Shown: positions 1 to 64,000 of the stretch, piece after piece | Layout of the letters: every line of letters starts with the position of its first letter | How positions within the stretch are numbered: the first letter of the stretch is position 1 | Virus record (IMG/VR): IMGVR_UViG_3300020814_000535 | Length of the DNA stretch: 64,000 nt | Direction: 5' to 3' (one strand) | Source of the DNA: a virus | Lineage: Duplodnaviria > Caudoviricetes | Made by a program: the position numbers and the translations under genes | The notes under the pieces: model-generated | Told to the model about the DNA's origin: nothing | Databases searched by the model: none | What the model saw: only the letters and a program-made list of their open reading frames with translations

Positions 1-270
1 AACACCGAGCGCAGCAATGCAAGCTTTAAGGCGATCGTGAATTCTATTGGAGGTCTCTTTTACATTCGCTTCCCCAACAAAATCATCCAATCCAGCACCA
101 ATGCCAGGATAAAGCTCCCAGTCATAAAGACTGCTTTTTACAACAGTCTGAATTTCCTGGACCAACGACATAAGGGTATCTTCTGAGGTGTCTGCTAAAT
201 CACCATCTTCGATTACAAGATCGCCACTGCTCGTCCATTTAAGGTCTATAGAATCGTAATTGTCGGCCAA
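1..270 (-). CDS. baseplate wedge/gp25-like protein (truncated by window edge)
   Basis: Not in ORF track. Read manually from TTG at 270 (AGGA upstream): MADNYDSIDLKWTSSGDLVIEDGDLADT...WELYPGIGAGLDDFVGE, resembling gp25/DUF2634-type wedge proteins; lies at the end of the tail module. Confidence 0.6.
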   Translation of the reverse strand, partial: MADNYDSIDLKWTSSGDLVIEDGDLADTSEDTLMSLVQEIQTVVKSSLYDWELYPGIGAGLDDFVGEANVKETSNRIHDRLKACIAALGV

Positions 271-282
271 TATCCTAGCCTC

Positions 283-618
283 TTAAACTAGCAAGCTCAT
301 AAAGAAAGCCACATCTTTTGCTATGTTAACCAATCCTACAATAGGAGGAATTGGGAGATGAGAGGGAAGTGGAGAAATAATTGTCGAAGGAATCATTTTG
401 GTCATGTCGGGCATCTCAACAAACAAGCCGCCCCTGCGCACGCCTGTACCGTCTGTAATAAAAGAAACTTTTCCCTTTAGGAAAATACCATTCTCCGTTA
501 CAGAGATAAAATTATTTGCATTCCCAATGATTTGGGCAGCTTTATTAGAGAGGGTAATTCCTGCCTCTGCATCTTTGGATGCCTTAATGACTCTTTTTCT
601 AGGATCCTTTTTTGCCAT
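283..618 (-). CDS. hypothetical baseplate-region protein
   Basis: ORF 283..651; start moved to ATG 618 to avoid overlap with the upstream gene. Confidence 0.55.
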   Translation of the reverse strand: MAKKDPRKRVIKASKDAEAGITLSNKAAQIIGNANNFISVTENGIFLKGKVSFITDGTGVRRGGLFVEMPDMTKMIPSTIISPLPSHLPIPPIVGLVNIAKDVAFFMSLLV

Positions 619-629
619 TAATTCCTTTC

Positions 630-1040
630 CTATGGCGTAAAAATTTCCCAAAGTCCCGTTTCTACATCGTTCAACAACTCTTCTTCTTGGCCTGGTTTTG
701 CATCAGGAGCATGTGTAATTGTGGCCATCGCGTCAGAACCATCTGGAAATCTATATTCTACATGAACTCCCCAACCAATAGTAACTGTTCCGAACTTCTC
801 TCTAATTTCTTCTGCTGAATGAACAAGCCTAATCCATTTATCCTGCGCTATCATAGATCCGTCGTTTCTATTGTAAGCTTTAATAGAGAGAGGAGATTGT
901 CTAACTTGAGATATTATGCCATCTATTTTATGTAAAGATTCTAATGCTCCAACAGAGCCAAGACCTGATTGTCTCTTTTGTTCGCCCGCGAGCGTAGACG
1001 CATACCCCATAACAGGACTAAGTTTGCCCGTAGAAGACAT
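630..1040 (-). CDS. hypothetical baseplate-region protein
   Basis: 136-aa ORF between hub-like and gp25-like genes. Confidence 0.6.
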   Translation of the reverse strand: MSSTGKLSPVMGYASTLAGEQKRQSGLGSVGALESLHKIDGIISQVRQSPLSIKAYNRNDGSMIAQDKWIRLVHSAEEIREKFGTVTIGWGVHVEYRFPDGSDAMATITHAPDAKPGQEEELLNDVETGLWEIFTP

Positions 1041-1075
1041 ACTACGATTATTTCAGTTTTTTAGATTTCTGCCAA
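1041..1075 (-). promoter_or_regulatory. putative promoter for a leaderless mRNA
   Basis: TTGGCA-N17-AATAAT-N6-ATG, no Shine-Dalgarno (SD). Confidence 0.55.
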
Positions 1076-1079
1076 GAAG

Positions 1080-4000
1080 CTAACCACCAATAGTACCTAC
1101 GGCATATCGACCAGTCCACTTTTTGAGCGTACCAACGATATTGTCCATCGTATCTTCAAACCAGGCGTCATAACCAAGATCTGCCTCTGGCTTCCATTCT
1201 CCAAACAAGGTGCTCCAGGTAGACGCAGGCATTTTTCTTGTAGGAATCCCGCCCGTAAATGGACGTCCATGATGCAACAATGGGTTCATCGTGATGGGTT
1301 CTCCCCAAGGCGTGTAATTAAGGATCTTTTTGGCCACAAAAAGACCGACAGCTCCCATGGCCGCACTTATTGGAGCAGACAGCATAGTTGAGTATGGACT
1401 ACTTAAAGCCCTCAGCTTACTGGCGGCTTGTTCACCCCAAACCTTCTTGTAAACGCCTTCGGTAATAACCCCCAAAGCCTCCATCGAGCTAAGGAGACAC
1501 CAGTCGTTAACATACACACACATATCTGGAGTAACCTCGGTTAGAAAACCGCTCTCACGAGTGAAGGTGTGAACTACCTGCTCTACGTCTATAGGACCAA
1601 CCATATCCGAATAATCGTCTACAATAAAAATCGTGTCATAAGGCTTGATGCTCGCATCGCCAATACCGATAATATCTCCTTTGTAAATATCTTTCGCATC
1701 TCTAGCTAACAAACTCAATGCGTAGCGTCTTGCCATGTTTTCGTTGTTTACATTAACAAACTCACCTACTCTAACTCTTGTATCTTCTGTTGGCAGAGCA
1801 TTATCAAGTTTCAAAGTAAAAGACTCCATCTCAGTTTGCATTTGCAAATCAACAGATTCTTTCTTTTCAGAATCTACCTGGCTTTTTGGATACTTAATAA
1901 CAATTGTATTGGCAACATCTCTTGCATCGGCCTTGATATTATTCGCTACGATATGAGAAGCCCCCGTCCATAGATGATACTGTCTAAATGGGCGAATAAA
2001 TCCTGCTTCTTTAGCCAACTGCAAACGCTGTTCGTTGTATTTGGCAAATGTCTTCTTTACTTCTTTTGTCTTGTTAAAGATCTGTTCAACACTATTTAAA
2101 CTACCAGCACTAGTCCCCATTGGCGTAACTGCAGCAAGAACTTGGTGGGCATTTATTTGTTTCCGCGACTCAATCGTCTCTTCTTCCGCAATAGCTTTAA
2201 CCTTAGCTTGAGCAGACTGTTCGTCTGAAGTAGCTGTTCTAGCAAAATACATCTGATTGGGAAGGCCAAAGAAGTAAGTCATCCGCTCGCCGTATTTGTC
2301 AGGATAAGGAACAGGAGAGCCAATAAAGTTTGGATGTCTTAGCTCGAGTTCCTTGAAGATATCCCAAATTGTTGTCTGATAAATAAAGTACTTCAATTCC
2401 TTAAAGATTATCCCAGACCCAAACTTAGCTAGATCCTCTTCTGCTCGAGGAGCAAAGATATTGTCGTCTTCCGGAGCAGGAACGAATTGCCACTTGTGGG
2501 TTAACAGATCTCGTTCACTCGTTGTATCTCCGCGCGCCCACCGACCAAAGTGGAGAATCTCAGGTTGAGCCAACATCTCCTCAAAGATACGTCCTGTTGT
2601 AGCGTTGTCAGTAAAACCCCACCAGCACCAGGTCCCAAGTCCCCAGGTATTCTTGGATGTCGGCTTATCTAGTCCTTTAATATCTTGTTGCAATTCAGTC
2701 GCGTGGCTTTGAGCAACAATGGTTACTAGATCGTCTGTATCCGAGAAGAGGACAGCCTGTATCTTGCCTGTGAAAACTCCGTCTAGCAGTTTGGGATCCG
2801 CCGAATAACCCAATTTAAGATGAATGTCCATTCCTTCTTGAAGTAGAAGGGAGGCTATTGGATTCTCTTGAAGTGTATTTGCTTTCGAAGGATCATCTAA
2901 AGCTCCCATTTCCGACACCAAGTTGCCCTTGCTGTCTCTTGGAGCGTTGCCTTTTGAATCATATCTTCCTCTCTGCGAATCATCTTCATGTTTGAATTTT
3001 CTATTACTAAGAACTCCAGAAACATTTGTTAGCTCAATTACACAGAGATCTGCAGCAATCTTTCTGCTTTTGATAACGCGAATTGATTGAACAGAATTGT
3101 AAGAAAAGAAATCGTCATAGGCCAGGCGCTTTCTCTGACCCGAATCATCTTCGATAAAGTAAAGCTTGAATGTTGGGAATGCTCTAACTAATCTTTGAGC
3201 TTGTCCCTTTAAAAGCCTAGTCTCAAAATCATTAATTGCTTCGATCAAAGGAGAAGTGGTCGTAGAAGTAATATCCAGGGGAGTCGACCGTGCAGCGATT
3301 TTATTCATTGCGCGTCTTGATTGTTCGGCCATCTGGCGACCAGCATTCTTTCCCTTGATCCAAGGAATGTTCGAATCCACAACAGGATTCATAATCTTAC
3401 TTTTATCTTTATTAGACTGAACACTCCAACATTCAAAATGCAAATGAGGTCTTGTATAAGGATAACCACTTCTTCCAAGAACAGCGATACAATCTCCGGC
3501 TTTTACCTTAGCTCCTGCCTTAACACCAGGGTTGATCGCCTGAAGGTGCATATATCTTGTATACTTAACTTGCTTGCCATTCGGATGCGCAATCTCTATA
3601 AACAATCCAGCCTGAGGAGTTGGAACTTTGCTGGCGAATTTAACAACTCCGTCCGCCACGCAATAAACTTCTATTCCAACATTGCCAAAGATATCCACAC
3701 CCTCGTGAACGTACCCAATCTTTTTACCTTTATCTCTACTCCAAGCCATATACTGCGCATGCGTAGCCTTACTTAAATTTGGGAAATCAGAAGGATTGCA
3801 ACAGCCAGCTTCTACAAGAGTTTTTCTTGCAGCTGGAGAATTCCAATGAGCTACCGCGCTCTTCCTTCTGCCTTCAAAAGAAAAAGGAGTCGTTCCAATA
3901 TCTCTAACACCCAGAGGCTCGTTAATAACCGAATAGCTAGCTACAGGACAAACCATACCGTATTCATTTGGGGTCTGAGTTGACTTCTTGGGTGGCCACG

Positions 4001-6986
4001 AAAACTGGAATTCAAGCGGTTCAATACCTAAATCAGAATTTGATCCGGATCTCACTCCAACAGAAGCGGAAGGGCTGGTATCTTTACCTCCACTCGGAGT
4101 TGTCGTTCCGCCCATACGAGCCGTAACGCCTCCCCACAGTTCGTGAGTGTCGGAAGAATGAGGAATCAAACCTTGGCTCTGAATGACATACTCATCGTCA
4201 TACCAGTTGGTGGAAATTCTACTGGGATCTGGTTTAACGGTTAGCTTAATGCCTTCTCCTGAATTACCTCCCTCATTCTCGTTGCGGGTAGAGTTGTTGT
4301 AAGAGATTTTATCGTAGAGAGGCTTCGCCATCTCGTTCTTAGCTAACTCTTCAATAGCTTTTCTTGGACCTTTATCACCTCCACCAATATGTTCTAGATA
4401 CGACTTCTTAAAGAAGTTTCCAGTTGAATCTTGAGCTTGGTCATATAGAGCAAGACTGTGTTCTCTAGCTTGATTCAAAAGGTTGCTGTCAATTAAAGAT
4501 CCAGCTGTAGCTGCGGCTATTGATCCATCGTAGGTTGGATACCAGAAGTAGATATCAGGATCGTAGTCTATTAGTTTCTCTTTGGTAAACGTTGCATCCA
4601 TCGACGATCCGACAGAAGAAAGTTGTTCTCTGAAATCTGGATAGGCTGTTTTTCCTTGCCCGATTCCCAGGCTTTCTTTCTTAATCTTGAGATGCTCGAA
4701 CTCTGGAAGAGTTAGATATTCTCCATTAATGATTTTGTCCAACAAAGCTGAAAGATCTTTTTGGTATCTCTGAAAACCAAGTTCTTGTAGTCTTTGCTTT
4801 TTTTTATCATTTGCATCAGACATTCTGCTAATAGCTTTCTGGATGTCATTCATTTGGCGCTCACCTTCGCCAGAACCTCCTCCGCTCCTACTAATAACAT
4901 CTCTCTTTAGCTTATCGACTCCAAAAATAGAACCGTTGTTTGGCAAAGCTTCAATCAATGAATAAGTTTGCCATCCCCCTCTCCAGGAATACATATCTCC
5001 GCGCCCGCTCCCAAATGTAACGCCAGGAGACATATTCCCATTCTTCCACATTCCACTTTCGGCATATTGGTCTCCCTTTCCCCAAACACCGCTCTTGCTA
5101 AACGTAGCTCCAGCTTTATCTGGGTAGATCGCTTCCATTACATCTTTGGCTAGTTTGTTATATAGAATACAACCTTCCAGAACCAGGTCATAAAAAGCTT
5201 TGTTCTGTTTTGAACTAGAGACAGAAGGCTCGATCATATACCAGCATTCTCTAGAGGCCTTAGTATTCTTGTAAAGAACCTTCCAAACTTCATTTCTCAT
5301 TCCATTCTCACTCATCACGAATTCTTGTTGAAGGGCTTCTTGGTCTTCCAGGCGGGTTTTGCTTTCAATGCCGGCAGACGTCAATGACAAGATAGCTTTA
5401 GAACGTCCAGGTTGATCTGGAATAGTCGCGGCATCAAAAGACTTCCCTATAAATTCTGAGAGACCAAAAAGACTCAGAAAGTCATTCTTCACAAATACGT
5501 TTCTTATCCCTTGCGGGACCATCTTGTAACGAAGATTAATGTTTTCCCAGGAATCATAGATGTTTGCCAGATTGTTTACCGCATAGTTTGTTCCATTCAT
5601 AGTAAACTCGGCTGTTGAATCATAGCCTCCTGTAAACTGACAAGTCGGATAAGAATGACCAGCCATTGCAATAATGGCAATACAGGGAGAGAAAGTTACA
5701 GAACAAGCTTCCAGTACAATGCCATTGTTAGGCATTCCAGGAGTAGAGGAGCTAATCAGGAAACTTTCTTCTTTGCGATAGAGTTTGTATCCGCCGGCAG
5801 ATATCTTCTTTCCGCCCACCTTGATCGAGGCTTGAGTTCCAAAACCTTCCATCTCTTGATACAAACTAAGCTGGGAATCTTCCTTCTCGGCTTGTTTAAT
5901 CATCTGCAAACGTTTCAACACTTCTGCTCCAGCCGAATTGATAGCTTCTTTATTTTCGTTTACAACAGCCTTCCCCGACTTCTTGCTCTGCATATAGCCA
6001 GGAGTAAGTTTCTGGAGTACTGGCAAAAGAACTTCGGAGGTTGCCTTGGTTAACTCGCCCTTCTGGAATCCCATCAGAGCCATTCCTTCTGGCTGTGTTA
6101 GAATTCCTCTCTCCTTCATCTTCTGAGCCCAGGTATCTACAGCATATTGGCTAATCAAAGTATCTGAGTTCTCAACAGGAACGCATCTTCCCTGAACCCC
6201 AGGAAGATCGAAGTTAGAGCTTTGGCCATAGTCTAGAGTTTCGCGCCAAGCCTCCATTGCTCCATCAGGATTACCTTTTAATGTGTCGAGAAGTTCCTTT
6301 GCGGCTGCTTCCGCTGCAGCGTTCGTGTGCGGAAGAATCTTGAATTTATTCCAGGCAATAGTTGTTCTTTCGGCTTCGCTATTGAGTCCGATGTAGGGCC
6401 AAGTAACTGACTGACATTTCTTAAGCACAGGTTGATAGAACATCTTCCATAAATCGGAATCTTTAATGTTTCCGGGAGAGGCGAAATCTGGCCCTGTTTT
6501 AAAAGCCAGGGTCGAAACGTAGGGAAAGTAGTTAAACCAGATAAAGTTAAATTGACCGTGCAGCGTATCTGGCATTCCCGGAATCGTCGAGAAAGTCATC
6601 GACGTAAGGACTAGCGCAGTTTGATTGAGTTCCTTGTACTTTTCGTCTCTTTGGCCGCCGACCAATGCTAATTGATCGTTTAGATATTTATTCGAGACTA
6701 CACAGAAAGGAGTCGATCTTAGTCCTGCGAATAAAGGACGAAGACGATTGTTAATTGATTCGTTTCCGCAAAAAGGAACAGATAAAGAAACGCTGATAAC
6801 CGAATGGCCAGATTTGGCCTTCTGCGGAGCTGCTGCCCGAAGAGAATCCCACTGATTCAAGAAACTTCTTCTACTAACAGATATCTGATCTGGAGGTATT
6901 TGCAGAAGAACATCGTTAATCGTAAAGTCGTCTTCTTCTACCTTGCCAGCTCTAATTGCAGATTTGATTTCGGTAGTTTCGGGCAA
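1080..6986 (-). CDS. baseplate hub/tail-associated protein with M23 peptidase domain
   Basis: 1968 aa; M23 zinc motifs HEGVD, YMHL and HLHFE (~3380-3720); position before baseplate genes. Confidence 0.7.
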   Translation of the reverse strand: MPETTEIKSAIRAGKVEEDDFTINDVLLQIPPDQISVSRRSFLNQWDSLRAAAPQKAKSGHSVISVSLSVPFCGNESINNRLRPLFAGLRSTPFCVVSNKYLNDQLALVGGQRDEKYKELNQTALVLTSMTFSTIPGMPDTLHGQFNFIWFNYFPYVSTLAFKTGPDFASPGNIKDSDLWKMFYQPVLKKCQSVTWPYIGLNSEAERTTIAWNKFKILPHTNAAAEAAAKELLDTLKGNPDGAMEAWRETLDYGQSSNFDLPGVQGRCVPVENSDTLISQYAVDTWAQKMKERGILTQPEGMALMGFQKGELTKATSEVLLPVLQKLTPGYMQSKKSGKAVVNENKEAINSAGAEVLKRLQMIKQAEKEDSQLSLYQEMEGFGTQASIKVGGKKISAGGYKLYRKEESFLISSSTPGMPNNGIVLEACSVTFSPCIAIIAMAGHSYPTCQFTGGYDSTAEFTMNGTNYAVNNLANIYDSWENINLRYKMVPQGIRNVFVKNDFLSLFGLSEFIGKSFDAATIPDQPGRSKAILSLTSAGIESKTRLEDQEALQQEFVMSENGMRNEVWKVLYKNTKASRECWYMIEPSVSSSKQNKAFYDLVLEGCILYNKLAKDVMEAIYPDKAGATFSKSGVWGKGDQYAESGMWKNGNMSPGVTFGSGRGDMYSWRGGWQTYSLIEALPNNGSIFGVDKLKRDVISRSGGGSGEGERQMNDIQKAISRMSDANDKKKQRLQELGFQRYQKDLSALLDKIINGEYLTLPEFEHLKIKKESLGIGQGKTAYPDFREQLSSVGSSMDATFTKEKLIDYDPDIYFWYPTYDGSIAAATAGSLIDSNLLNQAREHSLALYDQAQDSTGNFFKKSYLEHIGGGDKGPRKAIEELAKNEMAKPLYDKISYNNSTRNENEGGNSGEGIKLTVKPDPSRISTNWYDDEYVIQSQGLIPHSSDTHELWGGVTARMGGTTTPSGGKDTSPSASVGVRSGSNSDLGIEPLEFQFSWPPKKSTQTPNEYGMVCPVASYSVINEPLGVRDIGTTPFSFEGRRKSAVAHWNSPAARKTLVEAGCCNPSDFPNLSKATHAQYMAWSRDKGKKIGYVHEGVDIFGNVGIEVYCVADGVVKFASKVPTPQAGLFIEIAHPNGKQVKYTRYMHLQAINPGVKAGAKVKAGDCIAVLGRSGYPYTRPHLHFECWSVQSNKDKSKIMNPVVDSNIPWIKGKNAGRQMAEQSRRAMNKIAARSTPLDITSTTTSPLIEAINDFETRLLKGQAQRLVRAFPTFKLYFIEDDSGQRKRLAYDDFFSYNSVQSIRVIKSRKIAADLCVIELTNVSGVLSNRKFKHEDDSQRGRYDSKGNAPRDSKGNLVSEMGALDDPSKANTLQENPIASLLLQEGMDIHLKLGYSADPKLLDGVFTGKIQAVLFSDTDDLVTIVAQSHATELQQDIKGLDKPTSKNTWGLGTWCWWGFTDNATTGRIFEEMLAQPEILHFGRWARGDTTSERDLLTHKWQFVPAPEDDNIFAPRAEEDLAKFGSGIIFKELKYFIYQTTIWDIFKELELRHPNFIGSPVPYPDKYGERMTYFFGLPNQMYFARTATSDEQSAQAKVKAIAEEETIESRKQINAHQVLAAVTPMGTSAGSLNSVEQIFNKTKEVKKTFAKYNEQRLQLAKEAGFIRPFRQYHLWTGASHIVANNIKADARDVANTIVIKYPKSQVDSEKKESVDLQMQTEMESFTLKLDNALPTEDTRVRVGEFVNVNNENMARRYALSLLARDAKDIYKGDIIGIGDASIKPYDTIFIVDDYSDMVGPIDVEQVVHTFTRESGFLTEVTPDMCVYVNDWCLLSSMEALGVITEGVYKKVWGEQAASKLRALSSPYSTMLSAPISAAMGAVGLFVAKKILNYTPWGEPITMNPLLHHGRPFTGGIPTRKMPASTWSTLFGEWKPEADLGYDAWFEDTMDNIVGTLKKWTGRYAVGTIGG

Positions 6987-6989
6987 GTA

Positions 6990-9900
6990 TTAATCCTCGT
7001 TCATAATCTTAGAAAGTCTTTGCGGCGTAAGGGAAGCTCTGTCGTCCATTACTCTAGAATTTACATTCGCTCCACCCAATGCAACTGATATCTCAGAGTT
7101 TAACATACCAAAATTGATTCCTCCAGGAGATGAGCCTCTGACCTGAACATTGGTTCCTGCAGGAGAAATACGGGCTCTATTCATTCCAGCCATTGGTGTT
7201 TGTGCCGTAGGACTACCTTTCATTGCATGATAATTGTCAGGATCATGGATATTGGTTCCTATGTATTGGCCGCCACTTCCTGATTTCATTCTAGGCATTG
7301 GTGGAGCCAAGTCTCCAGGTCCCATTGTCTTCGGTGGACTACTAAACAAAGCAGCTATTCCAATCGCCGCCCCAATTCCCAATGCAACAGGCTTTGCATG
7401 CTCAATCAGCTTTCCGCCTGTAGCCATCAGTCTATTCTTAACAGCCATTGCTCTCTGAGTAACTTCGGACATTGTTCCAGGAGTGTGCAAAGGAGGAACT
7501 GCACCAGCAAGCGGAGAAGCTCCTTTGAAGCTTCTGGTAAGCAACGAAGACATTTCTTCTGCGGTAATGTTTCTCGCGCGCCCTCGCTGGATATCTCGAA
7601 ATCTAGCAGGGCTCATTCCGTAGGCTGGGTTGAACTTGTGGAATGACGTCATTGAGCCCGAGATGTCCTGAGCCGCTTGTTCTAGGCCGATACCTGGAAT
7701 ATCTTTCTCGATTAATCCATTAAGCCCTTCCAGCGCAACAGTCCCACCCTCGTCCATAAAACGCGCACCAATAGTTCCTGTGCCAACAACCTGTCTTACA
7801 TTCCTAACAAGACTTTCTGTATCGCGATTACCAATAGCTTGTTGAATATTTCCCATCAAAGTAAGAATGTTCTTTTCTTCACCAGGTTTAATGTGCTTTC
7901 CAGAAATCGGAGTTTGTTCCAACCACTCAAGTAGCCCAAGGGCATTCATCTGCCTCTGATGACTAAGAGCTTTTGAGTTCTCGAGGATAGCTGCCCGTGC
8001 GGTCTGAGTTGCCTCGGAAATCAAGCCAATCTGCTCTTTAGTCGCACCTAATTTAATAGCTGCTCCAGCCATAGCTTCTGTATCGGCAATAGAGATACCA
8101 CTGACCGCAGCCTTCTTTGCTTTGAGCAACTGATTGCGAATCATATAAGCATCCGCTTCTGCAGAACGAGATCTCTTAATAGCTTCATCGCTAAGGTTGG
8201 AAGAAAGCATCATGGCAGAAATAATGTCAGCATCATAGTCTCCCATAGCTCCCATCATTGGAGAAAGTCTGAGTAGTCCCAAATCTTCGAGAGCATCCCC
8301 GTTCTTTAAGTAGGCTTTCGTAACCCTTTCACCAAAATACGCATACGGCCCTTCTCCCTCAACGACCTTAAATTCCACAGGTACAGCAGAATATGGAGAA
8401 ATGGAAGGATGTCGCATCATCATGCCACCAATTGAGCCACCCTCCGCAAACAACTTTTCCTTTATCTTGCCAACTTCTAAGCCCCCGTAAAGCTCTTCCA
8501 TGTCTTTTAACATCATCTCTGCATAATCCTTTGTTATACCAATTTGATTCTGCTTCAAGAAAACACCAGGATTAGGTGGAGCTGCAGTCAAGAATCTACT
8601 TCCCATCAAACGTCCGCGCATCAAGGATTCACCACCAGTCCCCGTCAACATTCTTGCTCGAGTAATATCTTGAGCAAACTGATGCATCTCTGCCTGCATA
8701 GCTGTTCGATTTATTTCTCCTCTTTCAAATTGCTCAGCTACATCAACAAATCCTCTGTACTTGGCAGCCAAATCCGGAATGACCTCTTCTCCAGAGGGAG
8801 GAACATATGAGGCTAATTGCGAGATTGTATCTGCCGCAGGTACGTAAAAATCTCCTAAGCCAGAAAGATTTACGAGACCACCTTTCTGAAAGAAGTCTTT
8901 AGTAAGTTGAGAAGGAGTCAATCCAAGTCCGCCAGAAGGCTTAATTAAACTTTCAATCGATTTTCCAAGCTCGCTCGCCTCAAAAGCTTTGTGTGGATAT
9001 CTGTAGGTCATTCGTCCCATAATCTCTTCGTGAACATCTCGTCCAAGCTCACCCAGATTAGGGGCCGTTAAAAACTCAAACAATCGAGGCTCAATTGTTC
9101 CTCTACCGCCCGAACCCGAACCATACTCTCCTGCAAAAGAGAATTGAGCTATACCAATCGGAATTCCTCTAGAAATCTCTGCAGCTTCTTGAGAAGAGAG
9201 ACCGACAGTCTTCTGCCAATAACCCCTAGAAACTGGAACAGAAAGAGCTTCTTGAGCTTTCACCAAAGCTTCTTCGAAAGAAACATTTTGAGACTTAGCT
9301 AAACGAGCTGCTGTCAGATTGGTGAGCCAGTCAGACTCTAAGTTCTTCCATCCAAACACCTCTGGCACTGCTCCGAAAACACGCCCCATCTGTTCTGGAG
9401 AAAGTTTACTTGCACGAGCAATCCTGACAAGTTCTGACAAAACTTGTTCTCTTTGAAGCCCTCCGCTAGCTTCGGCAACCTGTGTAATTTGATTCATCGT
9501 TGCCAAAGGATTCCTTAAAAATTCTGAAGTTATTCCTCTTTCGGGCGCTCCATATGTTTTCCAACTAGTCCCAGATCCACGACGTCTTCCAATCCTTGAT
9601 TTCGACATATTTAATTTTGCGTAGTCATATAGGGCTGTAAACATCTGTTTGTAATGAAGCTGTCTATTTTTACGCAGTTCGTCCATTGAAATAAGAGCAT
9701 CCACGCCAAGTCCAGCACCGCCCACTCTTTTTCCTATCCATTCTCTCATTGCATCGGTCTCAACAACTGTAAGCATAGCTTTAGCGTCACCGAATACTTT
9801 GAATCGCTCCATCCGTCCCGTTTCGCTAATACCTGTAACCTGTACATAGTCTCCAGTGTTTTTGTCTTGATGTCTAATCGCATTAATCAATTTCATATTA

Positions 9901-11636
9901 CGTCTTGCAACTACAGGCTCTCCATGGGGATCGTAGCCAAGAACAGTCCCTTTCTCTATCTCCTTGTTTAAATCCCGAGAAGGAACTCGGAGGCCCCAAT
10001 CTGCTTCTCTTGGATTTAAGATCTCTCCTAAACCAAGTAGAGAATCACTAGCAACCTTCATTCTCTCAATTTGCAACTGGCCAAATTGAGCCGCTTTCTC
10101 CCTGGAAATAATACCCGAACCTTCAAGCATTAGTCCTTGCATTTCAGAACCCATGCTCGAGGGAATATACATAGTTCGAACCATCGGGATAGGCGTTGCT
10201 CTCTTTTTGGCCGCCCACCCAAAACGACTTGTTAGGGGGTCTTCTAGGATGGCTGTCTCAGAAGAAATCGTTGGTGTAAACAAATCTCGAATTGCCTGAC
10301 CAGGTCTACGAGCCCAATCAAACTCACTAGAAAACAAAGGATCTAGTTTTCTGACGTCCGTAAGAGAAATAATCCTGTTAGCTATTTGATTAGGAGAATG
10401 TCCAGGAAAAACACTTAATCTCTTTTCTCCTTCAAAAATACCTCGACTCAATAAATCTGAATAATAAAGAGAACTTTCAATCTCTTCTCCAGCGGGTCCA
10501 TACAAGTGGGCAATATGTTTTCTTAAGCCGATATATTCGTCATGCCCCGCATGCAAGTCTTTTGGAAGTCGATCTACCCATTCTAGAGGTTGAGTGATTT
10601 GTTGATGAAAAGCGCGTTCCACTTCGTGAATACGACGTCTGGTTAATTTGTGCTCTTGCATCATTTCGTGAACATGTTGACTCAAAAGAACTTGAGCGGC
10701 CCACTCCTCATATCGAGCATTCTTCTTAAGTAGATATCCTTCCGTAGTCTTCTCTGTTAACCAAAACTCTCCGGCAATGTATTGAGACTGCTGCGTAGCC
10801 CCTTTAACAACCATTTTTTTGTCTTTTCTCAGAGACAAAGGAATAGTAAAGGTCGCCTGTGGGATCTTATATCCCTTTTTACCTTTGAGTTGTTTTCCAA
10901 GATAGGGTGAATCAAAAATCTGGATTCTTAATTCAGATCCAGGAACATCGGGTCTCGCCGTACCCCTTAGACGAACATGCCCCTTCAGAGTTTTCTCAAT
11001 CTCTTGTATAGTCTCTGCTAAACTTCCCCTTCCTTCTAGGCTGGCAAGAGAAATACTTTGGAGTTTTTGTCTTGGCAACTTTGGAAGTTCTGTTGTAACC
11101 AGTCCAAGACCCTGGTCAAGCCTCCCTCTTAAGACATCAACATCTCTCAGGAAGGCAGATACTGTACGCTGCATGTAGATTGAAGAAGAACCTTTTGCAG
11201 TTTGTTCGAGGTCGCGCAGAAGGTCTACAGCGGTTTGGGCCTGCCCATTCATAATCTTTTCGGTCAGTAGACCTGCAAACTTTCCGGTAGGATCGGAATG
11301 TTTAAGAGCCCTAGTAATTGCCGAATCAACATCTTTGAAACTTAATGTCGTCACGCCTCTCTCAACCTCATCAATAAGATTTCTCAGTCCAGTTGCGCTA
11401 AAATCACTAACTCTTCCAGTGGGAATCCCTTTAAAGAGAGTCGAGGTTGCATTCTGGGTTGCTGAATAGGCTTTCTCAAATGGGCTGGGAAGATTAGCCC
11501 TTCCTAGTTCACCAAAGATACTCTTGAAATCAGTATCGACATACCACTTACGCACACCTAGCCCAACAGCTGCGGTTCCGCCAGCAGTGGCTACTACATC
11601 CTTAAAGGAAATATCATCATCTTTCTTGAGAGGCAT
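6990..11636 (-). CDS. putative single-chain two-barrel DNA-dependent RNA polymerase (virion RNAP candidate)
   Basis: Colinear motifs LEGSGIIS, FKVFGDAK, VDALIS...R, GGRGTIEPRL, GRLMGSR, QIGITKDYAEMM, MRHPSIS, MGDYDAD (8226-8240), EQTPISGKH. Confidence 0.75.
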   Translation of the reverse strand: MPLKKDDDISFKDVVATAGGTAAVGLGVRKWYVDTDFKSIFGELGRANLPSPFEKAYSATQNATSTLFKGIPTGRVSDFSATGLRNLIDEVERGVTTLSFKDVDSAITRALKHSDPTGKFAGLLTEKIMNGQAQTAVDLLRDLEQTAKGSSSIYMQRTVSAFLRDVDVLRGRLDQGLGLVTTELPKLPRQKLQSISLASLEGRGSLAETIQEIEKTLKGHVRLRGTARPDVPGSELRIQIFDSPYLGKQLKGKKGYKIPQATFTIPLSLRKDKKMVVKGATQQSQYIAGEFWLTEKTTEGYLLKKNARYEEWAAQVLLSQHVHEMMQEHKLTRRRIHEVERAFHQQITQPLEWVDRLPKDLHAGHDEYIGLRKHIAHLYGPAGEEIESSLYYSDLLSRGIFEGEKRLSVFPGHSPNQIANRIISLTDVRKLDPLFSSEFDWARRPGQAIRDLFTPTISSETAILEDPLTSRFGWAAKKRATPIPMVRTMYIPSSMGSEMQGLMLEGSGIISREKAAQFGQLQIERMKVASDSLLGLGEILNPREADWGLRVPSRDLNKEIEKGTVLGYDPHGEPVVARRNMKLINAIRHQDKNTGDYVQVTGISETGRMERFKVFGDAKAMLTVVETDAMREWIGKRVGGAGLGVDALISMDELRKNRQLHYKQMFTALYDYAKLNMSKSRIGRRRGSGTSWKTYGAPERGITSEFLRNPLATMNQITQVAEASGGLQREQVLSELVRIARASKLSPEQMGRVFGAVPEVFGWKNLESDWLTNLTAARLAKSQNVSFEEALVKAQEALSVPVSRGYWQKTVGLSSQEAAEISRGIPIGIAQFSFAGEYGSGSGGRGTIEPRLFEFLTAPNLGELGRDVHEEIMGRMTYRYPHKAFEASELGKSIESLIKPSGGLGLTPSQLTKDFFQKGGLVNLSGLGDFYVPAADTISQLASYVPPSGEEVIPDLAAKYRGFVDVAEQFERGEINRTAMQAEMHQFAQDITRARMLTGTGGESLMRGRLMGSRFLTAAPPNPGVFLKQNQIGITKDYAEMMLKDMEELYGGLEVGKIKEKLFAEGGSIGGMMMRHPSISPYSAVPVEFKVVEGEGPYAYFGERVTKAYLKNGDALEDLGLLRLSPMMGAMGDYDADIISAMMLSSNLSDEAIKRSRSAEADAYMIRNQLLKAKKAAVSGISIADTEAMAGAAIKLGATKEQIGLISEATQTARAAILENSKALSHQRQMNALGLLEWLEQTPISGKHIKPGEEKNILTLMGNIQQAIGNRDTESLVRNVRQVVGTGTIGARFMDEGGTVALEGLNGLIEKDIPGIGLEQAAQDISGSMTSFHKFNPAYGMSPARFRDIQRGRARNITAEEMSSLLTRSFKGASPLAGAVPPLHTPGTMSEVTQRAMAVKNRLMATGGKLIEHAKPVALGIGAAIGIAALFSSPPKTMGPGDLAPPMPRMKSGSGGQYIGTNIHDPDNYHAMKGSPTAQTPMAGMNRARISPAGTNVQVRGSSPGGINFGMLNSEISVALGGANVNSRVMDDRASLTPQRLSKIMNED

Positions 11637-14600
11637 TAGCCCTCCAATTCTCCTCTGCGATAAAGCCCTCTTATCTCTTCGCTTCTATCTTCTTTAAGCT
11701 GGAGATTAACAGAATGTTTCTTGTCTCCAAAACGAGGAAGTATTGTTACGTCGATTGGTTTTACTCCATGCTTATATAATACTTCAAGAACTCGTTCCCG
11801 CACTTCTTGCTGATTTAGCTTCGGACCTTCTTCCACTTCTTCTGCTGCTGCTTCAAGATAAGGTCTCTGTGCTGCGGCTTTAATGTCGTCTGGCCAAATG
11901 TCGTAATCAAAGTTAGATTCTCCAAGATTTTCTACTATTTTTAACTTCAAATCTTCGAGAGAAACAAGAGGAGAGTTGTGGTAAACCCCTATAAAACTTT
12001 GATAAGAATGCCCGTCAGGAACTTCGAAATCATAGACCTCTCCGTCATAATCTTTGCTAGAAATCTCCTCTACGCGGTATGCAATAAATCCATCACCCAG
12101 TATGGCTCGCGTAGATTTATCAATTGGTTCAGTTGAGTAAATGGTCTTGCGATTGTAGTTCCTCGTAACACAACGGAAAGAAACAGGCTGTCTGCTTGCT
12201 TCCCAAATTAACTTAGCCAAATAGCATAAAGCTTTATTGGTCACCATAAGTCTATCTCTTCCGTCTTTACTGCCGTCTCCATCTAAAAGCCCCCCAAGAA
12301 GAGCCTGTTGCGACTCTCTTGTAATATTGGTTATCCAATATGGAATTTTCTTGGTGTCGCAGCCTCGTCCAATCCAAGTCTCAAATAAAGTTCCCAAAAA
12401 CCCACTGTTGACCTTCAAACAACAACTATTTCCTGTATCTCTGTACCTTTCGTACACAGAAGAAACCAGACCAAACTTTTCTTCAATTACTTTTTTCGCC
12501 AATTCAAGAACAGGCCTTTCCTTAATAGTCATGGTTATCATAACGCCACGTACCCGCTTCCCCGTTGACCACACATTCCCATCTGCCAAAATTAATCCAG
12601 TCAACCACGCAAGTTGCTCGTCAATCTCCATAATCCTCTTTACGGGCCTAATTATTCCCGAATGAGGCCTTACAAAATCCCCGTCTTTCTTAAATAATTT
12701 CTTCAAGTCTTGAGGCAACTCTTCCAGTAAATCAACGACAGGATTCTTCTCTGAACATTTTAGGTATGGTTTAATCAAATAATGGCTTGTGGTCAGGTCT
12801 TTAATAGCAATCCACTCTGGCTTGTAATTTACAAAATGGATATTCTCACAATGAGAGCATTTCCATCTTCCTTCTCTAGCTAGACAGATAGAACTAGGTC
12901 TAACGTCATATGGACACTTCTCTGTCTTAATTGCCAAAACTAAATGATTCCCCGTCGCCTCCATCTTGAACAATTCATCATGTGCAATACGAATGGTATA
13001 AATTTTTTCATTAATCATACGTTTAAATATATCGCTTATTATCCGTATGTCACCATATTTATCATAAATCTTATCTCCAATCTTTATTTCTTCAGCCATC
13101 TTCTCTTCTAGATTTGGAGCCGACATTAATACCTGGTCTGGCGGTAAACAGAATCCTACCCAATCTGGGCCAGGAAGCGGCTTGTCTTCTAATTTCTCTG
13201 GCAGAAGTTTAGTTCTTCTATACCAATCTGCATAAGTTTCGTCTTTAGTCCGAGAGGAGAGATATTCGTTCTTTAATCCTTCGTTTACTGGAAACCCCTC
13301 TGTCTCTTGAAGTTGTTTTAGTTCTTCCGCCGCGATTTCTGCTTTCTTCATCTCTTCTTCGGTTAACAAACCTTTCTTTTGAGCCTCCGTGTAATTGGCG
13401 ACATCTTGCATCTTCCAACGAGCCATCATCAGGGGCTTCTCGTTCTCAGGGATCATCTCAAGAATCTTCTCTCGTTCTTCCGCATCTGCCTTCACAAACT
13501 CTGTGAAATAATCCCTTTCTCGTCTGGGCAATGAACGGTGGATGGTTGCTGGATTCTTCGTAAAAGGATTCATTCCAAAAAGAGTTTCTCGTCTTTGAGC
13601 ATCGTATTTACGCGCCTCCCCCTTGTCTCCCTCGGCCACAGCTTCGTTCTTTAGCTTAGTGAATTTAACATACTTTAGTATATCAAAATACTCTTCAATC
13701 TCTCTTCTTCGTTGGACGTCCGAAGGTATGCCGTCCCATCCCAAAAAGTGAGCCATTGAAGTTAGAAATGGTTTTACGAAGTCACGGATTGGATGTTGCC
13801 AATATCCCGATTGAGTGCCCCATACCTGAGTCTTCTCATAATCTTCTACAGCTGTTCTAGCGTGAACCAGTTTGGAAGCTGGAGAGATAGGAGTCAGATA
13901 CTCAAACGGAGTTTCTGCGTTGTGGCTCAGGGTCTCCCAGTAAGAGCCCAAAAGCTGACCCATCCACCCAGGACCGCCTTCCGCTTTGGCGGCTTCATTT
14001 TCCCGCGCGAGCGCTAACTCGGATTCGTTGTAAATCTTTTCTTTGTAAAGATAAGAGGAAAATTGCTTACGCTGTTTCTTTTCGGCAACCTGTTTGATTG
14101 TTTCGCTAATTCGCTCTTGGTCTTCTGTTGTTAATTGCCCGCGCTTATCCATTGCTCGAGCTTGAACAAGAGCTTGGCGATATTCCCTACTGTAAGGGGC
14201 CAAGTCGCCCAAGATCTTAACGCGATGGGAAACAGGATAATCTTCAGGGCTGACTCCCTTTAATTCAGGATGTATAGTTTCGTAACCAAGACCTGGAACA
14301 CGCTCTTCGCCTCTAGGAACCAAGGTGTAAGGATCGCCCTGTCTAAAATTCTCAGATCGGTCATTTGGTCCAGGCATCCATGAAGGTTGGGTATTGGCTA
14401 AAGGATTATAAAAGTCTTTTGTTTGTTCATTAGGATAGAGGCGTCTAAAGAATTCGGTGTTATGAACTAGCGTTCCTTCAACTACATAGTAATGTTTGTC
14501 ACTGATTGTTAAATCATAAACAGGAGGGCGAATATCTTCGAGTTCTTTTGCCGACCTCACATAGGCAAAAAGCATCCCGTCGTATATAAAGCTTTTCCCA

Positions 14601-17600
14601 CTTAGCCGAGAAGTTTGCTCAGGCAATCTCCTTGATAAAATTGCCTCAATTTGTTTTGTAGCTTTTTTTCCCCAGCTTAAGTAATGTCGTAATGAATTTT
14701 TACGCTTAGTCCCTTGAGGATAGGCTCCTCTCCCGCTTTCTTCATAGGAAGTAACAAGATTCCCAATGACACCAAGGCCAAGCGCTAAATCAAAAACATC
14801 GCGAATTAACTGTTTAGAAACAGAAGTAAACCCAGACTTACTCTTCTCTTTGTTACACCAGCCATCTCCAGAAACAACGCCAGCTAGCAAATGAACGTAT
14901 CTGCTCGGTTCCATTTGCTTCACAAACAACGGTACATGCTTCTTGTGTGCCCCTTGTCCACAAGAAGCACTTAGCCATCTTGCAAATTCAGAACAAGAAG
15001 CCCTAAGAACAATTCCTTCTCCATTATTCTTGCTAATACAAGCATCTACTCCTAATTCTTTTTTCAATATCGAGGCTAAATGTTCGGCAATATCTCTTTC
15101 TTTTTCGGCCATACATAACGAAATTCTCCCATCTTCTGTAAATCCTTCAGCTATAAACCAGCCAATAAAGTAAAGAAGATCATCGGACAATTTAACAAAA
15201 CGATCTACGCGATCAGGAATATATCCCCTTTTTTGAGCAGTCAGGATAACCTTAATCGTTCTTTTTGAGAACCCTTCTCTCTTTAAAGATTTGCGAGAAC
15301 AGACTCCGTTTAAGCCAAACTCGGCGAATTCAGTTGCCTTAGCCATCTCAATATCTTTAATTTGTCTATAAACAAACTTGTCTGTAATAACCCCTCTTCC
15401 ATAAGGAGCCAAATCAACAACATAATCTCCGAAAACAGCTGGTTTCAGTATTGGATAAACAACCATATCCCCTGGACAAATATCTTTAAGCTGAATATCT
15501 TTTAACTTAATTTCATCGCTGTTTCTTATTGGCTTAACATGACCTTGAGAATATCTTTGTCTCTTAAATACAGGAATCCAATGATTTGCCGTCGCTCGTA
15601 TCTTCGAATCGGTTGTAGAAACCTCAAGTTCAATAATCGATTCGCTATATTCAGTTTTCTTTAGGGTATTCTCTACAGAACGAAAAACTCCTCCTTGCGA
15701 CAAAACCCTATCTCCAATACAAATTGTTTCAATAGGCATATAACCTTGCTCGGTATAAACAAGAGTTCCTTCTACAAAGCAGAATCCGACCGGATCTCCA
15801 ATTTCCTTTTCCCAGTAAGCTCTTCCAGGAGAATAGATCTGTCCTGCCGAAGCCAGTTGTTCTTCCTGAGAAAACAGGTCTTGAGTGCCAGTCAAACGTT
15901 CTTTGAAAGAAGCCATCGCAAATCCAGGAAGGCCTACCATCTGGCGTAAACGATAGACTTGCTCTCCAATTACCTGACTAGCGTCATTGGGACCAACAGG
16001 AGCACCTGGTCCAGATTCTCCAAGTCCAGGAAGCGATCTGCGTTCTCCAAAGCGCAAAGATTCTGGAGCGTATTCGCTGCCGCCCGATCCTTCTCTTAGC
16101 CATTCGTCAGAATGCATATAACGAACGGGTTTAACAATTCTTCCTATGGTCGCGCCAAGAAGAGGACCGATAAGAGGAACTTCCTCAAAAGCTGGAGATG
16201 TCTGGGGATAAGGTCGATCCCAATAATGCTCTCGTTCGAGGTTGTAGGTAAAATTCTCTTGTATCCATTTACTTATCGGAGAGGGTTCGTCTTCGCCCCA
16301 AATCGCTTTCTCTCTGGCCTTATTAATCATCCTAGGATACCAATGTTGCTCGTATCTGGTGATACGTTCACCCTGGATCGGCGACCTACCAAACATCCAC
16401 CAACGCCCTTTCCGCACGGGCACTTCTTGTTCACCAGAATAGATTCTCTCTAATTCATCTGGTCTTGTTGAAGGGACTAGAGCGCCAGGAATAAACGGGG
16501 CTATTGCTGCTACACCAAGAAGCAATCCTCCCCACTTAGCCATTCCGCCAAAAGTGGGTTTCTTGATTACGCTAAGTAATCTTCCAAGAACTCCCTTTTC
16601 TTCTTGTCTCGTAGCAATCCACTTAGCGGCTCTACCAACTCTTCCTTCTGTCAGTATATTTACTTCTCTATCTACGATAGCTTTCATTTCAGGAGAGAGC
16701 CCACGAATGATTTGTTCTTGTGGTTCAATCCCTTTTAGCTGCTGAAGAAACATCTGCTCTCTAGCTGTATAGATCAGAGAGGCTTCAGATGCGGAGAAAC
16801 CTTGTGTTTGAAGGGCTATTTGTTTGGCGATTCTCTCTCCATAACCAAGAACAGAACCACCTAAATAACCCATCAGAGGAAAAGCCGCTAGTTTAGTTAG
16901 ACTAGTACTTCCTGGAGCTACTTCCTCTTGTCGTTCTCTAAGGGAGTGAAGCCCCGTTAATTCTGCTGTCCGAGAGAGAAGGACTTGTGATTTTGTCCAT
17001 ATTGTTCCCGCCGCAGCTGTTATTCCCTGGTCAAAAATTGTCTCATCAAAAAGAGAGCTTTCTCTGACCCAGTAATCTAGTTGATCATAGGCTAGCTTAG
17101 CTGCAGGAAGTGCTATCCCGAGTTTTAAAGCTAGCTTCCCAAAAGTCCTGAGTCCACTAGAAGGCTCGACTCCTGGACGGAATCTCCCGAGGCCAGGAAC
17201 CTTCTGAAGGATTGGGAAGAATTCAAAAGGAGCATTAGCTAGTTGGTTAAACCTATCTACTAGGGATGTTCCATAACCAGAAATAAAACGCCTGGCCGCC
17301 TGAAAGCGTGTTTTCCCGCCGGCAAATCCGAATACTTCTTCCGCCTGTTTGCCAGCTGCATCAATAAACGGGATCCGCTGAGTAAAGACATCTTCGATTC
17401 CAGACCAGGGTGCGCCACGGAAAGATCTTGCATAGGCGCTTTGGAATCTAGGAGTTACAGAAAGAGGATTTCTGAGTACCGAAGCGTGCTCAAGGAGTAC
17501 TTTGTCGCCCGTCCTGCCCAGATAAAGTTTTCCGTTCTCGAAACGGAAACCCTCGTTAAGCAACTCGGGGGAAGTAAAGTCGGCACCAGTTAGCTTGGTT

Positions 17601-17971
17601 AGATAATCTAACCATCCCCTGCCAAGATAATTGTCGGAAGACGACAATCCTTGGAGGATCTCGGGGGAAAAATACCTAAACTGTTGAGATGCTGTCTCGA
17701 GCGGAGACAACATATGCGACAATTGAAATGTGCGAAGGATTTTGCCGGGAGAATATTCCTCTACCGCTCTAATGGCCTTTAGATAATAATCCCAACCCCT
17801 TTGATCTCCGATTTTAGTGTAACCGAATAAAGTAAGAGCCCCAAGGCCAAGTCCAGCTACCGCTATGTTAGCGTAGTGTCTTGAATCTGGATAAGGGAGT
17901 GGCTGCTCGCCAGATCGCCAATCATCTACAGGCTGGTTTTGATATAATTCAGGAACGAAGGAAGAAGCCAC
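11636..17971 (-). CDS. large tape-measure-like/ejected virion protein with two inteins
   Basis: 2111 aa (about 1278 aa after splicing); hydrophobic N-terminal segments; follows chaperone-like genes. Confidence 0.6.
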   Translation of the reverse strand: MASSFVPELYQNQPVDDWRSGEQPLPYPDSRHYANIAVAGLGLGALTLFGYTKIGDQRGWDYYLKAIRAVEEYSPGKILRTFQLSHMLSPLETASQQFRYFSPEILQGLSSSDNYLGRGWLDYLTKLTGADFTSPELLNEGFRFENGKLYLGRTGDKVLLEHASVLRNPLSVTPRFQSAYARSFRGAPWSGIEDVFTQRIPFIDAAGKQAEEVFGFAGGKTRFQAARRFISGYGTSLVDRFNQLANAPFEFFPILQKVPGLGRFRPGVEPSSGLRTFGKLALKLGIALPAAKLAYDQLDYWVRESSLFDETIFDQGITAAAGTIWTKSQVLLSRTAELTGLHSLRERQEEVAPGSTSLTKLAAFPLMGYLGGSVLGYGERIAKQIALQTQGFSASEASLIYTAREQMFLQQLKGIEPQEQIIRGLSPEMKAIVDREVNILTEGRVGRAAKWIATRQEEKGVLGRLLSVIKKPTFGGMAKWGGLLLGVAAIAPFIPGALVPSTRPDELERIYSGEQEVPVRKGRWWMFGRSPIQGERITRYEQHWYPRMINKAREKAIWGEDEPSPISKWIQENFTYNLEREHYWDRPYPQTSPAFEEVPLIGPLLGATIGRIVKPVRYMHSDEWLREGSGGSEYAPESLRFGERRSLPGLGESGPGAPVGPNDASQVIGEQVYRLRQMVGLPGFAMASFKERLTGTQDLFSQEEQLASAGQIYSPGRAYWEKEIGDPVGFCFVEGTLVYTEQGYMPIETICIGDRVLSQGGVFRSVENTLKKTEYSESIIELEVSTTDSKIRATANHWIPVFKRQRYSQGHVKPIRNSDEIKLKDIQLKDICPGDMVVYPILKPAVFGDYVVDLAPYGRGVITDKFVYRQIKDIEMAKATEFAEFGLNGVCSRKSLKREGFSKRTIKVILTAQKRGYIPDRVDRFVKLSDDLLYFIGWFIAEGFTEDGRISLCMAEKERDIAEHLASILKKELGVDACISKNNGEGIVLRASCSEFARWLSASCGQGAHKKHVPLFVKQMEPSRYVHLLAGVVSGDGWCNKEKSKSGFTSVSKQLIRDVFDLALGLGVIGNLVTSYEESGRGAYPQGTKRKNSLRHYLSWGKKATKQIEAILSRRLPEQTSRLSGKSFIYDGMLFAYVRSAKELEDIRPPVYDLTISDKHYYVVEGTLVHNTEFFRRLYPNEQTKDFYNPLANTQPSWMPGPNDRSENFRQGDPYTLVPRGEERVPGLGYETIHPELKGVSPEDYPVSHRVKILGDLAPYSREYRQALVQARAMDKRGQLTTEDQERISETIKQVAEKKQRKQFSSYLYKEKIYNESELALARENEAAKAEGGPGWMGQLLGSYWETLSHNAETPFEYLTPISPASKLVHARTAVEDYEKTQVWGTQSGYWQHPIRDFVKPFLTSMAHFLGWDGIPSDVQRRREIEEYFDILKYVKFTKLKNEAVAEGDKGEARKYDAQRRETLFGMNPFTKNPATIHRSLPRRERDYFTEFVKADAEEREKILEMIPENEKPLMMARWKMQDVANYTEAQKKGLLTEEEMKKAEIAAEELKQLQETEGFPVNEGLKNEYLSSRTKDETYADWYRRTKLLPEKLEDKPLPGPDWVGFCLPPDQVLMSAPNLEEKMAEEIKIGDKIYDKYGDIRIISDIFKRMINEKIYTIRIAHDELFKMEATGNHLVLAIKTEKCPYDVRPSSICLAREGRWKCSHCENIHFVNYKPEWIAIKDLTTSHYLIKPYLKCSEKNPVVDLLEELPQDLKKLFKKDGDFVRPHSGIIRPVKRIMEIDEQLAWLTGLILADGNVWSTGKRVRGVMITMTIKERPVLELAKKVIEEKFGLVSSVYERYRDTGNSCCLKVNSGFLGTLFETWIGRGCDTKKIPYWITNITRESQQALLGGLLDGDGSKDGRDRLMVTNKALCYLAKLIWEASRQPVSFRCVTRNYNRKTIYSTEPIDKSTRAILGDGFIAYRVEEISSKDYDGEVYDFEVPDGHSYQSFIGVYHNSPLVSLEDLKLKIVENLGESNFDYDIWPDDIKAAAQRPYLEAAAEEVEEGPKLNQQEVRERVLEVLYKHGVKPIDVTILPRFGDKKHSVNLQLKEDRSEEIRGLYRRGELEG
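11975..13150 (-). mobile_element. intein with LAGLIDADG homing endonuclease (392 aa)
   Basis: VGF|CLPPDQ...TGNH...LTGLILADG...LLGGLLDGDG...VYDFEV...VYHN|S. Confidence 0.92.
14459..15781 (-). mobile_element. intein with LAGLIDADG homing endonuclease (441 aa)
   Basis: VGF|CFVEGT...TANH...FIGWFIAEG...LLAGVVSGDG...VYDLTI...LVHN|T. Confidence 0.92.
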
Positions 17972-18007
17972 AGAACGATTATCTCAGGAGTTTTTACTTC
18001 TTGCCAG
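17972..18007 (-). promoter_or_regulatory. putative promoter for a leaderless mRNA
   Basis: CTGGCA-N18-GATAAT-N6-GTG, no SD. Confidence 0.5.
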
Positions 18008-18887
18008 CTTTGAGTTTCCGACGTCGTTCAAGAGCTTGGATAACATCCTTGTAATGCTCTTGCGCTTCTTCGACCATTTGCTCGCGCTTCTCTCCTAATT
18101 CCCTCATCTCCCAACCACTTCCAACTGCAAATACATCGTGCCCTTCTTCTTTAAAATTAACTCCATGGGTAGGCTTGTACTTCAAAATAGGAGAATCGGG
18201 CTCGTCTGGCTGCTTCTCTTGTGAAATAGGTTCTATCTTCTTTTTCGAAATATCTTGATGACGCTTCAAAGCTTCTTGTCGAGCCTTCTCGAGATCTCTC
18301 TGCTGCATATCCCAAATCTCTTTAGCGTCTAGTTTAGGTCGCTGTGGCTCAGGTTGTTCTTCTTGTCCTGCGGGAATAATCTCAATTGGAGACTGCCTGA
18401 TCCCAAGCTGGATTAATTTTCTTTCCGCAAGAGCCAGAGTGTTGATCATTGTCTGATAATCCATAGCGTAGATCTCTTCTGGTTTATACGGAAAAGCTAT
18501 TGAGATAACCGAGACAAACTCATGGATAATCTGCTGTTTCCCGTCTAGTTCTGCCCGCGCCATATTCAGAGTGTAGTTAACTCCCTCTGCAGACGAAGGA
18601 CATGAAGCTTCCCAGATATTATTGACAACAGTGCTAACAATCCCAGCTTTGAGAGTTGGGAACAAACGGATAAAAGATTTATCTAGAACACATTTCTTGA
18701 AGATCTCGTCTTCGAATGCAGCGAGAGGAATAAGGCCCCTCTCAAAGCCCTCCGCATATTCAAGATAGTCTTTTATCGAGAGAGTTCGCCAGGGGACAAG
18801 AGTATTGTCTGGGAAGAGAGTCGCGTAACTGCCCTTCCCGTACTTCTCGTGGAGAGAGACAACGGCAGGTAAAAGGTTAGAGTTCAA
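17994..18887 (-). CDS. tail assembly chaperone-like protein
   Basis: N-terminal half resembles the neighbour (FEDEIFKKCVL...KAGIVSTV vs YEEAYVRTCML...KAGTISTL); lies between tube genes and the TMP-like gene. Confidence 0.5.
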   Translation of the reverse strand: MNSNLLPAVVSLHEKYGKGSYATLFPDNTLVPWRTLSIKDYLEYAEGFERGLIPLAAFEDEIFKKCVLDKSFIRLFPTLKAGIVSTVVNNIWEASCPSSAEGVNYTLNMARAELDGKQQIIHEFVSVISIAFPYKPEEIYAMDYQTMINTLALAERKLIQLGIRQSPIEIIPAGQEEQPEPQRPKLDAKEIWDMQQRDLEKARQEALKRHQDISKKKIEPISQEKQPDEPDSPILKYKPTHGVNFKEEGHDVFAVGSGWEMRELGEKREQMVEEAQEHYKDVIQALERRRKLKAGKK

Positions 18888-19311
18888 TTACGAGCATAGA
18901 CGCCATTGAGGCTGGCACGAAGTTGCTCTGCTGTTGAATCTGTTCAAACAAAGTTGAAATCGTTCCTGCTTTTCGTGTTGCCCACTGGGAGTCAGAAGCC
19001 CAAAGCATACAGGTTCGAACATAAGCTTCTTCATACTGATAGACCGTTTCGAACTTCTGAGACTGCATGGCAGTCTGAAGTTCTACATACTCCTGCCTCT
19101 GCATTGAACGAAAAATAAAAAGCTCTGTTGCCGAGAAACCAGTTGTAAATACCTGGTCGTACTTGGCCTTCCAAGCTTCTATCTGTTCTACAGTAGGGGC
19201 TCCAGTAAAATTACTGAGAGCGTCCTTTAGCTTCTTGCGCCGCTTCTCTTCTGCTTCCTTTTCTTTTTCCTCTTCAAGACGTTCCTGTTCAGTCTTTTCT
19301 AGTTCTGGCAT
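18877..19311 (-). CDS. tail assembly chaperone-like protein
   Basis: 144 aa, IEAWKAKY...FIFR pattern, position after tube genes. Confidence 0.55.
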   Translation of the reverse strand: MPELEKTEQERLEEEKEKEAEEKRRKKLKDALSNFTGAPTVEQIEAWKAKYDQVFTTGFSATELFIFRSMQRQEYVELQTAMQSQKFETVYQYEEAYVRTCMLWASDSQWATRKAGTISTLFEQIQQQSNFVPASMASMLVIEL

Positions 19312-19330
19312 AAATTTCCTTTGTTAGTTC

Positions 19331-20113
19331 TTAAACAGTAGTGCGGGCGATAAATTCATAAACTTCTTGTATTGGCATGCCATCAATCTTAATCGTCTTT
19401 CCTTGAGAGAGAAGTCTCACTCCAACAATCTTTTGGGCAGTATGATTTGAACCTGGATTGGCATAGTTTCCAAATGTCGCATACATGTCAAACCCATCAA
19501 AAGCATTATCATCTGTTCTTCTTAATTGTTCAATCAATTTGTCGTTGTTTTGTGTTCCCCAGATTTGATCCTCAAAAATCTCTACAACATCTTCGAAAGT
19601 TTTATCAACTCCATTCTCTTCTGTTGCAAATCCCTGGAGGGTTTGATAGAAGTCGTATCTCTCTTGTTGAGACATTTGACCGTTCATTAACCTTTCAATC
19701 CCTGCACGCGAGACTTTTGTTCCATTGCTTCCAACAATCGGAGCCCCACCAACACCACCAGCTGAATTGATTTTATTCTGAAAGAGAGCCTTCTTCTTGC
19801 TAGAATTTATTGGATCTTGCTTGCTGCCTGAAGAAATGCTGTCCATTTCCATTCCGAACCATCTGCGGAGAACTGTCCATAAATAGCCAGCCTCTTTGTA
19901 GTTAATCGCAAAAGCTCCAGTCACCAAGACATGGCCAGCTGCACAAGCATCAAATAACTGAGATGCATAACCATAAATAGGCTGCTTGGTTTGGCGAGTT
20001 GTATACTCAAAGTAAGTGATTTCATCTACCCAGACATCGCCAATATAGATACAGGCTTGGCTGCCCGAAAAATACTCTAGATCAAGAGTTCTATTAAAGA
20101 GTGGTCTAGACAT
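19331..20113 (-). CDS. tail tube-like virion protein (paralog 3)
   Basis: YFSGSQACIYIG...KQPIYGY...VTGAFAIN; similar to 21050..21757. Confidence 0.6.
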   Translation of the reverse strand: MSRPLFNRTLDLEYFSGSQACIYIGDVWVDEITYFEYTTRQTKQPIYGYASQLFDACAAGHVLVTGAFAINYKEAGYLWTVLRRWFGMEMDSISSGSKQDPINSSKKKALFQNKINSAGGVGGAPIVGSNGTKVSRAGIERLMNGQMSQQERYDFYQTLQGFATEENGVDKTFEDVVEIFEDQIWGTQNNDKLIEQLRRTDDNAFDGFDMYATFGNYANPGSNHTAQKIVGVRLLSQGKTIKIDGMPIQEVYEFIARTTV

Positions 20114-21024
20114 TAGATGAATGGATTCTGGCGGACCTTAAATCGATAAAATGGATCAAGGTCCTTGTTGGTGTCCCAATTGTCCTCTTCGAATATAAGA
20201 TCACTTGCCTTTTTTCCCGCCCATTCTGCCTGCATAATGCAATTTTCATCAATCTTTCTTTCCGCGACCGATCTCATGGGGTCAAAATCCCTAGCCATAA
20301 AATTCATTGTAGACTCCGTCAGAATGTCTTCAACTGATAGAACCATTCCCTCGCGGAAAAACTCAACTCCATAAATAGACATTCTAGAGGTATGTCCATA
20401 TTCGTTGGCAAAAACAACAGTGACATCGAGAGGGGGAATTTGATCCGCTATAGCAGTCCCGTATTTAGAGCCATCAAACTCCGTAGCATGGTTAACCATA
20501 AATTCTTCTAACACATGTTTATTAAATACCGTGAAGATCATACTTCCAGCAACATCTCTTGGTCCTCTGGTGTGTCCTTTTGGAGAAACATGTCCTAGAG
20601 CACGGACTTGTTGTTTGTCTCTGTTGGTCGAGATGGAAAGAGTCTGAAGCTCAAGGAGAACTTTTACTGCCCCGTAACTCGGATTCAGCAAATCTCCAGG
20701 GCTTCCTCCACTTAACTTAAGGTCGTTTAAAACGTCAAATGAATCTTGTAGTTTTTTCTTTAAAGTATTGATCTCTCCAACACAGCGAGTCATTTCTGGC
20801 GTGCCTTGTTTTAACGAAGCTATCTTTGTCTGCAGAGCAGACAGGCGACTATTGATTGTGTCATAGTCCACCTGCGCGACCTTGATCTCATTCTTCAGGG
20901 CTTTGTAGCGAATCTGAGCAGAGGCATTTGGATCGTACGTATGCACGAGCACTTTGATGTCAGTGCCCGCATACGAACTGTTGTTTATGTAAACGGATCC
21001 TTTAAGAACTGAATCGTTGGGCAT
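20113..21024 (-). CDS. tail tube-like virion protein (paralog 2) with coiled-coil insertion
   Basis: SYAGTDIKV...LQTLSIS...RGPRDVAGSMIFTVFNKH...ADQIPPLDV...ANEYG, matching paralog 1; ATG 21024 preferred. Confidence 0.65.
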   Translation of the reverse strand: MPNDSVLKGSVYINNSSYAGTDIKVLVHTYDPNASAQIRYKALKNEIKVAQVDYDTINSRLSALQTKIASLKQGTPEMTRCVGEINTLKKKLQDSFDVLNDLKLSGGSPGDLLNPSYGAVKVLLELQTLSISTNRDKQQVRALGHVSPKGHTRGPRDVAGSMIFTVFNKHVLEEFMVNHATEFDGSKYGTAIADQIPPLDVTVVFANEYGHTSRMSIYGVEFFREGMVLSVEDILTESTMNFMARDFDPMRSVAERKIDENCIMQAEWAGKKASDLIFEEDNWDTNKDLDPFYRFKVRQNPFI

Positions 21025-21060
21025 CAAACATATTGTTACACAATACTATTTAGATGCCAA
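21025..21060 (-). promoter_or_regulatory. putative promoter for a leaderless mRNA
   Basis: TTGGCA-N17-AACAAT-N7-ATG, no SD. Confidence 0.55.
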
Positions 21061-21757
21061 CTTTACCCGAAGAGAGGTTGACTCCACCTTGTTCCGCAAT
21101 AGTAGTAGCATTCTTGCTAACTACAGGAGTCCAAGGAACAATCGAACGAGCAATGTAGGTGTGCTGGAATTCTGTCATAATATCATCAATCGACATTCCG
21201 CAACCTTCGTTCAGAATCTCCGCTCCGAAGATACGCATTACAGCCAGATGGCCATATTCATTTGCTGCCGCCAGCGAAATATCAAACGGAGGAATCTGGT
21301 CGGCAAACCACGCACTCGCTAGTTCCTGGTCGCCACCAACCATCGTAATTGGACTCTCGGCATTCTGAACCGTATCCGAAGGGGTTACGCCACTTGTTGA
21401 ACCAAGAGGAACGCTAGTCAGATTGCCGCTCGTTGCTACGCGGAACTCAGGACGAATCTCGTCGATATCAGCCTGGAACAAAAGCCCGCCATCAGGAGAC
21501 AGTCCGCCGAGTACGCCAAGCAGAGCATGTCGATCAAACATGGTTAGAACTAGAGTCCCAGCAATGCCGCGTTTACCTCTCGAAATAGCTCTCGGGTTAG
21601 GATCTCCCATTGTGTAAATGGGCGCCTTCTCACGGGTAATCGAATAACTAATTCCCTGCAACTCGCCAATTACCTTTGACGCCACGATCACCTTCATGTC
21701 TACACCAGAGAACGAATTATACGACTTCGAATATTTACTTGCAGTTGGGGTTGCCAA
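21050..21757 (-). CDS. tail tube protein
   Basis: Directly after sheath; SFSGVDM...LQGISYSITREKAPIYTMG...RGKRGIAGTLV; strong SD AGGAGG. Confidence 0.7.
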   Translation of the reverse strand: MATPTASKYSKSYNSFSGVDMKVIVASKVIGELQGISYSITREKAPIYTMGDPNPRAISRGKRGIAGTLVLTMFDRHALLGVLGGLSPDGGLLFQADIDEIRPEFRVATSGNLTSVPLGSTSGVTPSDTVQNAESPITMVGGDQELASAWFADQIPPFDISLAAANEYGHLAVMRIFGAEILNEGCGMSIDDIMTEFQHTYIARSIVPWTPVVSKNATTIAEQGGVNLSSGKVGI

Positions 21758-21770
21758 AGCTTACCTCCTA

Positions 21771-23666
21771 TTAACCCGCCGAGAGGGCTAGGGTAATGAG
21801 CAGTTGCCGCAATTCAGATACTGGCACCAAACGAAGTTTTAAGGACGCTTCTCCTCGAATTTTCTGAGAACGAGTATAGGTTAGTTCCTTTGTATATCTC
21901 TCGAGATGCGACGGAACAAAAGAAGCAAGCGCCGAATCCAGAGCAGTATCCAAGCCTACAACGCGAACATCGCTAAGTACTCCCTCTCCCAAGAATGGAT
22001 CTGCTTTCGCCCTCAACGCTTCAATGACGTCCTGAACAATAAAAATTGTCATCAGTCGTTGATAATCCGAATCAGGACGAGCAGCAGTCGGAGCATCAGC
22101 AACAACGATACCCTTACGAGCATCCTTAAAGTTTACATAACGAAGCCCAGCTAGTGTGTCTAGTTTCTCGTTGTGCATACGGAACGGCAAACGAACATTG
22201 GGAACTAGCTTGTTTGTAGGAGCCTGATTGCTCTTCATTGTTGTAACAAAACCGCCGTAGTACGTAGCGGCACTAGCCATATAAGAAGTCGAAGAAGACG
22301 AGTTAGAAAACACAGCATAGGCGCTGACAACAGAGATATACTTGCCGATATCAATCAAGTGGTCATTGTCGTCGTACTGCTGGGTGCCATCCGGCCAACC
22401 AGAATCAGTAGCAATAAAACCACCATAAGCAAGACCCTCGATAGTCTTAATAGTCAAACCACGGAGACCAGTTCCGGAATTGCCCTTCTTTCCGGCCATC
22501 CACTTGTTGCCATAGAGACCAGTCCCATTGCTCGAAGACGAGGCAATGTAGAGATTGCCATTCGAATCCTCGGTGTAAGTAGGCAGCTTGCCAATCCATG
22601 TAGATACATGCTTGGGAGCCCACGACGTTGGAGGCTTCACGCCAATTGTGCCAATAATGCTAACTTCGTCTTCAGTTGTGCGATAACAGAAATCAGCAAG
22701 TTGATAGGCAAAATTTGCCTCATGGAAATCTGCGCTAGTTAGCGAAGTCCCAAAAGCATCCAGAGCTGCAGAAGCAGAGCCAACCGAAGGATAAATCTCA
22801 GCCTGGCCGTCACGATCCATGTCCCACCAGAAATAATACTTACCTTCGTACTCTTGAACAAACACAAGGCCAAGAGCATCAAAAGAAGTCCCTCGGGTAG
22901 GATATGTAGTCGGATGTCCATCCCAAGGAGCACTAGTATTTAAAGTAGAAACTTCCGCAGTTGTCATGTCTTGAACGTTCAAGTCATCCAAATAAGCATC
23001 GCGGGGAATTACAACATCAATATCTTCGTTTTCAAGCATCTTGTAACCTTCATAAAGAGCCTCAAAAAGCTCCATACGAGAAAGAAGAATGCCGTCGCTG
23101 CCAGCAGTATAAGTAGCACCCGAAACACCATCAGCTGCAGCCATAGTAATAGGGGCGGCAAGGGTACCGATATTGCTTCCACCAGTAGTAAAGGTTCCAG
23201 TTACAGCAACAAGATGTTCATCAATCGCACCAGCTGGGTAAGCGGGATTGTTATCATAGACAAGAAGATCGTCAGAAACACGCCACACCCTCAGGCGACC
23301 AGTAGAAGCTTCAAAGAAAAGCTTTACGTTTTGGCCAGCAAGGTCGTCCTTCTCAAGGGTCTCAAGAGTTCCACCAGTGCCAATACCAGTAAGGATTGCA
23401 CTCTTAGCGCCAATCCGAACAAGCTTAAAGCGCTTTCCACCGCCGGAATACGCTTCATAAAGACCACGAATAAGGGTACCTTCAGACTTGCCGTAAGCCG
23501 AAGCCGCTGTAGAAACTCCTCCTTGATCTACATCGTATACGATAGTGCTATCGCCCTTCGCAGCAGTACCAAGAATGGCAATAATTCTATTGTCGTCTTT
23601 TGCGGTTACAATTAGATTGCCGTCTTCTAAAGTTGCTCTAGTTTGCGGTAGATTGTCGTATGCCAC
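21771..23666 (-). CDS. tail sheath protein
   Basis: 631 aa; IIAILGTAAKG N-terminus; C-terminal APTNK...YQRLMTIFIVQDVI...LVPVSELRQL typical of sheath; precedes tube. Confidence 0.8.
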   Translation of the reverse strand: MAYDNLPQTRATLEDGNLIVTAKDDNRIIAILGTAAKGDSTIVYDVDQGGVSTAASAYGKSEGTLIRGLYEAYSGGGKRFKLVRIGAKSAILTGIGTGGTLETLEKDDLAGQNVKLFFEASTGRLRVWRVSDDLLVYDNNPAYPAGAIDEHLVAVTGTFTTGGSNIGTLAAPITMAAADGVSGATYTAGSDGILLSRMELFEALYEGYKMLENEDIDVVIPRDAYLDDLNVQDMTTAEVSTLNTSAPWDGHPTTYPTRGTSFDALGLVFVQEYEGKYYFWWDMDRDGQAEIYPSVGSASAALDAFGTSLTSADFHEANFAYQLADFCYRTTEDEVSIIGTIGVKPPTSWAPKHVSTWIGKLPTYTEDSNGNLYIASSSSNGTGLYGNKWMAGKKGNSGTGLRGLTIKTIEGLAYGGFIATDSGWPDGTQQYDDNDHLIDIGKYISVVSAYAVFSNSSSSTSYMASAATYYGGFVTTMKSNQAPTNKLVPNVRLPFRMHNEKLDTLAGLRYVNFKDARKGIVVADAPTAARPDSDYQRLMTIFIVQDVIEALRAKADPFLGEGVLSDVRVVGLDTALDSALASFVPSHLERYTKELTYTRSQKIRGEASLKLRLVPVSELRQLLITLALSAG

Positions 23667-23674
23667 AGATATCC

Positions 23675-23805
23675 TACTTTCTTTTACGCACTTTTAGGCG
23701 CGTGCAAAAGTTCCTGGTTCAACGCGGCGGGTTTCGTCGAGCGCTCTCGCTTCCGACCAGAGCCTTCCGCTCCACAGGCTGCCACCGTAAAGTCTACGGC
23801 AGTTG
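23675..23805 (-). ncRNA. putative TnpB omega/reRNA scaffold
   Basis: Hairpins CTGCCGTA/TACGGTGG and ACGCGC/GTGCGT plus CTTTT/AAAAG overlapping the tnpB 3' end, as expected for these systems. Confidence 0.6.
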
Positions 23806-24865
23806 GTTTCAAGTTAATCGCAGCATTCAAATCTCTATCATGAACAACACCACATTCTGGACAAATCCATTCTCGCACTGAAAGTGGCAATTCTTTCAAT
23901 ACAAATCCACAACTTGAACAAGTTTTACTTGAAGGAAAATAACGATCATGAACTATTAATATACTTCCCGTCATTAAACACTTATATTCAAGTTGACGCC
24001 TTATTTCGGCAAAAGCCTGATCGCCAAGCAGACGAGCAAAGGGGCAATTCTCAAACATCTCTTTTACACTCAAATCCTCGATACCGATAATTGCAAAATC
24101 TCGCACCAATCTTGTAGTAAATTTATGAGTTGAGTCCCTGCGCATATTCTTTATTTTAGCATAAAGCTTAGCTAATTTAACCTTTGCTTTATTCCAATTT
24201 GCCGAACCCCTTGCTTTTCGAGACAAGCTACGAGATAATCTGGCCAACTTTTTCACTAACTTACAACTTACTTTTAATCCTTCAACAACTTCTCCTGTGC
24301 TAAGCACAGCGAGGTTTTTAATGCCAAGATCCACCCCTACAGCCTCAGTTTGGTTCTCGCTGGACTGCAGGGTGGCCTCGGTATCAACATTGATACTTAC
24401 AAACCATTTGTCAGCCGTTCGAGAGACAATTGCTGACAAAATTTTCCCGCTAAATCGTAAAGCTTCGCGCATTCGCACCCACCCAAGCTTTGGAATGCGA
24501 ATTTTACATCCCTTAACAGAAAACTGATCATTCCAAAGTGCAAAACGATCATAAACATTACGCTTTTTAAATTTTGGATAACCGCTATGTTTCTTAAAAA
24601 AGCTATCAAAAGCTTTTCCAAGATTTAAGATAGCTTGATTGCTAGCGCATTTTGTTACCTCTAGAGACCAAGGGAATCGCTCTTTACGGATCTTATTCCA
24701 AAGTACCTTAAGCTTAAGAATATTTGGTTTTTCGCCAGCTTCATACTGGCGTTGCCATTCTTCAAGCGCCCAATTATATGCAAATCTGGCTGTACCACAA
24801 GCCCGAAGCAAGTGGGCCTCTTGGTCTTTATTGGGATCAAGAGTTATTTTGTGAGCCAGAATCAA
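23684..24865 (-). CDS. tnpB: RNA-guided endonuclease TnpB
   Basis: HTH N-terminus (AHKITLDPN...GTARFAYN); RuvC motifs VGVDLG, IEDL, DRDLNAAINL; zinc finger CSSC/CPEC. Confidence 0.95.
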   Translation of the reverse strand: MILAHKITLDPNKDQEAHLLRACGTARFAYNWALEEWQRQYEAGEKPNILKLKVLWNKIRKERFPWSLEVTKCASNQAILNLGKAFDSFFKKHSGYPKFKKRNVYDRFALWNDQFSVKGCKIRIPKLGWVRMREALRFSGKILSAIVSRTADKWFVSINVDTEATLQSSENQTEAVGVDLGIKNLAVLSTGEVVEGLKVSCKLVKKLARLSRSLSRKARGSANWNKAKVKLAKLYAKIKNMRRDSTHKFTTRLVRDFAIIGIEDLSVKEMFENCPFARLLGDQAFAEIRRQLEYKCLMTGSILIVHDRYFPSSKTCSSCGFVLKELPLSVREWICPECGVVHDRDLNAAINLKPTAVDFTVAACGAEGSGRKRERSTKPAALNQELLHAPKSA

Positions 24866-24906
24866 TAAATATTTCCTTTAAATTTAATATCAAATTCTGC
24901 CTAATG

Positions 24907-25632
24907 TTAAGAGGTTGTTAGACCCAATTCAATTACTAGTCGTTCTAATGTCTTTTCTGAGAACCGTGTAATCTTCTCTGTTCGTATATAATATGTAAGA
25001 GGGTATCCGTAAATCGTATTATTATCTATCCTCTTGACAACTCTATCTTTGCCTCCTTGATATAGTATACGCCCAACCCCCATCGCTGTTAAGAACCACA
25101 TATGCTCTTCCATCAAATTTTCAAACCATCTTGCTCTTTTAGCCGCTTGCTTCGTCGTGCGACCCCAACAAGTAAAGTCAACCCAGTTGTCAAAGTACTG
25201 CCCAAGTATAGCTAATCGATAACCGTGGCTGTCTGGATCCTCTATCTCTTCTCTCAAATGAGGGCGGACTTCTCTAACCTCTGTAGCTCCGACAGATCTA
25301 GAAGCGCCACCACCAGAGATCTTTCCTGGAAGCCTCGTTCCAGGAGTAACAGTAATCGCTTCAAGCTCAGAAGCAGTTTCTGGCTCTTCATACGAGAATA
25401 ACTGAAGCTTTCCGTCGTTGGTGACCCCAGAGCGAGACTCGTAGGAATCAATACATTTTTTAACCAGATCAATAACGTCTTCAATCTCTTTCGCAGGGGC
25501 AATCGTCGTTTGGCGATCTGGAACTGAATAAGTAGCAATCTGAAGATCGTAGATCTTTTCTACAATAATATTGGGTTCTTCAGTAGTTAGATCTTCGTCT
25601 ACAAGATCTGTTCTAATGTTTCTAAGTGTCAT
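24907..25632 (-). CDS. neck/tail-completion-like virion protein
   Basis: 241 aa; position between head-joining genes and sheath. Confidence 0.5.
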   Translation of the reverse strand: MTLRNIRTDLVDEDLTTEEPNIIVEKIYDLQIATYSVPDRQTTIAPAKEIEDVIDLVKKCIDSYESRSGVTNDGKLQLFSYEEPETASELEAITVTPGTRLPGKISGGGASRSVGATEVREVRPHLREEIEDPDSHGYRLAILGQYFDNWVDFTCWGRTTKQAAKRARWFENLMEEHMWFLTAMGVGRILYQGGKDRVVKRIDNNTIYGYPLTYYIRTEKITRFSEKTLERLVIELGLTTS

Positions 25633-25635
25633 GAT

Positions 25636-26229
25636 TTATCCATAGGTAGGTGGGTTTAGATACTTAACGCTTTCTTCATGGACGAGTACTCGATAATATT
25701 CAACACGTCCATTATCTGCTCTATATTCTTCTGCTAAGTTAATACGATAGATCTTTTTTCGGGTAACTGGGGTCAAAACACTTCCTTCTTCATCTAGTTT
25801 AACCTCTATAATTCTGTCATCTGTTTCCACTGTATCAGAATATCTAAGATAGAAAATGATGGCTGGAATATTAAATAATCCGGTAGGAGAAAGTTTGTTT
25901 AGAAATGCGTTTGTTGAATCGTTTGGCGCCTGGTATTGTCTATAGGCCCGAGCCCATGATTCATCTGAAAGCACTCCCATGCTAAAGCAAATTGGACACC
26001 ATCTGTCTTTGTCACATTCTTTTGTTGTTGGATCTACGCAGCTGCAGGGGATTGTGTTGTAGTTTTCGTCTCTGCGCGCGACCCTCAAAAGAACAGGATG
26101 AGCTTTTGCCACCTCGGGATAATAGCCGTCCAAAGTCCTGATAATTTCATCTCTCATACTGGCTTCTGTTGTAGAGACGCCAGAATAGAAATTTGGGCTT
26201 CCTGTGACCTTGGGATAATAATCAACCAC
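25636..26229 (-). CDS. head-closure/neck-like protein with Cys motifs
   Basis: CSC...CPIC; position in the neck module. Confidence 0.5.
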   Translation of the reverse strand: MVDYYPKVTGSPNFYSGVSTTEASMRDEIIRTLDGYYPEVAKAHPVLLRVARRDENYNTIPCSCVDPTTKECDKDRWCPICFSMGVLSDESWARAYRQYQAPNDSTNAFLNKLSPTGLFNIPAIIFYLRYSDTVETDDRIIEVKLDEEGSVLTPVTRKKIYRINLAEEYRADNGRVEYYRVLVHEESVKYLNPPTYG

Positions 26230-28007
26230 TAATGCTCATTTCCCTTTCCGGAACGTCCATAGTTCGTATTGTAATAACCATTCTGCCAACGACGACTGAG
26301 AGTATATCTAGATTTTGCTTTTGCTACTGGAATGCCCCCTGTTGGTGGAGTCCATTGTCTTCCAACTGGAGGTCTATCGGGATCTAAAAGACCTTTGGTT
26401 ACTAGTTGGGGTTTACTTACCCCCGCACCTCGCGCATGGAGTGTTGCTTCCCATTTGCCGATACAAGCAAGCGCTTTGTCCAACATTTTACTTGCGGCTT
26501 GTGGATCGTACTGAACCTCAAGATCTCCCAAACGTTTGCTTTTTAGTCCGCCACTTTGTTGCAAGAGATTCAGGATCAGTATTTCTGCCGCACGACACGT
26601 TGTGTATTCTCGCCTAACCCAATTGTAGTAATCTTCAATTGTACTTGCTGTTGTAGCCCAGGTTAACTGATCAGATTCCTGAGACGCCACATAGATTGCA
26701 AGATTAATTGTATCGTCAGGAATTTGGCTAACTATAGCTCCGTAATCCAGGCGCACTCGTCTAACAGCGGAATAAAGAGGATAGTAGGTCGAAGTAAAAT
26801 AGAACTCGTAATCAGCACCAAGCTCTACTCCACCTGAAGAAGCGACTGTTTCGTCTAGTGTCACTGTGACAACTTGATTCATTTGCACCATTCCAGATGC
26901 AACAGTTAATGTGATAGTGTCTCCACTTACCACAATTGACTTGGCAATAATCCCAGAAGCTGGGTTAAGAGAAGTATCTCCGTCTACGGGCTCTACATTA
27001 ACAATAACTGTTGTATTTATTACAGTCGCCGGATCTACGGTATCAGATAGGGTGATAACAATATCGAAATCTGTATCCAAGATGGAGCTTAGGTTAGTTG
27101 CGCGATTTTCTGGAGAAGTAGACTCAACTTCAAAAGTAGTGGCCGACGTCGAAGCGCTATCGGTAACAGGAGTCCCAGTAACAGTGGTTGATGTTGTAGA
27201 GGGAAGCTCTTGAATGCTTCCGCTACCAGTAGTGAACGGCCAAGTTACATTGCCAGTAAAAACTTCCCCAGTTTTAACTACGACGGCAAAGTTGTCTCCA
27301 ACCTCAAAAGTCCCGTCGCCAAAATTTATCTTTACACCGTCTCCTAAAAGAACTACGCCCTTCTCAGTTAGAAATGGACCAAACTTTAGGGCTGGGTCAG
27401 TCCCTCGATACCAGGTAAATCGAGCAGTCCCTGCCTCGCCTGCGACAGAGATTAGAACATGGAAGGTATTTGTGGCCGCCGTACCTGTATACGAACCACA
27501 GTACTCGGCTTCTCCAGTACCAACATTGCCGCCAGGAACAGTATCAAATACCGTTCTGGTAAGGATTCCAGTCGTAAAAGCATCATCTTCATCTTCTTCT
27601 CCAGAAAGATAAACCCTGTACTCTGTATTCGCTGTAAAAGGATAGGTTGGTGTAAAGATCGCCTTAGTGCGCCAAAGACTTCCATTTCCAGACTGGTCAT
27701 AGCCTGAATAGCCACCAAGACTAGTTAGTTGGATTTTCTCAAAGGTAATGTCTCCATCAACAAGGCCGTGATAATCAGAAGACTGGAGGATTTGCTCCTC
27801 GTCACCATCTTCTAGTTTATTGTGGAAAAGCAGGAGATCTGGACCAGACCAAGTATCCTGATCGGGGCCAGTAACGAAAAGATTCTTTTTTACACTTTCC
27901 TCATCAAGCTCTCTATCGAAGAGAACCCAAACCCTATCAGAAAGGATAATATTTAAGCCAGATACCGCAGGATGGATTGAGTCTATAATCGAAGAGAGAG
28001 TGGCCAG
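26229..28007 (-). CDS. Ig-like domain head-tail adaptor-like virion protein (592 aa, CTG start)
   Basis: Frame open 309 codons upstream of the track's TTG 27080; CTG at 28007 follows an in-frame TAG and SD GAGGTG; two Big-like segments (VWVLFDRELDEESV; IVITLSDTVDPATV). Confidence 0.7.
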   Translation of the reverse strand: MATLSSIIDSIHPAVSGLNIILSDRVWVLFDRELDEESVKKNLFVTGPDQDTWSGPDLLLFHNKLEDGDEEQILQSSDYHGLVDGDITFEKIQLTSLGGYSGYDQSGNGSLWRTKAIFTPTYPFTANTEYRVYLSGEEDEDDAFTTGILTRTVFDTVPGGNVGTGEAEYCGSYTGTAATNTFHVLISVAGEAGTARFTWYRGTDPALKFGPFLTEKGVVLLGDGVKINFGDGTFEVGDNFAVVVKTGEVFTGNVTWPFTTGSGSIQELPSTTSTTVTGTPVTDSASTSATTFEVESTSPENRATNLSSILDTDFDIVITLSDTVDPATVINTTVIVNVEPVDGDTSLNPASGIIAKSIVVSGDTITLTVASGMVQMNQVVTVTLDETVASSGGVELGADYEFYFTSTYYPLYSAVRRVRLDYGAIVSQIPDDTINLAIYVASQESDQLTWATTASTIEDYYNWVRREYTTCRAAEILILNLLQQSGGLKSKRLGDLEVQYDPQAASKMLDKALACIGKWEATLHARGAGVSKPQLVTKGLLDPDRPPVGRQWTPPTGGIPVAKAKSRYTLSRRWQNGYYNTNYGRSGKGNEH

Positions 28008-28012
28008 CTACC

Positions 28013-28711
28013 TCACCTCTTTTTAGGTTTAACTATTTTTGGTGTACCATCTGGTAGAAAATCAATCATTTGCCCTTCCTCATCATCTACATTGTAAACT
28101 ACTTTCTCCTTAACGTCACCGACCACCTCGGGAAGATTCTTGAATTCCCCTTCTGCTTCAAGGATTTTCTTGTGACGGATATTCTTCAATTTATCTTGCA
28201 AAAGAGCCTTCACTGAATTCCGATTCTTTCCTTCTTGCTCATACTTTAGAAGGGCAAGAAGAAGAGTCGTGTCCTCCCCCTTGCCTGCAAGATAATCTCT
28301 AATTGCCTTCCAGGAACCTTTAACAACTGTCTTGCACTGCTCTTCAAACCGAGCCTGTTTCTCTTCCTGTTTTGCAGCTACCTCAAGAAGTTTCTGCTGA
28401 ACCTTTTTATTCTCCATCTCTTGGATATACGAAACAACTTCTGGAGAGGCCTGCTCCTCCATCTCTTTTACTTCTTCTGCTTTCTTCTGAGAAACAATTC
28501 GCAGCAATACATGGATGGGAACGCTACTTTCAACACTGCCACTATGAACAGAACTGACGAGGTACTGTTGATCTGGATCGCTGAGGACCTCAAAGTCAAC
28601 CTCTGCAGGACCGGGATTGGCAAACGTCAGATGAATATCATATCCAGAGCCCTGAAAAAACCACATAGGTGGACCTGGATCAGGAAGGGTAATTCTGGTA
28701 ATAGCGGACAT
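28013..28711 (-). CDS. hypothetical protein
   Basis: 232-aa ORF with SD AGGAG, after MCP. Confidence 0.7.
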   Translation of the reverse strand: MSAITRITLPDPGPPMWFFQGSGYDIHLTFANPGPAEVDFEVLSDPDQQYLVSSVHSGSVESSVPIHVLLRIVSQKKAEEVKEMEEQASPEVVSYIQEMENKKVQQKLLEVAAKQEEKQARFEEQCKTVVKGSWKAIRDYLAGKGEDTTLLLALLKYEQEGKNRNSVKALLQDKLKNIRHKKILEAEGEFKNLPEVVGDVKEKVVYNVDDEEGQMIDFLPDGTPKIVKPKKR

Positions 28712-28717
28712 AGAGTA

Positions 28718-28784
28718 CTCCTGTGACTTTAGGGCGAGTTCTTGTTTCTAGATGTTAGGTTAAACTCGACGAAAGGTCAAGGAG
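28718..28784 (-). promoter_or_regulatory. long hairpin after MCP covering the next gene's SD
   Basis: CTCC/GGAG, TGAC/GTCA, CTTT/AAAG and CGAGTT/AACTCG pairings. Confidence 0.45.
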
Positions 28785-28792
28785 AAGTCTAG

Positions 28793-30037
28793 TTAGCTAA
28801 TGGCAGTGGAAGGATCGATATCAGCAAAAGTACCAGAAGTTTCGATAGTGGCCTGAGCAGGCAGTACAATCTGGTTCGGACGAACGAACACGTTACGCAT
28901 TACACCAATTGCCTGGCCTTCGGAGAAGATGGCGATACCATAGCGTTCGCGCATCTTAATCTTGAGCAGGTCGCGTGCAGGGTCTTCCCACTGGCCAGAG
29001 TTAACTTCCTCGTCCACGATAAGAGCGCCAAGCTCATTGCGGTCAAACATGTAGATATCCGTGATTCGACGACGAGCATCAAAGTACACGAACGGAGACA
29101 CGATGATCACAAGAGGAATATTGGCATAGCTCGGAAGCTGAGGAGCCGAAGTCAGTGTCTGCGGATACGACAAAGTCGGAGTAGCAGTCGAGCTATTCGG
29201 TACAGCAGAGCCAGTCGCGGTCTGGCCAGGGTTAATGTATTGGCCGCCCGAAACACCCATTTTGCTGTGCCACGAAGCCTTATCAGAGGGGCTCCCAGTC
29301 CACGAAGCAAAGAATACGCCTCCACCATTTTGCAGAGCAAATGCGCGGAGTACTGGGTCTTTCACGAACATAACCCATGTAAGTGGGTGAACCAAAAGGG
29401 TATTCGGGTTAAAACCCTGAGCATTGACCTGGCCCCAGGTATCAAAAATGTCATCCACAATAACCGAGCCATTCGGCTGACCGTTCAAACCTCTGCCGTG
29501 AGTTACGCCAAAGAGAGAGCGAGTGGGCTGAAGGTTATCAAAAACAGTGGTGCCCATTGCGCGAATGTAATTAAAAATCTTCTTCTCTTTATGGCGGGCA
29601 AGAGCGCGACCAGCAGCGCGAAGATGCATGCCCATTACATCGTACTGAGAGTAGCGAAGCATTTCCTCTGTAAACTTAACAGCTACGCCGCTCTTTCCGA
29701 TATTCGCGGTAACAACCCCGCCACCCATATCCAGGCTGCGCTCTGGATATTCCTGGCCTTCTCCAACTTCCGCAGCTTCAAGAGCCCCAACCGCTGGGAA
29801 ACTAATCTGCTGCCCATAGCTAAATCGGATTTCCTGCAGGAGGCTTGCACCAATCATCAGGGGTTCCATAGCCTCCATAACCGTCCGATTGATTACCTTC
29901 GGGAAAAGCAGAGGAGCTGATGTGGTGCTAATGGCATCATTAATCGACAGACGCTCATTGGAATCTGAGCCAGGGATTCGACCGTTATTATCCCAGATCC
30001 ACTTCAGCTCGGACCAATCGTTAATTTGATAACTCAT
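28793..30037 (-). CDS. major capsid protein (HK97 fold)
   Basis: 414 aa; AAEVGEGQEYPE, KSGVAVKFTEEMLRYSQYDV, KIKMRERYGIAI; strong SD; follows protease. Confidence 0.85.
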   Translation of the reverse strand: MSYQINDWSELKWIWDNNGRIPGSDSNERLSINDAISTTSAPLLFPKVINRTVMEAMEPLMIGASLLQEIRFSYGQQISFPAVGALEAAEVGEGQEYPERSLDMGGGVVTANIGKSGVAVKFTEEMLRYSQYDVMGMHLRAAGRALARHKEKKIFNYIRAMGTTVFDNLQPTRSLFGVTHGRGLNGQPNGSVIVDDIFDTWGQVNAQGFNPNTLLVHPLTWVMFVKDPVLRAFALQNGGGVFFASWTGSPSDKASWHSKMGVSGGQYINPGQTATGSAVPNSSTATPTLSYPQTLTSAPQLPSYANIPLVIIVSPFVYFDARRRITDIYMFDRNELGALIVDEEVNSGQWEDPARDLLKIKMRERYGIAIFSEGQAIGVMRNVFVRPNQIVLPAQATIETSGTFADIDPSTAIS

Positions 30038-30071
30038 ATTAAATTCCTCCTACGAGAAAAGAAGTTCTTAA

Positions 30072-31457
30072 TTAGCGACCGATTAGGTTTACAACAACGA
30101 TCTTATTAGCGCCACCAGCGTAGGTAACCAGGGTCGGAACGCCACCAGTAGCACTACCAGTTAGTTGATCAAGTTGACCAAGATTCGCGCTCGAAGAACC
30201 AGCAGTTTGGTTTGCCATCGTACCTACAGAAGCGGTTCTCAGAGCGGGATTATACGCGGTACGAACATACTCGAGATTGTCCTTCGGATAATCGATTACC
30301 TGCAGCACCTGACCAACGATAGTGGCAAAATTGTCAGAAGCAGGGTCCGCGCGCACGAAGTTCGAGTTAGAATCGCACTTCAGATACTCGCCACGAACTA
30401 GCTCGGTCGTGGTTGCAACTACACAGCCAAAAGAAGAAACCACAGTAGGAGCAGTTGCGTAATGATAATAAGTAATCGTAGTCGCGCCACTCACAGGCAG
30501 ACTCGAACCAGTAGCGCTGTACACAAACAGAACGCCCATCTCGTAATCCATCCACCAGTCACCAGCCTGAGTAATCTCAGCAAGCGAATCCCGCTCAGTT
30601 ACCAGGAGAGTTGTGCTGGACGAAGTAATCGTTGTACGAGTTGTATTCTTGGCAATCGGTCGGTTATCCAGCGAGCAAGCCACAACTGGATAGGTATCAA
30701 GGCACGGGAAGGTACCAGTCGAGCTATTGTAACGATCGGTAGCCTGAATCCAAGTACGGGTACGCCATCCGCCTGCACCAGTAAAAGGCACCGCAGAACC
30801 AGTCCAAGTAGTAGGAAGCGCCTCAGAAGTAACCTGGCCAGGGATCAACGGGAGCTTAATAACATAATCGCAAAGCAACGCAGCGCGATGTTGCATATTA
30901 TAATTTGTCTGACGATAGGCTACTGGGTTGAAACCATCGTCTAGAGTCGACCCGTCGCCAGCCCACTGAATCATCGGGTAAGGGCAAACGCCAACTGGGT
31001 ACTTTACGGTACTGTCATCAAAAGCGACACCGAAACGACCCATAAAACCTGAAGTAACTGCACCAACGCCAGCGTTAGCAGCAGTCCAGGTAGGATCCTT
31101 CTCGCCAGTAAGATTAGAGAGGGTCACTGTCTTGGCAGTCGTAACAGCAGCGCCAGTTGCAATGTCAATTACGCCAGCATCGATATCGTTCTGGGTATAA
31201 GTGACAGTTGCGCTGGTAAGGCCGTACTGAGCAGGCATAAGGCGACCATCCGGATCAAGGGCAAGAATCTTGCCAGGCATGATGGTCATCCAGTTTTCAT
31301 AATGCTTATCATAAAACTTTACTGGTAGCCAAGCAGCAGGCCAGAAATCGCCAGCAGGGCGCTCGCCTTCACTGTGTTCAATATCCGGAACAATATTGCC
31401 TACGTGGTCATACGGCTTGAAAGTAGCTGAATATTGACCTAGTGAATTAATACTCAT
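30072..31457 (-). CDS. capsid-associated structural/decoration protein
   Basis: 461 aa, Thr/Gly-rich, between protease and MCP. Confidence 0.55.
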   Translation of the reverse strand: MSINSLGQYSATFKPYDHVGNIVPDIEHSEGERPAGDFWPAAWLPVKFYDKHYENWMTIMPGKILALDPDGRLMPAQYGLTSATVTYTQNDIDAGVIDIATGAAVTTAKTVTLSNLTGEKDPTWTAANAGVGAVTSGFMGRFGVAFDDSTVKYPVGVCPYPMIQWAGDGSTLDDGFNPVAYRQTNYNMQHRAALLCDYVIKLPLIPGQVTSEALPTTWTGSAVPFTGAGGWRTRTWIQATDRYNSSTGTFPCLDTYPVVACSLDNRPIAKNTTRTTITSSSTTLLVTERDSLAEITQAGDWWMDYEMGVLFVYSATGSSLPVSGATTITYYHYATAPTVVSSFGCVVATTTELVRGEYLKCDSNSNFVRADPASDNFATIVGQVLQVIDYPKDNLEYVRTAYNPALRTASVGTMANQTAGSSSANLGQLDQLTGSATGGVPTLVTYAGGANKIVVVNLIGR

Positions 31458-33481
31458 CTATTTCCTCCTAAAAAATTAATGGTTTCGATATCTGGGGGTA
31501 AAACCCCTTGCGCCTTGAATTTTTCTACGAAAGCCTTTGCTTTATCGAACCCCTGATTTACCAAAATCTTTATCGCGCAATCTCTAATTTCCGCCAATCG
31601 CTCTGCGTCTATTACCACGGGCTTCTTTACTTCGTCCTTAACTTCTTGTCTAAAACCCAATGTCGGATCTTCTACCGTCTGTTGTGGAGCATCTTTTGTA
31701 AGCCCTGAATTTATTTTCTCAAAAATTTGCTTCGAGTCAACTTGTGTATAAAGCACATTAAGCATATTTCTCAATTCATCTTCAGTCTTTGTGATTAGCT
31801 CATCTTTATTAATAGTAGCACCAGTAAACCCATTAATAAAGATTACGAAATCAATAAAGTTTTCTTTTAGCTCTTTTGTGACCTTTGACATCTGCTCGTC
31901 AAGCGCATTTTGGGTTTCATATGCAGTCGCAAGTTCTTTTTGTAAAGAATCGAGCTGCTCTAGCTTATTCTTAATCTCTTCGCATTCAATATTACTATCA
32001 GCTACTTTGTTTTCTACGTACTCCTCCATACCCCGTTCTTTCATTGCGGCTGTTAGGCCATTTTGGAGTTGCAGAAGTTCGTCATCCTCGAATTTATCAA
32101 ACCAATCGAGGTTGAATTGGCCGATGCCAATAGTATCTTTCTTACTCTTACTAGTACAACCAAGGCGAGAACCTTTTCGCTCGATGCATGCGCGGATTCT
32201 GTTTTTGTCTCCAGGACCTTTGTACTTTCCTAATAGACGCAGCGCGGCAGAAAAATGGGCACAGTCCCCAACTGGAAAACTTTTATCTGGTCCACAAAAA
32301 GTTGAAGCAGGAAGTTTCTTGCGAGCAGCAGCAGAAAGTTTAGCGTCTACCAACTTTTGAAGATCTTCTCCCTCTAGGTCGAGGAACATTTGGCCATAAA
32401 GCAGATCTGATACTGTAGGTTCTGTTCCAATTACTTCTTCAAAAGAATCTCCGAGAGTTTCCTTGAGAGAATTAATAAGTCGTTCTTGTTCGGAAAGTTC
32501 TTTCTCTGGTTCTTGAACTACTTCTTGTTGGCTATCCGAGAGGACGAGATCTGTTTCCGCCTCGAACTCTGTTAGGGAGTCTTCCAAGTCAAAAGCTACT
32601 TCGTAGATACTGTCTTTGGCTACTGTTGTAGAAATAGAATCTTTCTTCTCTCCGTCAACAAAGAGTTCTAGTGTTTGAGAAAGATCGTCTGCTGGAGCGT
32701 TTACAAAGGAGTATTCGGAATAGATTAGGTTGCCCGCGATTAGTACACAAACTGTATCTACTTCATTAACCTTGTAGGTCTTTCCAGGCCTGTGATCACA
32801 GAAAGAATCGTCAGCCCAGTCTTTCTTACAAATCGAACAAATGGCTGCATCTGTTCTGGCGCCAATAGAACCTGTAAGATAACGCTGGTCGATAACTTTC
32901 TTGATCGAATCTGGATCGGTAATCGAGGCAGTTAGCTCAATGTAACCGACGCCAGGATACGAGGGATCTTTTGCGAATTGCTGATCTAGGAAACAGAAAC
33001 GAACGACGTCGACAACCTGAGTGGGTTCAAGCTTTCCCTCAAAGAAGGCGTCGATAAGATTGTCGCTAACTTCTAGATCAGTAATGCTGTCCTTGCGTTT
33101 GATCATGTCTGCGCGGAAGCCCTGAGAAATATCTACATATCGCGCATCACGAACTCGGCCGATTGCGTCGTCAGTCTTCTCGTGATGAAGAAGAATAGGC
33201 TTGGCAAAAGGAGCTAGCCAGGTACCCGCCCCATTCTTCATCTTGTCAGGAAGATAAAAGCCATGGTTTCCCGTCACTCTGGCAGCATGGGTAGCGGCAA
33301 TCTTTGCACCAAGAGACTTTGGAAGAACTAGATTGGTATTGTCTTCCTTGGCGCGGAATCGACGAGGAACAGGCTTTTTAAAAAGAGAAAAGAAGTCTTT
33401 CTTGCCTGCATCTTCACTATCGGTCAGCAAAGCAAGAGGTTTCGCGGTAAAGAAATCGGTAAATTGAATAAAACGTGCCAA
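31454..33481 (-). CDS. prohead protease/scaffold
   Basis: PILLHH...AIGRV, YLTGSIG, CSIC...CDH, EYSFVNAPAD; acidic coiled-coil C-terminus. Confidence 0.75.
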   Translation of the reverse strand: MARFIQFTDFFTAKPLALLTDSEDAGKKDFFSLFKKPVPRRFRAKEDNTNLVLPKSLGAKIAATHAARVTGNHGFYLPDKMKNGAGTWLAPFAKPILLHHEKTDDAIGRVRDARYVDISQGFRADMIKRKDSITDLEVSDNLIDAFFEGKLEPTQVVDVVRFCFLDQQFAKDPSYPGVGYIELTASITDPDSIKKVIDQRYLTGSIGARTDAAICSICKKDWADDSFCDHRPGKTYKVNEVDTVCVLIAGNLIYSEYSFVNAPADDLSQTLELFVDGEKKDSISTTVAKDSIYEVAFDLEDSLTEFEAETDLVLSDSQQEVVQEPEKELSEQERLINSLKETLGDSFEEVIGTEPTVSDLLYGQMFLDLEGEDLQKLVDAKLSAAARKKLPASTFCGPDKSFPVGDCAHFSAALRLLGKYKGPGDKNRIRACIERKGSRLGCTSKSKKDTIGIGQFNLDWFDKFEDDELLQLQNGLTAAMKERGMEEYVENKVADSNIECEEIKNKLEQLDSLQKELATAYETQNALDEQMSKVTKELKENFIDFVIFINGFTGATINKDELITKTEDELRNMLNVLYTQVDSKQIFEKINSGLTKDAPQQTVEDPTLGFRQEVKDEVKKPVVIDAERLAEIRDCAIKILVNQGFDKAKAFVEKFKAQGVLPPDIETINFLGGNR

Positions 33482-33482
33482 T

Positions 33483-35759
33483 TTATGCCTCCTGAATTAC
33501 TGGCCTAATATGACATTCGCATCCGTTGTGATGTGGAGAAATGTCCTGGATATCCAGATCGTCGATATTCAACTTGCGGCCTCTGTAACTTGAACACTTT
33601 GGGCAAGCAGAATCGTTCGGTACAGATTCGATTTCCTTATGCCCCTGAAACTTCATACCTAAAAGGTTACCATAGTTGTAAGCTTTCGATAACTCTACAT
33701 TGGCAATGTAATCAATACGATAACGGAGAGACTGGAAAACATTCCTGATCTCAGCTATGAAAGAGTCCAGATTATCCTTTGTTATCTCATTTTTAAGCAG
33801 ATCATAAACTCGAGATAAAATGTCTTTGCTTAATCTATCCAAGAAATGGCGGCATCGTTCAGTGACCCTATTCCTTCCTGACTGGATCATTGCGCTGGCC
33901 TGATGTGCCCTTCCGCCAGTTTGATCGTTGAAGCCTGAAACCAATTCAAGTCCTCCACGAGCAGAGAGAGTCTTGATTACATTGTCAACCCAAATATTAG
34001 AAACCATTTCGATCTGTTTGTAAGAAATCTCATTGAGATTCTTTACCGCTCTGTCAATATACTGAACAACATCAGATTCCAAATCTTTGTACTGTTCGGA
34101 GAGGAAGTCTTTCTTCTTTGCAGCCGGCTTTTTAGCCGCAACCACTTTAGGGGCTGGAGATTTGGCCGCTTTATCAATCTCCTTTTGAGTGCTTACACTC
34201 TTTTGGATTTGAGGTTGTGTAATAGCTGTTGATCTTGATTCTGCGGCAGCCTGTGCGCTAGCCAAAAATGGCTCATCTACGGCCTTGATCAGGGCCTCGG
34301 GCTCGCCAAACAACTTCCACTTTGTATTAAACCAATCTGGATATTTCTTAGGATCCTGACTCTTTCCATCTTCCGGAACTAGAATCGGTTCTCTGCCAAG
34401 AGCTGAACGAAATTCGGAATAGGTAAGACCGTTTTTATCAAACATATTTGCAGCATGCTCTTCAACCCTGACGCGATTCTCAATATCTATCTCTCGAAAA
34501 CGCAATTTGACTATGTTTTTCTCGCTAAGAACATCAAAGCCAAAAGTAGACTCGAGAAGAAGCTCAGAAACGACTTCCATTGCAAACTGTTCTTCGAGAA
34601 CGTCCTGGATATCTTTCACGCTATCAATTAGCTGTCTAGAAAGGGTATTAGCGCTGGCTCTATTGGCTGAATAGGCTTGGCCAAGATCGATTGTTGAAAT
34701 ACCAAGACCTGCAATAACCCTCTCGCGGAAGTACTCAAGATATTTTTCTGCCCGAAGGGCTCGTCCTTCAGAACCAATCATCTTAATTTCGTGCCGATGG
34801 GAAGTAACAATCCCACCCTCTGCAGGCATATACTGAATCTGCTCTTTTGCCACATCGATCTCATCTTTCCCGTCTTCTGTGTAACCAGCAGGCTGTTGAT
34901 CTGTTCCGATTCTGTACTGGAAGAGAGGAAATAGATTTTGATAGATCAGAAGCTCAATGTTCTCCTCGATATGACGAAGAGAACGAATATCGTCCATTAC
35001 AGGAACAAGGACTGGAGTTCCAAATACGAATCCTTCTTTTCTGTAGATGGAGAAATGAATAATGTCGTCTGGATTGTAATCTTTTGTCCTTCCGTCTGGC
35101 ATTTGTTGGCGCCAACCGAGAATCTTGCCCGTATTATCATTTATTTTGACCCGCATTGTCTCTGGAGGAAGAAGGAAGTAGCCTGCAACAGGCTTTAACG
35201 TCTTTCCTTCTGGGGTTGTGCGAACTTTTCCTCCCGAACACTCTGGATTTCTAGCTTTAGCAACGAAAGCGTTCGATGACTTTACAAGACTCTCTCCAAT
35301 TCGCCGAAGCAATGTGGATGTTGAGATTCTGCTGGCGCGTTCAATTTGAGCTAGACGAGTTTTCACATACTGAATCGTTAGAGGATTTGAGCCAATCCAG
35401 TCAAAACCCTCTTTATACATCAAAGCTATCTTCTTTTGGTTAGCCTGACGGACAATGCCTTCTACATCCTCAACCACGCCAATCTCTGCAAGATCGTATT
35501 CAGAAGGAACATAGCCTTCCTCAAGACCCATTGTTCTGCCAGATGTATAGCTAAATTCAGAATGAGGAACTTTCTTGATTTCGGAGATCTTCTTGGCCTT
35601 ATCTTTAAGTCCCGAAACTGTTAATTCCCCTTGCGCAGATGGAACAACAGCGTTAATTTTGACAACATCTTTCTTGGTAGTTCCCAGGACACCCGGAAAA
35701 GGCTTGAAGTCTTGAACAACTTCCTTCTTTTTTCTTTTGAGAAAATCCCAGAAAGCCAA
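33483..35759 (-). CDS. portal protein with C-terminal MuF/gp7-like domain
   Basis: LPPETM, DIIHF...GFVFGTP, IAGLGIS...ANRASA; C-terminal CPKC...PHHNGCEC. Confidence 0.8.
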   Translation of the reverse strand: MAFWDFLKRKKKEVVQDFKPFPGVLGTTKKDVVKINAVVPSAQGELTVSGLKDKAKKISEIKKVPHSEFSYTSGRTMGLEEGYVPSEYDLAEIGVVEDVEGIVRQANQKKIALMYKEGFDWIGSNPLTIQYVKTRLAQIERASRISTSTLLRRIGESLVKSSNAFVAKARNPECSGGKVRTTPEGKTLKPVAGYFLLPPETMRVKINDNTGKILGWRQQMPDGRTKDYNPDDIIHFSIYRKEGFVFGTPVLVPVMDDIRSLRHIEENIELLIYQNLFPLFQYRIGTDQQPAGYTEDGKDEIDVAKEQIQYMPAEGGIVTSHRHEIKMIGSEGRALRAEKYLEYFRERVIAGLGISTIDLGQAYSANRASANTLSRQLIDSVKDIQDVLEEQFAMEVVSELLLESTFGFDVLSEKNIVKLRFREIDIENRVRVEEHAANMFDKNGLTYSEFRSALGREPILVPEDGKSQDPKKYPDWFNTKWKLFGEPEALIKAVDEPFLASAQAAAESRSTAITQPQIQKSVSTQKEIDKAAKSPAPKVVAAKKPAAKKKDFLSEQYKDLESDVVQYIDRAVKNLNEISYKQIEMVSNIWVDNVIKTLSARGGLELVSGFNDQTGGRAHQASAMIQSGRNRVTERCRHFLDRLSKDILSRVYDLLKNEITKDNLDSFIAEIRNVFQSLRYRIDYIANVELSKAYNYGNLLGMKFQGHKEIESVPNDSACPKCSSYRGRKLNIDDLDIQDISPHHNGCECHIRPVIQEA

Positions 35760-35772
35760 TAGGGTATCCTTT

Positions 35773-37206
35773 CTACAGGCCTGTTTTGCTAAGTTCAGCT
35801 ATCCAGGATTCTATTTTACTGCTATCTTCAGGAGTTGTCTCTATCCTGCAAGGAATATTGACCTTTACAGCTGAAGAGAGACTTTTTTGGATTCCTTCAA
35901 TCTGTTGAGTGAAAGATTTATAGAAGTCGCTTGTTGAACCTGCCTGGATAAGATTGTTGATCTCTGCGCTTTGACCAATCACGCCAGCAACATCTTGTTG
36001 GTAGATGTCGTTATATTCCGGCAACGCCTCATCAATACTCAAATTCCCATTAGGATCGACAGTTACCCGGAAATTAGAGTTGTCGCCGAAGAAATTATTG
36101 AAGAAGTTGTCTAGTTCAGTGAGAGAGGGCGATCTTCCCTCGCGCGTGCATGCAAGCTGGCCCTTTGACAGAGAGGTAATAATCGCCGCGATAAAACTAA
36201 TAAGCCTAATCAGCTTTAGCTTTTTGAAAGAAACCTTCAGATAAGCGCTTGCCCCAAAATTCGCTTCACCCAAAAGCTTTTTAACTTGCTCAATATAATA
36301 ATCTAGCTTCTCTTGGATAGCCTCTTTCCCCTCGATAATTGAATTATTTAACTCAGCAATACCGTTCTTCATCTCTTCCAGAGGATTTTTAGGATCCATC
36401 TGCATATAGATCTTCTTCAACTGGAAGTTGATGTTATCAATAATGCAGTCGATCGGGGAAAGAACCATCAACGCAAATTGATCTAGCATTGCTGTAATGC
36501 CAGCCAGAATGGGAGCAAAGATAGGGGCAATCAAAGCCATCAATATATTGATTTGCAGGTCTAATTTGGGCGCCTCAAATAGAATCAAAGACATAAGGAG
36601 GGCAATTAGTCTCTGTAAATCTGGGATACACATAAAACTCAACAACTTCATCAATTCGCAATAATCACCATAAATATCAATATTTTTAAGCAAACTCGTC
36701 ATGTCGGCAAACAACTCAGCCTTAAACATGACATCTGCTTTCAGAGCGCTCAGAAGATCGGGATGCGGGAAAACCTCTATAAGAGAAAGGATTCTGTCTG
36801 TGCAGGGGATACAATCCTTAACCCAATTCATCAAATCTTTACCAAATGTGTCAGAAAGGAAGGCTCCAATTTGAGGACCAAAGCTCGTCATTGACGGGAT
36901 CTCTACATTTTGTGTTCCTGTCGATTTGAGATCACTAGTCATAGCCTCAAACTGAGATTCAGTATCTGATTTGCTTACGGGGGTCTGAATATATGAATTC
37001 AAGAATAGTTGAGCCGAGCCGCTAAAAGAACGAATACTCTCAATCTGCCTCATCATTGGAGCATACACGGCTGGCTCGCTTGCATCGTAATGACAAGCTT
37101 TCTCGAAAGTTGAAGCAATCAGATTGCAATCTTGAAAACAAGTCCCAAGATCTTCTTCTGATCCCTCTTCGCCTTTAGCTCGAACAAAAGAGTCTTCGGC
37201 CGACAT
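35773..37206 (-). CDS. hypothetical helical protein
   Basis: 477-aa ORF in the operon. Confidence 0.65.
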   Translation of the reverse strand: MSAEDSFVRAKGEEGSEEDLGTCFQDCNLIASTFEKACHYDASEPAVYAPMMRQIESIRSFSGSAQLFLNSYIQTPVSKSDTESQFEAMTSDLKSTGTQNVEIPSMTSFGPQIGAFLSDTFGKDLMNWVKDCIPCTDRILSLIEVFPHPDLLSALKADVMFKAELFADMTSLLKNIDIYGDYCELMKLLSFMCIPDLQRLIALLMSLILFEAPKLDLQINILMALIAPIFAPILAGITAMLDQFALMVLSPIDCIIDNINFQLKKIYMQMDPKNPLEEMKNGIAELNNSIIEGKEAIQEKLDYYIEQVKKLLGEANFGASAYLKVSFKKLKLIRLISFIAAIITSLSKGQLACTREGRSPSLTELDNFFNNFFGDNSNFRVTVDPNGNLSIDEALPEYNDIYQQDVAGVIGQSAEINNLIQAGSTSDFYKSFTQQIEGIQKSLSSAVKVNIPCRIETTPEDSSKIESWIAELSKTGL

Positions 37207-37209
37207 TAA

Positions 37210-39549
37210 TTAACTTCCATGAATCGATGTAGCTTTATGAATTAGTATTGCCAATAGTGTTTGGTCCTTTACGGGTGCCAAAATCTGTTTCCAAAGCTTC
37301 GTAATTGCGCCTTTTTGGAATTTCTTTAGATCTAACGGCTTCATCATCCCATTTTGTTGAATTTCGGGTCTATTCATGCCAGGCTCATTGCCATAACCGC
37401 CAAAATCTGTCCTTGTGGGATCATTTTTAGCTTCCTGGACATCTTTCTCGGAAATAACTGGCGTATTTGACTTGTTGTATCGCGCCAAACATTGTTTATA
37501 CATCTCGAAATTAATTTTTGTAGGATCTTCTACTTCTGGAAACGCTCTTTTGATAGCCTCAATAACATGAGAGTCGATTACTGGATTCAATTTTACAACA
37601 TAACCTTTTACTTTATCGTTAATTTTATTCTCAATTACATCTGCCAACTTTTCAAGAGCATTGTAGCTGTTAATTAAATCGTCAACAGTCTCTCTGAGAT
37701 CTTTAAGCTCTGTTTCATATTCTTCTGTCTCTTTTGTTGAATAAAATGCATCGTCTTCGTCAATTGGAGGAACTTCCCATTCGATAATTGGCCTTCTATT
37801 AAAGACATCGCTTTCTCGTTCGAAATCGCTCGGAGCAATACTTTTATCTACATCTGGCGCAACATTAACTACATATTCATCGAATACAGTCTGAGGGAGC
37901 CAAACACTAAATTCGTGATATAGAGACCCCTCAACCCCCGTAATATCTGGTTGTCCAATTAATTCCCAAGTATCTGGAAGCGTTCCATAAGGACTTAAGC
38001 CAGATGGCACAACAATGCAATCTTCAGAAGAAAATGCGACAGAAGCAAAGCGTACTCGCGCTGCGGGAGGAGATCCATTCCACGGAGAAAGCCAGGGTGA
38101 AGCTGTCGGGTTAACTACACTAACTAATTCCCAATCACTACCAGTCCACCTTGCAACAAATAGAGCTTGCGTTGAACCTGCAACATCACATCCTCCTACA
38201 AAATAAATTTGCCCCCTCCAAATGGACAGAGTCTGTCCCCAACTAAAAAACAGATTTACTCCGACAGGTGTATCTGGATGAAGTTCAGTCCAATCCACTC
38301 CATCCCAAGCCCATGTGTCATATAATGTAGTTGCGGTAGGACCTTGTCCGCCAAACAAAATAATTCTCTCGCTAATTGGATCATAAGACATGCCAGCCAT
38401 ACAGCGAGTCGGAGGCCTATGTACGGAAGTTAACTCCGTCCAATCTGTCCCATCCCATTCGTAGAACCTAAACACATCAGCAAACGTTCCAGACCAAGCA
38501 AGAAGTAAGATCTTGTTTGAAATCGGATTCCAGCACACTGTAGGCCATTTAAAGGAGACCGGAGAATGGGCAGGAGAAGCATTAATCCAATCTATTCCAT
38601 CCCACTTCCATGTTGGGAACGGACTCTTAGCTCCTCCAACCAATCCTCCTCCGCACGAAATAACATTTTTGCGGATAGGATCGTAACAGAGAGATACTCC
38701 TCGACGACTATCGACAGGAGGAGTATGAGCCGGGGACTTTAATGTCCAGACGCCATTTTTATATATGTGTGTATCCCAAACAGCTGTTTCTGGAGCATAA
38801 ATGCCGCCACCCATAACAACTTCATCTCGCTCTTCGTCATAAGCTAATCCATAATCAAAAATGGCCGGCAAACCATGGGCGGCTCGTTTCCTCCAAATTT
38901 TTTCATAAACGCCTCTAGGTTTATAACAAACAATCGCAGCCGACCATTTTCTAGGGGTTTGGCCAGTTAAAGTTGCGTGACGTTGACCAGTTTCTGTTTG
39001 AGTTGAATACCCACAAGAAACAGTTATGTTGGTGTCTGCCGCCCCTCCTGCCGTGCCGGACCGCAAACCTGTGTGGGCAATATCACCACCAAAAGTCCCT
39101 GCGGTGTCCCCTGAAGGTCCCTCAAGAGCAACTGCAGAAACTAAAAGTTCAATGTTTTCTGTAGTTGCACTTGTAAGTCCCGTATCAACACCAACCCCAG
39201 AAAACCCAGTATCGGCCCCACTTCTATCTGCCATCTCATATCCCGACGCCACATACACAGCTAGAGCCTTAGCTGTTGTAGAAGAAGCAAATCTGACTGT
39301 AATTGCAGAAGACCCAGCTGAACATACTTTTAAGGTATACATTCCTACATGAAAAGTGTTGTTTTGCCATCTGTCATAACCTACGCAACATCCGTTCCAC
39401 TCAACCGAAGTAGGAGTTGTATCACAAGCAAGTAACACATAAAGAGTCTGTTGACTCTCTACAGTATAGATTTCTGTAGTAGTCCAAACTGTTCCTGCTG
39501 TTTTATCGGAGGAGGTTCCGAGAGGAGTAAAGGTTATTTCTTCTGGCAA
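37210..39549 (-). CDS. kelch-type beta-propeller virion protein with shared C-terminal domain
   Basis: About six repeats of YD...(F)GG...TWxWDGxxW; C-terminal ~200 aa paralogous to 39559..40590. Confidence 0.7.
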   Translation of the reverse strand: MPEEITFTPLGTSSDKTAGTVWTTTEIYTVESQQTLYVLLACDTTPTSVEWNGCCVGYDRWQNNTFHVGMYTLKVCSAGSSAITVRFASSTTAKALAVYVASGYEMADRSGADTGFSGVGVDTGLTSATTENIELLVSAVALEGPSGDTAGTFGGDIAHTGLRSGTAGGAADTNITVSCGYSTQTETGQRHATLTGQTPRKWSAAIVCYKPRGVYEKIWRKRAAHGLPAIFDYGLAYDEERDEVVMGGGIYAPETAVWDTHIYKNGVWTLKSPAHTPPVDSRRGVSLCYDPIRKNVISCGGGLVGGAKSPFPTWKWDGIDWINASPAHSPVSFKWPTVCWNPISNKILLLAWSGTFADVFRFYEWDGTDWTELTSVHRPPTRCMAGMSYDPISERIILFGGQGPTATTLYDTWAWDGVDWTELHPDTPVGVNLFFSWGQTLSIWRGQIYFVGGCDVAGSTQALFVARWTGSDWELVSVVNPTASPWLSPWNGSPPAARVRFASVAFSSEDCIVVPSGLSPYGTLPDTWELIGQPDITGVEGSLYHEFSVWLPQTVFDEYVVNVAPDVDKSIAPSDFERESDVFNRRPIIEWEVPPIDEDDAFYSTKETEEYETELKDLRETVDDLINSYNALEKLADVIENKINDKVKGYVVKLNPVIDSHVIEAIKRAFPEVEDPTKINFEMYKQCLARYNKSNTPVISEKDVQEAKNDPTRTDFGGYGNEPGMNRPEIQQNGMMKPLDLKKFQKGAITKLWKQILAPVKDQTLLAILIHKATSIHGS

Positions 39550-39558
39550 GGCGTCACC

Positions 39559-40590
39559 TTAACTCCCGTGCATCGTCGTTTGCTTATGAATCAAGACTGC
39601 CAGTTGCGCTTGAAGGGCTACTAATGGTTGTAGGAAGCTCCAAAGTTTCTTTACTGCTGATTTCTGGAATTTATTGAGATCCACTGGTTTAATCATTGAT
39701 CCCGCGACTTCTGGTCTGTTTGTCCCCGGTTCGTTTCCGTATCCTCCGAACTGAGTTCTCAAGGGTTCGTTCTTTGCCTCTTGAATATCGTCAAAAGTTA
39801 CAGAGGGAATCAGGTTTTTATTTGAACGGGCCAGGCATTGTTTGTACATTTCGAAATTAATTTTGGTTGGATCTTTAGCGTCGGGGAAAGAGCGTTTGAT
39901 TGCTTCAATTACATGATAATCTGCAACAGGATCTAGTTGTACAGCATAATCAGAAACTTTCTTATCAATTTGCTTCTCTACAACATCTGAAAGTTTTTCA
40001 AGTGCGTTATAGCTTTTAATAAGTTCTTCTGTTGTTTTGCGCGCTTCTTCAATTGGAGAAACTTCTGTCTCAGCGGGTATATAGGCTTCTGCGACCTCCT
40101 CATCAATTGGCGGCTCGACCCATTCAATGATTGGTTTTCTGTTGAGGACATCTGTCTCTCGGCTAAAATCACTAGGAACCTGAGCAGAATGAACGTGTCT
40201 TCGATTTAAAGCAAAATCACCAAGATCAGCTATCCGGAACCACCAATCGTACTCAGAGACAGCTCCAGACCCGTCTTCCACGTGAATAGAAGCTGTAACT
40301 GTCTGGAGAGGCACAAAGGAAGTGTCGCGCTGAATAATATAAGTCCAAGTATCATCTGCATACGCAACACTACCTGACCATCCACTTGCAGCCGCTCCTC
40401 CAGTCCAGGCCACTTCTCCAAGAATCGTAATAACTGTCTCTGAGGCATCCATCCCTTCATATTCGTCTTCAATGTAAATGCGAATTTCTGTTTCTGGATC
40501 TACGCCAACAGACTCATCCACTGGGTAGACTTCAGAAATAAAAAGATCCACATAATCAGCACCGTATGTGGATGAAAAAAATAGCCTCAC
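39559..40590 (-). CDS. Ig-like domain protein with shared C-terminal domain
   Basis: N-terminal YPVDESVGVDPETEIRIYI...; C-terminus matches the previous gene. Confidence 0.65.
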   Translation of the reverse strand: MRLFFSSTYGADYVDLFISEVYPVDESVGVDPETEIRIYIEDEYEGMDASETVITILGEVAWTGGAAASGWSGSVAYADDTWTYIIQRDTSFVPLQTVTASIHVEDGSGAVSEYDWWFRIADLGDFALNRRHVHSAQVPSDFSRETDVLNRKPIIEWVEPPIDEEVAEAYIPAETEVSPIEEARKTTEELIKSYNALEKLSDVVEKQIDKKVSDYAVQLDPVADYHVIEAIKRSFPDAKDPTKINFEMYKQCLARSNKNLIPSVTFDDIQEAKNEPLRTQFGGYGNEPGTNRPEVAGSMIKPVDLNKFQKSAVKKLWSFLQPLVALQAQLAVLIHKQTTMHGS

Positions 40591-40603
40591 TAAGACTTCC
40601 TTT

Positions 40604-43117
40604 TTATGCTACCGCTGTTGCTTCCGAAAAATCTAACATTGTTGAAATATCGGTGTATTGAACAATGGAGCCATCTTCCAAGTCTATTGTGTACAGCAGC
40701 GTTGTTGTTCCATCTAGACAGGCAACAATTAAATATGTTTCCTCGTCCTCAGTTCTCGAAATTAGACACGAAACTCGATCATAGTCTTGAAGTGTTTCAT
40801 TTCTTGCCCCAGATCCCTCTTCGCCCAACCAAAGCTCGAATGCTGCTAAAGCGTTGGATCGATATACTCCTTCGTTAGCAGCCATCCATACAATTGATCC
40901 AGAAGTAACTGTCAGCCTATACTGGGACTCGGCAACGCGCGTACCTGGCAAGGCAAGCGTTTTATCCGCCGTAAATGTCGAACCAAGACTAGCAACCCAC
41001 GTAGCATACGCTATATGATAAACATTTGCGGCAGTAACCCAATATAGATCTCCATTGGTATCTAGATAAACAAACTTTGTCGATGTCGCAGCATCCCATG
41101 TAGCGGTTAGCCCGTCTTCGCAACTGCCGCTAAGACAGGATTGCGACCTACGTGTAACAGACACTCCGGAACTGGTTGCTGCAGCCCTAATCTCATAGCC
41201 GCCGTAATCAAGCGCAGCACAACCATAGGTGCGACACGCAGTAGTTCCTAACGAAGCGACATCTCCTCCGTATCCAAAAGAACCAGGGCTCGTATTTCTG
41301 AGCTTAATTGATCCTCCCACGCGCTCTGCATCTCCTGCGCTATTACCTCTCCACGTAGACCCAGAATATGTTGTAGCGGCTGGACGCTGCAGAAATATAT
41401 TGTCCGTAGTAAAGTCGACTACAATCAAACCGCCGTTATCTGTAGTTGAATCTGGCGATCCATTTGCAATAAGCAATTTTCCATTGTCCCAATCTAACTT
41501 TCTTGGATAGGCGCTATTGTTATCAAATATAGCTAGATTAGTTCCTCGCAAGAATCTTGCCCACAAAGTATTGTCGGCCGGATTGATTAGGTTAACTTCA
41601 TTGAAACCTAATACACCAACAAGCAACGGCGGCATCGCTCCTAGTGGACCTCGATGAATTCCTGCAGCCTCATTTGGCCACCCATATGACGTAATTACTT
41701 GACCTCCGTTGATAGTAAATTCATCAAATTTAACCGAGCCCGCAGCGTTAAGGCATGCCTGCATGGACAGGAATACGTAGACATCACTATTTCCTACATC
41801 TTGGTCAGCAGGATAATCAGAACGTGTAATACTGGTCCATCCATCACCCAAATTGTGCTTATCATATGAATAAAAAGTAGTGCCAGTTCGCTTTAGCCTT
41901 AAATACCCCTTGTTATCGACAGCTATAGGATCCGACGTGCCCCCTGCACCCCATACTCCGGCCTTCATACCCTCAATTGATGCGTTAACCCAACCACCTC
42001 TACCTGTACTGCCATTCACTGCATACCAAGAGCCACCCTCCTTCCCTCCAACAACTTTGGCTACGCCAAGTAAAAATGCTATTCCATCTGCTGTGTGCGT
42101 CAATTCTGAGAAACGAACCTGAATGTCAAAATCTCCCTGCAAAACCCATAAAGGATTCGATATAACTCTACCAGCTTCCTTCCCTGGAAAAGAAGCTCCC
42201 GCTGTTGCTCCGCAAGAAATAACTATTTCTGATCCATTATTAGACAAAGTTGGTGTTGTTGCCGTAGGCGCAGGAGCACAACGCCAAGAAGCTGAATGGC
42301 TGTCGCGCCACATACCAACCCCAGCAACCGACCCCTTTAAGTAAGCTATACCGCCAGCAGTAAAGCCTGATCCTCCTCCAACACCGAACCTTCCTTGTGT
42401 TGTGTCGATCAAGATCACGTCAGAAATGTTTCTCGAACGCTGAACAGAAAGGCCGTTACTATCTATCTCCCCCTCACGAAATCGAGGAGGAGCATCAAAC
42501 TCTTCGATCTGCATGTAATCCCAACGACCTGTGACACCGTAATAACCATAGTTGCGTGTATAGAGCATACAAGCTATCGGCGTAAAGCCTAGACTGTAAA
42601 AATCAGTTCCTAACGTCCAGTCAGCAGCGCCACATCCCTTATACCAAACCTGGACTGTTCGATACACAGGATCATACAACATTTTAATAAATAGTGGATC
42701 AACTTGTGGAGTTGTACTGCCTAATGTAATGAGAGCAACATCAACATTTGTATTAGCCAATAGACGCCAGATTTTAAGTTTGTATGTAGTAGCCGCAGTC
42801 TTCCAAATGCAGGCTCCAAAAGCATTGTCTCGATCTTTATAGAACCCACAACCTGTATCGTGATTAGTTCCATAATCATTCGAAGTGTAGTAGATACATT
42901 TCGCAGTCAATTGCAGCATATGCTCTTCGTCGTCGGGGAGAGGAGTTTTGTATGCTATAGGACCGCGATGAGTAGCTCCATCCCAACCAGCATTGTTAGT
43001 ATTCACGCAAGCGAGCTGACAGTAACCACTGGCATACGTGATTGTGCCGCTAACTACAGAATGAGTAAAATCACTCTGTGCATCGCAATCGTGTCTCCAA
43101 AGTTCAGAGAGCGGCAT
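40604..43117 (-). CDS. lectin-like/beta-rich fibre or receptor-binding protein
   Basis: 837 aa, Gly/Thr/Trp-rich; LQGDFDIQVRF and YLRLKRTGTTFYSY segments resemble ConA/LamG-like folds. Confidence 0.5.
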   Translation of the reverse strand: MPLSELWRHDCDAQSDFTHSVVSGTITYASGYCQLACVNTNNAGWDGATHRGPIAYKTPLPDDEEHMLQLTAKCIYYTSNDYGTNHDTGCGFYKDRDNAFGACIWKTAATTYKLKIWRLLANTNVDVALITLGSTTPQVDPLFIKMLYDPVYRTVQVWYKGCGAADWTLGTDFYSLGFTPIACMLYTRNYGYYGVTGRWDYMQIEEFDAPPRFREGEIDSNGLSVQRSRNISDVILIDTTQGRFGVGGGSGFTAGGIAYLKGSVAGVGMWRDSHSASWRCAPAPTATTPTLSNNGSEIVISCGATAGASFPGKEAGRVISNPLWVLQGDFDIQVRFSELTHTADGIAFLLGVAKVVGGKEGGSWYAVNGSTGRGGWVNASIEGMKAGVWGAGGTSDPIAVDNKGYLRLKRTGTTFYSYDKHNLGDGWTSITRSDYPADQDVGNSDVYVFLSMQACLNAAGSVKFDEFTINGGQVITSYGWPNEAAGIHRGPLGAMPPLLVGVLGFNEVNLINPADNTLWARFLRGTNLAIFDNNSAYPRKLDWDNGKLLIANGSPDSTTDNGGLIVVDFTTDNIFLQRPAATTYSGSTWRGNSAGDAERVGGSIKLRNTSPGSFGYGGDVASLGTTACRTYGCAALDYGGYEIRAAATSSGVSVTRRSQSCLSGSCEDGLTATWDAATSTKFVYLDTNGDLYWVTAANVYHIAYATWVASLGSTFTADKTLALPGTRVAESQYRLTVTSGSIVWMAANEGVYRSNALAAFELWLGEEGSGARNETLQDYDRVSCLISRTEDEETYLIVACLDGTTTLLYTIDLEDGSIVQYTDISTMLDFSEATAVA

Positions 43118-43121
43118 CTAC

Positions 43122-43577
43122 TTAGACTCCTACCACATAAACTTTTTGAGCAGAAAGATTGAATCTTACTTCCTTTATCGTTTGAGCAAGGAGTCCTTGA
43201 GGAAAAAGTATGTAGAGCCAAAATGGCACGAAAGTAATAATATCCCCTTGATAGGCGTTTCCAATATCAGCTACTGAAATAGAATTCATTGAAGCAACAG
43301 ATTCCCACTCTACGGGAAGGGGTTCTGCCGCGACTTGTTTCAACTTCCACATCCACTTTGGAGAAGTGCTCCAAGCCGCTCCAACAGAAGTGTCGTTGAT
43401 AGTTAGAGTTATACTTGCGTAGGCATGTTTCTTGTCGTTATTTCTTAGCCAGAATGGAAGAACCATTGAGCCACCGACTTGTCCATCAAAAGAAATGCGA
43501 AAGGGATTCTTCCAAGTTTGATTTGTTACTATGTAAGAAGGATCGGAGGAGGGCTTGGTATAGATATCAAGACTCAT
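43122..43577 (-). CDS. hypothetical beta-rich protein
   Basis: 151-aa ORF. Confidence 0.6.
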   Translation of the reverse strand: MSLDIYTKPSSDPSYIVTNQTWKNPFRISFDGQVGGSMVLPFWLRNNDKKHAYASITLTINDTSVGAAWSTSPKWMWKLKQVAAEPLPVEWESVASMNSISVADIGNAYQGDIITFVPFWLYILFPQGLLAQTIKEVRFNLSAQKVYVVGV

Positions 43578-43580
43578 GCA

Positions 43581-46500
43581 TTAAATATTACTCCTAGTTG
43601 GTTTATTTCGCCAAGGCTTTCGTTTCCACTTAGGAGGAGGTTCATCTCTATTAAATCCAGGCCATGACCAAAGTTTTGAAGGATTGGACTGTGTTTGGTC
43701 CCTTGTGTGTGCGGCCGGAACTCTCGAGAAAACCTGGGGCAGTCCTCTGTGCTCTAGTTCTTTCGTTCTACCAGACTCTTTATTCTTGATAGACTCAATC
43801 TTCTTCTCGTGTTCTCTCGTTTCAGCCGGCGACTGACCTAGATTCCCTGCAAAACCAATTGTTGCTGTAAACTTTGGCTTCCCAAGATTTGTCTTCTCCA
43901 GGACAAACCCTACAAGAGCAAGATTCAATGCATCTACCAGGTGGTCTCCAACAGCTTCGTTCTGAGCTTCGTAATGGGGTTCACCAGATTCTGTCACATT
44001 CTTGATAATGTAACCTTGGAGACAAGCTGTTAACTTCTCGTCTGACTTGGGGAATTTAATTGTTCCCGTTTCAAACCTTCGTACTGAAGATTCGACCATG
44101 AATGGCTTAGCTGGCTTGTCTACGGGTTCTTTTGTAAACAGATCGTGGATTTGGATTTTCCCGCCGAACTTGTAAGCTTTAACAACGTTTCTCAGACGCG
44201 CATCGGGACTCGCAACACCCCGATTTGGATCTGCGGCAGCATTGTAACCTTCGCCATGCAGGAACTCGACTTGCGCATGACCAAACCCGCTGTCCACATA
44301 GATAAACTGCGGCATCCACATTCTATTCAACTCAACTACTTTCAACATTGCTGCCGTCTGATTCCATCCAGCCCTGCTAACAATCTGTTTATCTACAACA
44401 TAGAAAATGCCGTTTGTAGGATTGTAACCAACTACCATAATGGCTGTACCAATCTTCACATCATTCCAATCGACTCCAATTCCATAGAGCCAGTTGGGTT
44501 GTGGCCGCATATCTGCGTATTCATAATCTGACTGAGCAATCTCGATGTAACGATTCTGATAGACACCTTCCTCTTGTTCAGAGAAATTCGCACAGTTAAA
44601 AGTTCTTAGACCATTTGCAAGAAGATAAGAATGATCTGGCGTATCTACTGTAATGTTAAATACATCAACTTGGCCAATGGCTCTACTGTTAAAAACATCA
44701 ATAAACAAAGCTCCGTCTTTGGAAAGTCGCTTATCAAGCCATTCAGTAAATGGCAAAAACTTATCGGCTTTTCCATAAAGCCTCTTTGAATCCTTGTCGC
44801 ATTTGACGGCCTTTTCCACTTGGCTAAACGTCATTCCGAGTTCTCGCCCTATCTTGCGATAAGTCCCTCCTTCTTGTCTAAGCTGCCGTGCCTTATCGAA
44901 TTTCAGACACTTTTTTTGCAACTCATATTTCCAATGCATAAGATAGTGCAACCAATAAAAAGAAAGCTCTTCTTTTTCCTGCGCATACAGGTAACCGACA
45001 TTCCTAAAGAAAGATGTCATATTGTCAATGTCACTATATACATAGAGACTGTAAGTCTGATAACCAACTTTATTTTCTTTATGTGTATAAGTAGATCTGA
45101 TCCCACAATCATCTAAAAGTTTGACCAAAGACAAAAAGAAATCATGCCCATTTACTCCCGCTTGCTTATGCATAGATAGACTTATAGTCCCTGGCGTATA
45201 TCCATTCGACATTCTAGGTGTAGATCCCTCAGAACCAAAAAGAGCTGCTAAAAATGCAGCTTTAACCTCTGATTTACCGTTTTTTACAAAATCTGGAACA
45301 TCGAATTCTTGGTAAGTTTTTCTACCCCTGACAACTCCTCGCCCAATCAACTGCAAAGTAATATTCTTGCCAACATTCGCTGTATATCTGTCTCCATCAA
45401 CTTTTACCAATCTGTTTTCTTTATTAGTATTTTTTATGACGTCGTAAACGACTTTTCCATTATATTCCGGATAAAGACGTTTGATGTCGCAAATAATATT
45501 CTCAATATCTTGTCTATTCTTTGAATAAAAAGACGACTGGTATCTTGTAGAGCAACTAGAGCCATCACCAAGATTTGAACCAACCAACCTTGCCCATAAG
45601 ACATCTCTGTCAACACATTTTGCAGACTTATGATCAAATCTATAAACAGGAATTTCTGTCAGCTCTGAAATTGCTTGTTTCAAAAAGTCTCTATTCGGAA
45701 ACGAATGGTTTGGAGTGCAAACAAACTTTCCAGCCGATGTCTCAAACTCCCATACTTCTTTAGTCCCTGTTTTAGTAGCCCCTTTTAAGACTCGAACTGG
45801 GTTAGAAAAATAATCGTAAACAAAATCTGTATCTTTAATATCTTCAATTTTTCTCAAACCATCCTGTGTATTGGTTAATGTGTCTCCAACAAAACAAATT
45901 TCATGATCGTAACCAGCCTCAGTCGAATTCTCTCTGAAATATCTATCTCGCTCTTCCGTGTACATCGGGTTAACGAATGAAGAGTGGTGAAATTCTTTAT
46001 AGATCTTTGAAAAGCAAGCAGCATAGAATCTCTCTCGTCTACCAGTAGGAGTCGAGGAGAGCCAAACTGTTGCGTTGGGATGGTTAATTGTGACTGCGTT
46101 AATGGTATCATAGTCGTTGCTAGATAGATAATCGCCCTCATCGATAACCAGCATATCTGCATCTTGACCACGAGCACTACCAGCATCACCCTTTGACTTA
46201 ACACCCGAGGTAAAACCAATAACTCTGGAACCGTTATTCAGTTCTATCTTATAGTTAGGAGATTTAACTGAACTCGAGACCGATTGACGAAGTTGAGAGT
46301 TTTTATCTAGAAAGCTATTGATGCGCGCGAAAATCAAATCCACCTGAGCTTGATAAGGCGTAAGAACAAGAACCTTGAAGTTATCATTTGTGAACATATT
46401 AAAAAGCATCAGGATCGTCATAATCTCAGTCTTGCCAACCTGGCGTCCTAATCTGAGAACCTTGAATTTAGAAGTGCAACGAAGAGCCTGAGCTTGATAA

Positions 46501-46841
46501 GGTCTATGAAAAGGAGACTTACCTGCTAAACCATCTCTTGCATTGTAGGGATTGTATTGGTTTGCCAGCATCCCATCTTCAGTCTTCCTTCTCCAGACTT
46601 CTCCTTGTGGATCCAGACAATGCCAGTCCAAGTTTCTCGCGGCCCAAACAACTGGATCAAAAACAGAGATAGCCTCTTCTGGATCTTCTACTGATGCTAG
46701 AACATGGTCTGGTAGGTATTGCTCAGGAATGCCCTTACAAATTATCTCAAACTTATCGCCTTTACCTAGACGATGTTTCTGAACATAGCCCAGGATGCAG
46801 TCTTTACAGGTTTGATTACAGGTAGAGAGATTAAGAGGCAA
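43581..46841 (-). CDS. terL: terminase large subunit with intein
   Basis: Walker A GRQVGKT, Walker B LVIDE, motif STPTG, RNase H-like GVDWN and DHLVDA. Confidence 0.95.
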   Translation of the reverse strand: MPLNLSTCNQTCKDCILGYVQKHRLGKGDKFEIICKGIPEQYLPDHVLASVEDPEEAISVFDPVVWAARNLDWHCLDPQGEVWRRKTEDGMLANQYNPYNARDGLAGKSPFHRPYQAQALRCTSKFKVLRLGRQVGKTEIMTILMLFNMFTNDNFKVLVLTPYQAQVDLIFARINSFLDKNSQLRQSVSSSVKSPNYKIELNNGSRVIGFTSGVKSKGDAGSARGQDADMLVIDEGDYLSSNDYDTINAVTINHPNATVWLSSTPTGRRERFYAACFSKIYKEFHHSSFVNPMYTEERDRYFRENSTEAGYDHEICFVGDTLTNTQDGLRKIEDIKDTDFVYDYFSNPVRVLKGATKTGTKEVWEFETSAGKFVCTPNHSFPNRDFLKQAISELTEIPVYRFDHKSAKCVDRDVLWARLVGSNLGDGSSCSTRYQSSFYSKNRQDIENIICDIKRLYPEYNGKVVYDVIKNTNKENRLVKVDGDRYTANVGKNITLQLIGRGVVRGRKTYQEFDVPDFVKNGKSEVKAAFLAALFGSEGSTPRMSNGYTPGTISLSMHKQAGVNGHDFFLSLVKLLDDCGIRSTYTHKENKVGYQTYSLYVYSDIDNMTSFFRNVGYLYAQEKEELSFYWLHYLMHWKYELQKKCLKFDKARQLRQEGGTYRKIGRELGMTFSQVEKAVKCDKDSKRLYGKADKFLPFTEWLDKRLSKDGALFIDVFNSRAIGQVDVFNITVDTPDHSYLLANGLRTFNCANFSEQEEGVYQNRYIEIAQSDYEYADMRPQPNWLYGIGVDWNDVKIGTAIMVVGYNPTNGIFYVVDKQIVSRAGWNQTAAMLKVVELNRMWMPQFIYVDSGFGHAQVEFLHGEGYNAAADPNRGVASPDARLRNVVKAYKFGGKIQIHDLFTKEPVDKPAKPFMVESSVRRFETGTIKFPKSDEKLTACLQGYIIKNVTESGEPHYEAQNEAVGDHLVDALNLALVGFVLEKTNLGKPKFTATIGFAGNLGQSPAETREHEKKIESIKNKESGRTKELEHRGLPQVFSRVPAAHTRDQTQSNPSKLWSWPGFNRDEPPPKWKRKPWRNKPTRSNI
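44595..45896 (-). mobile_element. intein with LAGLIDADG endonuclease and HTH (434 aa)
   Basis: HEI|CFVGDT...TPNH...LVGSNLGDG...FLAALFGSEG...VFNITV...RTFN|C. Confidence 0.92.
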
Positions 46842-46859
46842 GATAGTGTGCTAATTTAC

Positions 46860-47405
46860 TTAAAGCATCGCTCTAAATGAGTTGTATGCTTTCGACGCTG
46901 TGTTTCCAATATAACTAATACTTCCTTGCCCTCGACGCAGCGCGTCTTTCCAAGCCGCTCCACCAGCAGCATCTAAAGCTCCTAGTCTCCCAAACCCCTG
47001 AGATCTCATAAAGCCATAGATGCCTTTGCCGTAATTATAGCTACCTGCCAACCCCCTGCCTACGCGGGCGGCTCCAAGACCAAGCAATGCACCAGATGCA
47101 GCATTAAGGCCCAAATTATCTCCACTTCCTAATAGCCCTCCAACAGCAGCTCCACCAGCTGCAGCATACATAGTTCTTCCTCTTGTGCTGCCAATCATTG
47201 CTCCAGCCATAGCCCCACGAAAAGCACTCCCAAACATAGAGGTGTCATCAGAAAAACCACCATACATTGCCCCCATACCAGCCCCAGATAAGGCGCCTCG
47301 ACCAGCACGGCTTCCAATAACATCAAGGCCTATAGCTTTAGCCCATGAACCCGCCTCAGCCCCATATCCTTTAACTGCTCCCCAAGCAGAATTGTACCAA
47401 GCCAT
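46860..47405 (-). CDS. Gly/Ala-rich glycine-zipper protein
   Basis: GxxxG repeats; paralog of the next gene (SDDTS; AGGAAWKDALRRGQ). Confidence 0.7.
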   Translation of the reverse strand: MAWYNSAWGAVKGYGAEAGSWAKAIGLDVIGSRAGRGALSGAGMGAMYGGFSDDTSMFGSAFRGAMAGAMIGSTRGRTMYAAAGGAAVGGLLGSGDNLGLNAASGALLGLGAARVGRGLAGSYNYGKGIYGFMRSQGFGRLGALDAAGGAAWKDALRRGQGSISYIGNTASKAYNSFRAML

Positions 47406-47417
47406 AAACTAATCTCC

Positions 47418-48014
47418 TTACGGAATGGCGCTAAATGCATTGGGAGCAGAACCTTGAGTCGCTCCTATTCTGCGAGCCGAGGACCTTCCACTTGCTAGTG
47501 CTTCACGGAACGTAGCTTGGCCAGCAGCTCTAAAAGAACTTAGTATTCCTCTTTTTTGAATCCCTCGAGCAAAATTCCAAGTTGCCTTGCCTGCTCCAAG
47601 TCCTCCTCCAGTCCCCCAAACTCCAGAAGCAAAAGCACCTATAGTGGAAGCAGAGGCCTGTCCTCGACGCAATGCGTCTTTCCAGGCAGCTCCACCAGCA
47701 GACCCAAGTGATTCCATCCTGCTAAATCCTTGCCCCCTCATGAAGCTATAAATGCCTTTCCCGTACCCATAACTACGATAAGCTCCTCTTCCCACATAGG
47801 CTCCTGCCGCCCCTCCTACTGCGCCCATGGCCATGCCACCAAGAATTGAGGTGTCATCAGACGCAGCTCCATAAATTCCTCCCAAACCCGCCCCGACAAC
47901 AGCTCCTTTCCCTATATGACTACTCCAAACACCTGCTGCTCCAGCCTTAGTAGTTCCCCAAGCACCTGCGGCTGCTCCTCTAGTAGCTCCCCAGGCTTTT
48001 CCTAACCAAGACAT
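47418..48014 (-). CDS. Gly/Ala-rich glycine-zipper protein
   Basis: GxxxG repeats; paralog of the previous gene. Confidence 0.7.
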   Translation of the reverse strand: MSWLGKAWGATRGAAAGAWGTTKAGAAGVWSSHIGKGAVVGAGLGGIYGAASDDTSILGGMAMGAVGGAAGAYVGRGAYRSYGYGKGIYSFMRGQGFSRMESLGSAGGAAWKDALRRGQASASTIGAFASGVWGTGGGLGAGKATWNFARGIQKRGILSSFRAAGQATFREALASGRSSARRIGATQGSAPNAFSAIP

Positions 48015-48022
48015 TATTCCTC

Positions 48023-48682
48023 CTACCGAAAATAAGGCTGACTAATCAATCCCGCTTCATTACCAAGAGCGCCTCTACCATTGATTCTGCTATCTTGAAT
48101 TGCATTCAATGACCTTTGTCTCATTGTAGCATTGTTTCCAAAAGGATCTAAGGCTGGAGTCCCCATTTGTACTCCAGCGTACCCTCTTCTATATTTATCT
48201 GTATAATTTCGAACATAGCCTTTCAAAGAAGTAAAAGCTGCAGGATCTCTACCAATGTTGTAAGCCGTCTTTGCGCCAAGATATCCTGCAACACCCATTA
48301 GTGCAGGAGCCCAAGCAGCCCGAAGTGCGGCTCCCATAACATAAGTCAACGCCAACGATTCGCCCCCGGCTTTAATTGCCCCCCAAGCTCCACCTTCTTT
48401 GTAGCCGCTATAGACTTCATATCCAAGAATCGCGGGACCAATTAGTCTTCCTGCAGCTCTACCTAGAAGTCCTCTCTTAACTCCCTCTTGTACTGGATGG
48501 CCTTTTTGAAGACCAAACATCCAGCGGACGTCATTCATTGCTCCTTTGTGGATACCTGTTTCAGTCCACTTCTTAAAAATTCCGCTCTTTGCACTAGCTG
48601 GATCTCGGGTAAAGAAATCCATACTTCTTTTTCCTAATCTTCTTAATCTTCCTCCAAATCCTTGTTCGCTGTCAGTAATCAT
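48023..48682 (-). CDS. Gly-rich hydrophobic protein
   Basis: 219-aa ORF, coupled to the upstream gene by TAATG. Confidence 0.65.
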   Translation of the reverse strand: MITDSEQGFGGRLRRLGKRSMDFFTRDPASAKSGIFKKWTETGIHKGAMNDVRWMFGLQKGHPVQEGVKRGLLGRAAGRLIGPAILGYEVYSGYKEGGAWGAIKAGGESLALTYVMGAALRAAWAPALMGVAGYLGAKTAYNIGRDPAAFTSLKGYVRNYTDKYRRGYAGVQMGTPALDPFGNNATMRQRSLNAIQDSRINGRGALGNEAGLISQPYFR

Positions 48683-49347
48683 TAGCCGTGTCTCCTACGA
48701 TGTAAACCTTGAGTTAATCCTACTGTACTGTCTTGTAACATCTCTCTTGAATCTGTAGAAGAAGCTCCTCTACTCATTGCTAGTTCTGACATTTCGTCAT
48801 CTGAAAGATTTGGACCAGAATTACCTGAAGTCATTTCGCTTATTCCCATATAGGCTCCCGCTCCTAATCCTAGAGAAAGAAGTGGATGTCTGTTCATCCA
48901 ACCAAGAACTCCCTTGGTCATTTTGTAGGCACCTTTTACTGCCCGCGCGGGTGCTCGAACGTAGCCTCTATATAACGCCTTGGCTCCACTCCATGCTCCG
49001 CGCTCTCCTCCTTCTCCAAGAACTCCTGCGTAGGCCATATGGTAAGGAGTAGAAGCTAATGCTGTTCCACCTTTCCAAAGACCTTTAGCTACTAGTCCTG
49101 GTGCCATTGCCGCTGCACCAACACCTAATCCTGCCATACCTCCAGCCATTACGTTTTGAAATCTTGCATTCGAAGATTCTTCGTCTCCTGCTAACGCCCC
49201 AACTCCGAGACCAACTCCAGTTATTGCTCCTCCCAACAGTAGTTTTTTAGTGGCGCCACTTAGTCCTCCATAAACACCAGCACCAACTCTGGCTCCTCTC
49301 CCCGCGAGACTCAGTACAGCTGGATTTATATTTGAAAGTGGATTCAT
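48682..49347 (-). CDS. Gly-rich hydrophobic protein
   Basis: 221 aa with several glycine-zipper segments. Confidence 0.65.
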   Translation of the reverse strand: MNPLSNINPAVLSLAGRGARVGAGVYGGLSGATKKLLLGGAITGVGLGVGALAGDEESSNARFQNVMAGGMAGLGVGAAAMAPGLVAKGLWKGGTALASTPYHMAYAGVLGEGGERGAWSGAKALYRGYVRAPARAVKGAYKMTKGVLGWMNRHPLLSLGLGAGAYMGISEMTSGNSGPNLSDDEMSELAMSRGASSTDSREMLQDSTVGLTQGLHRRRHG

Positions 49348-49356
49348 AGTTTAATT

Positions 49357-50346
49357 CTACCTTTTTGTTATAGATTGACCAGAGAACCTAGAAAGCTGAT
49401 CAACAGCCGATGCTTTTCTTTCATGGCCCCGACCTCCCGAAATTGCACTCTCCCAAATTTGTTGTTGAGCACTAGTTAAATCTTGAGAAGAAGCTTGAAG
49501 CGAAGGTCTCCTTCTTCTAGGTGCAGCTGTTGTGCCTTCGGCCGCAAGAACATCTCCAACTTCTGAACCCTGTCCACGAAAAGCTTTAACTACTTTTGCT
49601 CGCATCTTTTCTTTTGCCCCTTCCATCGTTCGTCCTTCAGTAGCCAACTCTGTAGCGCTTCTTGTCCATCCCCAGTCAGGCAAATAGACTTCGCCTTTTG
49701 GCCCAATCATAATATTTCCAGCATGTAAATCTGGGTTATAAATCCCCTTCGAAGTAGCTCTCTCTAAAGACTCTTTCAGAGATTCTTTCTCTACTTGAGA
49801 AATCTCTGCTCCGGCAACATGCTCCAAATTCTTCCCAGGAAGAAACTCCATAAACATCCGTTGTTTGCCGCCCTCCTCTGTAAGATGATAAAATTCTGGG
49901 ACAGCAGGCGCACCTCTTAATTCCAATAAGGTCCTAGCCTCTTGGCTAAGATCGAGTGCTTTCTCAATACCTTTAAACTTATCTGCATCAGCTAAAAAGG
50001 TCCGTAAATTTGCTTCAGCGTTTTCATGAACAGACTTCGTGGCAAAACTAAAAATATGACCCCGATAACTACTTTTATATTTCTCAATAACACCAAACGA
50101 CCCTTCGCCTAATTTGCCAGCATAAATACCTTTCGCCATTGCTTCTTTAAATCCCTGACTTTCAACCAACTCTTCAAATGACATCCCAAACATTTTGGCT
50201 AACTGACGAACTCGGTCTGTCTTGCTTCCAAATACCGTATACTTCTTTCTTAATTGTTCAGCTATACCTCCGTGTCGCATACCTTCGATAGAAGGAACGT
50301 CATTTCTTGAATGCCAGAGATTAGCTGCCCAGGAACTAGTAGTCAC
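49357..50346 (-). CDS. Ser/Thr-type protein kinase
   Basis: GEGSFG loop, FATK lysine, MEFLPG hinge, PDLHAGN catalytic loop, DWG. Confidence 0.85.
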   Translation of the reverse strand: MTTSSWAANLWHSRNDVPSIEGMRHGGIAEQLRKKYTVFGSKTDRVRQLAKMFGMSFEELVESQGFKEAMAKGIYAGKLGEGSFGVIEKYKSSYRGHIFSFATKSVHENAEANLRTFLADADKFKGIEKALDLSQEARTLLELRGAPAVPEFYHLTEEGGKQRMFMEFLPGKNLEHVAGAEISQVEKESLKESLERATSKGIYNPDLHAGNIMIGPKGEVYLPDWGWTRSATELATEGRTMEGAKEKMRAKVVKAFRGQGSEVGDVLAAEGTTAAPRRRRPSLQASSQDLTSAQQQIWESAISGGRGHERKASAVDQLSRFSGQSITKR

Positions 50347-50381
50347 ACTCTAATTGTCAGGAGTTAAACGAGATTAGTCAA
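50347..50381 (-). promoter_or_regulatory. putative promoter for a leaderless kinase mRNA
   Basis: TTGACT-N17-GACAAT-N6-GTG, no SD. Confidence 0.55.
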
Positions 50382-50397
50382 ATCGGCGGGAGAGAAA

Positions 50398-51216
50398 CTA
50401 CTTTCCAGACTCTTCCAGAGCCTGAGAGATGAGATCTTCTGGAGAGGAAGCTTCTTCTACAGTTACTTCAATTACTTCTTGTTTTAGAGAACGTTTTAGT
50501 TTAGCCCCACTATTGGAGAAATCACTTTCATCTTTTTGTTTTAGGGCCGCCTTCTTCTTGTACTTCTCCTGCCTATCACCAACCATTAGTTTAATAACTC
50601 TGTCTTTACGAGCAGTGAGTTTCAATTTCAATTCCATCAGAGGAATTATCTTCTCTTCGTAGAAAACATTTCCTTCTCTATCTACATTGGAAACTGATTC
50701 TGCTACTAGTTCTCCGTATTGAGCTTTAGCTAGATTAGAATTGATCCGATAGAGGAGAAGTTCTGTTTCTGCTAGTTCCTGAACAAAGAAGCGGTCTGTT
50801 TGTGCCCCCGGATCTACTTCGTATTCTTCAATGAAACGAATCGTCCACTCTTTCAGGAGATTCAGCTCTACAGGACAGCTTCTTCCTTCGGGCATCTTGG
50901 AGATCTGGTAGAAAGGACAGTTAGAACCGAAGGGACAAGTGTTCCCCTGGCAGATAAGGGGAATCGCCGCGAAAGATCCTGTTGAAAGATGGGAGAGCTT
51001 CTTCCGAATGAAAGCCGTCTCTTGGGGAGAGAAAGAGAGATCCGAGTAATCCTCAGGAGAGTCGAGCATCTGGAGATAACGAGATTTAGCGAGAGTACCA
51101 CCTGTGGCTAATACCTCGCGTTGCTGCATAGCCCCACTAGCCTCTTCTTTCTCTTTTATTTTTATTAGTTTTTGAATGCTAGAATCGATTTTCTGCTCAC
51201 TCACGGGGTAGAACAC
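50398..51216 (-). CDS. Cys-rich protein, possible terminase small subunit (start uncertain)
   Basis: C-x4-C-x5-C...C motif followed by helical, basic C-terminus; upstream of terL. Confidence 0.4.
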   Translation of the reverse strand: MFYPVSEQKIDSSIQKLIKIKEKEEASGAMQQREVLATGGTLAKSRYLQMLDSPEDYSDLSFSPQETAFIRKKLSHLSTGSFAAIPLICQGNTCPFGSNCPFYQISKMPEGRSCPVELNLLKEWTIRFIEEYEVDPGAQTDRFFVQELAETELLLYRINSNLAKAQYGELVAESVSNVDREGNVFYEEKIIPLMELKLKLTARKDRVIKLMVGDRQEKYKKKAALKQKDESDFSNSGAKLKRSLKQEVIEVTVEEASSPEDLISQALEESGK

Positions 51217-51464
51217 CTCTTGAAGATTTCAGCGGCTTCTAGAACCAATCTTTTAACATCTTCGTAGTCTCTTTTTTCAAATAAAGTTATTGCCTTTTGT
51301 GCATAACTACAATTCTCTCCTGCAGAAGAGTTTTCACAGAAGTAGACATACATTTCGGAAGGATTCGAATCTGACGTCCCATCTGGAGACTTGATTCGTT
51401 TTTGAAGGTCATTGAGAACAACGAGAAGTTGTTCGAGGAGTTGTTGTTTGTTATTTGCCGGCAT
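51201..51464 (-). CDS. hypothetical protein
   Basis: 87-aa ORF overlapping its neighbours. Confidence 0.5.
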   Translation of the reverse strand: MPANNKQQLLEQLLVVLNDLQKRIKSPDGTSDSNPSEMYVYFCENSSAGENCSYAQKAITLFEKRDYEDVKRLVLEAAEIFKRCSTP

Positions 51465-51810
51465 CGCGTTTAGCCATCTGCTTACTAACGATTGGACCTT
51501 CCAGCCGACCTTCTTTATGGTAGATATCGGTGTACTTCATTAGGACAATCGACCTGTCTGGATAATCCGTTCCCTCGATTACGTAGGAAAGATTTGGTAA
51601 TCGCCGCGAAGAACTAAAAACAAACCTGATTACCTTTTCATCTTCAAAAACCTTCACCTTTACCTCTTGCCAATCAGATTGATTAACTCCTAGATAGGTC
51701 AGAATCCTTTCAGCGACTTCTTTCTTGTCGAGACCAATCATCTCAAAACCTTCAACTGTTAGTTTAACCTGACAACCGAATTTACAAGACTGTAGTTTTT
51801 GGAGGTCCAC
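51451..51810 (-). CDS. hypothetical protein
   Basis: 119-aa ORF; start overlaps the upstream stop. Confidence 0.55.
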   Translation of the reverse strand: MDLQKLQSCKFGCQVKLTVEGFEMIGLDKKEVAERILTYLGVNQSDWQEVKVKVFEDEKVIRFVFSSSRRLPNLSYVIEGTDYPDRSIVLMKYTDIYHKEGRLEGPIVSKQMAKRDAGK

Positions 51811-52178
51811 TAGTAATAATCCTTAAGACTTAACTGCCCGTTGTTTTCTCTTAACGTGAGACAAACATACTCCTGTCCCTGAGCCATTGGAATAAGTTGG
51901 CCTACATCAAACAACTCCTTATCAGAATACATCCTGAACTTACAAAGAATAATGTCTCTAGAAAACTCACTTCCTATTTCACATTCAAGGTTCAGCCAAA
52001 GAGTTCTGGGTATCTCTAGAAGTTTCACCAGCAGAAACAAATCATCGCTTTCCAGCCGAGGCTTCTTGAAATAACTCCTCATTACATGTCCAGGAACAGC
52101 AACAATTATTCCGTACCGATACTCCAAGCTAACCCTATTACTTACCTCTAAGATATCAGAAGTACCAGAAAATACCAA
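51810..52178 (-). CDS. hypothetical protein (start uncertain)
   Basis: 122-aa ORF. Confidence 0.45.
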   Translation of the reverse strand: MVFSGTSDILEVSNRVSLEYRYGIIVAVPGHVMRSYFKKPRLESDDLFLLVKLLEIPRTLWLNLECEIGSEFSRDIILCKFRMYSDKELFDVGQLIPMAQGQEYVCLTLRENNGQLSLKDYY

Positions 52179-52350
52179 TAGGAAGTCAATTTTGAAATAT
52201 TTTTACAAATAGAAATGGGGAAGTTGGGGAGAGGAGAGAAAATGCCTATAGAGAGGGAGATTTGGAAATATTTTCTGTGGGAGATAAGTGGCAGGGGAAA
52301 ATGCCAATAGGAGACTAAATTTAGAAATATTTTACGTGGGCTATAAGTGC
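52168..52350. repeat. three degenerate direct repeats at the strand switch
   Basis: GAAAATRCCWATAG at 52168/52238/52297; GAAATATTTT at 52194/52265/52324. Confidence 0.75.
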
Positions 52351-52503
52351 CCCAAGTATCGGCCACGGGTCCCATATCCTAAAGGGGACCCAAGTCGAAT
52401 CTTCGCATCGCCTTGCGATGCTTCGATCGGTTGCCTCCGAGTGGGGGCTCCGATGGTGCTCTAACCAGGGATGCTTCGCATCCCGCTACCAAGGAGAATG
52501 CCA

Positions 52504-52860
52504 ATGTCCCGTACCATGAATGCTCGCGAGCAACAACTGTCCGAGACCTTCCGCAATGCCGTGGTCGCTTCCCTCTCGGGAAGCTCCCGGACCATCCGCC
52601 CCGCTTTGCGTGGCTCCTGGTCCGAGCGCTACTGCGTGCTGTGCACGCAGTACGTTTCTGCTGCTATCGCAGCAGAAACGGTTGCTCCCAAGGATGACAG
52701 CGACGTACAGGCTGCTGCTCGGCGCAAGGCTAACGCCATGCGCCTCGCGGAGAACACCCTGCGCTCCGCTCTGCGCCTTGCCCAACAGATGTCTGAAGCC
52801 GTAGGTCCCTGGACCGTGTTCGAGGAGATCGCGTACTACGGAGACGCTGGTCGCGAGTAG
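52504..52860 (+). CDS. early hypothetical protein
   Basis: SD AAGGAG before ATG 52504. Confidence 0.7.
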   Translation: MSRTMNAREQQLSETFRNAVVASLSGSSRTIRPALRGSWSERYCVLCTQYVSAAIAAETVAPKDDSDVQAAARRKANAMRLAENTLRSALRLAQQMSEAVGPWTVFEEIAYYGDAGRE

Positions 52861-52916
52861 CACTAGCCTCCACTCTGCCCCTTCTACGGAGGGGGCAGGG
52901 ATGGGCGCTTGTGCCC
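52859..52916 (+). repeat. intergenic hairpin element, family A
   Basis: AGCACTAG...CTGCCCCTTC-TACG-GAGGGGGCAG...GGCGCTTGTGC. Confidence 0.6.
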
Positions 52917-52988
52917 TTTACGTGCCTTAGAGCGATTGTGCTACTAAGGTATGAAGTACTAACTGACTGGCTGGCTAAGGAGGATGCT

Positions 52989-53258
52989 ATGTACGATCAA
53001 GATGGACTGCTTGTGGACGAGTGTGTGGACGTGGACCTTCAGGTCAAGGACGCGCAGTTCGAGGAGGCGCAGGAAGCCTACTTGCATAAGATGGACGCTC
53101 TGCAGTTTCATGCAGAGCACGACTCAAACATTTGCCCTCTGTGTGGAGGGCGGATGTACTTCAACTACTCACTCGAAATGATGGTCTGCTATCGCTGTGA
53201 AGAAGAAGACCAAGAAGAAGTCATGCGCTCTGAGATGGAGCGCGAGATGAATCGGTAG
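52989..53258 (+). CDS. acidic zinc-ribbon protein
   Basis: SD AAGGAGG; CPLC...CYRC. Confidence 0.7.
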   Translation: MYDQDGLLVDECVDVDLQVKDAQFEEAQEAYLHKMDALQFHAEHDSNICPLCGGRMYFNYSLEMMVCYRCEEEDQEEVMRSEMEREMNR

Positions 53259-53310
53259 TCTAGTTTTGTCTGATCCCCTTTCGTAAGAGAGGGGTGAGGA
53301 GAACGTTAGA
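53259..53310 (+). repeat. intergenic hairpin element, family A
   Basis: TCTAGTTTTGTC...CCCCTTTC-GTAA-GAGAGGGG...GGAGAACGTTAGA. Confidence 0.6.
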
Positions 53311-53501
53311 ATGCCTCTAATTGACAAACTAACATAGCTGGAGACCATTCTTCCGGTAGGGAAGCAATGTGTTTGCCCCGCTTTCCTACTACTTCCTAAT
53401 CCTTTCGCACACTTAGCTTAATCACCTTCCCCTTGGGATGGGCAAAGTATGCTTTTGACCATAGGGGAAATACAAGTCACACTGCGTCATAGGAGAATCA
53501 C

Positions 53502-53858
53502 ATGGCTACCAAGACCTCGCAAATCACGAAGACCGCTGCTGCTGCTGGCATGATTACGGGGACCGTTGTTGGGGGAACTGGGTTTCTGGCCGCAGTTGGT
53601 GCTGGAATTCTCTCAGTAGTTTCAGGGGGTTTGATGGCCGACGTCCTCATGGAGGGCGTTGATCACCCCGTTGCTACTGAGTATAAGCGGCGGAAACAAT
53701 TCATCCTGGACGGTTTCAAGAAGGCTTTTGAGAAGCCGGCGAAACAAGAAACACCCGTCACCGACGGAGAACTCGAACTTCCAGGGATGACTGCCGAGGA
53801 AAGACAAGCACTACTTAATGCTCTCCTTAAACAGAACCAGGAAGCTAACAACTCCTAG
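53502..53858 (+). CDS. membrane protein with glycine zipper (paralog of 62295..62678)
   Basis: FLAAVGAG...SGGLMxDVLMEG shared between the two. Confidence 0.75.
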   Translation: MATKTSQITKTAAAAGMITGTVVGGTGFLAAVGAGILSVVSGGLMADVLMEGVDHPVATEYKRRKQFILDGFKKAFEKPAKQETPVTDGELELPGMTAEERQALLNALLKQNQEANNS

Positions 53859-54195
53859 TTATCAACACCTGTTACTCTAGGATTTACCCTGTTATTTCAT
53901 ATAGTTTGGAATAAGAGATAACAGGGATAAACACTAGAGTGGGAAACTATCTACTCCTACTCTCTCCCTATCTCTATCCTTCCTACTACTGTTGAAATAC
54001 CTTACTGACTATTTAACCTTATTACTATTTATCTGACCGATGGGATATTTTAGTTATTAGTTTGTCCCCTACCCTGACGTTCCGGGAAGTTCATTATTGC
54101 GCGCGTTTTCCCCAACCAACGGGTGTCCAACCCACAACCCCTCACTTCACTTTGGACTAACCTTGGCAGGTTAATGTGAGGTAGGAGAAAGAAGA

Positions 54196-54585
54196 ATGGA
54201 TACGACCGTAGCTGCTATCCTTGCCCGCTTCAAGTATCTGGTGGTGATTTTCCTGCGTCAGCAGGGGATCTCCATCCCCGTCGAAGCTCTTCCCTTTTGG
54301 AGGGAGAGCTACCGTCAGGCTGCACAGCTGTATGTGCAGCATTATTCGAATCCTCGGGCTCGTCTCGAGGTGACGAAGCTGATTCGACGGCATGCACGGG
54401 AGTTGGCGAGCGTCACTACGACCGCTCCTGCGTTTCTTACAACTCCTGCTGCTCAACCTCGTGTTGCTTCTCCTGCTCCTGCTGTCACTGAAGTTGATAG
54501 CGACAGTGAATCTGCGGCATTGACCCAAGCCCTGCTCAACAGCACGTTGACTTTGGGCATGCATGGTCTTGCCCGCCCGTCCTGA
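54196..54585 (+). CDS. early hypothetical protein
   Basis: SD AGGAG; Ala/Pro/Thr-rich linker. Confidence 0.65.
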   Translation: MDTTVAAILARFKYLVVIFLRQQGISIPVEALPFWRESYRQAAQLYVQHYSNPRARLEVTKLIRRHARELASVTTTAPAFLTTPAAQPRVASPAPAVTEVDSDSESAALTQALLNSTLTLGMHGLARPS

Positions 54586-54713
54586 CTTCACGGACGTTAA
54601 TTAAAAGAAGTCGTTGTGCCGAGCCAAGGCGGTTCCCGTGTAACTCGGGATTAAAACAACGTCCAGGTAATCAAACCTGGGTTTATCAACTTCCTAATCA
54701 AAGGAGAAGTCGT

Positions 54714-54896
54714 ATGAAAGAACTGAAGGCAAAGATGGATGAGCTGCTTGCGCTGGGCGATTATCAACTTGCCCGCGCACAAGAACTCCAAGATGTTGAT
54801 CCTGCTATGGCGCTAGCCTATGTCACTGATGCTGGCGAGAATTACAAAGCTGCAAAAGCTATCCTTCGCCAGCTGAAGACCCTGACCACCAGATAA
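54714..54896 (+). CDS. small helical-hairpin protein
   Basis: SD AAGGAG; 60 aa. Confidence 0.7.
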   Translation: MKELKAKMDELLALGDYQLARAQELQDVDPAMALAYVTDAGENYKAAKAILRQLKTLTTR

Positions 54897-54945
54897 ATGT
54901 TGTCCCTGTGGCTCTCATCAGAGAGCCCATGGGAGAATGTTTATC
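54892..54945 (+). repeat. intergenic hairpin element, family A
   Basis: GTTGTCCCTGTGGCTCT...AGAGCCCATGGGAGAATGTTT, near-identical to 58020..58080. Confidence 0.75.
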
Positions 54946-55017
54946 CGAAAGAAAAGAGGCGTTGGGTAACATTTTGTTGCCCCGCGTTTTCTCTTTTCTA
55001 ATTTCTGTACAAGGAGA

Positions 55018-55491
55018 ATGACAATGACGATGAACATCCACTACACGTCCAATGGTCACATTTCCACCTCCGGTTACACCAATGAGCCAGTTGGCATGTA
55101 CTGGAGCTGCTCCTGCTGCGGCAGGGCCGAAAGCATCGTCTTTCCGCCGAAGTACATTGCCCGGATCCTCGAGGTTCCCGAGGAGGACTTCGGGACATAC
55201 TGCAATGACAGCGTTGCTGCCGAGGCAGCAGATCTCTACCTTGCTGAAAATCCGGACTATCCTATTCATGAGTGCGAGTGCTACAACTCACCACTCGGAA
55301 TTCGCAAGCGGCGCCTTCGCCTCCAGGAGGAAATCAACAAGCTGGAGCAAGAGCTTCAGCTCATTGACAATCGTATCCATCGTTTGATGAAGCGTTATCC
55401 GTCGCAAGAACTCTATGACTGCTATTCACAGTATGGCGCTATTCAGCGTCAAAAGCTGGATCTCGCAGCTGCCCTTGACGCCCTGCTCTAG
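55018..55491 (+). CDS. Cys-containing coiled-coil hypothetical protein
   Basis: SD AAGGAG; CSCC motif. Confidence 0.7.
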   Translation: MTMTMNIHYTSNGHISTSGYTNEPVGMYWSCSCCGRAESIVFPPKYIARILEVPEEDFGTYCNDSVAAEAADLYLAENPDYPIHECECYNSPLGIRKRRLRLQEEINKLEQELQLIDNRIHRLMKRYPSQELYDCYSQYGAIQRQKLDLAAALDALL

Positions 55492-55553
55492 CACTAGTTC
55501 TGTCCGATTCCCCCTGGTGCGACAGGGGGATGAGGAGAGCGCTTGTGCTCTAG
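55489..55553 (+). repeat. intergenic hairpin element, family A
   Basis: TAGCACTAGTTCTGTCC...TCCCCCTG/CAGGGGGA...GGAGAGCGCTTGTGCT. Confidence 0.65.
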
Positions 55554-55582
55554 TTGTTTAACCCCAACAAAGGAGCTATTCA

Positions 55583-56035
55583 ATGTCAGTCAAGATCATG
55601 TGTGGGATTTCCGGTGCTGGTAAGTCCACCTATATCCTGAATAACTTCCCGACGGCTACTGTTGTAAGTGCCGACTCGTTCTTTACGGACAAGGCAGGCA
55701 ATTACTGCTTTGATCCCACGAAGATCGGGGAGGCACATGCTGAGTGCCTCCGAGACTTCGTCGGGATGGTATCTTGCGGCTATCACTTTCAAGACTGCCT
55801 CGTCGTTGATAACACCAACTGCACCGTAGCTGAGATTGCGCCCTATGCGGCGCTGGCTCAGGCGTACAACTGGGATCTCGAGATTATCATTCTCGAGTGC
55901 GATCCCGGTGTAGCCTACTACCGTAACGGGCATGGTGCCCCGTTCCACGTTTGCGAGGAACAAGCCGAGCAACTGGCTACCTTGGCGGATTCACTTCCGC
56001 CTTGGTGGCCTGTGACTCGCGTCAAGGTCGACTAG
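55583..56035 (+). CDS. P-loop kinase (AAA_33/polynucleotide kinase-like)
   Basis: GISGAGKST Walker A, VSADSFF, VVDNTN, RNGHG. Confidence 0.85.
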   Translation: MSVKIMCGISGAGKSTYILNNFPTATVVSADSFFTDKAGNYCFDPTKIGEAHAECLRDFVGMVSCGYHFQDCLVVDNTNCTVAEIAPYAALAQAYNWDLEIIILECDPGVAYYRNGHGAPFHVCEEQAEQLATLADSLPPWWPVTRVKVD

Positions 56036-56153
56036 TCTCAATCCCCTACCTCATCATAGATCTGTGGCCCAGTGTGCGACTGGGCCGGGGACTAACACCC
56101 AAGCGAAAGATCTGAAAGTCCCATTGAGCTTGGGTAATGCAAAGGAGCTGATA

Positions 56154-56426
56154 ATGACCATTCAACAACAAATCGAAGCACTGGAGAATCACCTTGCTCG
56201 TCTGGAGGGCTGCCGCAACGAACCCTTTATGTTTGGGCGTTGCAGCCTGAACTTCCAAATCGAAGACGAGCAACGGGCTAGCCTTCACAAGCTGGCTCGC
56301 CTCAAGACTGAGATGTATCTGAATCTCAGCGAGGCGGCCTACGACTGTGGCGACTACCTTGGCGGCTTGAGCTACAAGCGCACTGCTGAGCGCTATGCCG
56401 CCGAGGCAGACTCGTTCAAAGACTAG
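56154..56426 (+). CDS. early hypothetical protein
   Basis: SD AAGGAG before ATG 56154. Confidence 0.7.
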   Translation: MTIQQQIEALENHLARLEGCRNEPFMFGRCSLNFQIEDEQRASLHKLARLKTEMYLNLSEAAYDCGDYLGGLSYKRTAERYAAEADSFKD

Positions 56427-56484
56427 TACTAGCATTTTCCCTGCGGGCTTTCGCAAGAGAGCCCGTGGGAAAGCGCTGGTGCTA
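56424..56484 (+). repeat. intergenic hairpin element, family A
   Basis: TAGTACTAGC...TCCCTGCGGGCTTTC-GCAA-GAGAGCCCGTGGGA...GCTGGTGCTA. Confidence 0.7.
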
Positions 56485-56502
56485 CTAACCAAAGGAGGAC
56501 TA

Positions 56503-56664
56503 ATGGACAACTGGACTGACGAAGAGCTGGAGTGGGAAGCTCATGTTGAGCGCTCTCTCACTCCAATCGAATGTCCCGAGTGTGGCGAGTACATGAGCTA
56601 CTGCTGGCTACCTGACACAGTAGCTTACTGGCGCTGCCAGTGTGGTCACACCGAAGACATTTAA
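56503..56664 (+). CDS. small zinc-ribbon protein
   Basis: SD AAGGAGG; CPEC...CQC. Confidence 0.65.
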   Translation: MDNWTDEELEWEAHVERSLTPIECPECGEYMSYCWLPDTVAYWRCQCGHTEDI

Positions 56665-56690
56665 CAGCTCTCTCTAACAACCCCTTATCT

Positions 56691-56740
56691 TAATTCAACT
56701 GGTAGTGAGCAATGGTGCTCACTGCTATCTTTTCTTTTCC
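56691..56740 (+). repeat. hairpin + T-tract element, family B
   Basis: ACTGGTAGTGAGCA-ATGG-TGCTCACTGCTA then T-rich tract. Confidence 0.75.
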
Positions 56741-56765
56741 TTCTCCCCTGAAAGGAGAACGGACA

Positions 56766-57548
56766 ATGACCATGAACGCTTACGAACAAGACATCCTCTC
56801 CAGCCTCACCGAGATCGACGACGAAGCCATGGGCTTCACCTTCGGCCCCGAGGATGAGGACCTGCCCTACCTGCGCTGCATCGAGCGCAGGGACTGGGAG
56901 GTTGAGAAATACGTGACCGTGAAAGTCGGTCACTACGAGGAAGACAGCTTCGGTTTCCCGAACTGGATTCCTGAAACTGTTGAGCTGGATATCTCGTCCA
57001 GCTCCAACGATATGTCTGCCTACTTCACCAAGACGGGCAACAAGCCCGTCCTGGACTGCCAAGCTGCCATGGCTGACATCAATCGCAGCCTGGAGCTGGC
57101 AGACCCGAACCCCAACGGGTTCTACTATATCGGTACCGAGGGTGCCAAGAAGCGCTACTCGAACTACATGGAAATCGCGGTCTGGATTCACCAGAATCGC
57201 GAGAATACTGACCTGCTCCGTGCAGGCTGGAAGCACTTCTGCAACGAGCGGAAGGCTGCTGGTGACCAGCGTTGGCGCTGGCTCACCAAGAAGCAGATCA
57301 ACAACCTGGTACATCAGTTCGAGATGTACCTGCCTGAGCTGAAGCAGAATTATGAAACCTACAAGTTGTGGCTGGACAGCAATCGCTTCAACGCTGACAA
57401 GCTGCTCGCCGGCTGGAAGCGCTTCTGGAAGCGCTACTTCGATCTGAAGAAGGACGATGCTCTGTCGTCCTGGCTCAGCCCTGAGCAGATCTCCAATCTC
57501 ACTGCGCTGTTCAAGCAGTACAACCCGTCCTTGGGACGGAAGAAGTAG
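56766..57548 (+). CDS. acidic-N/basic-C protein (paralog of 59959..60597)
   Basis: SD AAAGGAG; EDLPYLR, ELDIS, GTEGAK and GWKxFWKRYF shared. Confidence 0.8.
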   Translation: MTMNAYEQDILSSLTEIDDEAMGFTFGPEDEDLPYLRCIERRDWEVEKYVTVKVGHYEEDSFGFPNWIPETVELDISSSSNDMSAYFTKTGNKPVLDCQAAMADINRSLELADPNPNGFYYIGTEGAKKRYSNYMEIAVWIHQNRENTDLLRAGWKHFCNERKAAGDQRWRWLTKKQINNLVHQFEMYLPELKQNYETYKLWLDSNRFNADKLLAGWKRFWKRYFDLKKDDALSSWLSPEQISNLTALFKQYNPSLGRKK

Positions 57549-57624
57549 TTCCGTTCTCTGCAGCTTCTCGAGCTGCAGTGACTCTATTCTTCTGAGTAGG
57601 GTCACTGGAGAATCGAGAACTTCT
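57541..57624 (+). repeat. branched variant of family A element
   Basis: CTGCAGC/GCTGCAG plus GTGACTCTATTC/GAGTAGGGTCAC, ending GGAGAATC. Confidence 0.65.
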
Positions 57625-57644
57625 AACCAAAGGAGGGATTGACA

Positions 57645-57827
57645 ATGGAGTACGGATTTCTTTCCAACGACCAGCTGATTGCCCACGGCAAGAAGCGCAT
57701 TGAGGAGCTGTTAGAACAAGCTGTTGAGTGCGAGTCGCGTGGTGCAACTGCTGATGCTGAGTACTATCTAAAGAACGCTCTGTTCTTTGAGAAGCGGGTT
57801 AAGGACTTTCTGGCCAACAACCGCTAA
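57645..57827 (+). CDS. small helical-hairpin protein
   Basis: SD AAGGAGG. Confidence 0.7.
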   Translation: MEYGFLSNDQLIAHGKKRIEELLEQAVECESRGATADAEYYLKNALFFEKRVKDFLANNR

Positions 57828-57841
57828 CCAAAGGAGAACTG

Positions 57842-58027
57842 ATGAAGATTCTGCTCACTCCTGATGAATGGCTCGATGTCTGCAACGATCGTTCTTACAA
57901 AACGATCGGTGAATCTGATGCTGGTTTTACCCTCGCCAAGTTTGACTATCCTGGTCATCCCATTGATATCGTAGCTTTCAACTACGATACCTTGGATGCC
58001 TGGCGCCTTTCACCTGACGAGTACTAA
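57842..58027 (+). CDS. small acidic protein
   Basis: SD AAGGAG. Confidence 0.7.
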   Translation: MKILLTPDEWLDVCNDRSYKTIGESDAGFTLAKFDYPGHPIDIVAFNYDTLDAWRLSPDEY

Positions 58028-58080
58028 CGTTGTCCCTGTGGCTCTTGATTTCTAAGAGTCCATGGGAGAATGTTTGTGCT
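58020..58080 (+). repeat. intergenic hairpin element, family A
   Basis: Near-identical to 54892..54945 with a different apical loop. Confidence 0.75.
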
Positions 58081-58106
58081 AACTCTCAACCCAAGGAGGA
58101 ATTTCA

Positions 58107-58304
58107 ATGTCCGAACGTGAACGTGCATTGCTGCAGTGCAAGAGCGAGATTGACAACTATCTTAATCTCATTCTGCAGACGAAGTCTTGCCTTGCAATGA
58201 AGCAGAATGAGTATGTCAACAAGCTTTATCTTGTTGAGTATGAAAAGCAATTCGCCTTTTGGACCAATGCTTACGCAAGCTGGTTCGCGACCCAGGAGGC
58301 GTGA
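58107..58304 (+). CDS. small hypothetical protein
   Basis: SD AAGGAGG. Confidence 0.7.
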   Translation: MSERERALLQCKSEIDNYLNLILQTKSCLAMKQNEYVNKLYLVEYEKQFAFWTNAYASWFATQEA

Positions 58305-58307
58305 TCG

Positions 58308-58547
58308 ATGACAACTCAATTCCAAGAGAACTGCAAGTTCGTGTACAACTTCTTCCAGAATCACAAGGATGAAGTTGTGGTTTTGGATTGCAGGTCATAT
58401 TTGCCCGCGAAGTATGTCGAGGAGTTTACTCCGATGTATTTCGATATTCGCTGGCACAAGGATCATTTGTTCTTCCAGCCTATCCCATTGACATGGTGGG
58501 ATGATCGCTCGTATATTGAGTATCAGTCGTTTGATTGCGAGGAATAA
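58308..58547 (+). CDS. small hypothetical protein
   Basis: SD GGAGG. Confidence 0.65.
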   Translation: MTTQFQENCKFVYNFFQNHKDEVVVLDCRSYLPAKYVEEFTPMYFDIRWHKDHLFFQPIPLTWWDDRSYIEYQSFDCEE

Positions 58548-58748
58548 ATGACTATTCCATCTGAATTCAATGAACTTGAAGCTCTAATTCGTAGAGCTTC
58601 TGAATGTCTGAATCTTGCTGAGAAGTCTTTCCGCGAGGGAAGACATGTTGAGGCGGCGAGATTCAATTTCGTCGCCGAGTCTATTCAAAAGCAAGTTAGC
58701 GAGCGATTCTCGTTGCTCGCTCAAGCTATCAGACAACGGAGGAATTGA
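58548..58748 (+). CDS. small helical-hairpin protein
   Basis: Abuts the upstream stop. Confidence 0.65.
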   Translation: MTIPSEFNELEALIRRASECLNLAEKSFREGRHVEAARFNFVAESIQKQVSERFSLLAQAIRQRRN

Positions 58749-59179
58749 TGGAAGAACTGTTGAATCAGCTCCTACCTGAGATGAACAATCCTACTAACTA
58801 TTATGTCACTCCGATTTCTCCTGAGGAGTGGCGTTCTGTTTTGCGCGAGCCTAACTGGATTGTTTTCCCAGCGGATGGATATCTCTGTTATATCCATCGT
58901 TTCAAGAGGCAGGCTGTTGTTGCCTCGTTTGATTCTGCTGCGGAAAACACCAATCCATTCTACCGTGTTTCGGTAGATCTGCTCTGTGCTAAGTGTGGTG
59001 CGCCTACGCACCCTGCAACCTATCACGCTTGGTCAGAAACATGTGTCCTCTGTGGACCATGTGCTGACAGTTGGCGTGTGTGGTTGAAGCGCCGCGAAGC
59101 ACAATTCAGTCACTGCCTCCGGGGCGAAACTACATCTTTCGCCCAAGCAGCACTCACTTCGATCAAGCCTACCCACTAA
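58748..59179 (+). CDS. zinc-finger-containing protein
   Basis: CAKC...CGPC; SD GGAGG. Confidence 0.65.
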   Translation: MEELLNQLLPEMNNPTNYYVTPISPEEWRSVLREPNWIVFPADGYLCYIHRFKRQAVVASFDSAAENTNPFYRVSVDLLCAKCGAPTHPATYHAWSETCVLCGPCADSWRVWLKRREAQFSHCLRGETTSFAQAALTSIKPTH

Positions 59180-59195
59180 CCTACTCCCTACTGAT

Positions 59196-59250
59196 TTAGT
59201 TAACTGGCTGAGCAATGGTGCTCAATGCCAGTTTTTTATCTTTTTATTTC
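59196..59250 (+). repeat. hairpin + T-tract element, family B
   Basis: AACTGGCTGAGCA-ATGG-TGCTCAATGCCAGTT then T-tract. Confidence 0.75.
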
Positions 59251-59277
59251 TATGAGATTTCACAAGGAGACGGCTAG

Positions 59278-59460
59278 ATGCAGACGAAGCAAATCACCAT
59301 CAACGGTCAGCTTGTGAACGTGGTTGTTTGCGCGCCTTCCAAGCGGAAGGCAGCGTCTAGCATCCAGAAGCCTCGTCCTCCCATGCGTGATCAGCGGGGT
59401 GCCCGTTGGGCTGCTGAGCAAGCATGCCAGTTCGTTCGGAAGAACGAGGTGGAGAAATGA
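59278..59460 (+). CDS. small basic protein
   Basis: SD AAGGAG. Confidence 0.65.
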   Translation: MQTKQITINGQLVNVVVCAPSKRKAASSIQKPRPPMRDQRGARWAAEQACQFVRKNEVEK

Positions 59461-59669
59461 GCCTCCGTCTCATTATCGTGGACATGCACGAGGAACTCCG
59501 AGAGCTGGACCACGATCTCGATATGACGCTGCATTCTGCAGCGCTTAGCGAAGAATACTGCAATCCAGAGCAGGCACAGCGTTCGTTCGCTGATGCACTC
59601 TGCATCGAAGAACAAATCGCCCTGCTCAAACAAGCATTGAAGCTTGTTCAACAAGCTCTCGATCTCTAA
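59457..59669 (+). CDS. small helical-hairpin protein
   Basis: ATGA overlap with the upstream gene. Confidence 0.65.
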   Translation: MSLRLIIVDMHEELRELDHDLDMTLHSAALSEEYCNPEQAQRSFADALCIEEQIALLKQALKLVQQALDL

Positions 59670-59679
59670 GGAGAATTCC

Positions 59680-59886
59680 ATGCTTAAATCCTGGCAAGAA
59701 CTCACTGCTGAGAAATTGCTCAGTGATATTAACTGGGCTCAATCAGATGTTGATGAGTCAGCCAAGCGATTGGCTGAAGTGCAAGATCAACATCAGGAAT
59801 ATCTTGAGAAGCTCAGGTTTATGCAAAACGAGCTTCGGAGATTCCTAGCTGCCACTGGCTATCAACTACCTAACCCTCCATTCTAA
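59680..59886 (+). CDS. small coiled-coil protein
   Basis: SD AAGGAG before ATG 59680. Confidence 0.65.
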   Translation: MLKSWQELTAEKLLSDINWAQSDVDESAKRLAEVQDQHQEYLEKLRFMQNELRRFLAATGYQLPNPPF

Positions 59887-59930
59887 TTCCACTGGCAGTG
59901 AGTAATGGTACTCATTGCTATTTTTGTTTT
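59884..59930 (+). repeat. hairpin + T-tract element, family B
   Basis: TGGCAGTGAGTA-ATGG-TACTCATTGCTA then T-tract. Confidence 0.75.
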
Positions 59931-59958
59931 CCTACTTTTATGAAAAGGAGACACACCA

Positions 59959-60597
59959 ATGCATCTCACTCAAGACTTTGATCTCACCACCCAAGAACAG
60001 ATTGCTCAGGATGTTGCTGAGCAGTCCGAACTTCTTGCTCTCACGGATTCTATCCTGGAGCCCGAGCAAGCCGAGTTCGTGTTCGACGAGAACTCGGAAG
60101 ACCTGCCCTACCTGCGTACTGTGGTCAGTGATGACCACGAGCAGGAGCGCTGGATCACGGTGAAAGCCGGCCACTATGTGGACGGTATCTTTGGCCCCGA
60201 GTGGGTCAAAGAAGAGGTGGAGCTTGATATCTCCACCAACACCAGCGACATGCCCAGCTACTGGACGACGACTGGGAACAACCCAGTCATTCAGCCTCTG
60301 GCGCACCAAGGAGACGTTAACCGTCTCCTGAATGAGATTGAGGCGCCAGACAACTCGTTCTACTACGAGGGCACCGAAGGTGCCAAGGCGCGTTATCAGA
60401 ACTATCTGACCTATGCGCAGTGGATTTACAAGCACAGGTCAGAGCCCGAGCTTCTGCGTGAGGGCTGGAAGAAGTTCTGGAAGCGCTACTTTGGCCTCAA
60501 GGCCAAGAACGATTTGCTCTCATGGTTGACCAAGAAGCAAATCTCAGATCTCACCTACCAATTCAAGCTCTATAATTCGGAGCTTGGTAAGAAGTAA
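59959..60597 (+). CDS. acidic-N/basic-C protein (paralog of 56766..57548)
   Basis: SD AAAGGAG; shared motifs. Confidence 0.8.
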   Translation: MHLTQDFDLTTQEQIAQDVAEQSELLALTDSILEPEQAEFVFDENSEDLPYLRTVVSDDHEQERWITVKAGHYVDGIFGPEWVKEEVELDISTNTSDMPSYWTTTGNNPVIQPLAHQGDVNRLLNEIEAPDNSFYYEGTEGAKARYQNYLTYAQWIYKHRSEPELLREGWKKFWKRYFGLKAKNDLLSWLTKKQISDLTYQFKLYNSELGKK

Positions 60598-60662
60598 GTT
60601 GTTCCGCAGCCTGGTGCTGCGGTAGCTCTACTAGTTTTTACTAGTAGGGCTATCGGAGAATC
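60598..60662 (+). repeat. branched variant of family A element
   Basis: CCGCAGC/GCTGCGG plus GGTAGCTCTACTAG/CTAGTAGGGCTATC, ending GGAGAATC. Confidence 0.65.
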
Positions 60663-60674
60663 AGGAGAATTCCA

Positions 60675-60902
60675 ATGACTGCTCATGACAAGAAAGCACT
60701 ACTTGAATACATCGATCTTAGGATCGCTAATCTTCGGAGTGATATTGATTTCTATCTTAACAAAGCAGCTGACAGCGAATGGCAAAACCGTGTCGAGGCA
60801 GGATTGTATCTTGCCGACGCATTGGTTGCCGAAGAGAAGCTTCGCATTTGGCAACAGCGTCGCAGACAAACAGAACTAGAAGAACCGTTTACGGTTCGCT
60901 AA
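60675..60902 (+). CDS. small helical-hairpin protein
   Basis: SD AGGAG. Confidence 0.7.
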   Translation: MTAHDKKALLEYIDLRIANLRSDIDFYLNKAADSEWQNRVEAGLYLADALVAEEKLRIWQQRRRQTELEEPFTVR

Positions 60903-60913
60903 GGAGTTCACCG

Positions 60914-61099
60914 ATGGAACCTATTGAATGTCGTATTGAGAGACTTGAGCGTGAGCGTGATTCATGCCTTCAGACAGCTGAATGGTATGAATACAATCGT
61001 AATTTCAGACTTGTTGATTTCTATCTCAACAATGCTGTTAATTACGATCAACAACTCGAAGCTGCCCAAGCTCGCCTTCAAGCAGGTTTTGCTTTTTAA
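60914..61099 (+). CDS. small helical-hairpin protein
   Basis: SD AAGGAG before ATG 60914. Confidence 0.7.
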   Translation: MEPIECRIERLERERDSCLQTAEWYEYNRNFRLVDFYLNNAVNYDQQLEAAQARLQAGFAF

Positions 61100-61141
61100 T
61101 TTCTTTTTGAAATCAATTACAATCTCAACAAGGAGGCTTTC

Positions 61142-61450
61142 ATGTCTGACATGATTTCTCGCTTGTCCAAGAAGTGGACGGTGGTTAAGCCCGCCGAAGT
61201 TGTGCTTCAACCTATTTCGGCTGGTACGCCAGCTCCTGAGTTGGCAAGCATTTTTGCCAACGTCATTGAGATGCGTACCAGGCATCACAATCGCACCATC
61301 CCTGAGGTGTTGAAACCTCAGTGGTGGGAGCGGTATCGTAAAGAACTGTATAATTTTATCAATGCCACTAGCACCTTCGAACAGAAGTGTGCTATTAGTA
61401 GGCTTTCTACCTACGCATTGAATATCGGGCTTCCGAGGGAGGAGAAGTAA
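61142..61450 (+). CDS. hypothetical protein
   Basis: SD AAGGAGG. Confidence 0.7.
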   Translation: MSDMISRLSKKWTVVKPAEVVLQPISAGTPAPELASIFANVIEMRTRHHNRTIPEVLKPQWWERYRKELYNFINATSTFEQKCAISRLSTYALNIGLPREEK

Positions 61451-61632
61451 TGAAGACCTGCGAAAGCTGTAAGCATAGCGCTGGAGCGTTGTGTACTGTC
61501 CTCAATCCTTTCGATTATGACGACAGTCTCAACGATTGGTTTGCTGATGATGACACTGTCATCAGTTTTGATTCAACCATTGCTTTTAATCCCAATAAAC
61601 AATGTCCTAGTTATGAGGAGAAGAATCCGTGA
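61450..61632 (+). CDS. small Cys-rich protein
   Basis: CESCKH...C...C; TAATG coupling. Confidence 0.6.
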   Translation: MKTCESCKHSAGALCTVLNPFDYDDSLNDWFADDDTVISFDSTIAFNPNKQCPSYEEKNP

Positions 61633-61877
61633 AGAAGCTTCTTGTTTCTATTTGTTTGGCCGCGAGTTTGTTACTGGGCTGTGGCGCAGATCGTACCTTC
61701 AATGGTAAGTACTGTGCCACCTATGGCCTATTCAACAAGGACGAGATGAAATGTCCTGGTGTTCAGTACAGAGTGATTCCTGGTAATGTTATTTGGGGAA
61801 TCGTTCTTGCTGAGACCATTGCTGCACCCATCTATTTCTTTGGCTTCAGTATGTATGAACCTGTTGGTTTGAAATAG
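61629..61877 (+). CDS. putative lipoprotein
   Basis: MKK + hydrophobic stretch + lipobox LLGC; C-terminal hydrophobic segment. Confidence 0.7.
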   Translation: MKKLLVSICLAASLLLGCGADRTFNGKYCATYGLFNKDEMKCPGVQYRVIPGNVIWGIVLAETIAAPIYFFGFSMYEPVGLK

Positions 61878-62064
61878 TTTATTTTAGTTACTTCCCGCGA
61901 ATTTCTGGACAGACTTAAACCTCAAACTACAGAAAGGAAAACATTCATGAGATCAAGGCAGGTAACGCCTGCCACCTTGTAGCTTGTTGAACTTTCTATC
62001 TGCCAGCTAGAAAATGTCAACCGAGAGTTCATGACTCGAGCTACAAGGCCAAGAGGAGGAAGTT

Positions 62065-62277
62065 ATGGTACTTAAGTTTTCCCCGCCGACTTTTGATTGT
62101 CTCATGCATCCAGATCGTCCTAAGTTCAATGTTGATTATTGGCTTAATGATGAGCTGTATGTAGTAAGTAATCCTTGTTATCGCGATAGTGGTGGCAAGG
62201 ATAGATATACTATCTCTGGTGAATTCGAGACAAGTGAAACTCGTTCTATTTATTTCACATTGGCTCTGTTGAAATAA
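62065..62277 (+). CDS. hypothetical protein
   Basis: SD GAGGAGG. Confidence 0.65.
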   Translation: MVLKFSPPTFDCLMHPDRPKFNVDYWLNDELYVVSNPCYRDSGGKDRYTISGEFETSETRSIYFTLALLK

Positions 62278-62294
62278 CCAAGGAGACGACATCC

Positions 62295-62678
62295 ATGTCA
62301 AAAATGGCTCAGGTAGGCAAAACCGTAGTTGCAGCTGGAGGCGTAGCCGGTGCTGTATTGGGAGGCGCGAGTTTTCTCGCTGCCGTTGGTGCTGGGGCCG
62401 TTGGTCTCATTTCAGGAGGCCTGATGTTGGACGTGCTCATGGAAGGCACGGACAACAAGTATTCTCAAGCCTACAAGAAGCGCAAGGATTTGGCGCTTGC
62501 CGGCTTGAAGCTCGCTCTGTCCAAGGATGCCTACGACGTTGTTGATCTCGATCAACTCGAGGAGCTTCACCAGAAGCTTCAAATCGTAACTGAGTTGGCC
62601 AAGCAGGCAGAGCCTCTGCTTCAGAAGGAAGCAGTTGCCGAGTGGGCAGAACAGCCTGCTGCTGCACCAGCCAAGTAG
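62295..62678 (+). CDS. membrane protein with glycine zipper (paralog of 53502..53858)
   Basis: Shared N-terminal ~75 aa. Confidence 0.75.
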   Translation: MSKMAQVGKTVVAAGGVAGAVLGGASFLAAVGAGAVGLISGGLMLDVLMEGTDNKYSQAYKKRKDLALAGLKLALSKDAYDVVDLDQLEELHQKLQIVTELAKQAEPLLQKEAVAEWAEQPAAAPAK

Positions 62679-62730
62679 ATTTCGTTCAGTAGTTACTCGT
62701 GGAAATTAACAGTAACAAGGAGAATCCAAG

Positions 62731-63156
62731 ATGATGATTATTGATGGTTTGACGGATGTGAATCACAATGGGCATTGGGATGGGGATGATTTGGCCGCAG
62801 GCTTCAAGAAGTTGGGACTTGTTCCCGGCTCAGATCAAGCCAAGAAGTTGTGGAATCAGGTTGATCAAGATGCTCACAGCCCTGAAGCCAAGGCTGCTGC
62901 CCAAAAGATCAATCCCAAAGCAATTGGGATGTTCGAAGGGAAGCTGCTCATGCCAGCGGGTGGTCAACCAGGACAGGGTGATTTTCAGTTGCTGGTACAG
63001 AGGCTGCATTACCACGATGGGTTGGGCTGGGACCAGGCCAAGAAAATTGCAGATGCAGCCATGAAGAAGGTGGTTGCCAATCAGCAGCAAGCACCTGTAG
63101 CTCAGAAGCCGCTGTTCACTCCGGGAGTCAAGGCTGCTGTTGTTCCGGGTAGGTAG
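62731..63156 (+). CDS. hypothetical protein with EF-hand-like loop
   Basis: DVNHNGHWDGDD fits a DxNxNGxxDxxD loop; SD AAGGAG. Confidence 0.65.
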   Translation: MMIIDGLTDVNHNGHWDGDDLAAGFKKLGLVPGSDQAKKLWNQVDQDAHSPEAKAAAQKINPKAIGMFEGKLLMPAGGQPGQGDFQLLVQRLHYHDGLGWDQAKKIADAAMKKVVANQQQAPVAQKPLFTPGVKAAVVPGR

Positions 63157-63275
63157 CTCGTTTTTCCCGCCGCTTTTCCAATCCCACGTTAACTAGCTTA
63201 CTGCATCTTAACACCAGCAGTGTTAGCGTTCTGTTGTGATGTTATTGACATCAATGAAACGAAAGGACAAACACC

Positions 63276-63479
63276 ATGGCAACCGTAGGCATCATCGCAC
63301 TCGTTGTTGGTATCTCGGCTGCAAAGATTATTTCCACTGGCTTTCTGCTCGCTATTGGCTTTGCTCTTGGCAAGCTGTTGATTGATAAGATTTCTCAATG
63401 GCTCAAAGGCCGTAAGGCCATGGAATCTGATACGGTCAAGAACTTCATTAGCCAATTCACGCAATCTGTTACTGCATAG
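63276..63479 (+). CDS. small membrane protein
   Basis: Hydrophobic N-terminal half; SD GAAAGGA. Confidence 0.65.
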   Translation: MATVGIIALVVGISAAKIISTGFLLAIGFALGKLLIDKISQWLKGRKAMESDTVKNFISQFTQSVTA

Positions 63480-63496
63480 AAGCGGAGAAAACCTAA

Positions 63497-64000
63497 ATGT
63501 GTAATTTTCTGTCAGCAATTATTCGAAAGAATGGCGACGTGTTGTGTGACCCCGAACATACCGATTCTCATGAGGACTTAATCCTCATGTACGGTCTCCG
63601 AGATGGGGAATTGGAATTTCATCACCAGGAGTGGGTGCGGGTGGAATTTCTTCCGCCGTCGGATTCTTCGAAGACTTCAGATCTTTCCAACTGGAAGCTT
63701 GTTCTTGATGAAAATAACAAGCCTGACTGGTATGACGAGGTTGTTGTTCGTGAGAAGCTGGAACGTCGTGTTAGTCAGACGTTTGTTATTGACCATCGAA
63801 AAATTCTTGTTGGTGGTTGTTATCTTGTTTTTGGCGACGCTGTTGTTGATAAGGTTGTTGGGGCGAGAATAATGGGTGTTTGGGACAACGCCCAGATTCG
63901 GGGTGTTTGGGGCAACGCCCAGATTCGGGATGTTTGGGACAACGCCCAGATTCGGGGTGTTTGGGGCAACGCCCAGATTCGGGATGTTTGGGACAACGCC
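63497..64000 (+). CDS. repeat-containing (beta-solenoid-like) protein, truncated by window edge
   Basis: Not in track. Read manually: MCNFLSAIIRKNGDV...DSHEDL...VRVEFLPP, then (G/D)VW(D/G)NAQIR repeats; SD GGAG. Confidence 0.75.
   Translation, partial: MCNFLSAIIRKNGDVLCDPEHTDSHEDLILMYGLRDGELEFHHQEWVRVEFLPPSDSSKTSDLSNWKLVLDENNKPDWYDEVVVREKLERRVSQTFVIDHRKILVGGCYLVFGDAVVDKVVGARIMGVWDNAQIRGVWGNAQIRDVWDNAQIRGVWGNAQIRDVWDNA
63875..64000 (+). repeat. 27-bp coding tandem repeat
   Basis: GRTGTTTGGGRCAACGCCCAGATTCGG, about 4.7 copies, running off the window. Confidence 0.9.

Follow-up and report, generated by a model that had tools for sequence, protein, structure and literature searches.

The window analyzed here is a stretch of 64,000 nucleotides from a digester phage with a genome of 188.6 kb, which belongs to the lineage of the 0305phi8-36 and ME3 myoviruses. 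Its minus strand carries a tail module, and within this module lies a gene for a protein of 1548 amino acids (aa) that is predicted to be a single-chain two-barrel RNA polymerase (RNAP). The genes and features of the region are as follows (residue numbers refer to the predicted polymerase).

1080..6986, minus strand: baseplate hub/M23 peptidase of 1968 aa, gp147 orthologue
6990..11636, minus strand: predicted single-chain two-barrel RNAP gene, 1548 aa, with a virion-protein-type C terminus (ORF, alignment, and model)
6993..7229, minus strand: residues ~1470-1548, C-terminal module, putative virion anchor (family HMM)
7341..7397, minus strand: residues 1414-1432, hydrophobic helix rich in Gly/Ala (hydropathy 1.65) that may anchor the protein in a membrane
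7497..8945, minus strand: residues 898-1380, β′/Rpb1-like half, catalytic barrel followed by long helices (model 699-1181)
8205..8603, minus strand: residues 1012-1144, double-psi β-barrel with R1075-x-P1077 and DxDxD (model 813-945)
8226..8240, minus strand: D1133-x-D1135-x-D1137, predicted metal-binding triad (invariant, 132/132)
9105..11039, minus strand: residues 200-844, β/Rpb2-like half with the lysine-bearing barrel (E505-G506, K613, K619, and K656; model 1-645 and conservation)
9780-9782, minus strand: K619 codon
9798-9800, minus strand: K613 codon
11040..11636, minus strand: residues 1-199, N-terminal part outside the model, variable and containing a hydrophobic Gly/Ala-rich stretch
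11636..17971, minus strand: translationally coupled partner gene, 2111 aa with a 1278-aa extein, orthologue of the virion protein gp145
11975-13150 and 14459-15781, minus strand: the two inteins of the partner
17994..19311, minus strand: two small genes in place of the 0305phi8-36 tail chaperonins gp143/gp144 (assigned by position only)
19331..23666, minus strand: three tail-tube paralogues and the tail sheath (PHROG 9206 and 16991, tblastn to sheath genes, and gp139-142 annotation)
52400..63931, plus strand: small genes clustered in one block, with long hairpins in the spacers between them; presumed to be the early region and the template

All loci read share one gene order, from the sheath through the tubes, the small genes, the ~1270-aa gene, and the polymerase to the hub, with the loci L012 and L013 compared as far as they extend. 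The TAA of the partner gene overlaps the ATG of the polymerase gene (TAATG), as the first-pass annotation had recognized in proposing coupling to the 2111-aa gene, and a GGAGG Shine-Dalgarno sequence lies just 5′ of this ATG. The partner is highly conserved and contains hydrophobic hairpins; its confident model (pLDDT 84) had no match in the PDB, which does not by itself prove a new fold. The assignment of the locus to a contractile-tail module of a myovirus-type phage is upheld by the conserved tail context and the lineage.

An alignment of 132 homologues (21 to 45% identity) contains, among 1181 query columns, only eight that are invariant, G567, R851, P933, P1077, D1133, D1135, D1137, and E1240. 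Nearly as well kept are G506 (131/132), R1075 and K1247 (130/132 each), K656 (129/132), K613 (127/132), and K619 (K in 126 and R in 5 more); conservation peaks at the catalytic residues, while structural parts of the protein drift. The sole DxDxD of the 1548-aa protein is preceded by R-x-P, as in the two-barrel RNA polymerase superfamily. Both barrels lie in one ORF. Full-length homologues have a median length of 1476 aa, and 87 of 125 homologues carry a hydrophobic helix (hydropathy ≥1.4) near the C terminus, whereas none has one in its core.

The motifs from which the polymerase was originally proposed occur once each, at residues 504, 645, 843, 1008, 1031, 1074, 1131, and 1240, and K613, K619, R1075, and the three aspartates are where they had been placed. 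Their reading needed some revision. The VDALIS motif exists, but its conserved basic residue is K656 and not the proposed R658. LEGSGIIS is likewise at its given position, but presumably resembles the DGxGxIS of RdRP/QDE-1-type enzymes more closely than the bacterial FEDSILVS with which it had been compared, since G506 is so widely kept. DYDAD is not a meaningful variant: the second position is Y in only 19 of the 132 homologues and K in 51 (at the fourth, 91 have A and 31 have G), and the tyrosine is thus no family trait. Conservation of DxDxD itself, in contrast, is complete.

The predicted structure (pLDDT 90.2, pTM 0.88; model residues 1-645 are residues 200-844, and model residues 699-1181 are residues 898-1380) was compared with 48,161 PDB representatives in an unbiased structure search. 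The best 17 matches were all two-barrel RNAPs, with Z scores of 11.9 for RDR2, 11.6 for QDE-1, 11.6 for the AR9 β-like chain, and 7.7 for P23-45 gp96, and a Foldseek search of the PDB gave an RNAP chain in every match listed. Global similarity is modest (Z about 12 at best, rmsd 4-8 Å). Model residues 1-645 align with β, Rpb2, and the AR9/phiKZ β-like chains (Z 11-12.4); residues 228-644 of the model match β-type barrel chains, and the two conserved lysines, K613 and K619, fall within this half. Model residues 699-1181 align with β′/Rpb1 chains (Z 11-12.4), and within them residues 813-945 match isolated double-psi β-barrel structures (Z 7.5-8.0, rmsd 2.1-2.3). Long helices at model residues 986-1020 and 1027-1046, with the invariant E1240, lie inside the β′-aligned range, at the place expected for a bridge helix and a trigger loop, from which we infer the trigger-loop assignment. 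Among the matches listed, both halves were spanned only by single-chain enzymes (RDR2, QDE-1, P74 gp62, and gp96). Paired double-psi β-barrels, whose absence would have spoken against a single-chain two-barrel RNAP, are present in the model, and the β-type half precedes the β′-type half on one chain, in the fused order that had been suggested. The likeness to the P23-45 enzyme was recovered as well; phi14:2 gp66, the other relative named, was not found among the best 50 structural matches. A two-barrel fold with an intact active site is in our view nearly certain, and an active DNA-dependent RNAP is very probable.

The family comprises 168 clusters at 50% identity, occurs in contractile-tailed phages of 180-235 kb, and is invisible to sequence libraries. 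Neither the protein nor a distant homologue of it had a match in Pfam (including PF05183, RdRP), PHROGs, NCBIfam, or PDB sequences (single and profile searches) or by tblastn of 50,697 phage genomes. Homology to gp96 was not found by phmmer or profile searches of PDB sequences or by tblastn of the phage genomes, and gp66 gave no sequence match. The GTDB genomes contained no relative, the ESM Atlas gave only leads below 0.9, to tape-measure clusters, and IMG/VR gave three loci; a weak search for longer fused homologues returned none. A literature search, with subscription journals outside its scope, found no paper on this polymerase family, nor does the family appear in the RNAP survey table of PMC10770324.

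In 0305phi8-36 the slot of the polymerase gene is taken by gp146, which is annotated as a hypothetical tape measure and was identified as a virion protein by mass spectrometry (PMC2147016). For the C-terminal module, the family HMM matched gp146 (E 1.4e-8), WH1 gp095 (1.2e-7), MTATph1 CDS31 (4.3e-6), and KLEB27-3 gp034 (1.9e-5), which share this module; the next match was at 0.95. The slot proteins of ME3 (DHDQD), WH1 (DHDGD), and KLEB27-3 (DYDGD) carry the triad within collinear motifs, and Edson 0920, in the same slot, also carries DxDxD. Profile comparison of the polymerase core with WH1 and ME3 was not significant (E 0.07 and 0.004); a structural match to the model was obtained for ME3_36 (its two BFVD halves, 801 and 802 aa, at E 2e-8 and 2e-4). 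A further structural match, ME3_309 (798 aa), was rejected: it lacks DxDxD, terminates at an R-N-P motif, and has no homologue in the present phage. The slot is filled without a polymerase by 0305phi8-36 gp146, which lacks DxDxD, and in MTATph1, where it holds a DEDDh-like exonuclease; in WH1 it holds the predicted RNAP together with a DEDDh-like domain. The annotations of ME3_36, WH1 gp095, KLEB27-3 gp034, Edson 0920, and gp146 read tape measure, structural, or hypothetical protein, never RNAP, and none of these proteins is listed in the RNAP survey of PMC10770324. The gene is a separate ORF, as first described, but "stand-alone" undersells it: the slot and the C-terminal module shared with gp146 indicate a polymerase with a virion-protein tail. 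Because gp146, the only slot protein verified by mass spectrometry, lacks DxDxD, packaging, which is probable, is transferred to the polymerase through the C-terminal module and synteny.

In the presumed early block, a search for a phage-specific promoter demonstrated none. The sequence T[GT]GTGCT, picked post hoc, lies within 110 nucleotides 5′ of 9 of 34 early starts versus 0 of 172 elsewhere; it was rejected as promoter evidence because, on folding, its copies fall mostly in RNA helices between genes, in the loop or the 3′ arm (8 of 9, z −4 to −7.6). Sigma-70-like sites were not enriched in the block (10 versus 11.9 in shuffles, a weak result). Searches of the genome for a second polymerase or a sigma factor gave nothing, although a highly diverged one could escape them.

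The best explanation as a whole, to which we give a probability of about 0.7, is a packaged, injected, and catalytically intact two-barrel RNAP that starts phage transcription. By analogy with the superfamily, the aspartate triad on one barrel would bind Mg2+, and K613 and K619 on the other would contact substrate and RNA. The operon and the coupling suggest that the polymerase is expressed late, together with the tail genes and in a fixed ratio to the 1278-aa partner, and the C-terminal module homologous to gp146 may build it into the virion. Sheath contraction would eject it together with the partner, the hydrophobic helix would keep it at the cytoplasmic membrane, and the first-entering plus-strand early genes would be transcribed without host RNAP; early transcription is likely its main job. 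Host RNAP probably serves the later genes, as the genome yielded neither another polymerase nor a sigma factor.

Slot and C terminus also fit a classical tape measure, a long helical ruler that sets tail length, but in the model residues 200-1380 take the fold of a globular enzyme. A reading that we hold tentatively at most is that the polymerase itself is the tape measure, or part of one, anchored by its C terminus at the baseplate hub. Its chain would traverse the tail tube in unfolded form, making up a heteromeric ruler with the coupled 1278-aa partner, and would refold when contraction has brought it to the host membrane. The slot would then be an exchangeable cargo cassette and thereby a natural tag for delivering proteins through contractile tails. 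That this is an inactive structural tape-measure or core protein of polymerase descent is the least credible reading; the slot annotation and the triad-less gp146 would suit it, but the catalytic residues are the very positions best conserved among the 132 homologues.

A virion-borne polymerase could instead be mainly mechanical, anchored at the entry pore and pulling the 189-kb genome in by transcription (compare T7), with mRNA secondary. The conserved hydrophobic helix, the coupling to a partner with hydrophobic hairpins, and the same model proposed for P23-45 gp96 would agree with this. It is nevertheless improbable: gp146 and MTATph1 fill the slot without a polymerase, so genome entry in this lineage needs none, and RNAP-driven entry is probably too slow at such genome size (PMC2147016). 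Quite unlikely is a nonvirion enzyme for late or middle genes whose place in the tail operon only sets its timing; no other polymerase was detected in the genome, but the C-terminal module is homologous to a virion protein, its place between the chaperone-slot genes and the hub is fixed, and a hydrophobic helix is present. About as unlikely is an active nucleotidyltransferase with another product, whether RNA-templated (QDE-1/RDR2-like), primers, or short regulatory RNAs. RDR2 and QDE-1 are the best whole-chain matches, but their scores are tied with DNA-dependent subunits, and the characterized single-chain two-barrel phage enzymes (gp66, gp96, gp64, and YonO) are, to our knowledge, DNA dependent.

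Injected single-chain two-barrel RNAPs have so far been characterized in one group of Thermus siphoviruses and in crAss-like phages; if the packaged, injected polymerase is the correct reading, it adds a family in contractile-tailed phages. The crAss-like phi14:2 gp66 is likewise a single-chain, injected two-barrel enzyme (injection being presumed here); phi14:2 is a podovirus-like phage, and gp66 is capsid cargo, not part of a tail operon. The RNA-silencing polymerases QDE-1 and RDR2 also have both barrels on one chain (matches over ~450 residues, 11-12% identity). The YonO-like phage RNAPs (e.g., 0305phi8-36 gp99) are nonvirion enzymes encoded outside the tail operon. The virion RNAPs of phiKZ and AR9 are injected for early transcription but consist of 4-5 subunits and are packed in the head, and the N4 virion RNAP, also injected for early transcription, has an unrelated T7-type palm fold. 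A polymerase of 1200 residues on one chain would offer a simple model for the core of the cellular enzyme, and the gene long called tape measure in the 0305phi8-36/ME3 lineage would need reinterpreting. A comparative survey concluded that jumbo phages lack an RNAP of their own, apart from the phiKZ group and two others (PMC7824862); ME3, WH1, KLEB27-3, and Edson seem to be exceptions to this. These four phages are cultured, so that packing and passage of a 130-kDa enzyme in a contractile tail and the start of infection are directly testable. A parallel in gene position is P23-45 gp96, also a single-chain two-barrel RNAP in tape-measure position (PMC10770324; PDB 8h2m/8h2n) and matched over 330 residues. 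However, gp96 is a siphovirus tape measure protein of 5002 aa with the RNAP as its N-terminal fifth, whereas here the RNAP makes up about three quarters of 1548 aa, in a contractile tail and with no long ruler segment, and the metallopeptidase that the gp96 family has in its fused tape measure is here an M23 peptidase on the separate hub gene. The gp96 alignment ends at model residue 1089, whereas those of QDE-1, RDR2, and β′ run on to 1181, which suggests that the present polymerase has C-terminal clamp elements absent from gp96.

The 1548-aa ORF (window 6990-11636, minus strand) and every motif quoted for it in the first-pass annotation were found, each motif once and at the position claimed, and the TAATG overlap that couples it to the upstream 2111-aa gene is real. 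The protein had no match in profile libraries or among the sequences of solved structures, and its metagenome homologues numbered 29 in a word search and 168 clusters at 50% identity in an exhaustive phmmer search. The catalytic residues are conserved: across 132 aligned sequences just eight query columns show no variation, among them the three aspartates of the DxDxD triad (D1133, D1135, and D1137) and the proline of R-x-P, and K613, K619, K656, R1075, and K1247 are retained in at least 95%. Within the triad, the residues other than Asp are free to vary, and DYDAD, thought earlier to be a special variant, is therefore not one.

The predicted fold of the protein is that of a two-barrel RNA polymerase. 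An AlphaFold2 model of residues 200 to 1380, built from 52 sequences (pLDDT 90.2, pTM 0.88), was compared, independently of Foldseek, with 48,161 PDB representatives, and the top 17 rows were two-barrel RNA polymerases without exception. These included RDR2 (Z 11.9, 451 residues, rmsd 5.1), the AR9 beta-like chain (Z 11.6), QDE-1 (Z 11.6, 447 residues), phiKZ, Pol I/II/III, vaccinia, and P74 gp62 (Z 9.3); P23-45 gp96 (Z 7.7) ranked below them. Foldseek agreed, with weaker scores. Beta/Rpb2 chains align to model residues 1-645 and beta'/Rpb1 chains to 699-1181 (model residue 1 is protein residue 200), supporting the proposed single-chain, beta-then-beta' architecture. Isolated double-psi barrels match model residues 813-945, which contain R-x-P and DxDxD, and the conserved lysines would converge on the Asp triad.

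The source phage genome (188,653 bp, complete, with terminal repeats; closest match, a metagenome from an anaerobic digester) has the window as its last third, and the gene lies in the late tail operon:

1-52,375, minus strand: virion operon (terminase, portal, major head protein, sheath, three tube paralogues, and the 2111-, 1548-, and 1968-aa genes)
from about 52,400, plus strand: block of small genes
52859-52950, plus strand: long irregular RNA helix
55489-55560, plus strand: long irregular RNA helix
56424-56495, plus strand: long irregular RNA helix
58020-58090, plus strand: long irregular RNA helix
60595-60660, plus strand: long irregular RNA helix
56700-56727, plus strand: hairpin upstream of an early gene
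59202-59233, plus strand: related hairpin upstream of an early gene
59893-59920, plus strand: related hairpin upstream of an early gene

Three AT-rich direct repeats of 39 to 53 nt (52168-52349), possibly an origin or a packaging/regulatory site, mark the switch from late to early block. Upstream of terminase (46860-50346, minus strand), a kinase-like gene accompanies four small Gly/Ala-rich proteins without family, and these resemble internal or ejected proteins of the virion. Directly upstream of the sheath gene, a 393-aa gene (23684-24865, minus strand) has an N terminus that by eye is TnpB/IS605-like, with a counterpart at G000 75563-76714. Two plus-strand pairs of early genes are paralogous (56766-57548/59959-60597 and 53502-53858/62295-62678); their repeated stretches are 62 to 79% identical at the DNA level.

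Gene order is the same in every relative for which DNA was read: sheath, tubes, two or three small genes, ∼1270-aa gene, homologue of the 1548-aa gene, and ∼1950-aa hub. Cultured relatives, found via the sheath, hub, and 2111-aa proteins, are Bacillus phages 0305phi8-36, WH1, KLEB27-3, and Edson, Acinetobacter phage ME3, and Moorella phage MTATph1. In 0305phi8-36 the same slot holds gp146, annotated [quoted passage not shown]; the tape-measure assignment was based on tail length, and alignment to its known homologues was limited to the last 60 residues (PMC2147016). The C terminus of the 1548-aa protein is homologous to this virion protein: an HMM built from the final ∼140 residues of the family matches gp146 (E 1.4e-8), WH1 gp095, MTATph1 CDS31, and KLEB gp034, the next match being at 0.95. 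In the 1548-aa protein and most homologues, this module comes after a hydrophobic helix rich in Gly and Ala. The slot proteins of WH1, Edson, KLEB27-3, and ME3 carry DHDGD, DYDGD, or DHDQD with the remaining motifs in order; the WH1 and ME3 cores have diverged too far for a significant profile match to the 1548-aa family. DxDxD is absent from gp146 and MTATph1 CDS27, and DEDDh-like exonuclease motifs were seen by eye in CDS27 and the WH1 N terminus. The slot thus appears to encode a virion protein whose C terminus is constant and whose enzyme cargo can be exchanged. In MTATph1 the slot gene (L006:13513-20869) is interrupted by a transposase insertion, and the C-terminal module persists as CDS31.

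The coupled partner (11636-17971, minus strand), a 1278-aa extein after removal of two inteins, is the orthologue of gp145, a virion protein by mass spectrometry, and is far better conserved than the polymerase (347 matches, 43 to 76% identity). It carries hydrophobic hairpins, and its C terminus ends in a D-R-S strand motif resembling, by eye only, that of the polymerase. Its confident predicted model matched no solved structure in the PDB and may represent a new fold for an ejection conduit; a role as ejection channel is a guess.

By analogy to P23-45 gp96 (PMC10770324), the polymerase would be packaged in the virion, ejected, tethered to the membrane, and would transcribe the first-entering genes. 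No further polymerase or sigma factor was found in the phage genome, which makes it likely that the host RNA polymerase handles later transcription. Sigma-70 sites are not enriched in the early block, which fits, weakly, transcription by the phage polymerase. A 7-mer repeated upstream of early genes was rejected as a promoter; because it belongs to the long RNA helices, which are more like processing or terminator hairpins, we claim no promoter. Each of the five helices runs from a stop codon to immediately ahead of the following ribosome-binding site (z -4.7 to -7.6); they resemble RNase III processing sites in T7/SPO1 early transcripts. The three hairpins are terminator-like: they share an identical 4-nt loop, show a compensatory change in the stem, and have T-rich tails.

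Among BFVD matches of the model, the top is A0A8S5SD80 ("minor tail protein," Siphoviridae sp. ctnpt50; TM 0.41), and the top five include both halves of a 1603-aa ME3 protein, which from its equal length we infer to be ME3_36. A 1258-aa half has a length compatible with WH1 gp095 and presumably belongs to that protein. The matches also include large proteins from the Microcystis phages LMM01 and MaMV-DC, and further unrecognised virion RNA polymerases may be among these predicted structures. A 798-aa early ME3 protein, identified by its length as ME3_309 (L009:39454-41850, minus strand), also matches structurally (TM 0.49 by target). It ends directly after R-N-P, without DxDxD, and an endonuclease-like gene follows; it is therefore possibly an interrupted second polymerase.

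We found no paper in which this slot of the 0305phi8-36/ME3 lineage is assigned an RNA polymerase: a survey of jumbo phages credits 0305phi8-36 with the YonO-like gp99 alone (PMC7824862), and ME3 and WH1 are absent from the RNA polymerase table of PMC10770324. The 1548-aa family is widespread and testable. Having neither sequence similarity to P23-45 gp96 nor its long ruler fusion, the protein lies outside the gp96 family; it probably works like P23-45 gp96 and phi14:2 gp66.
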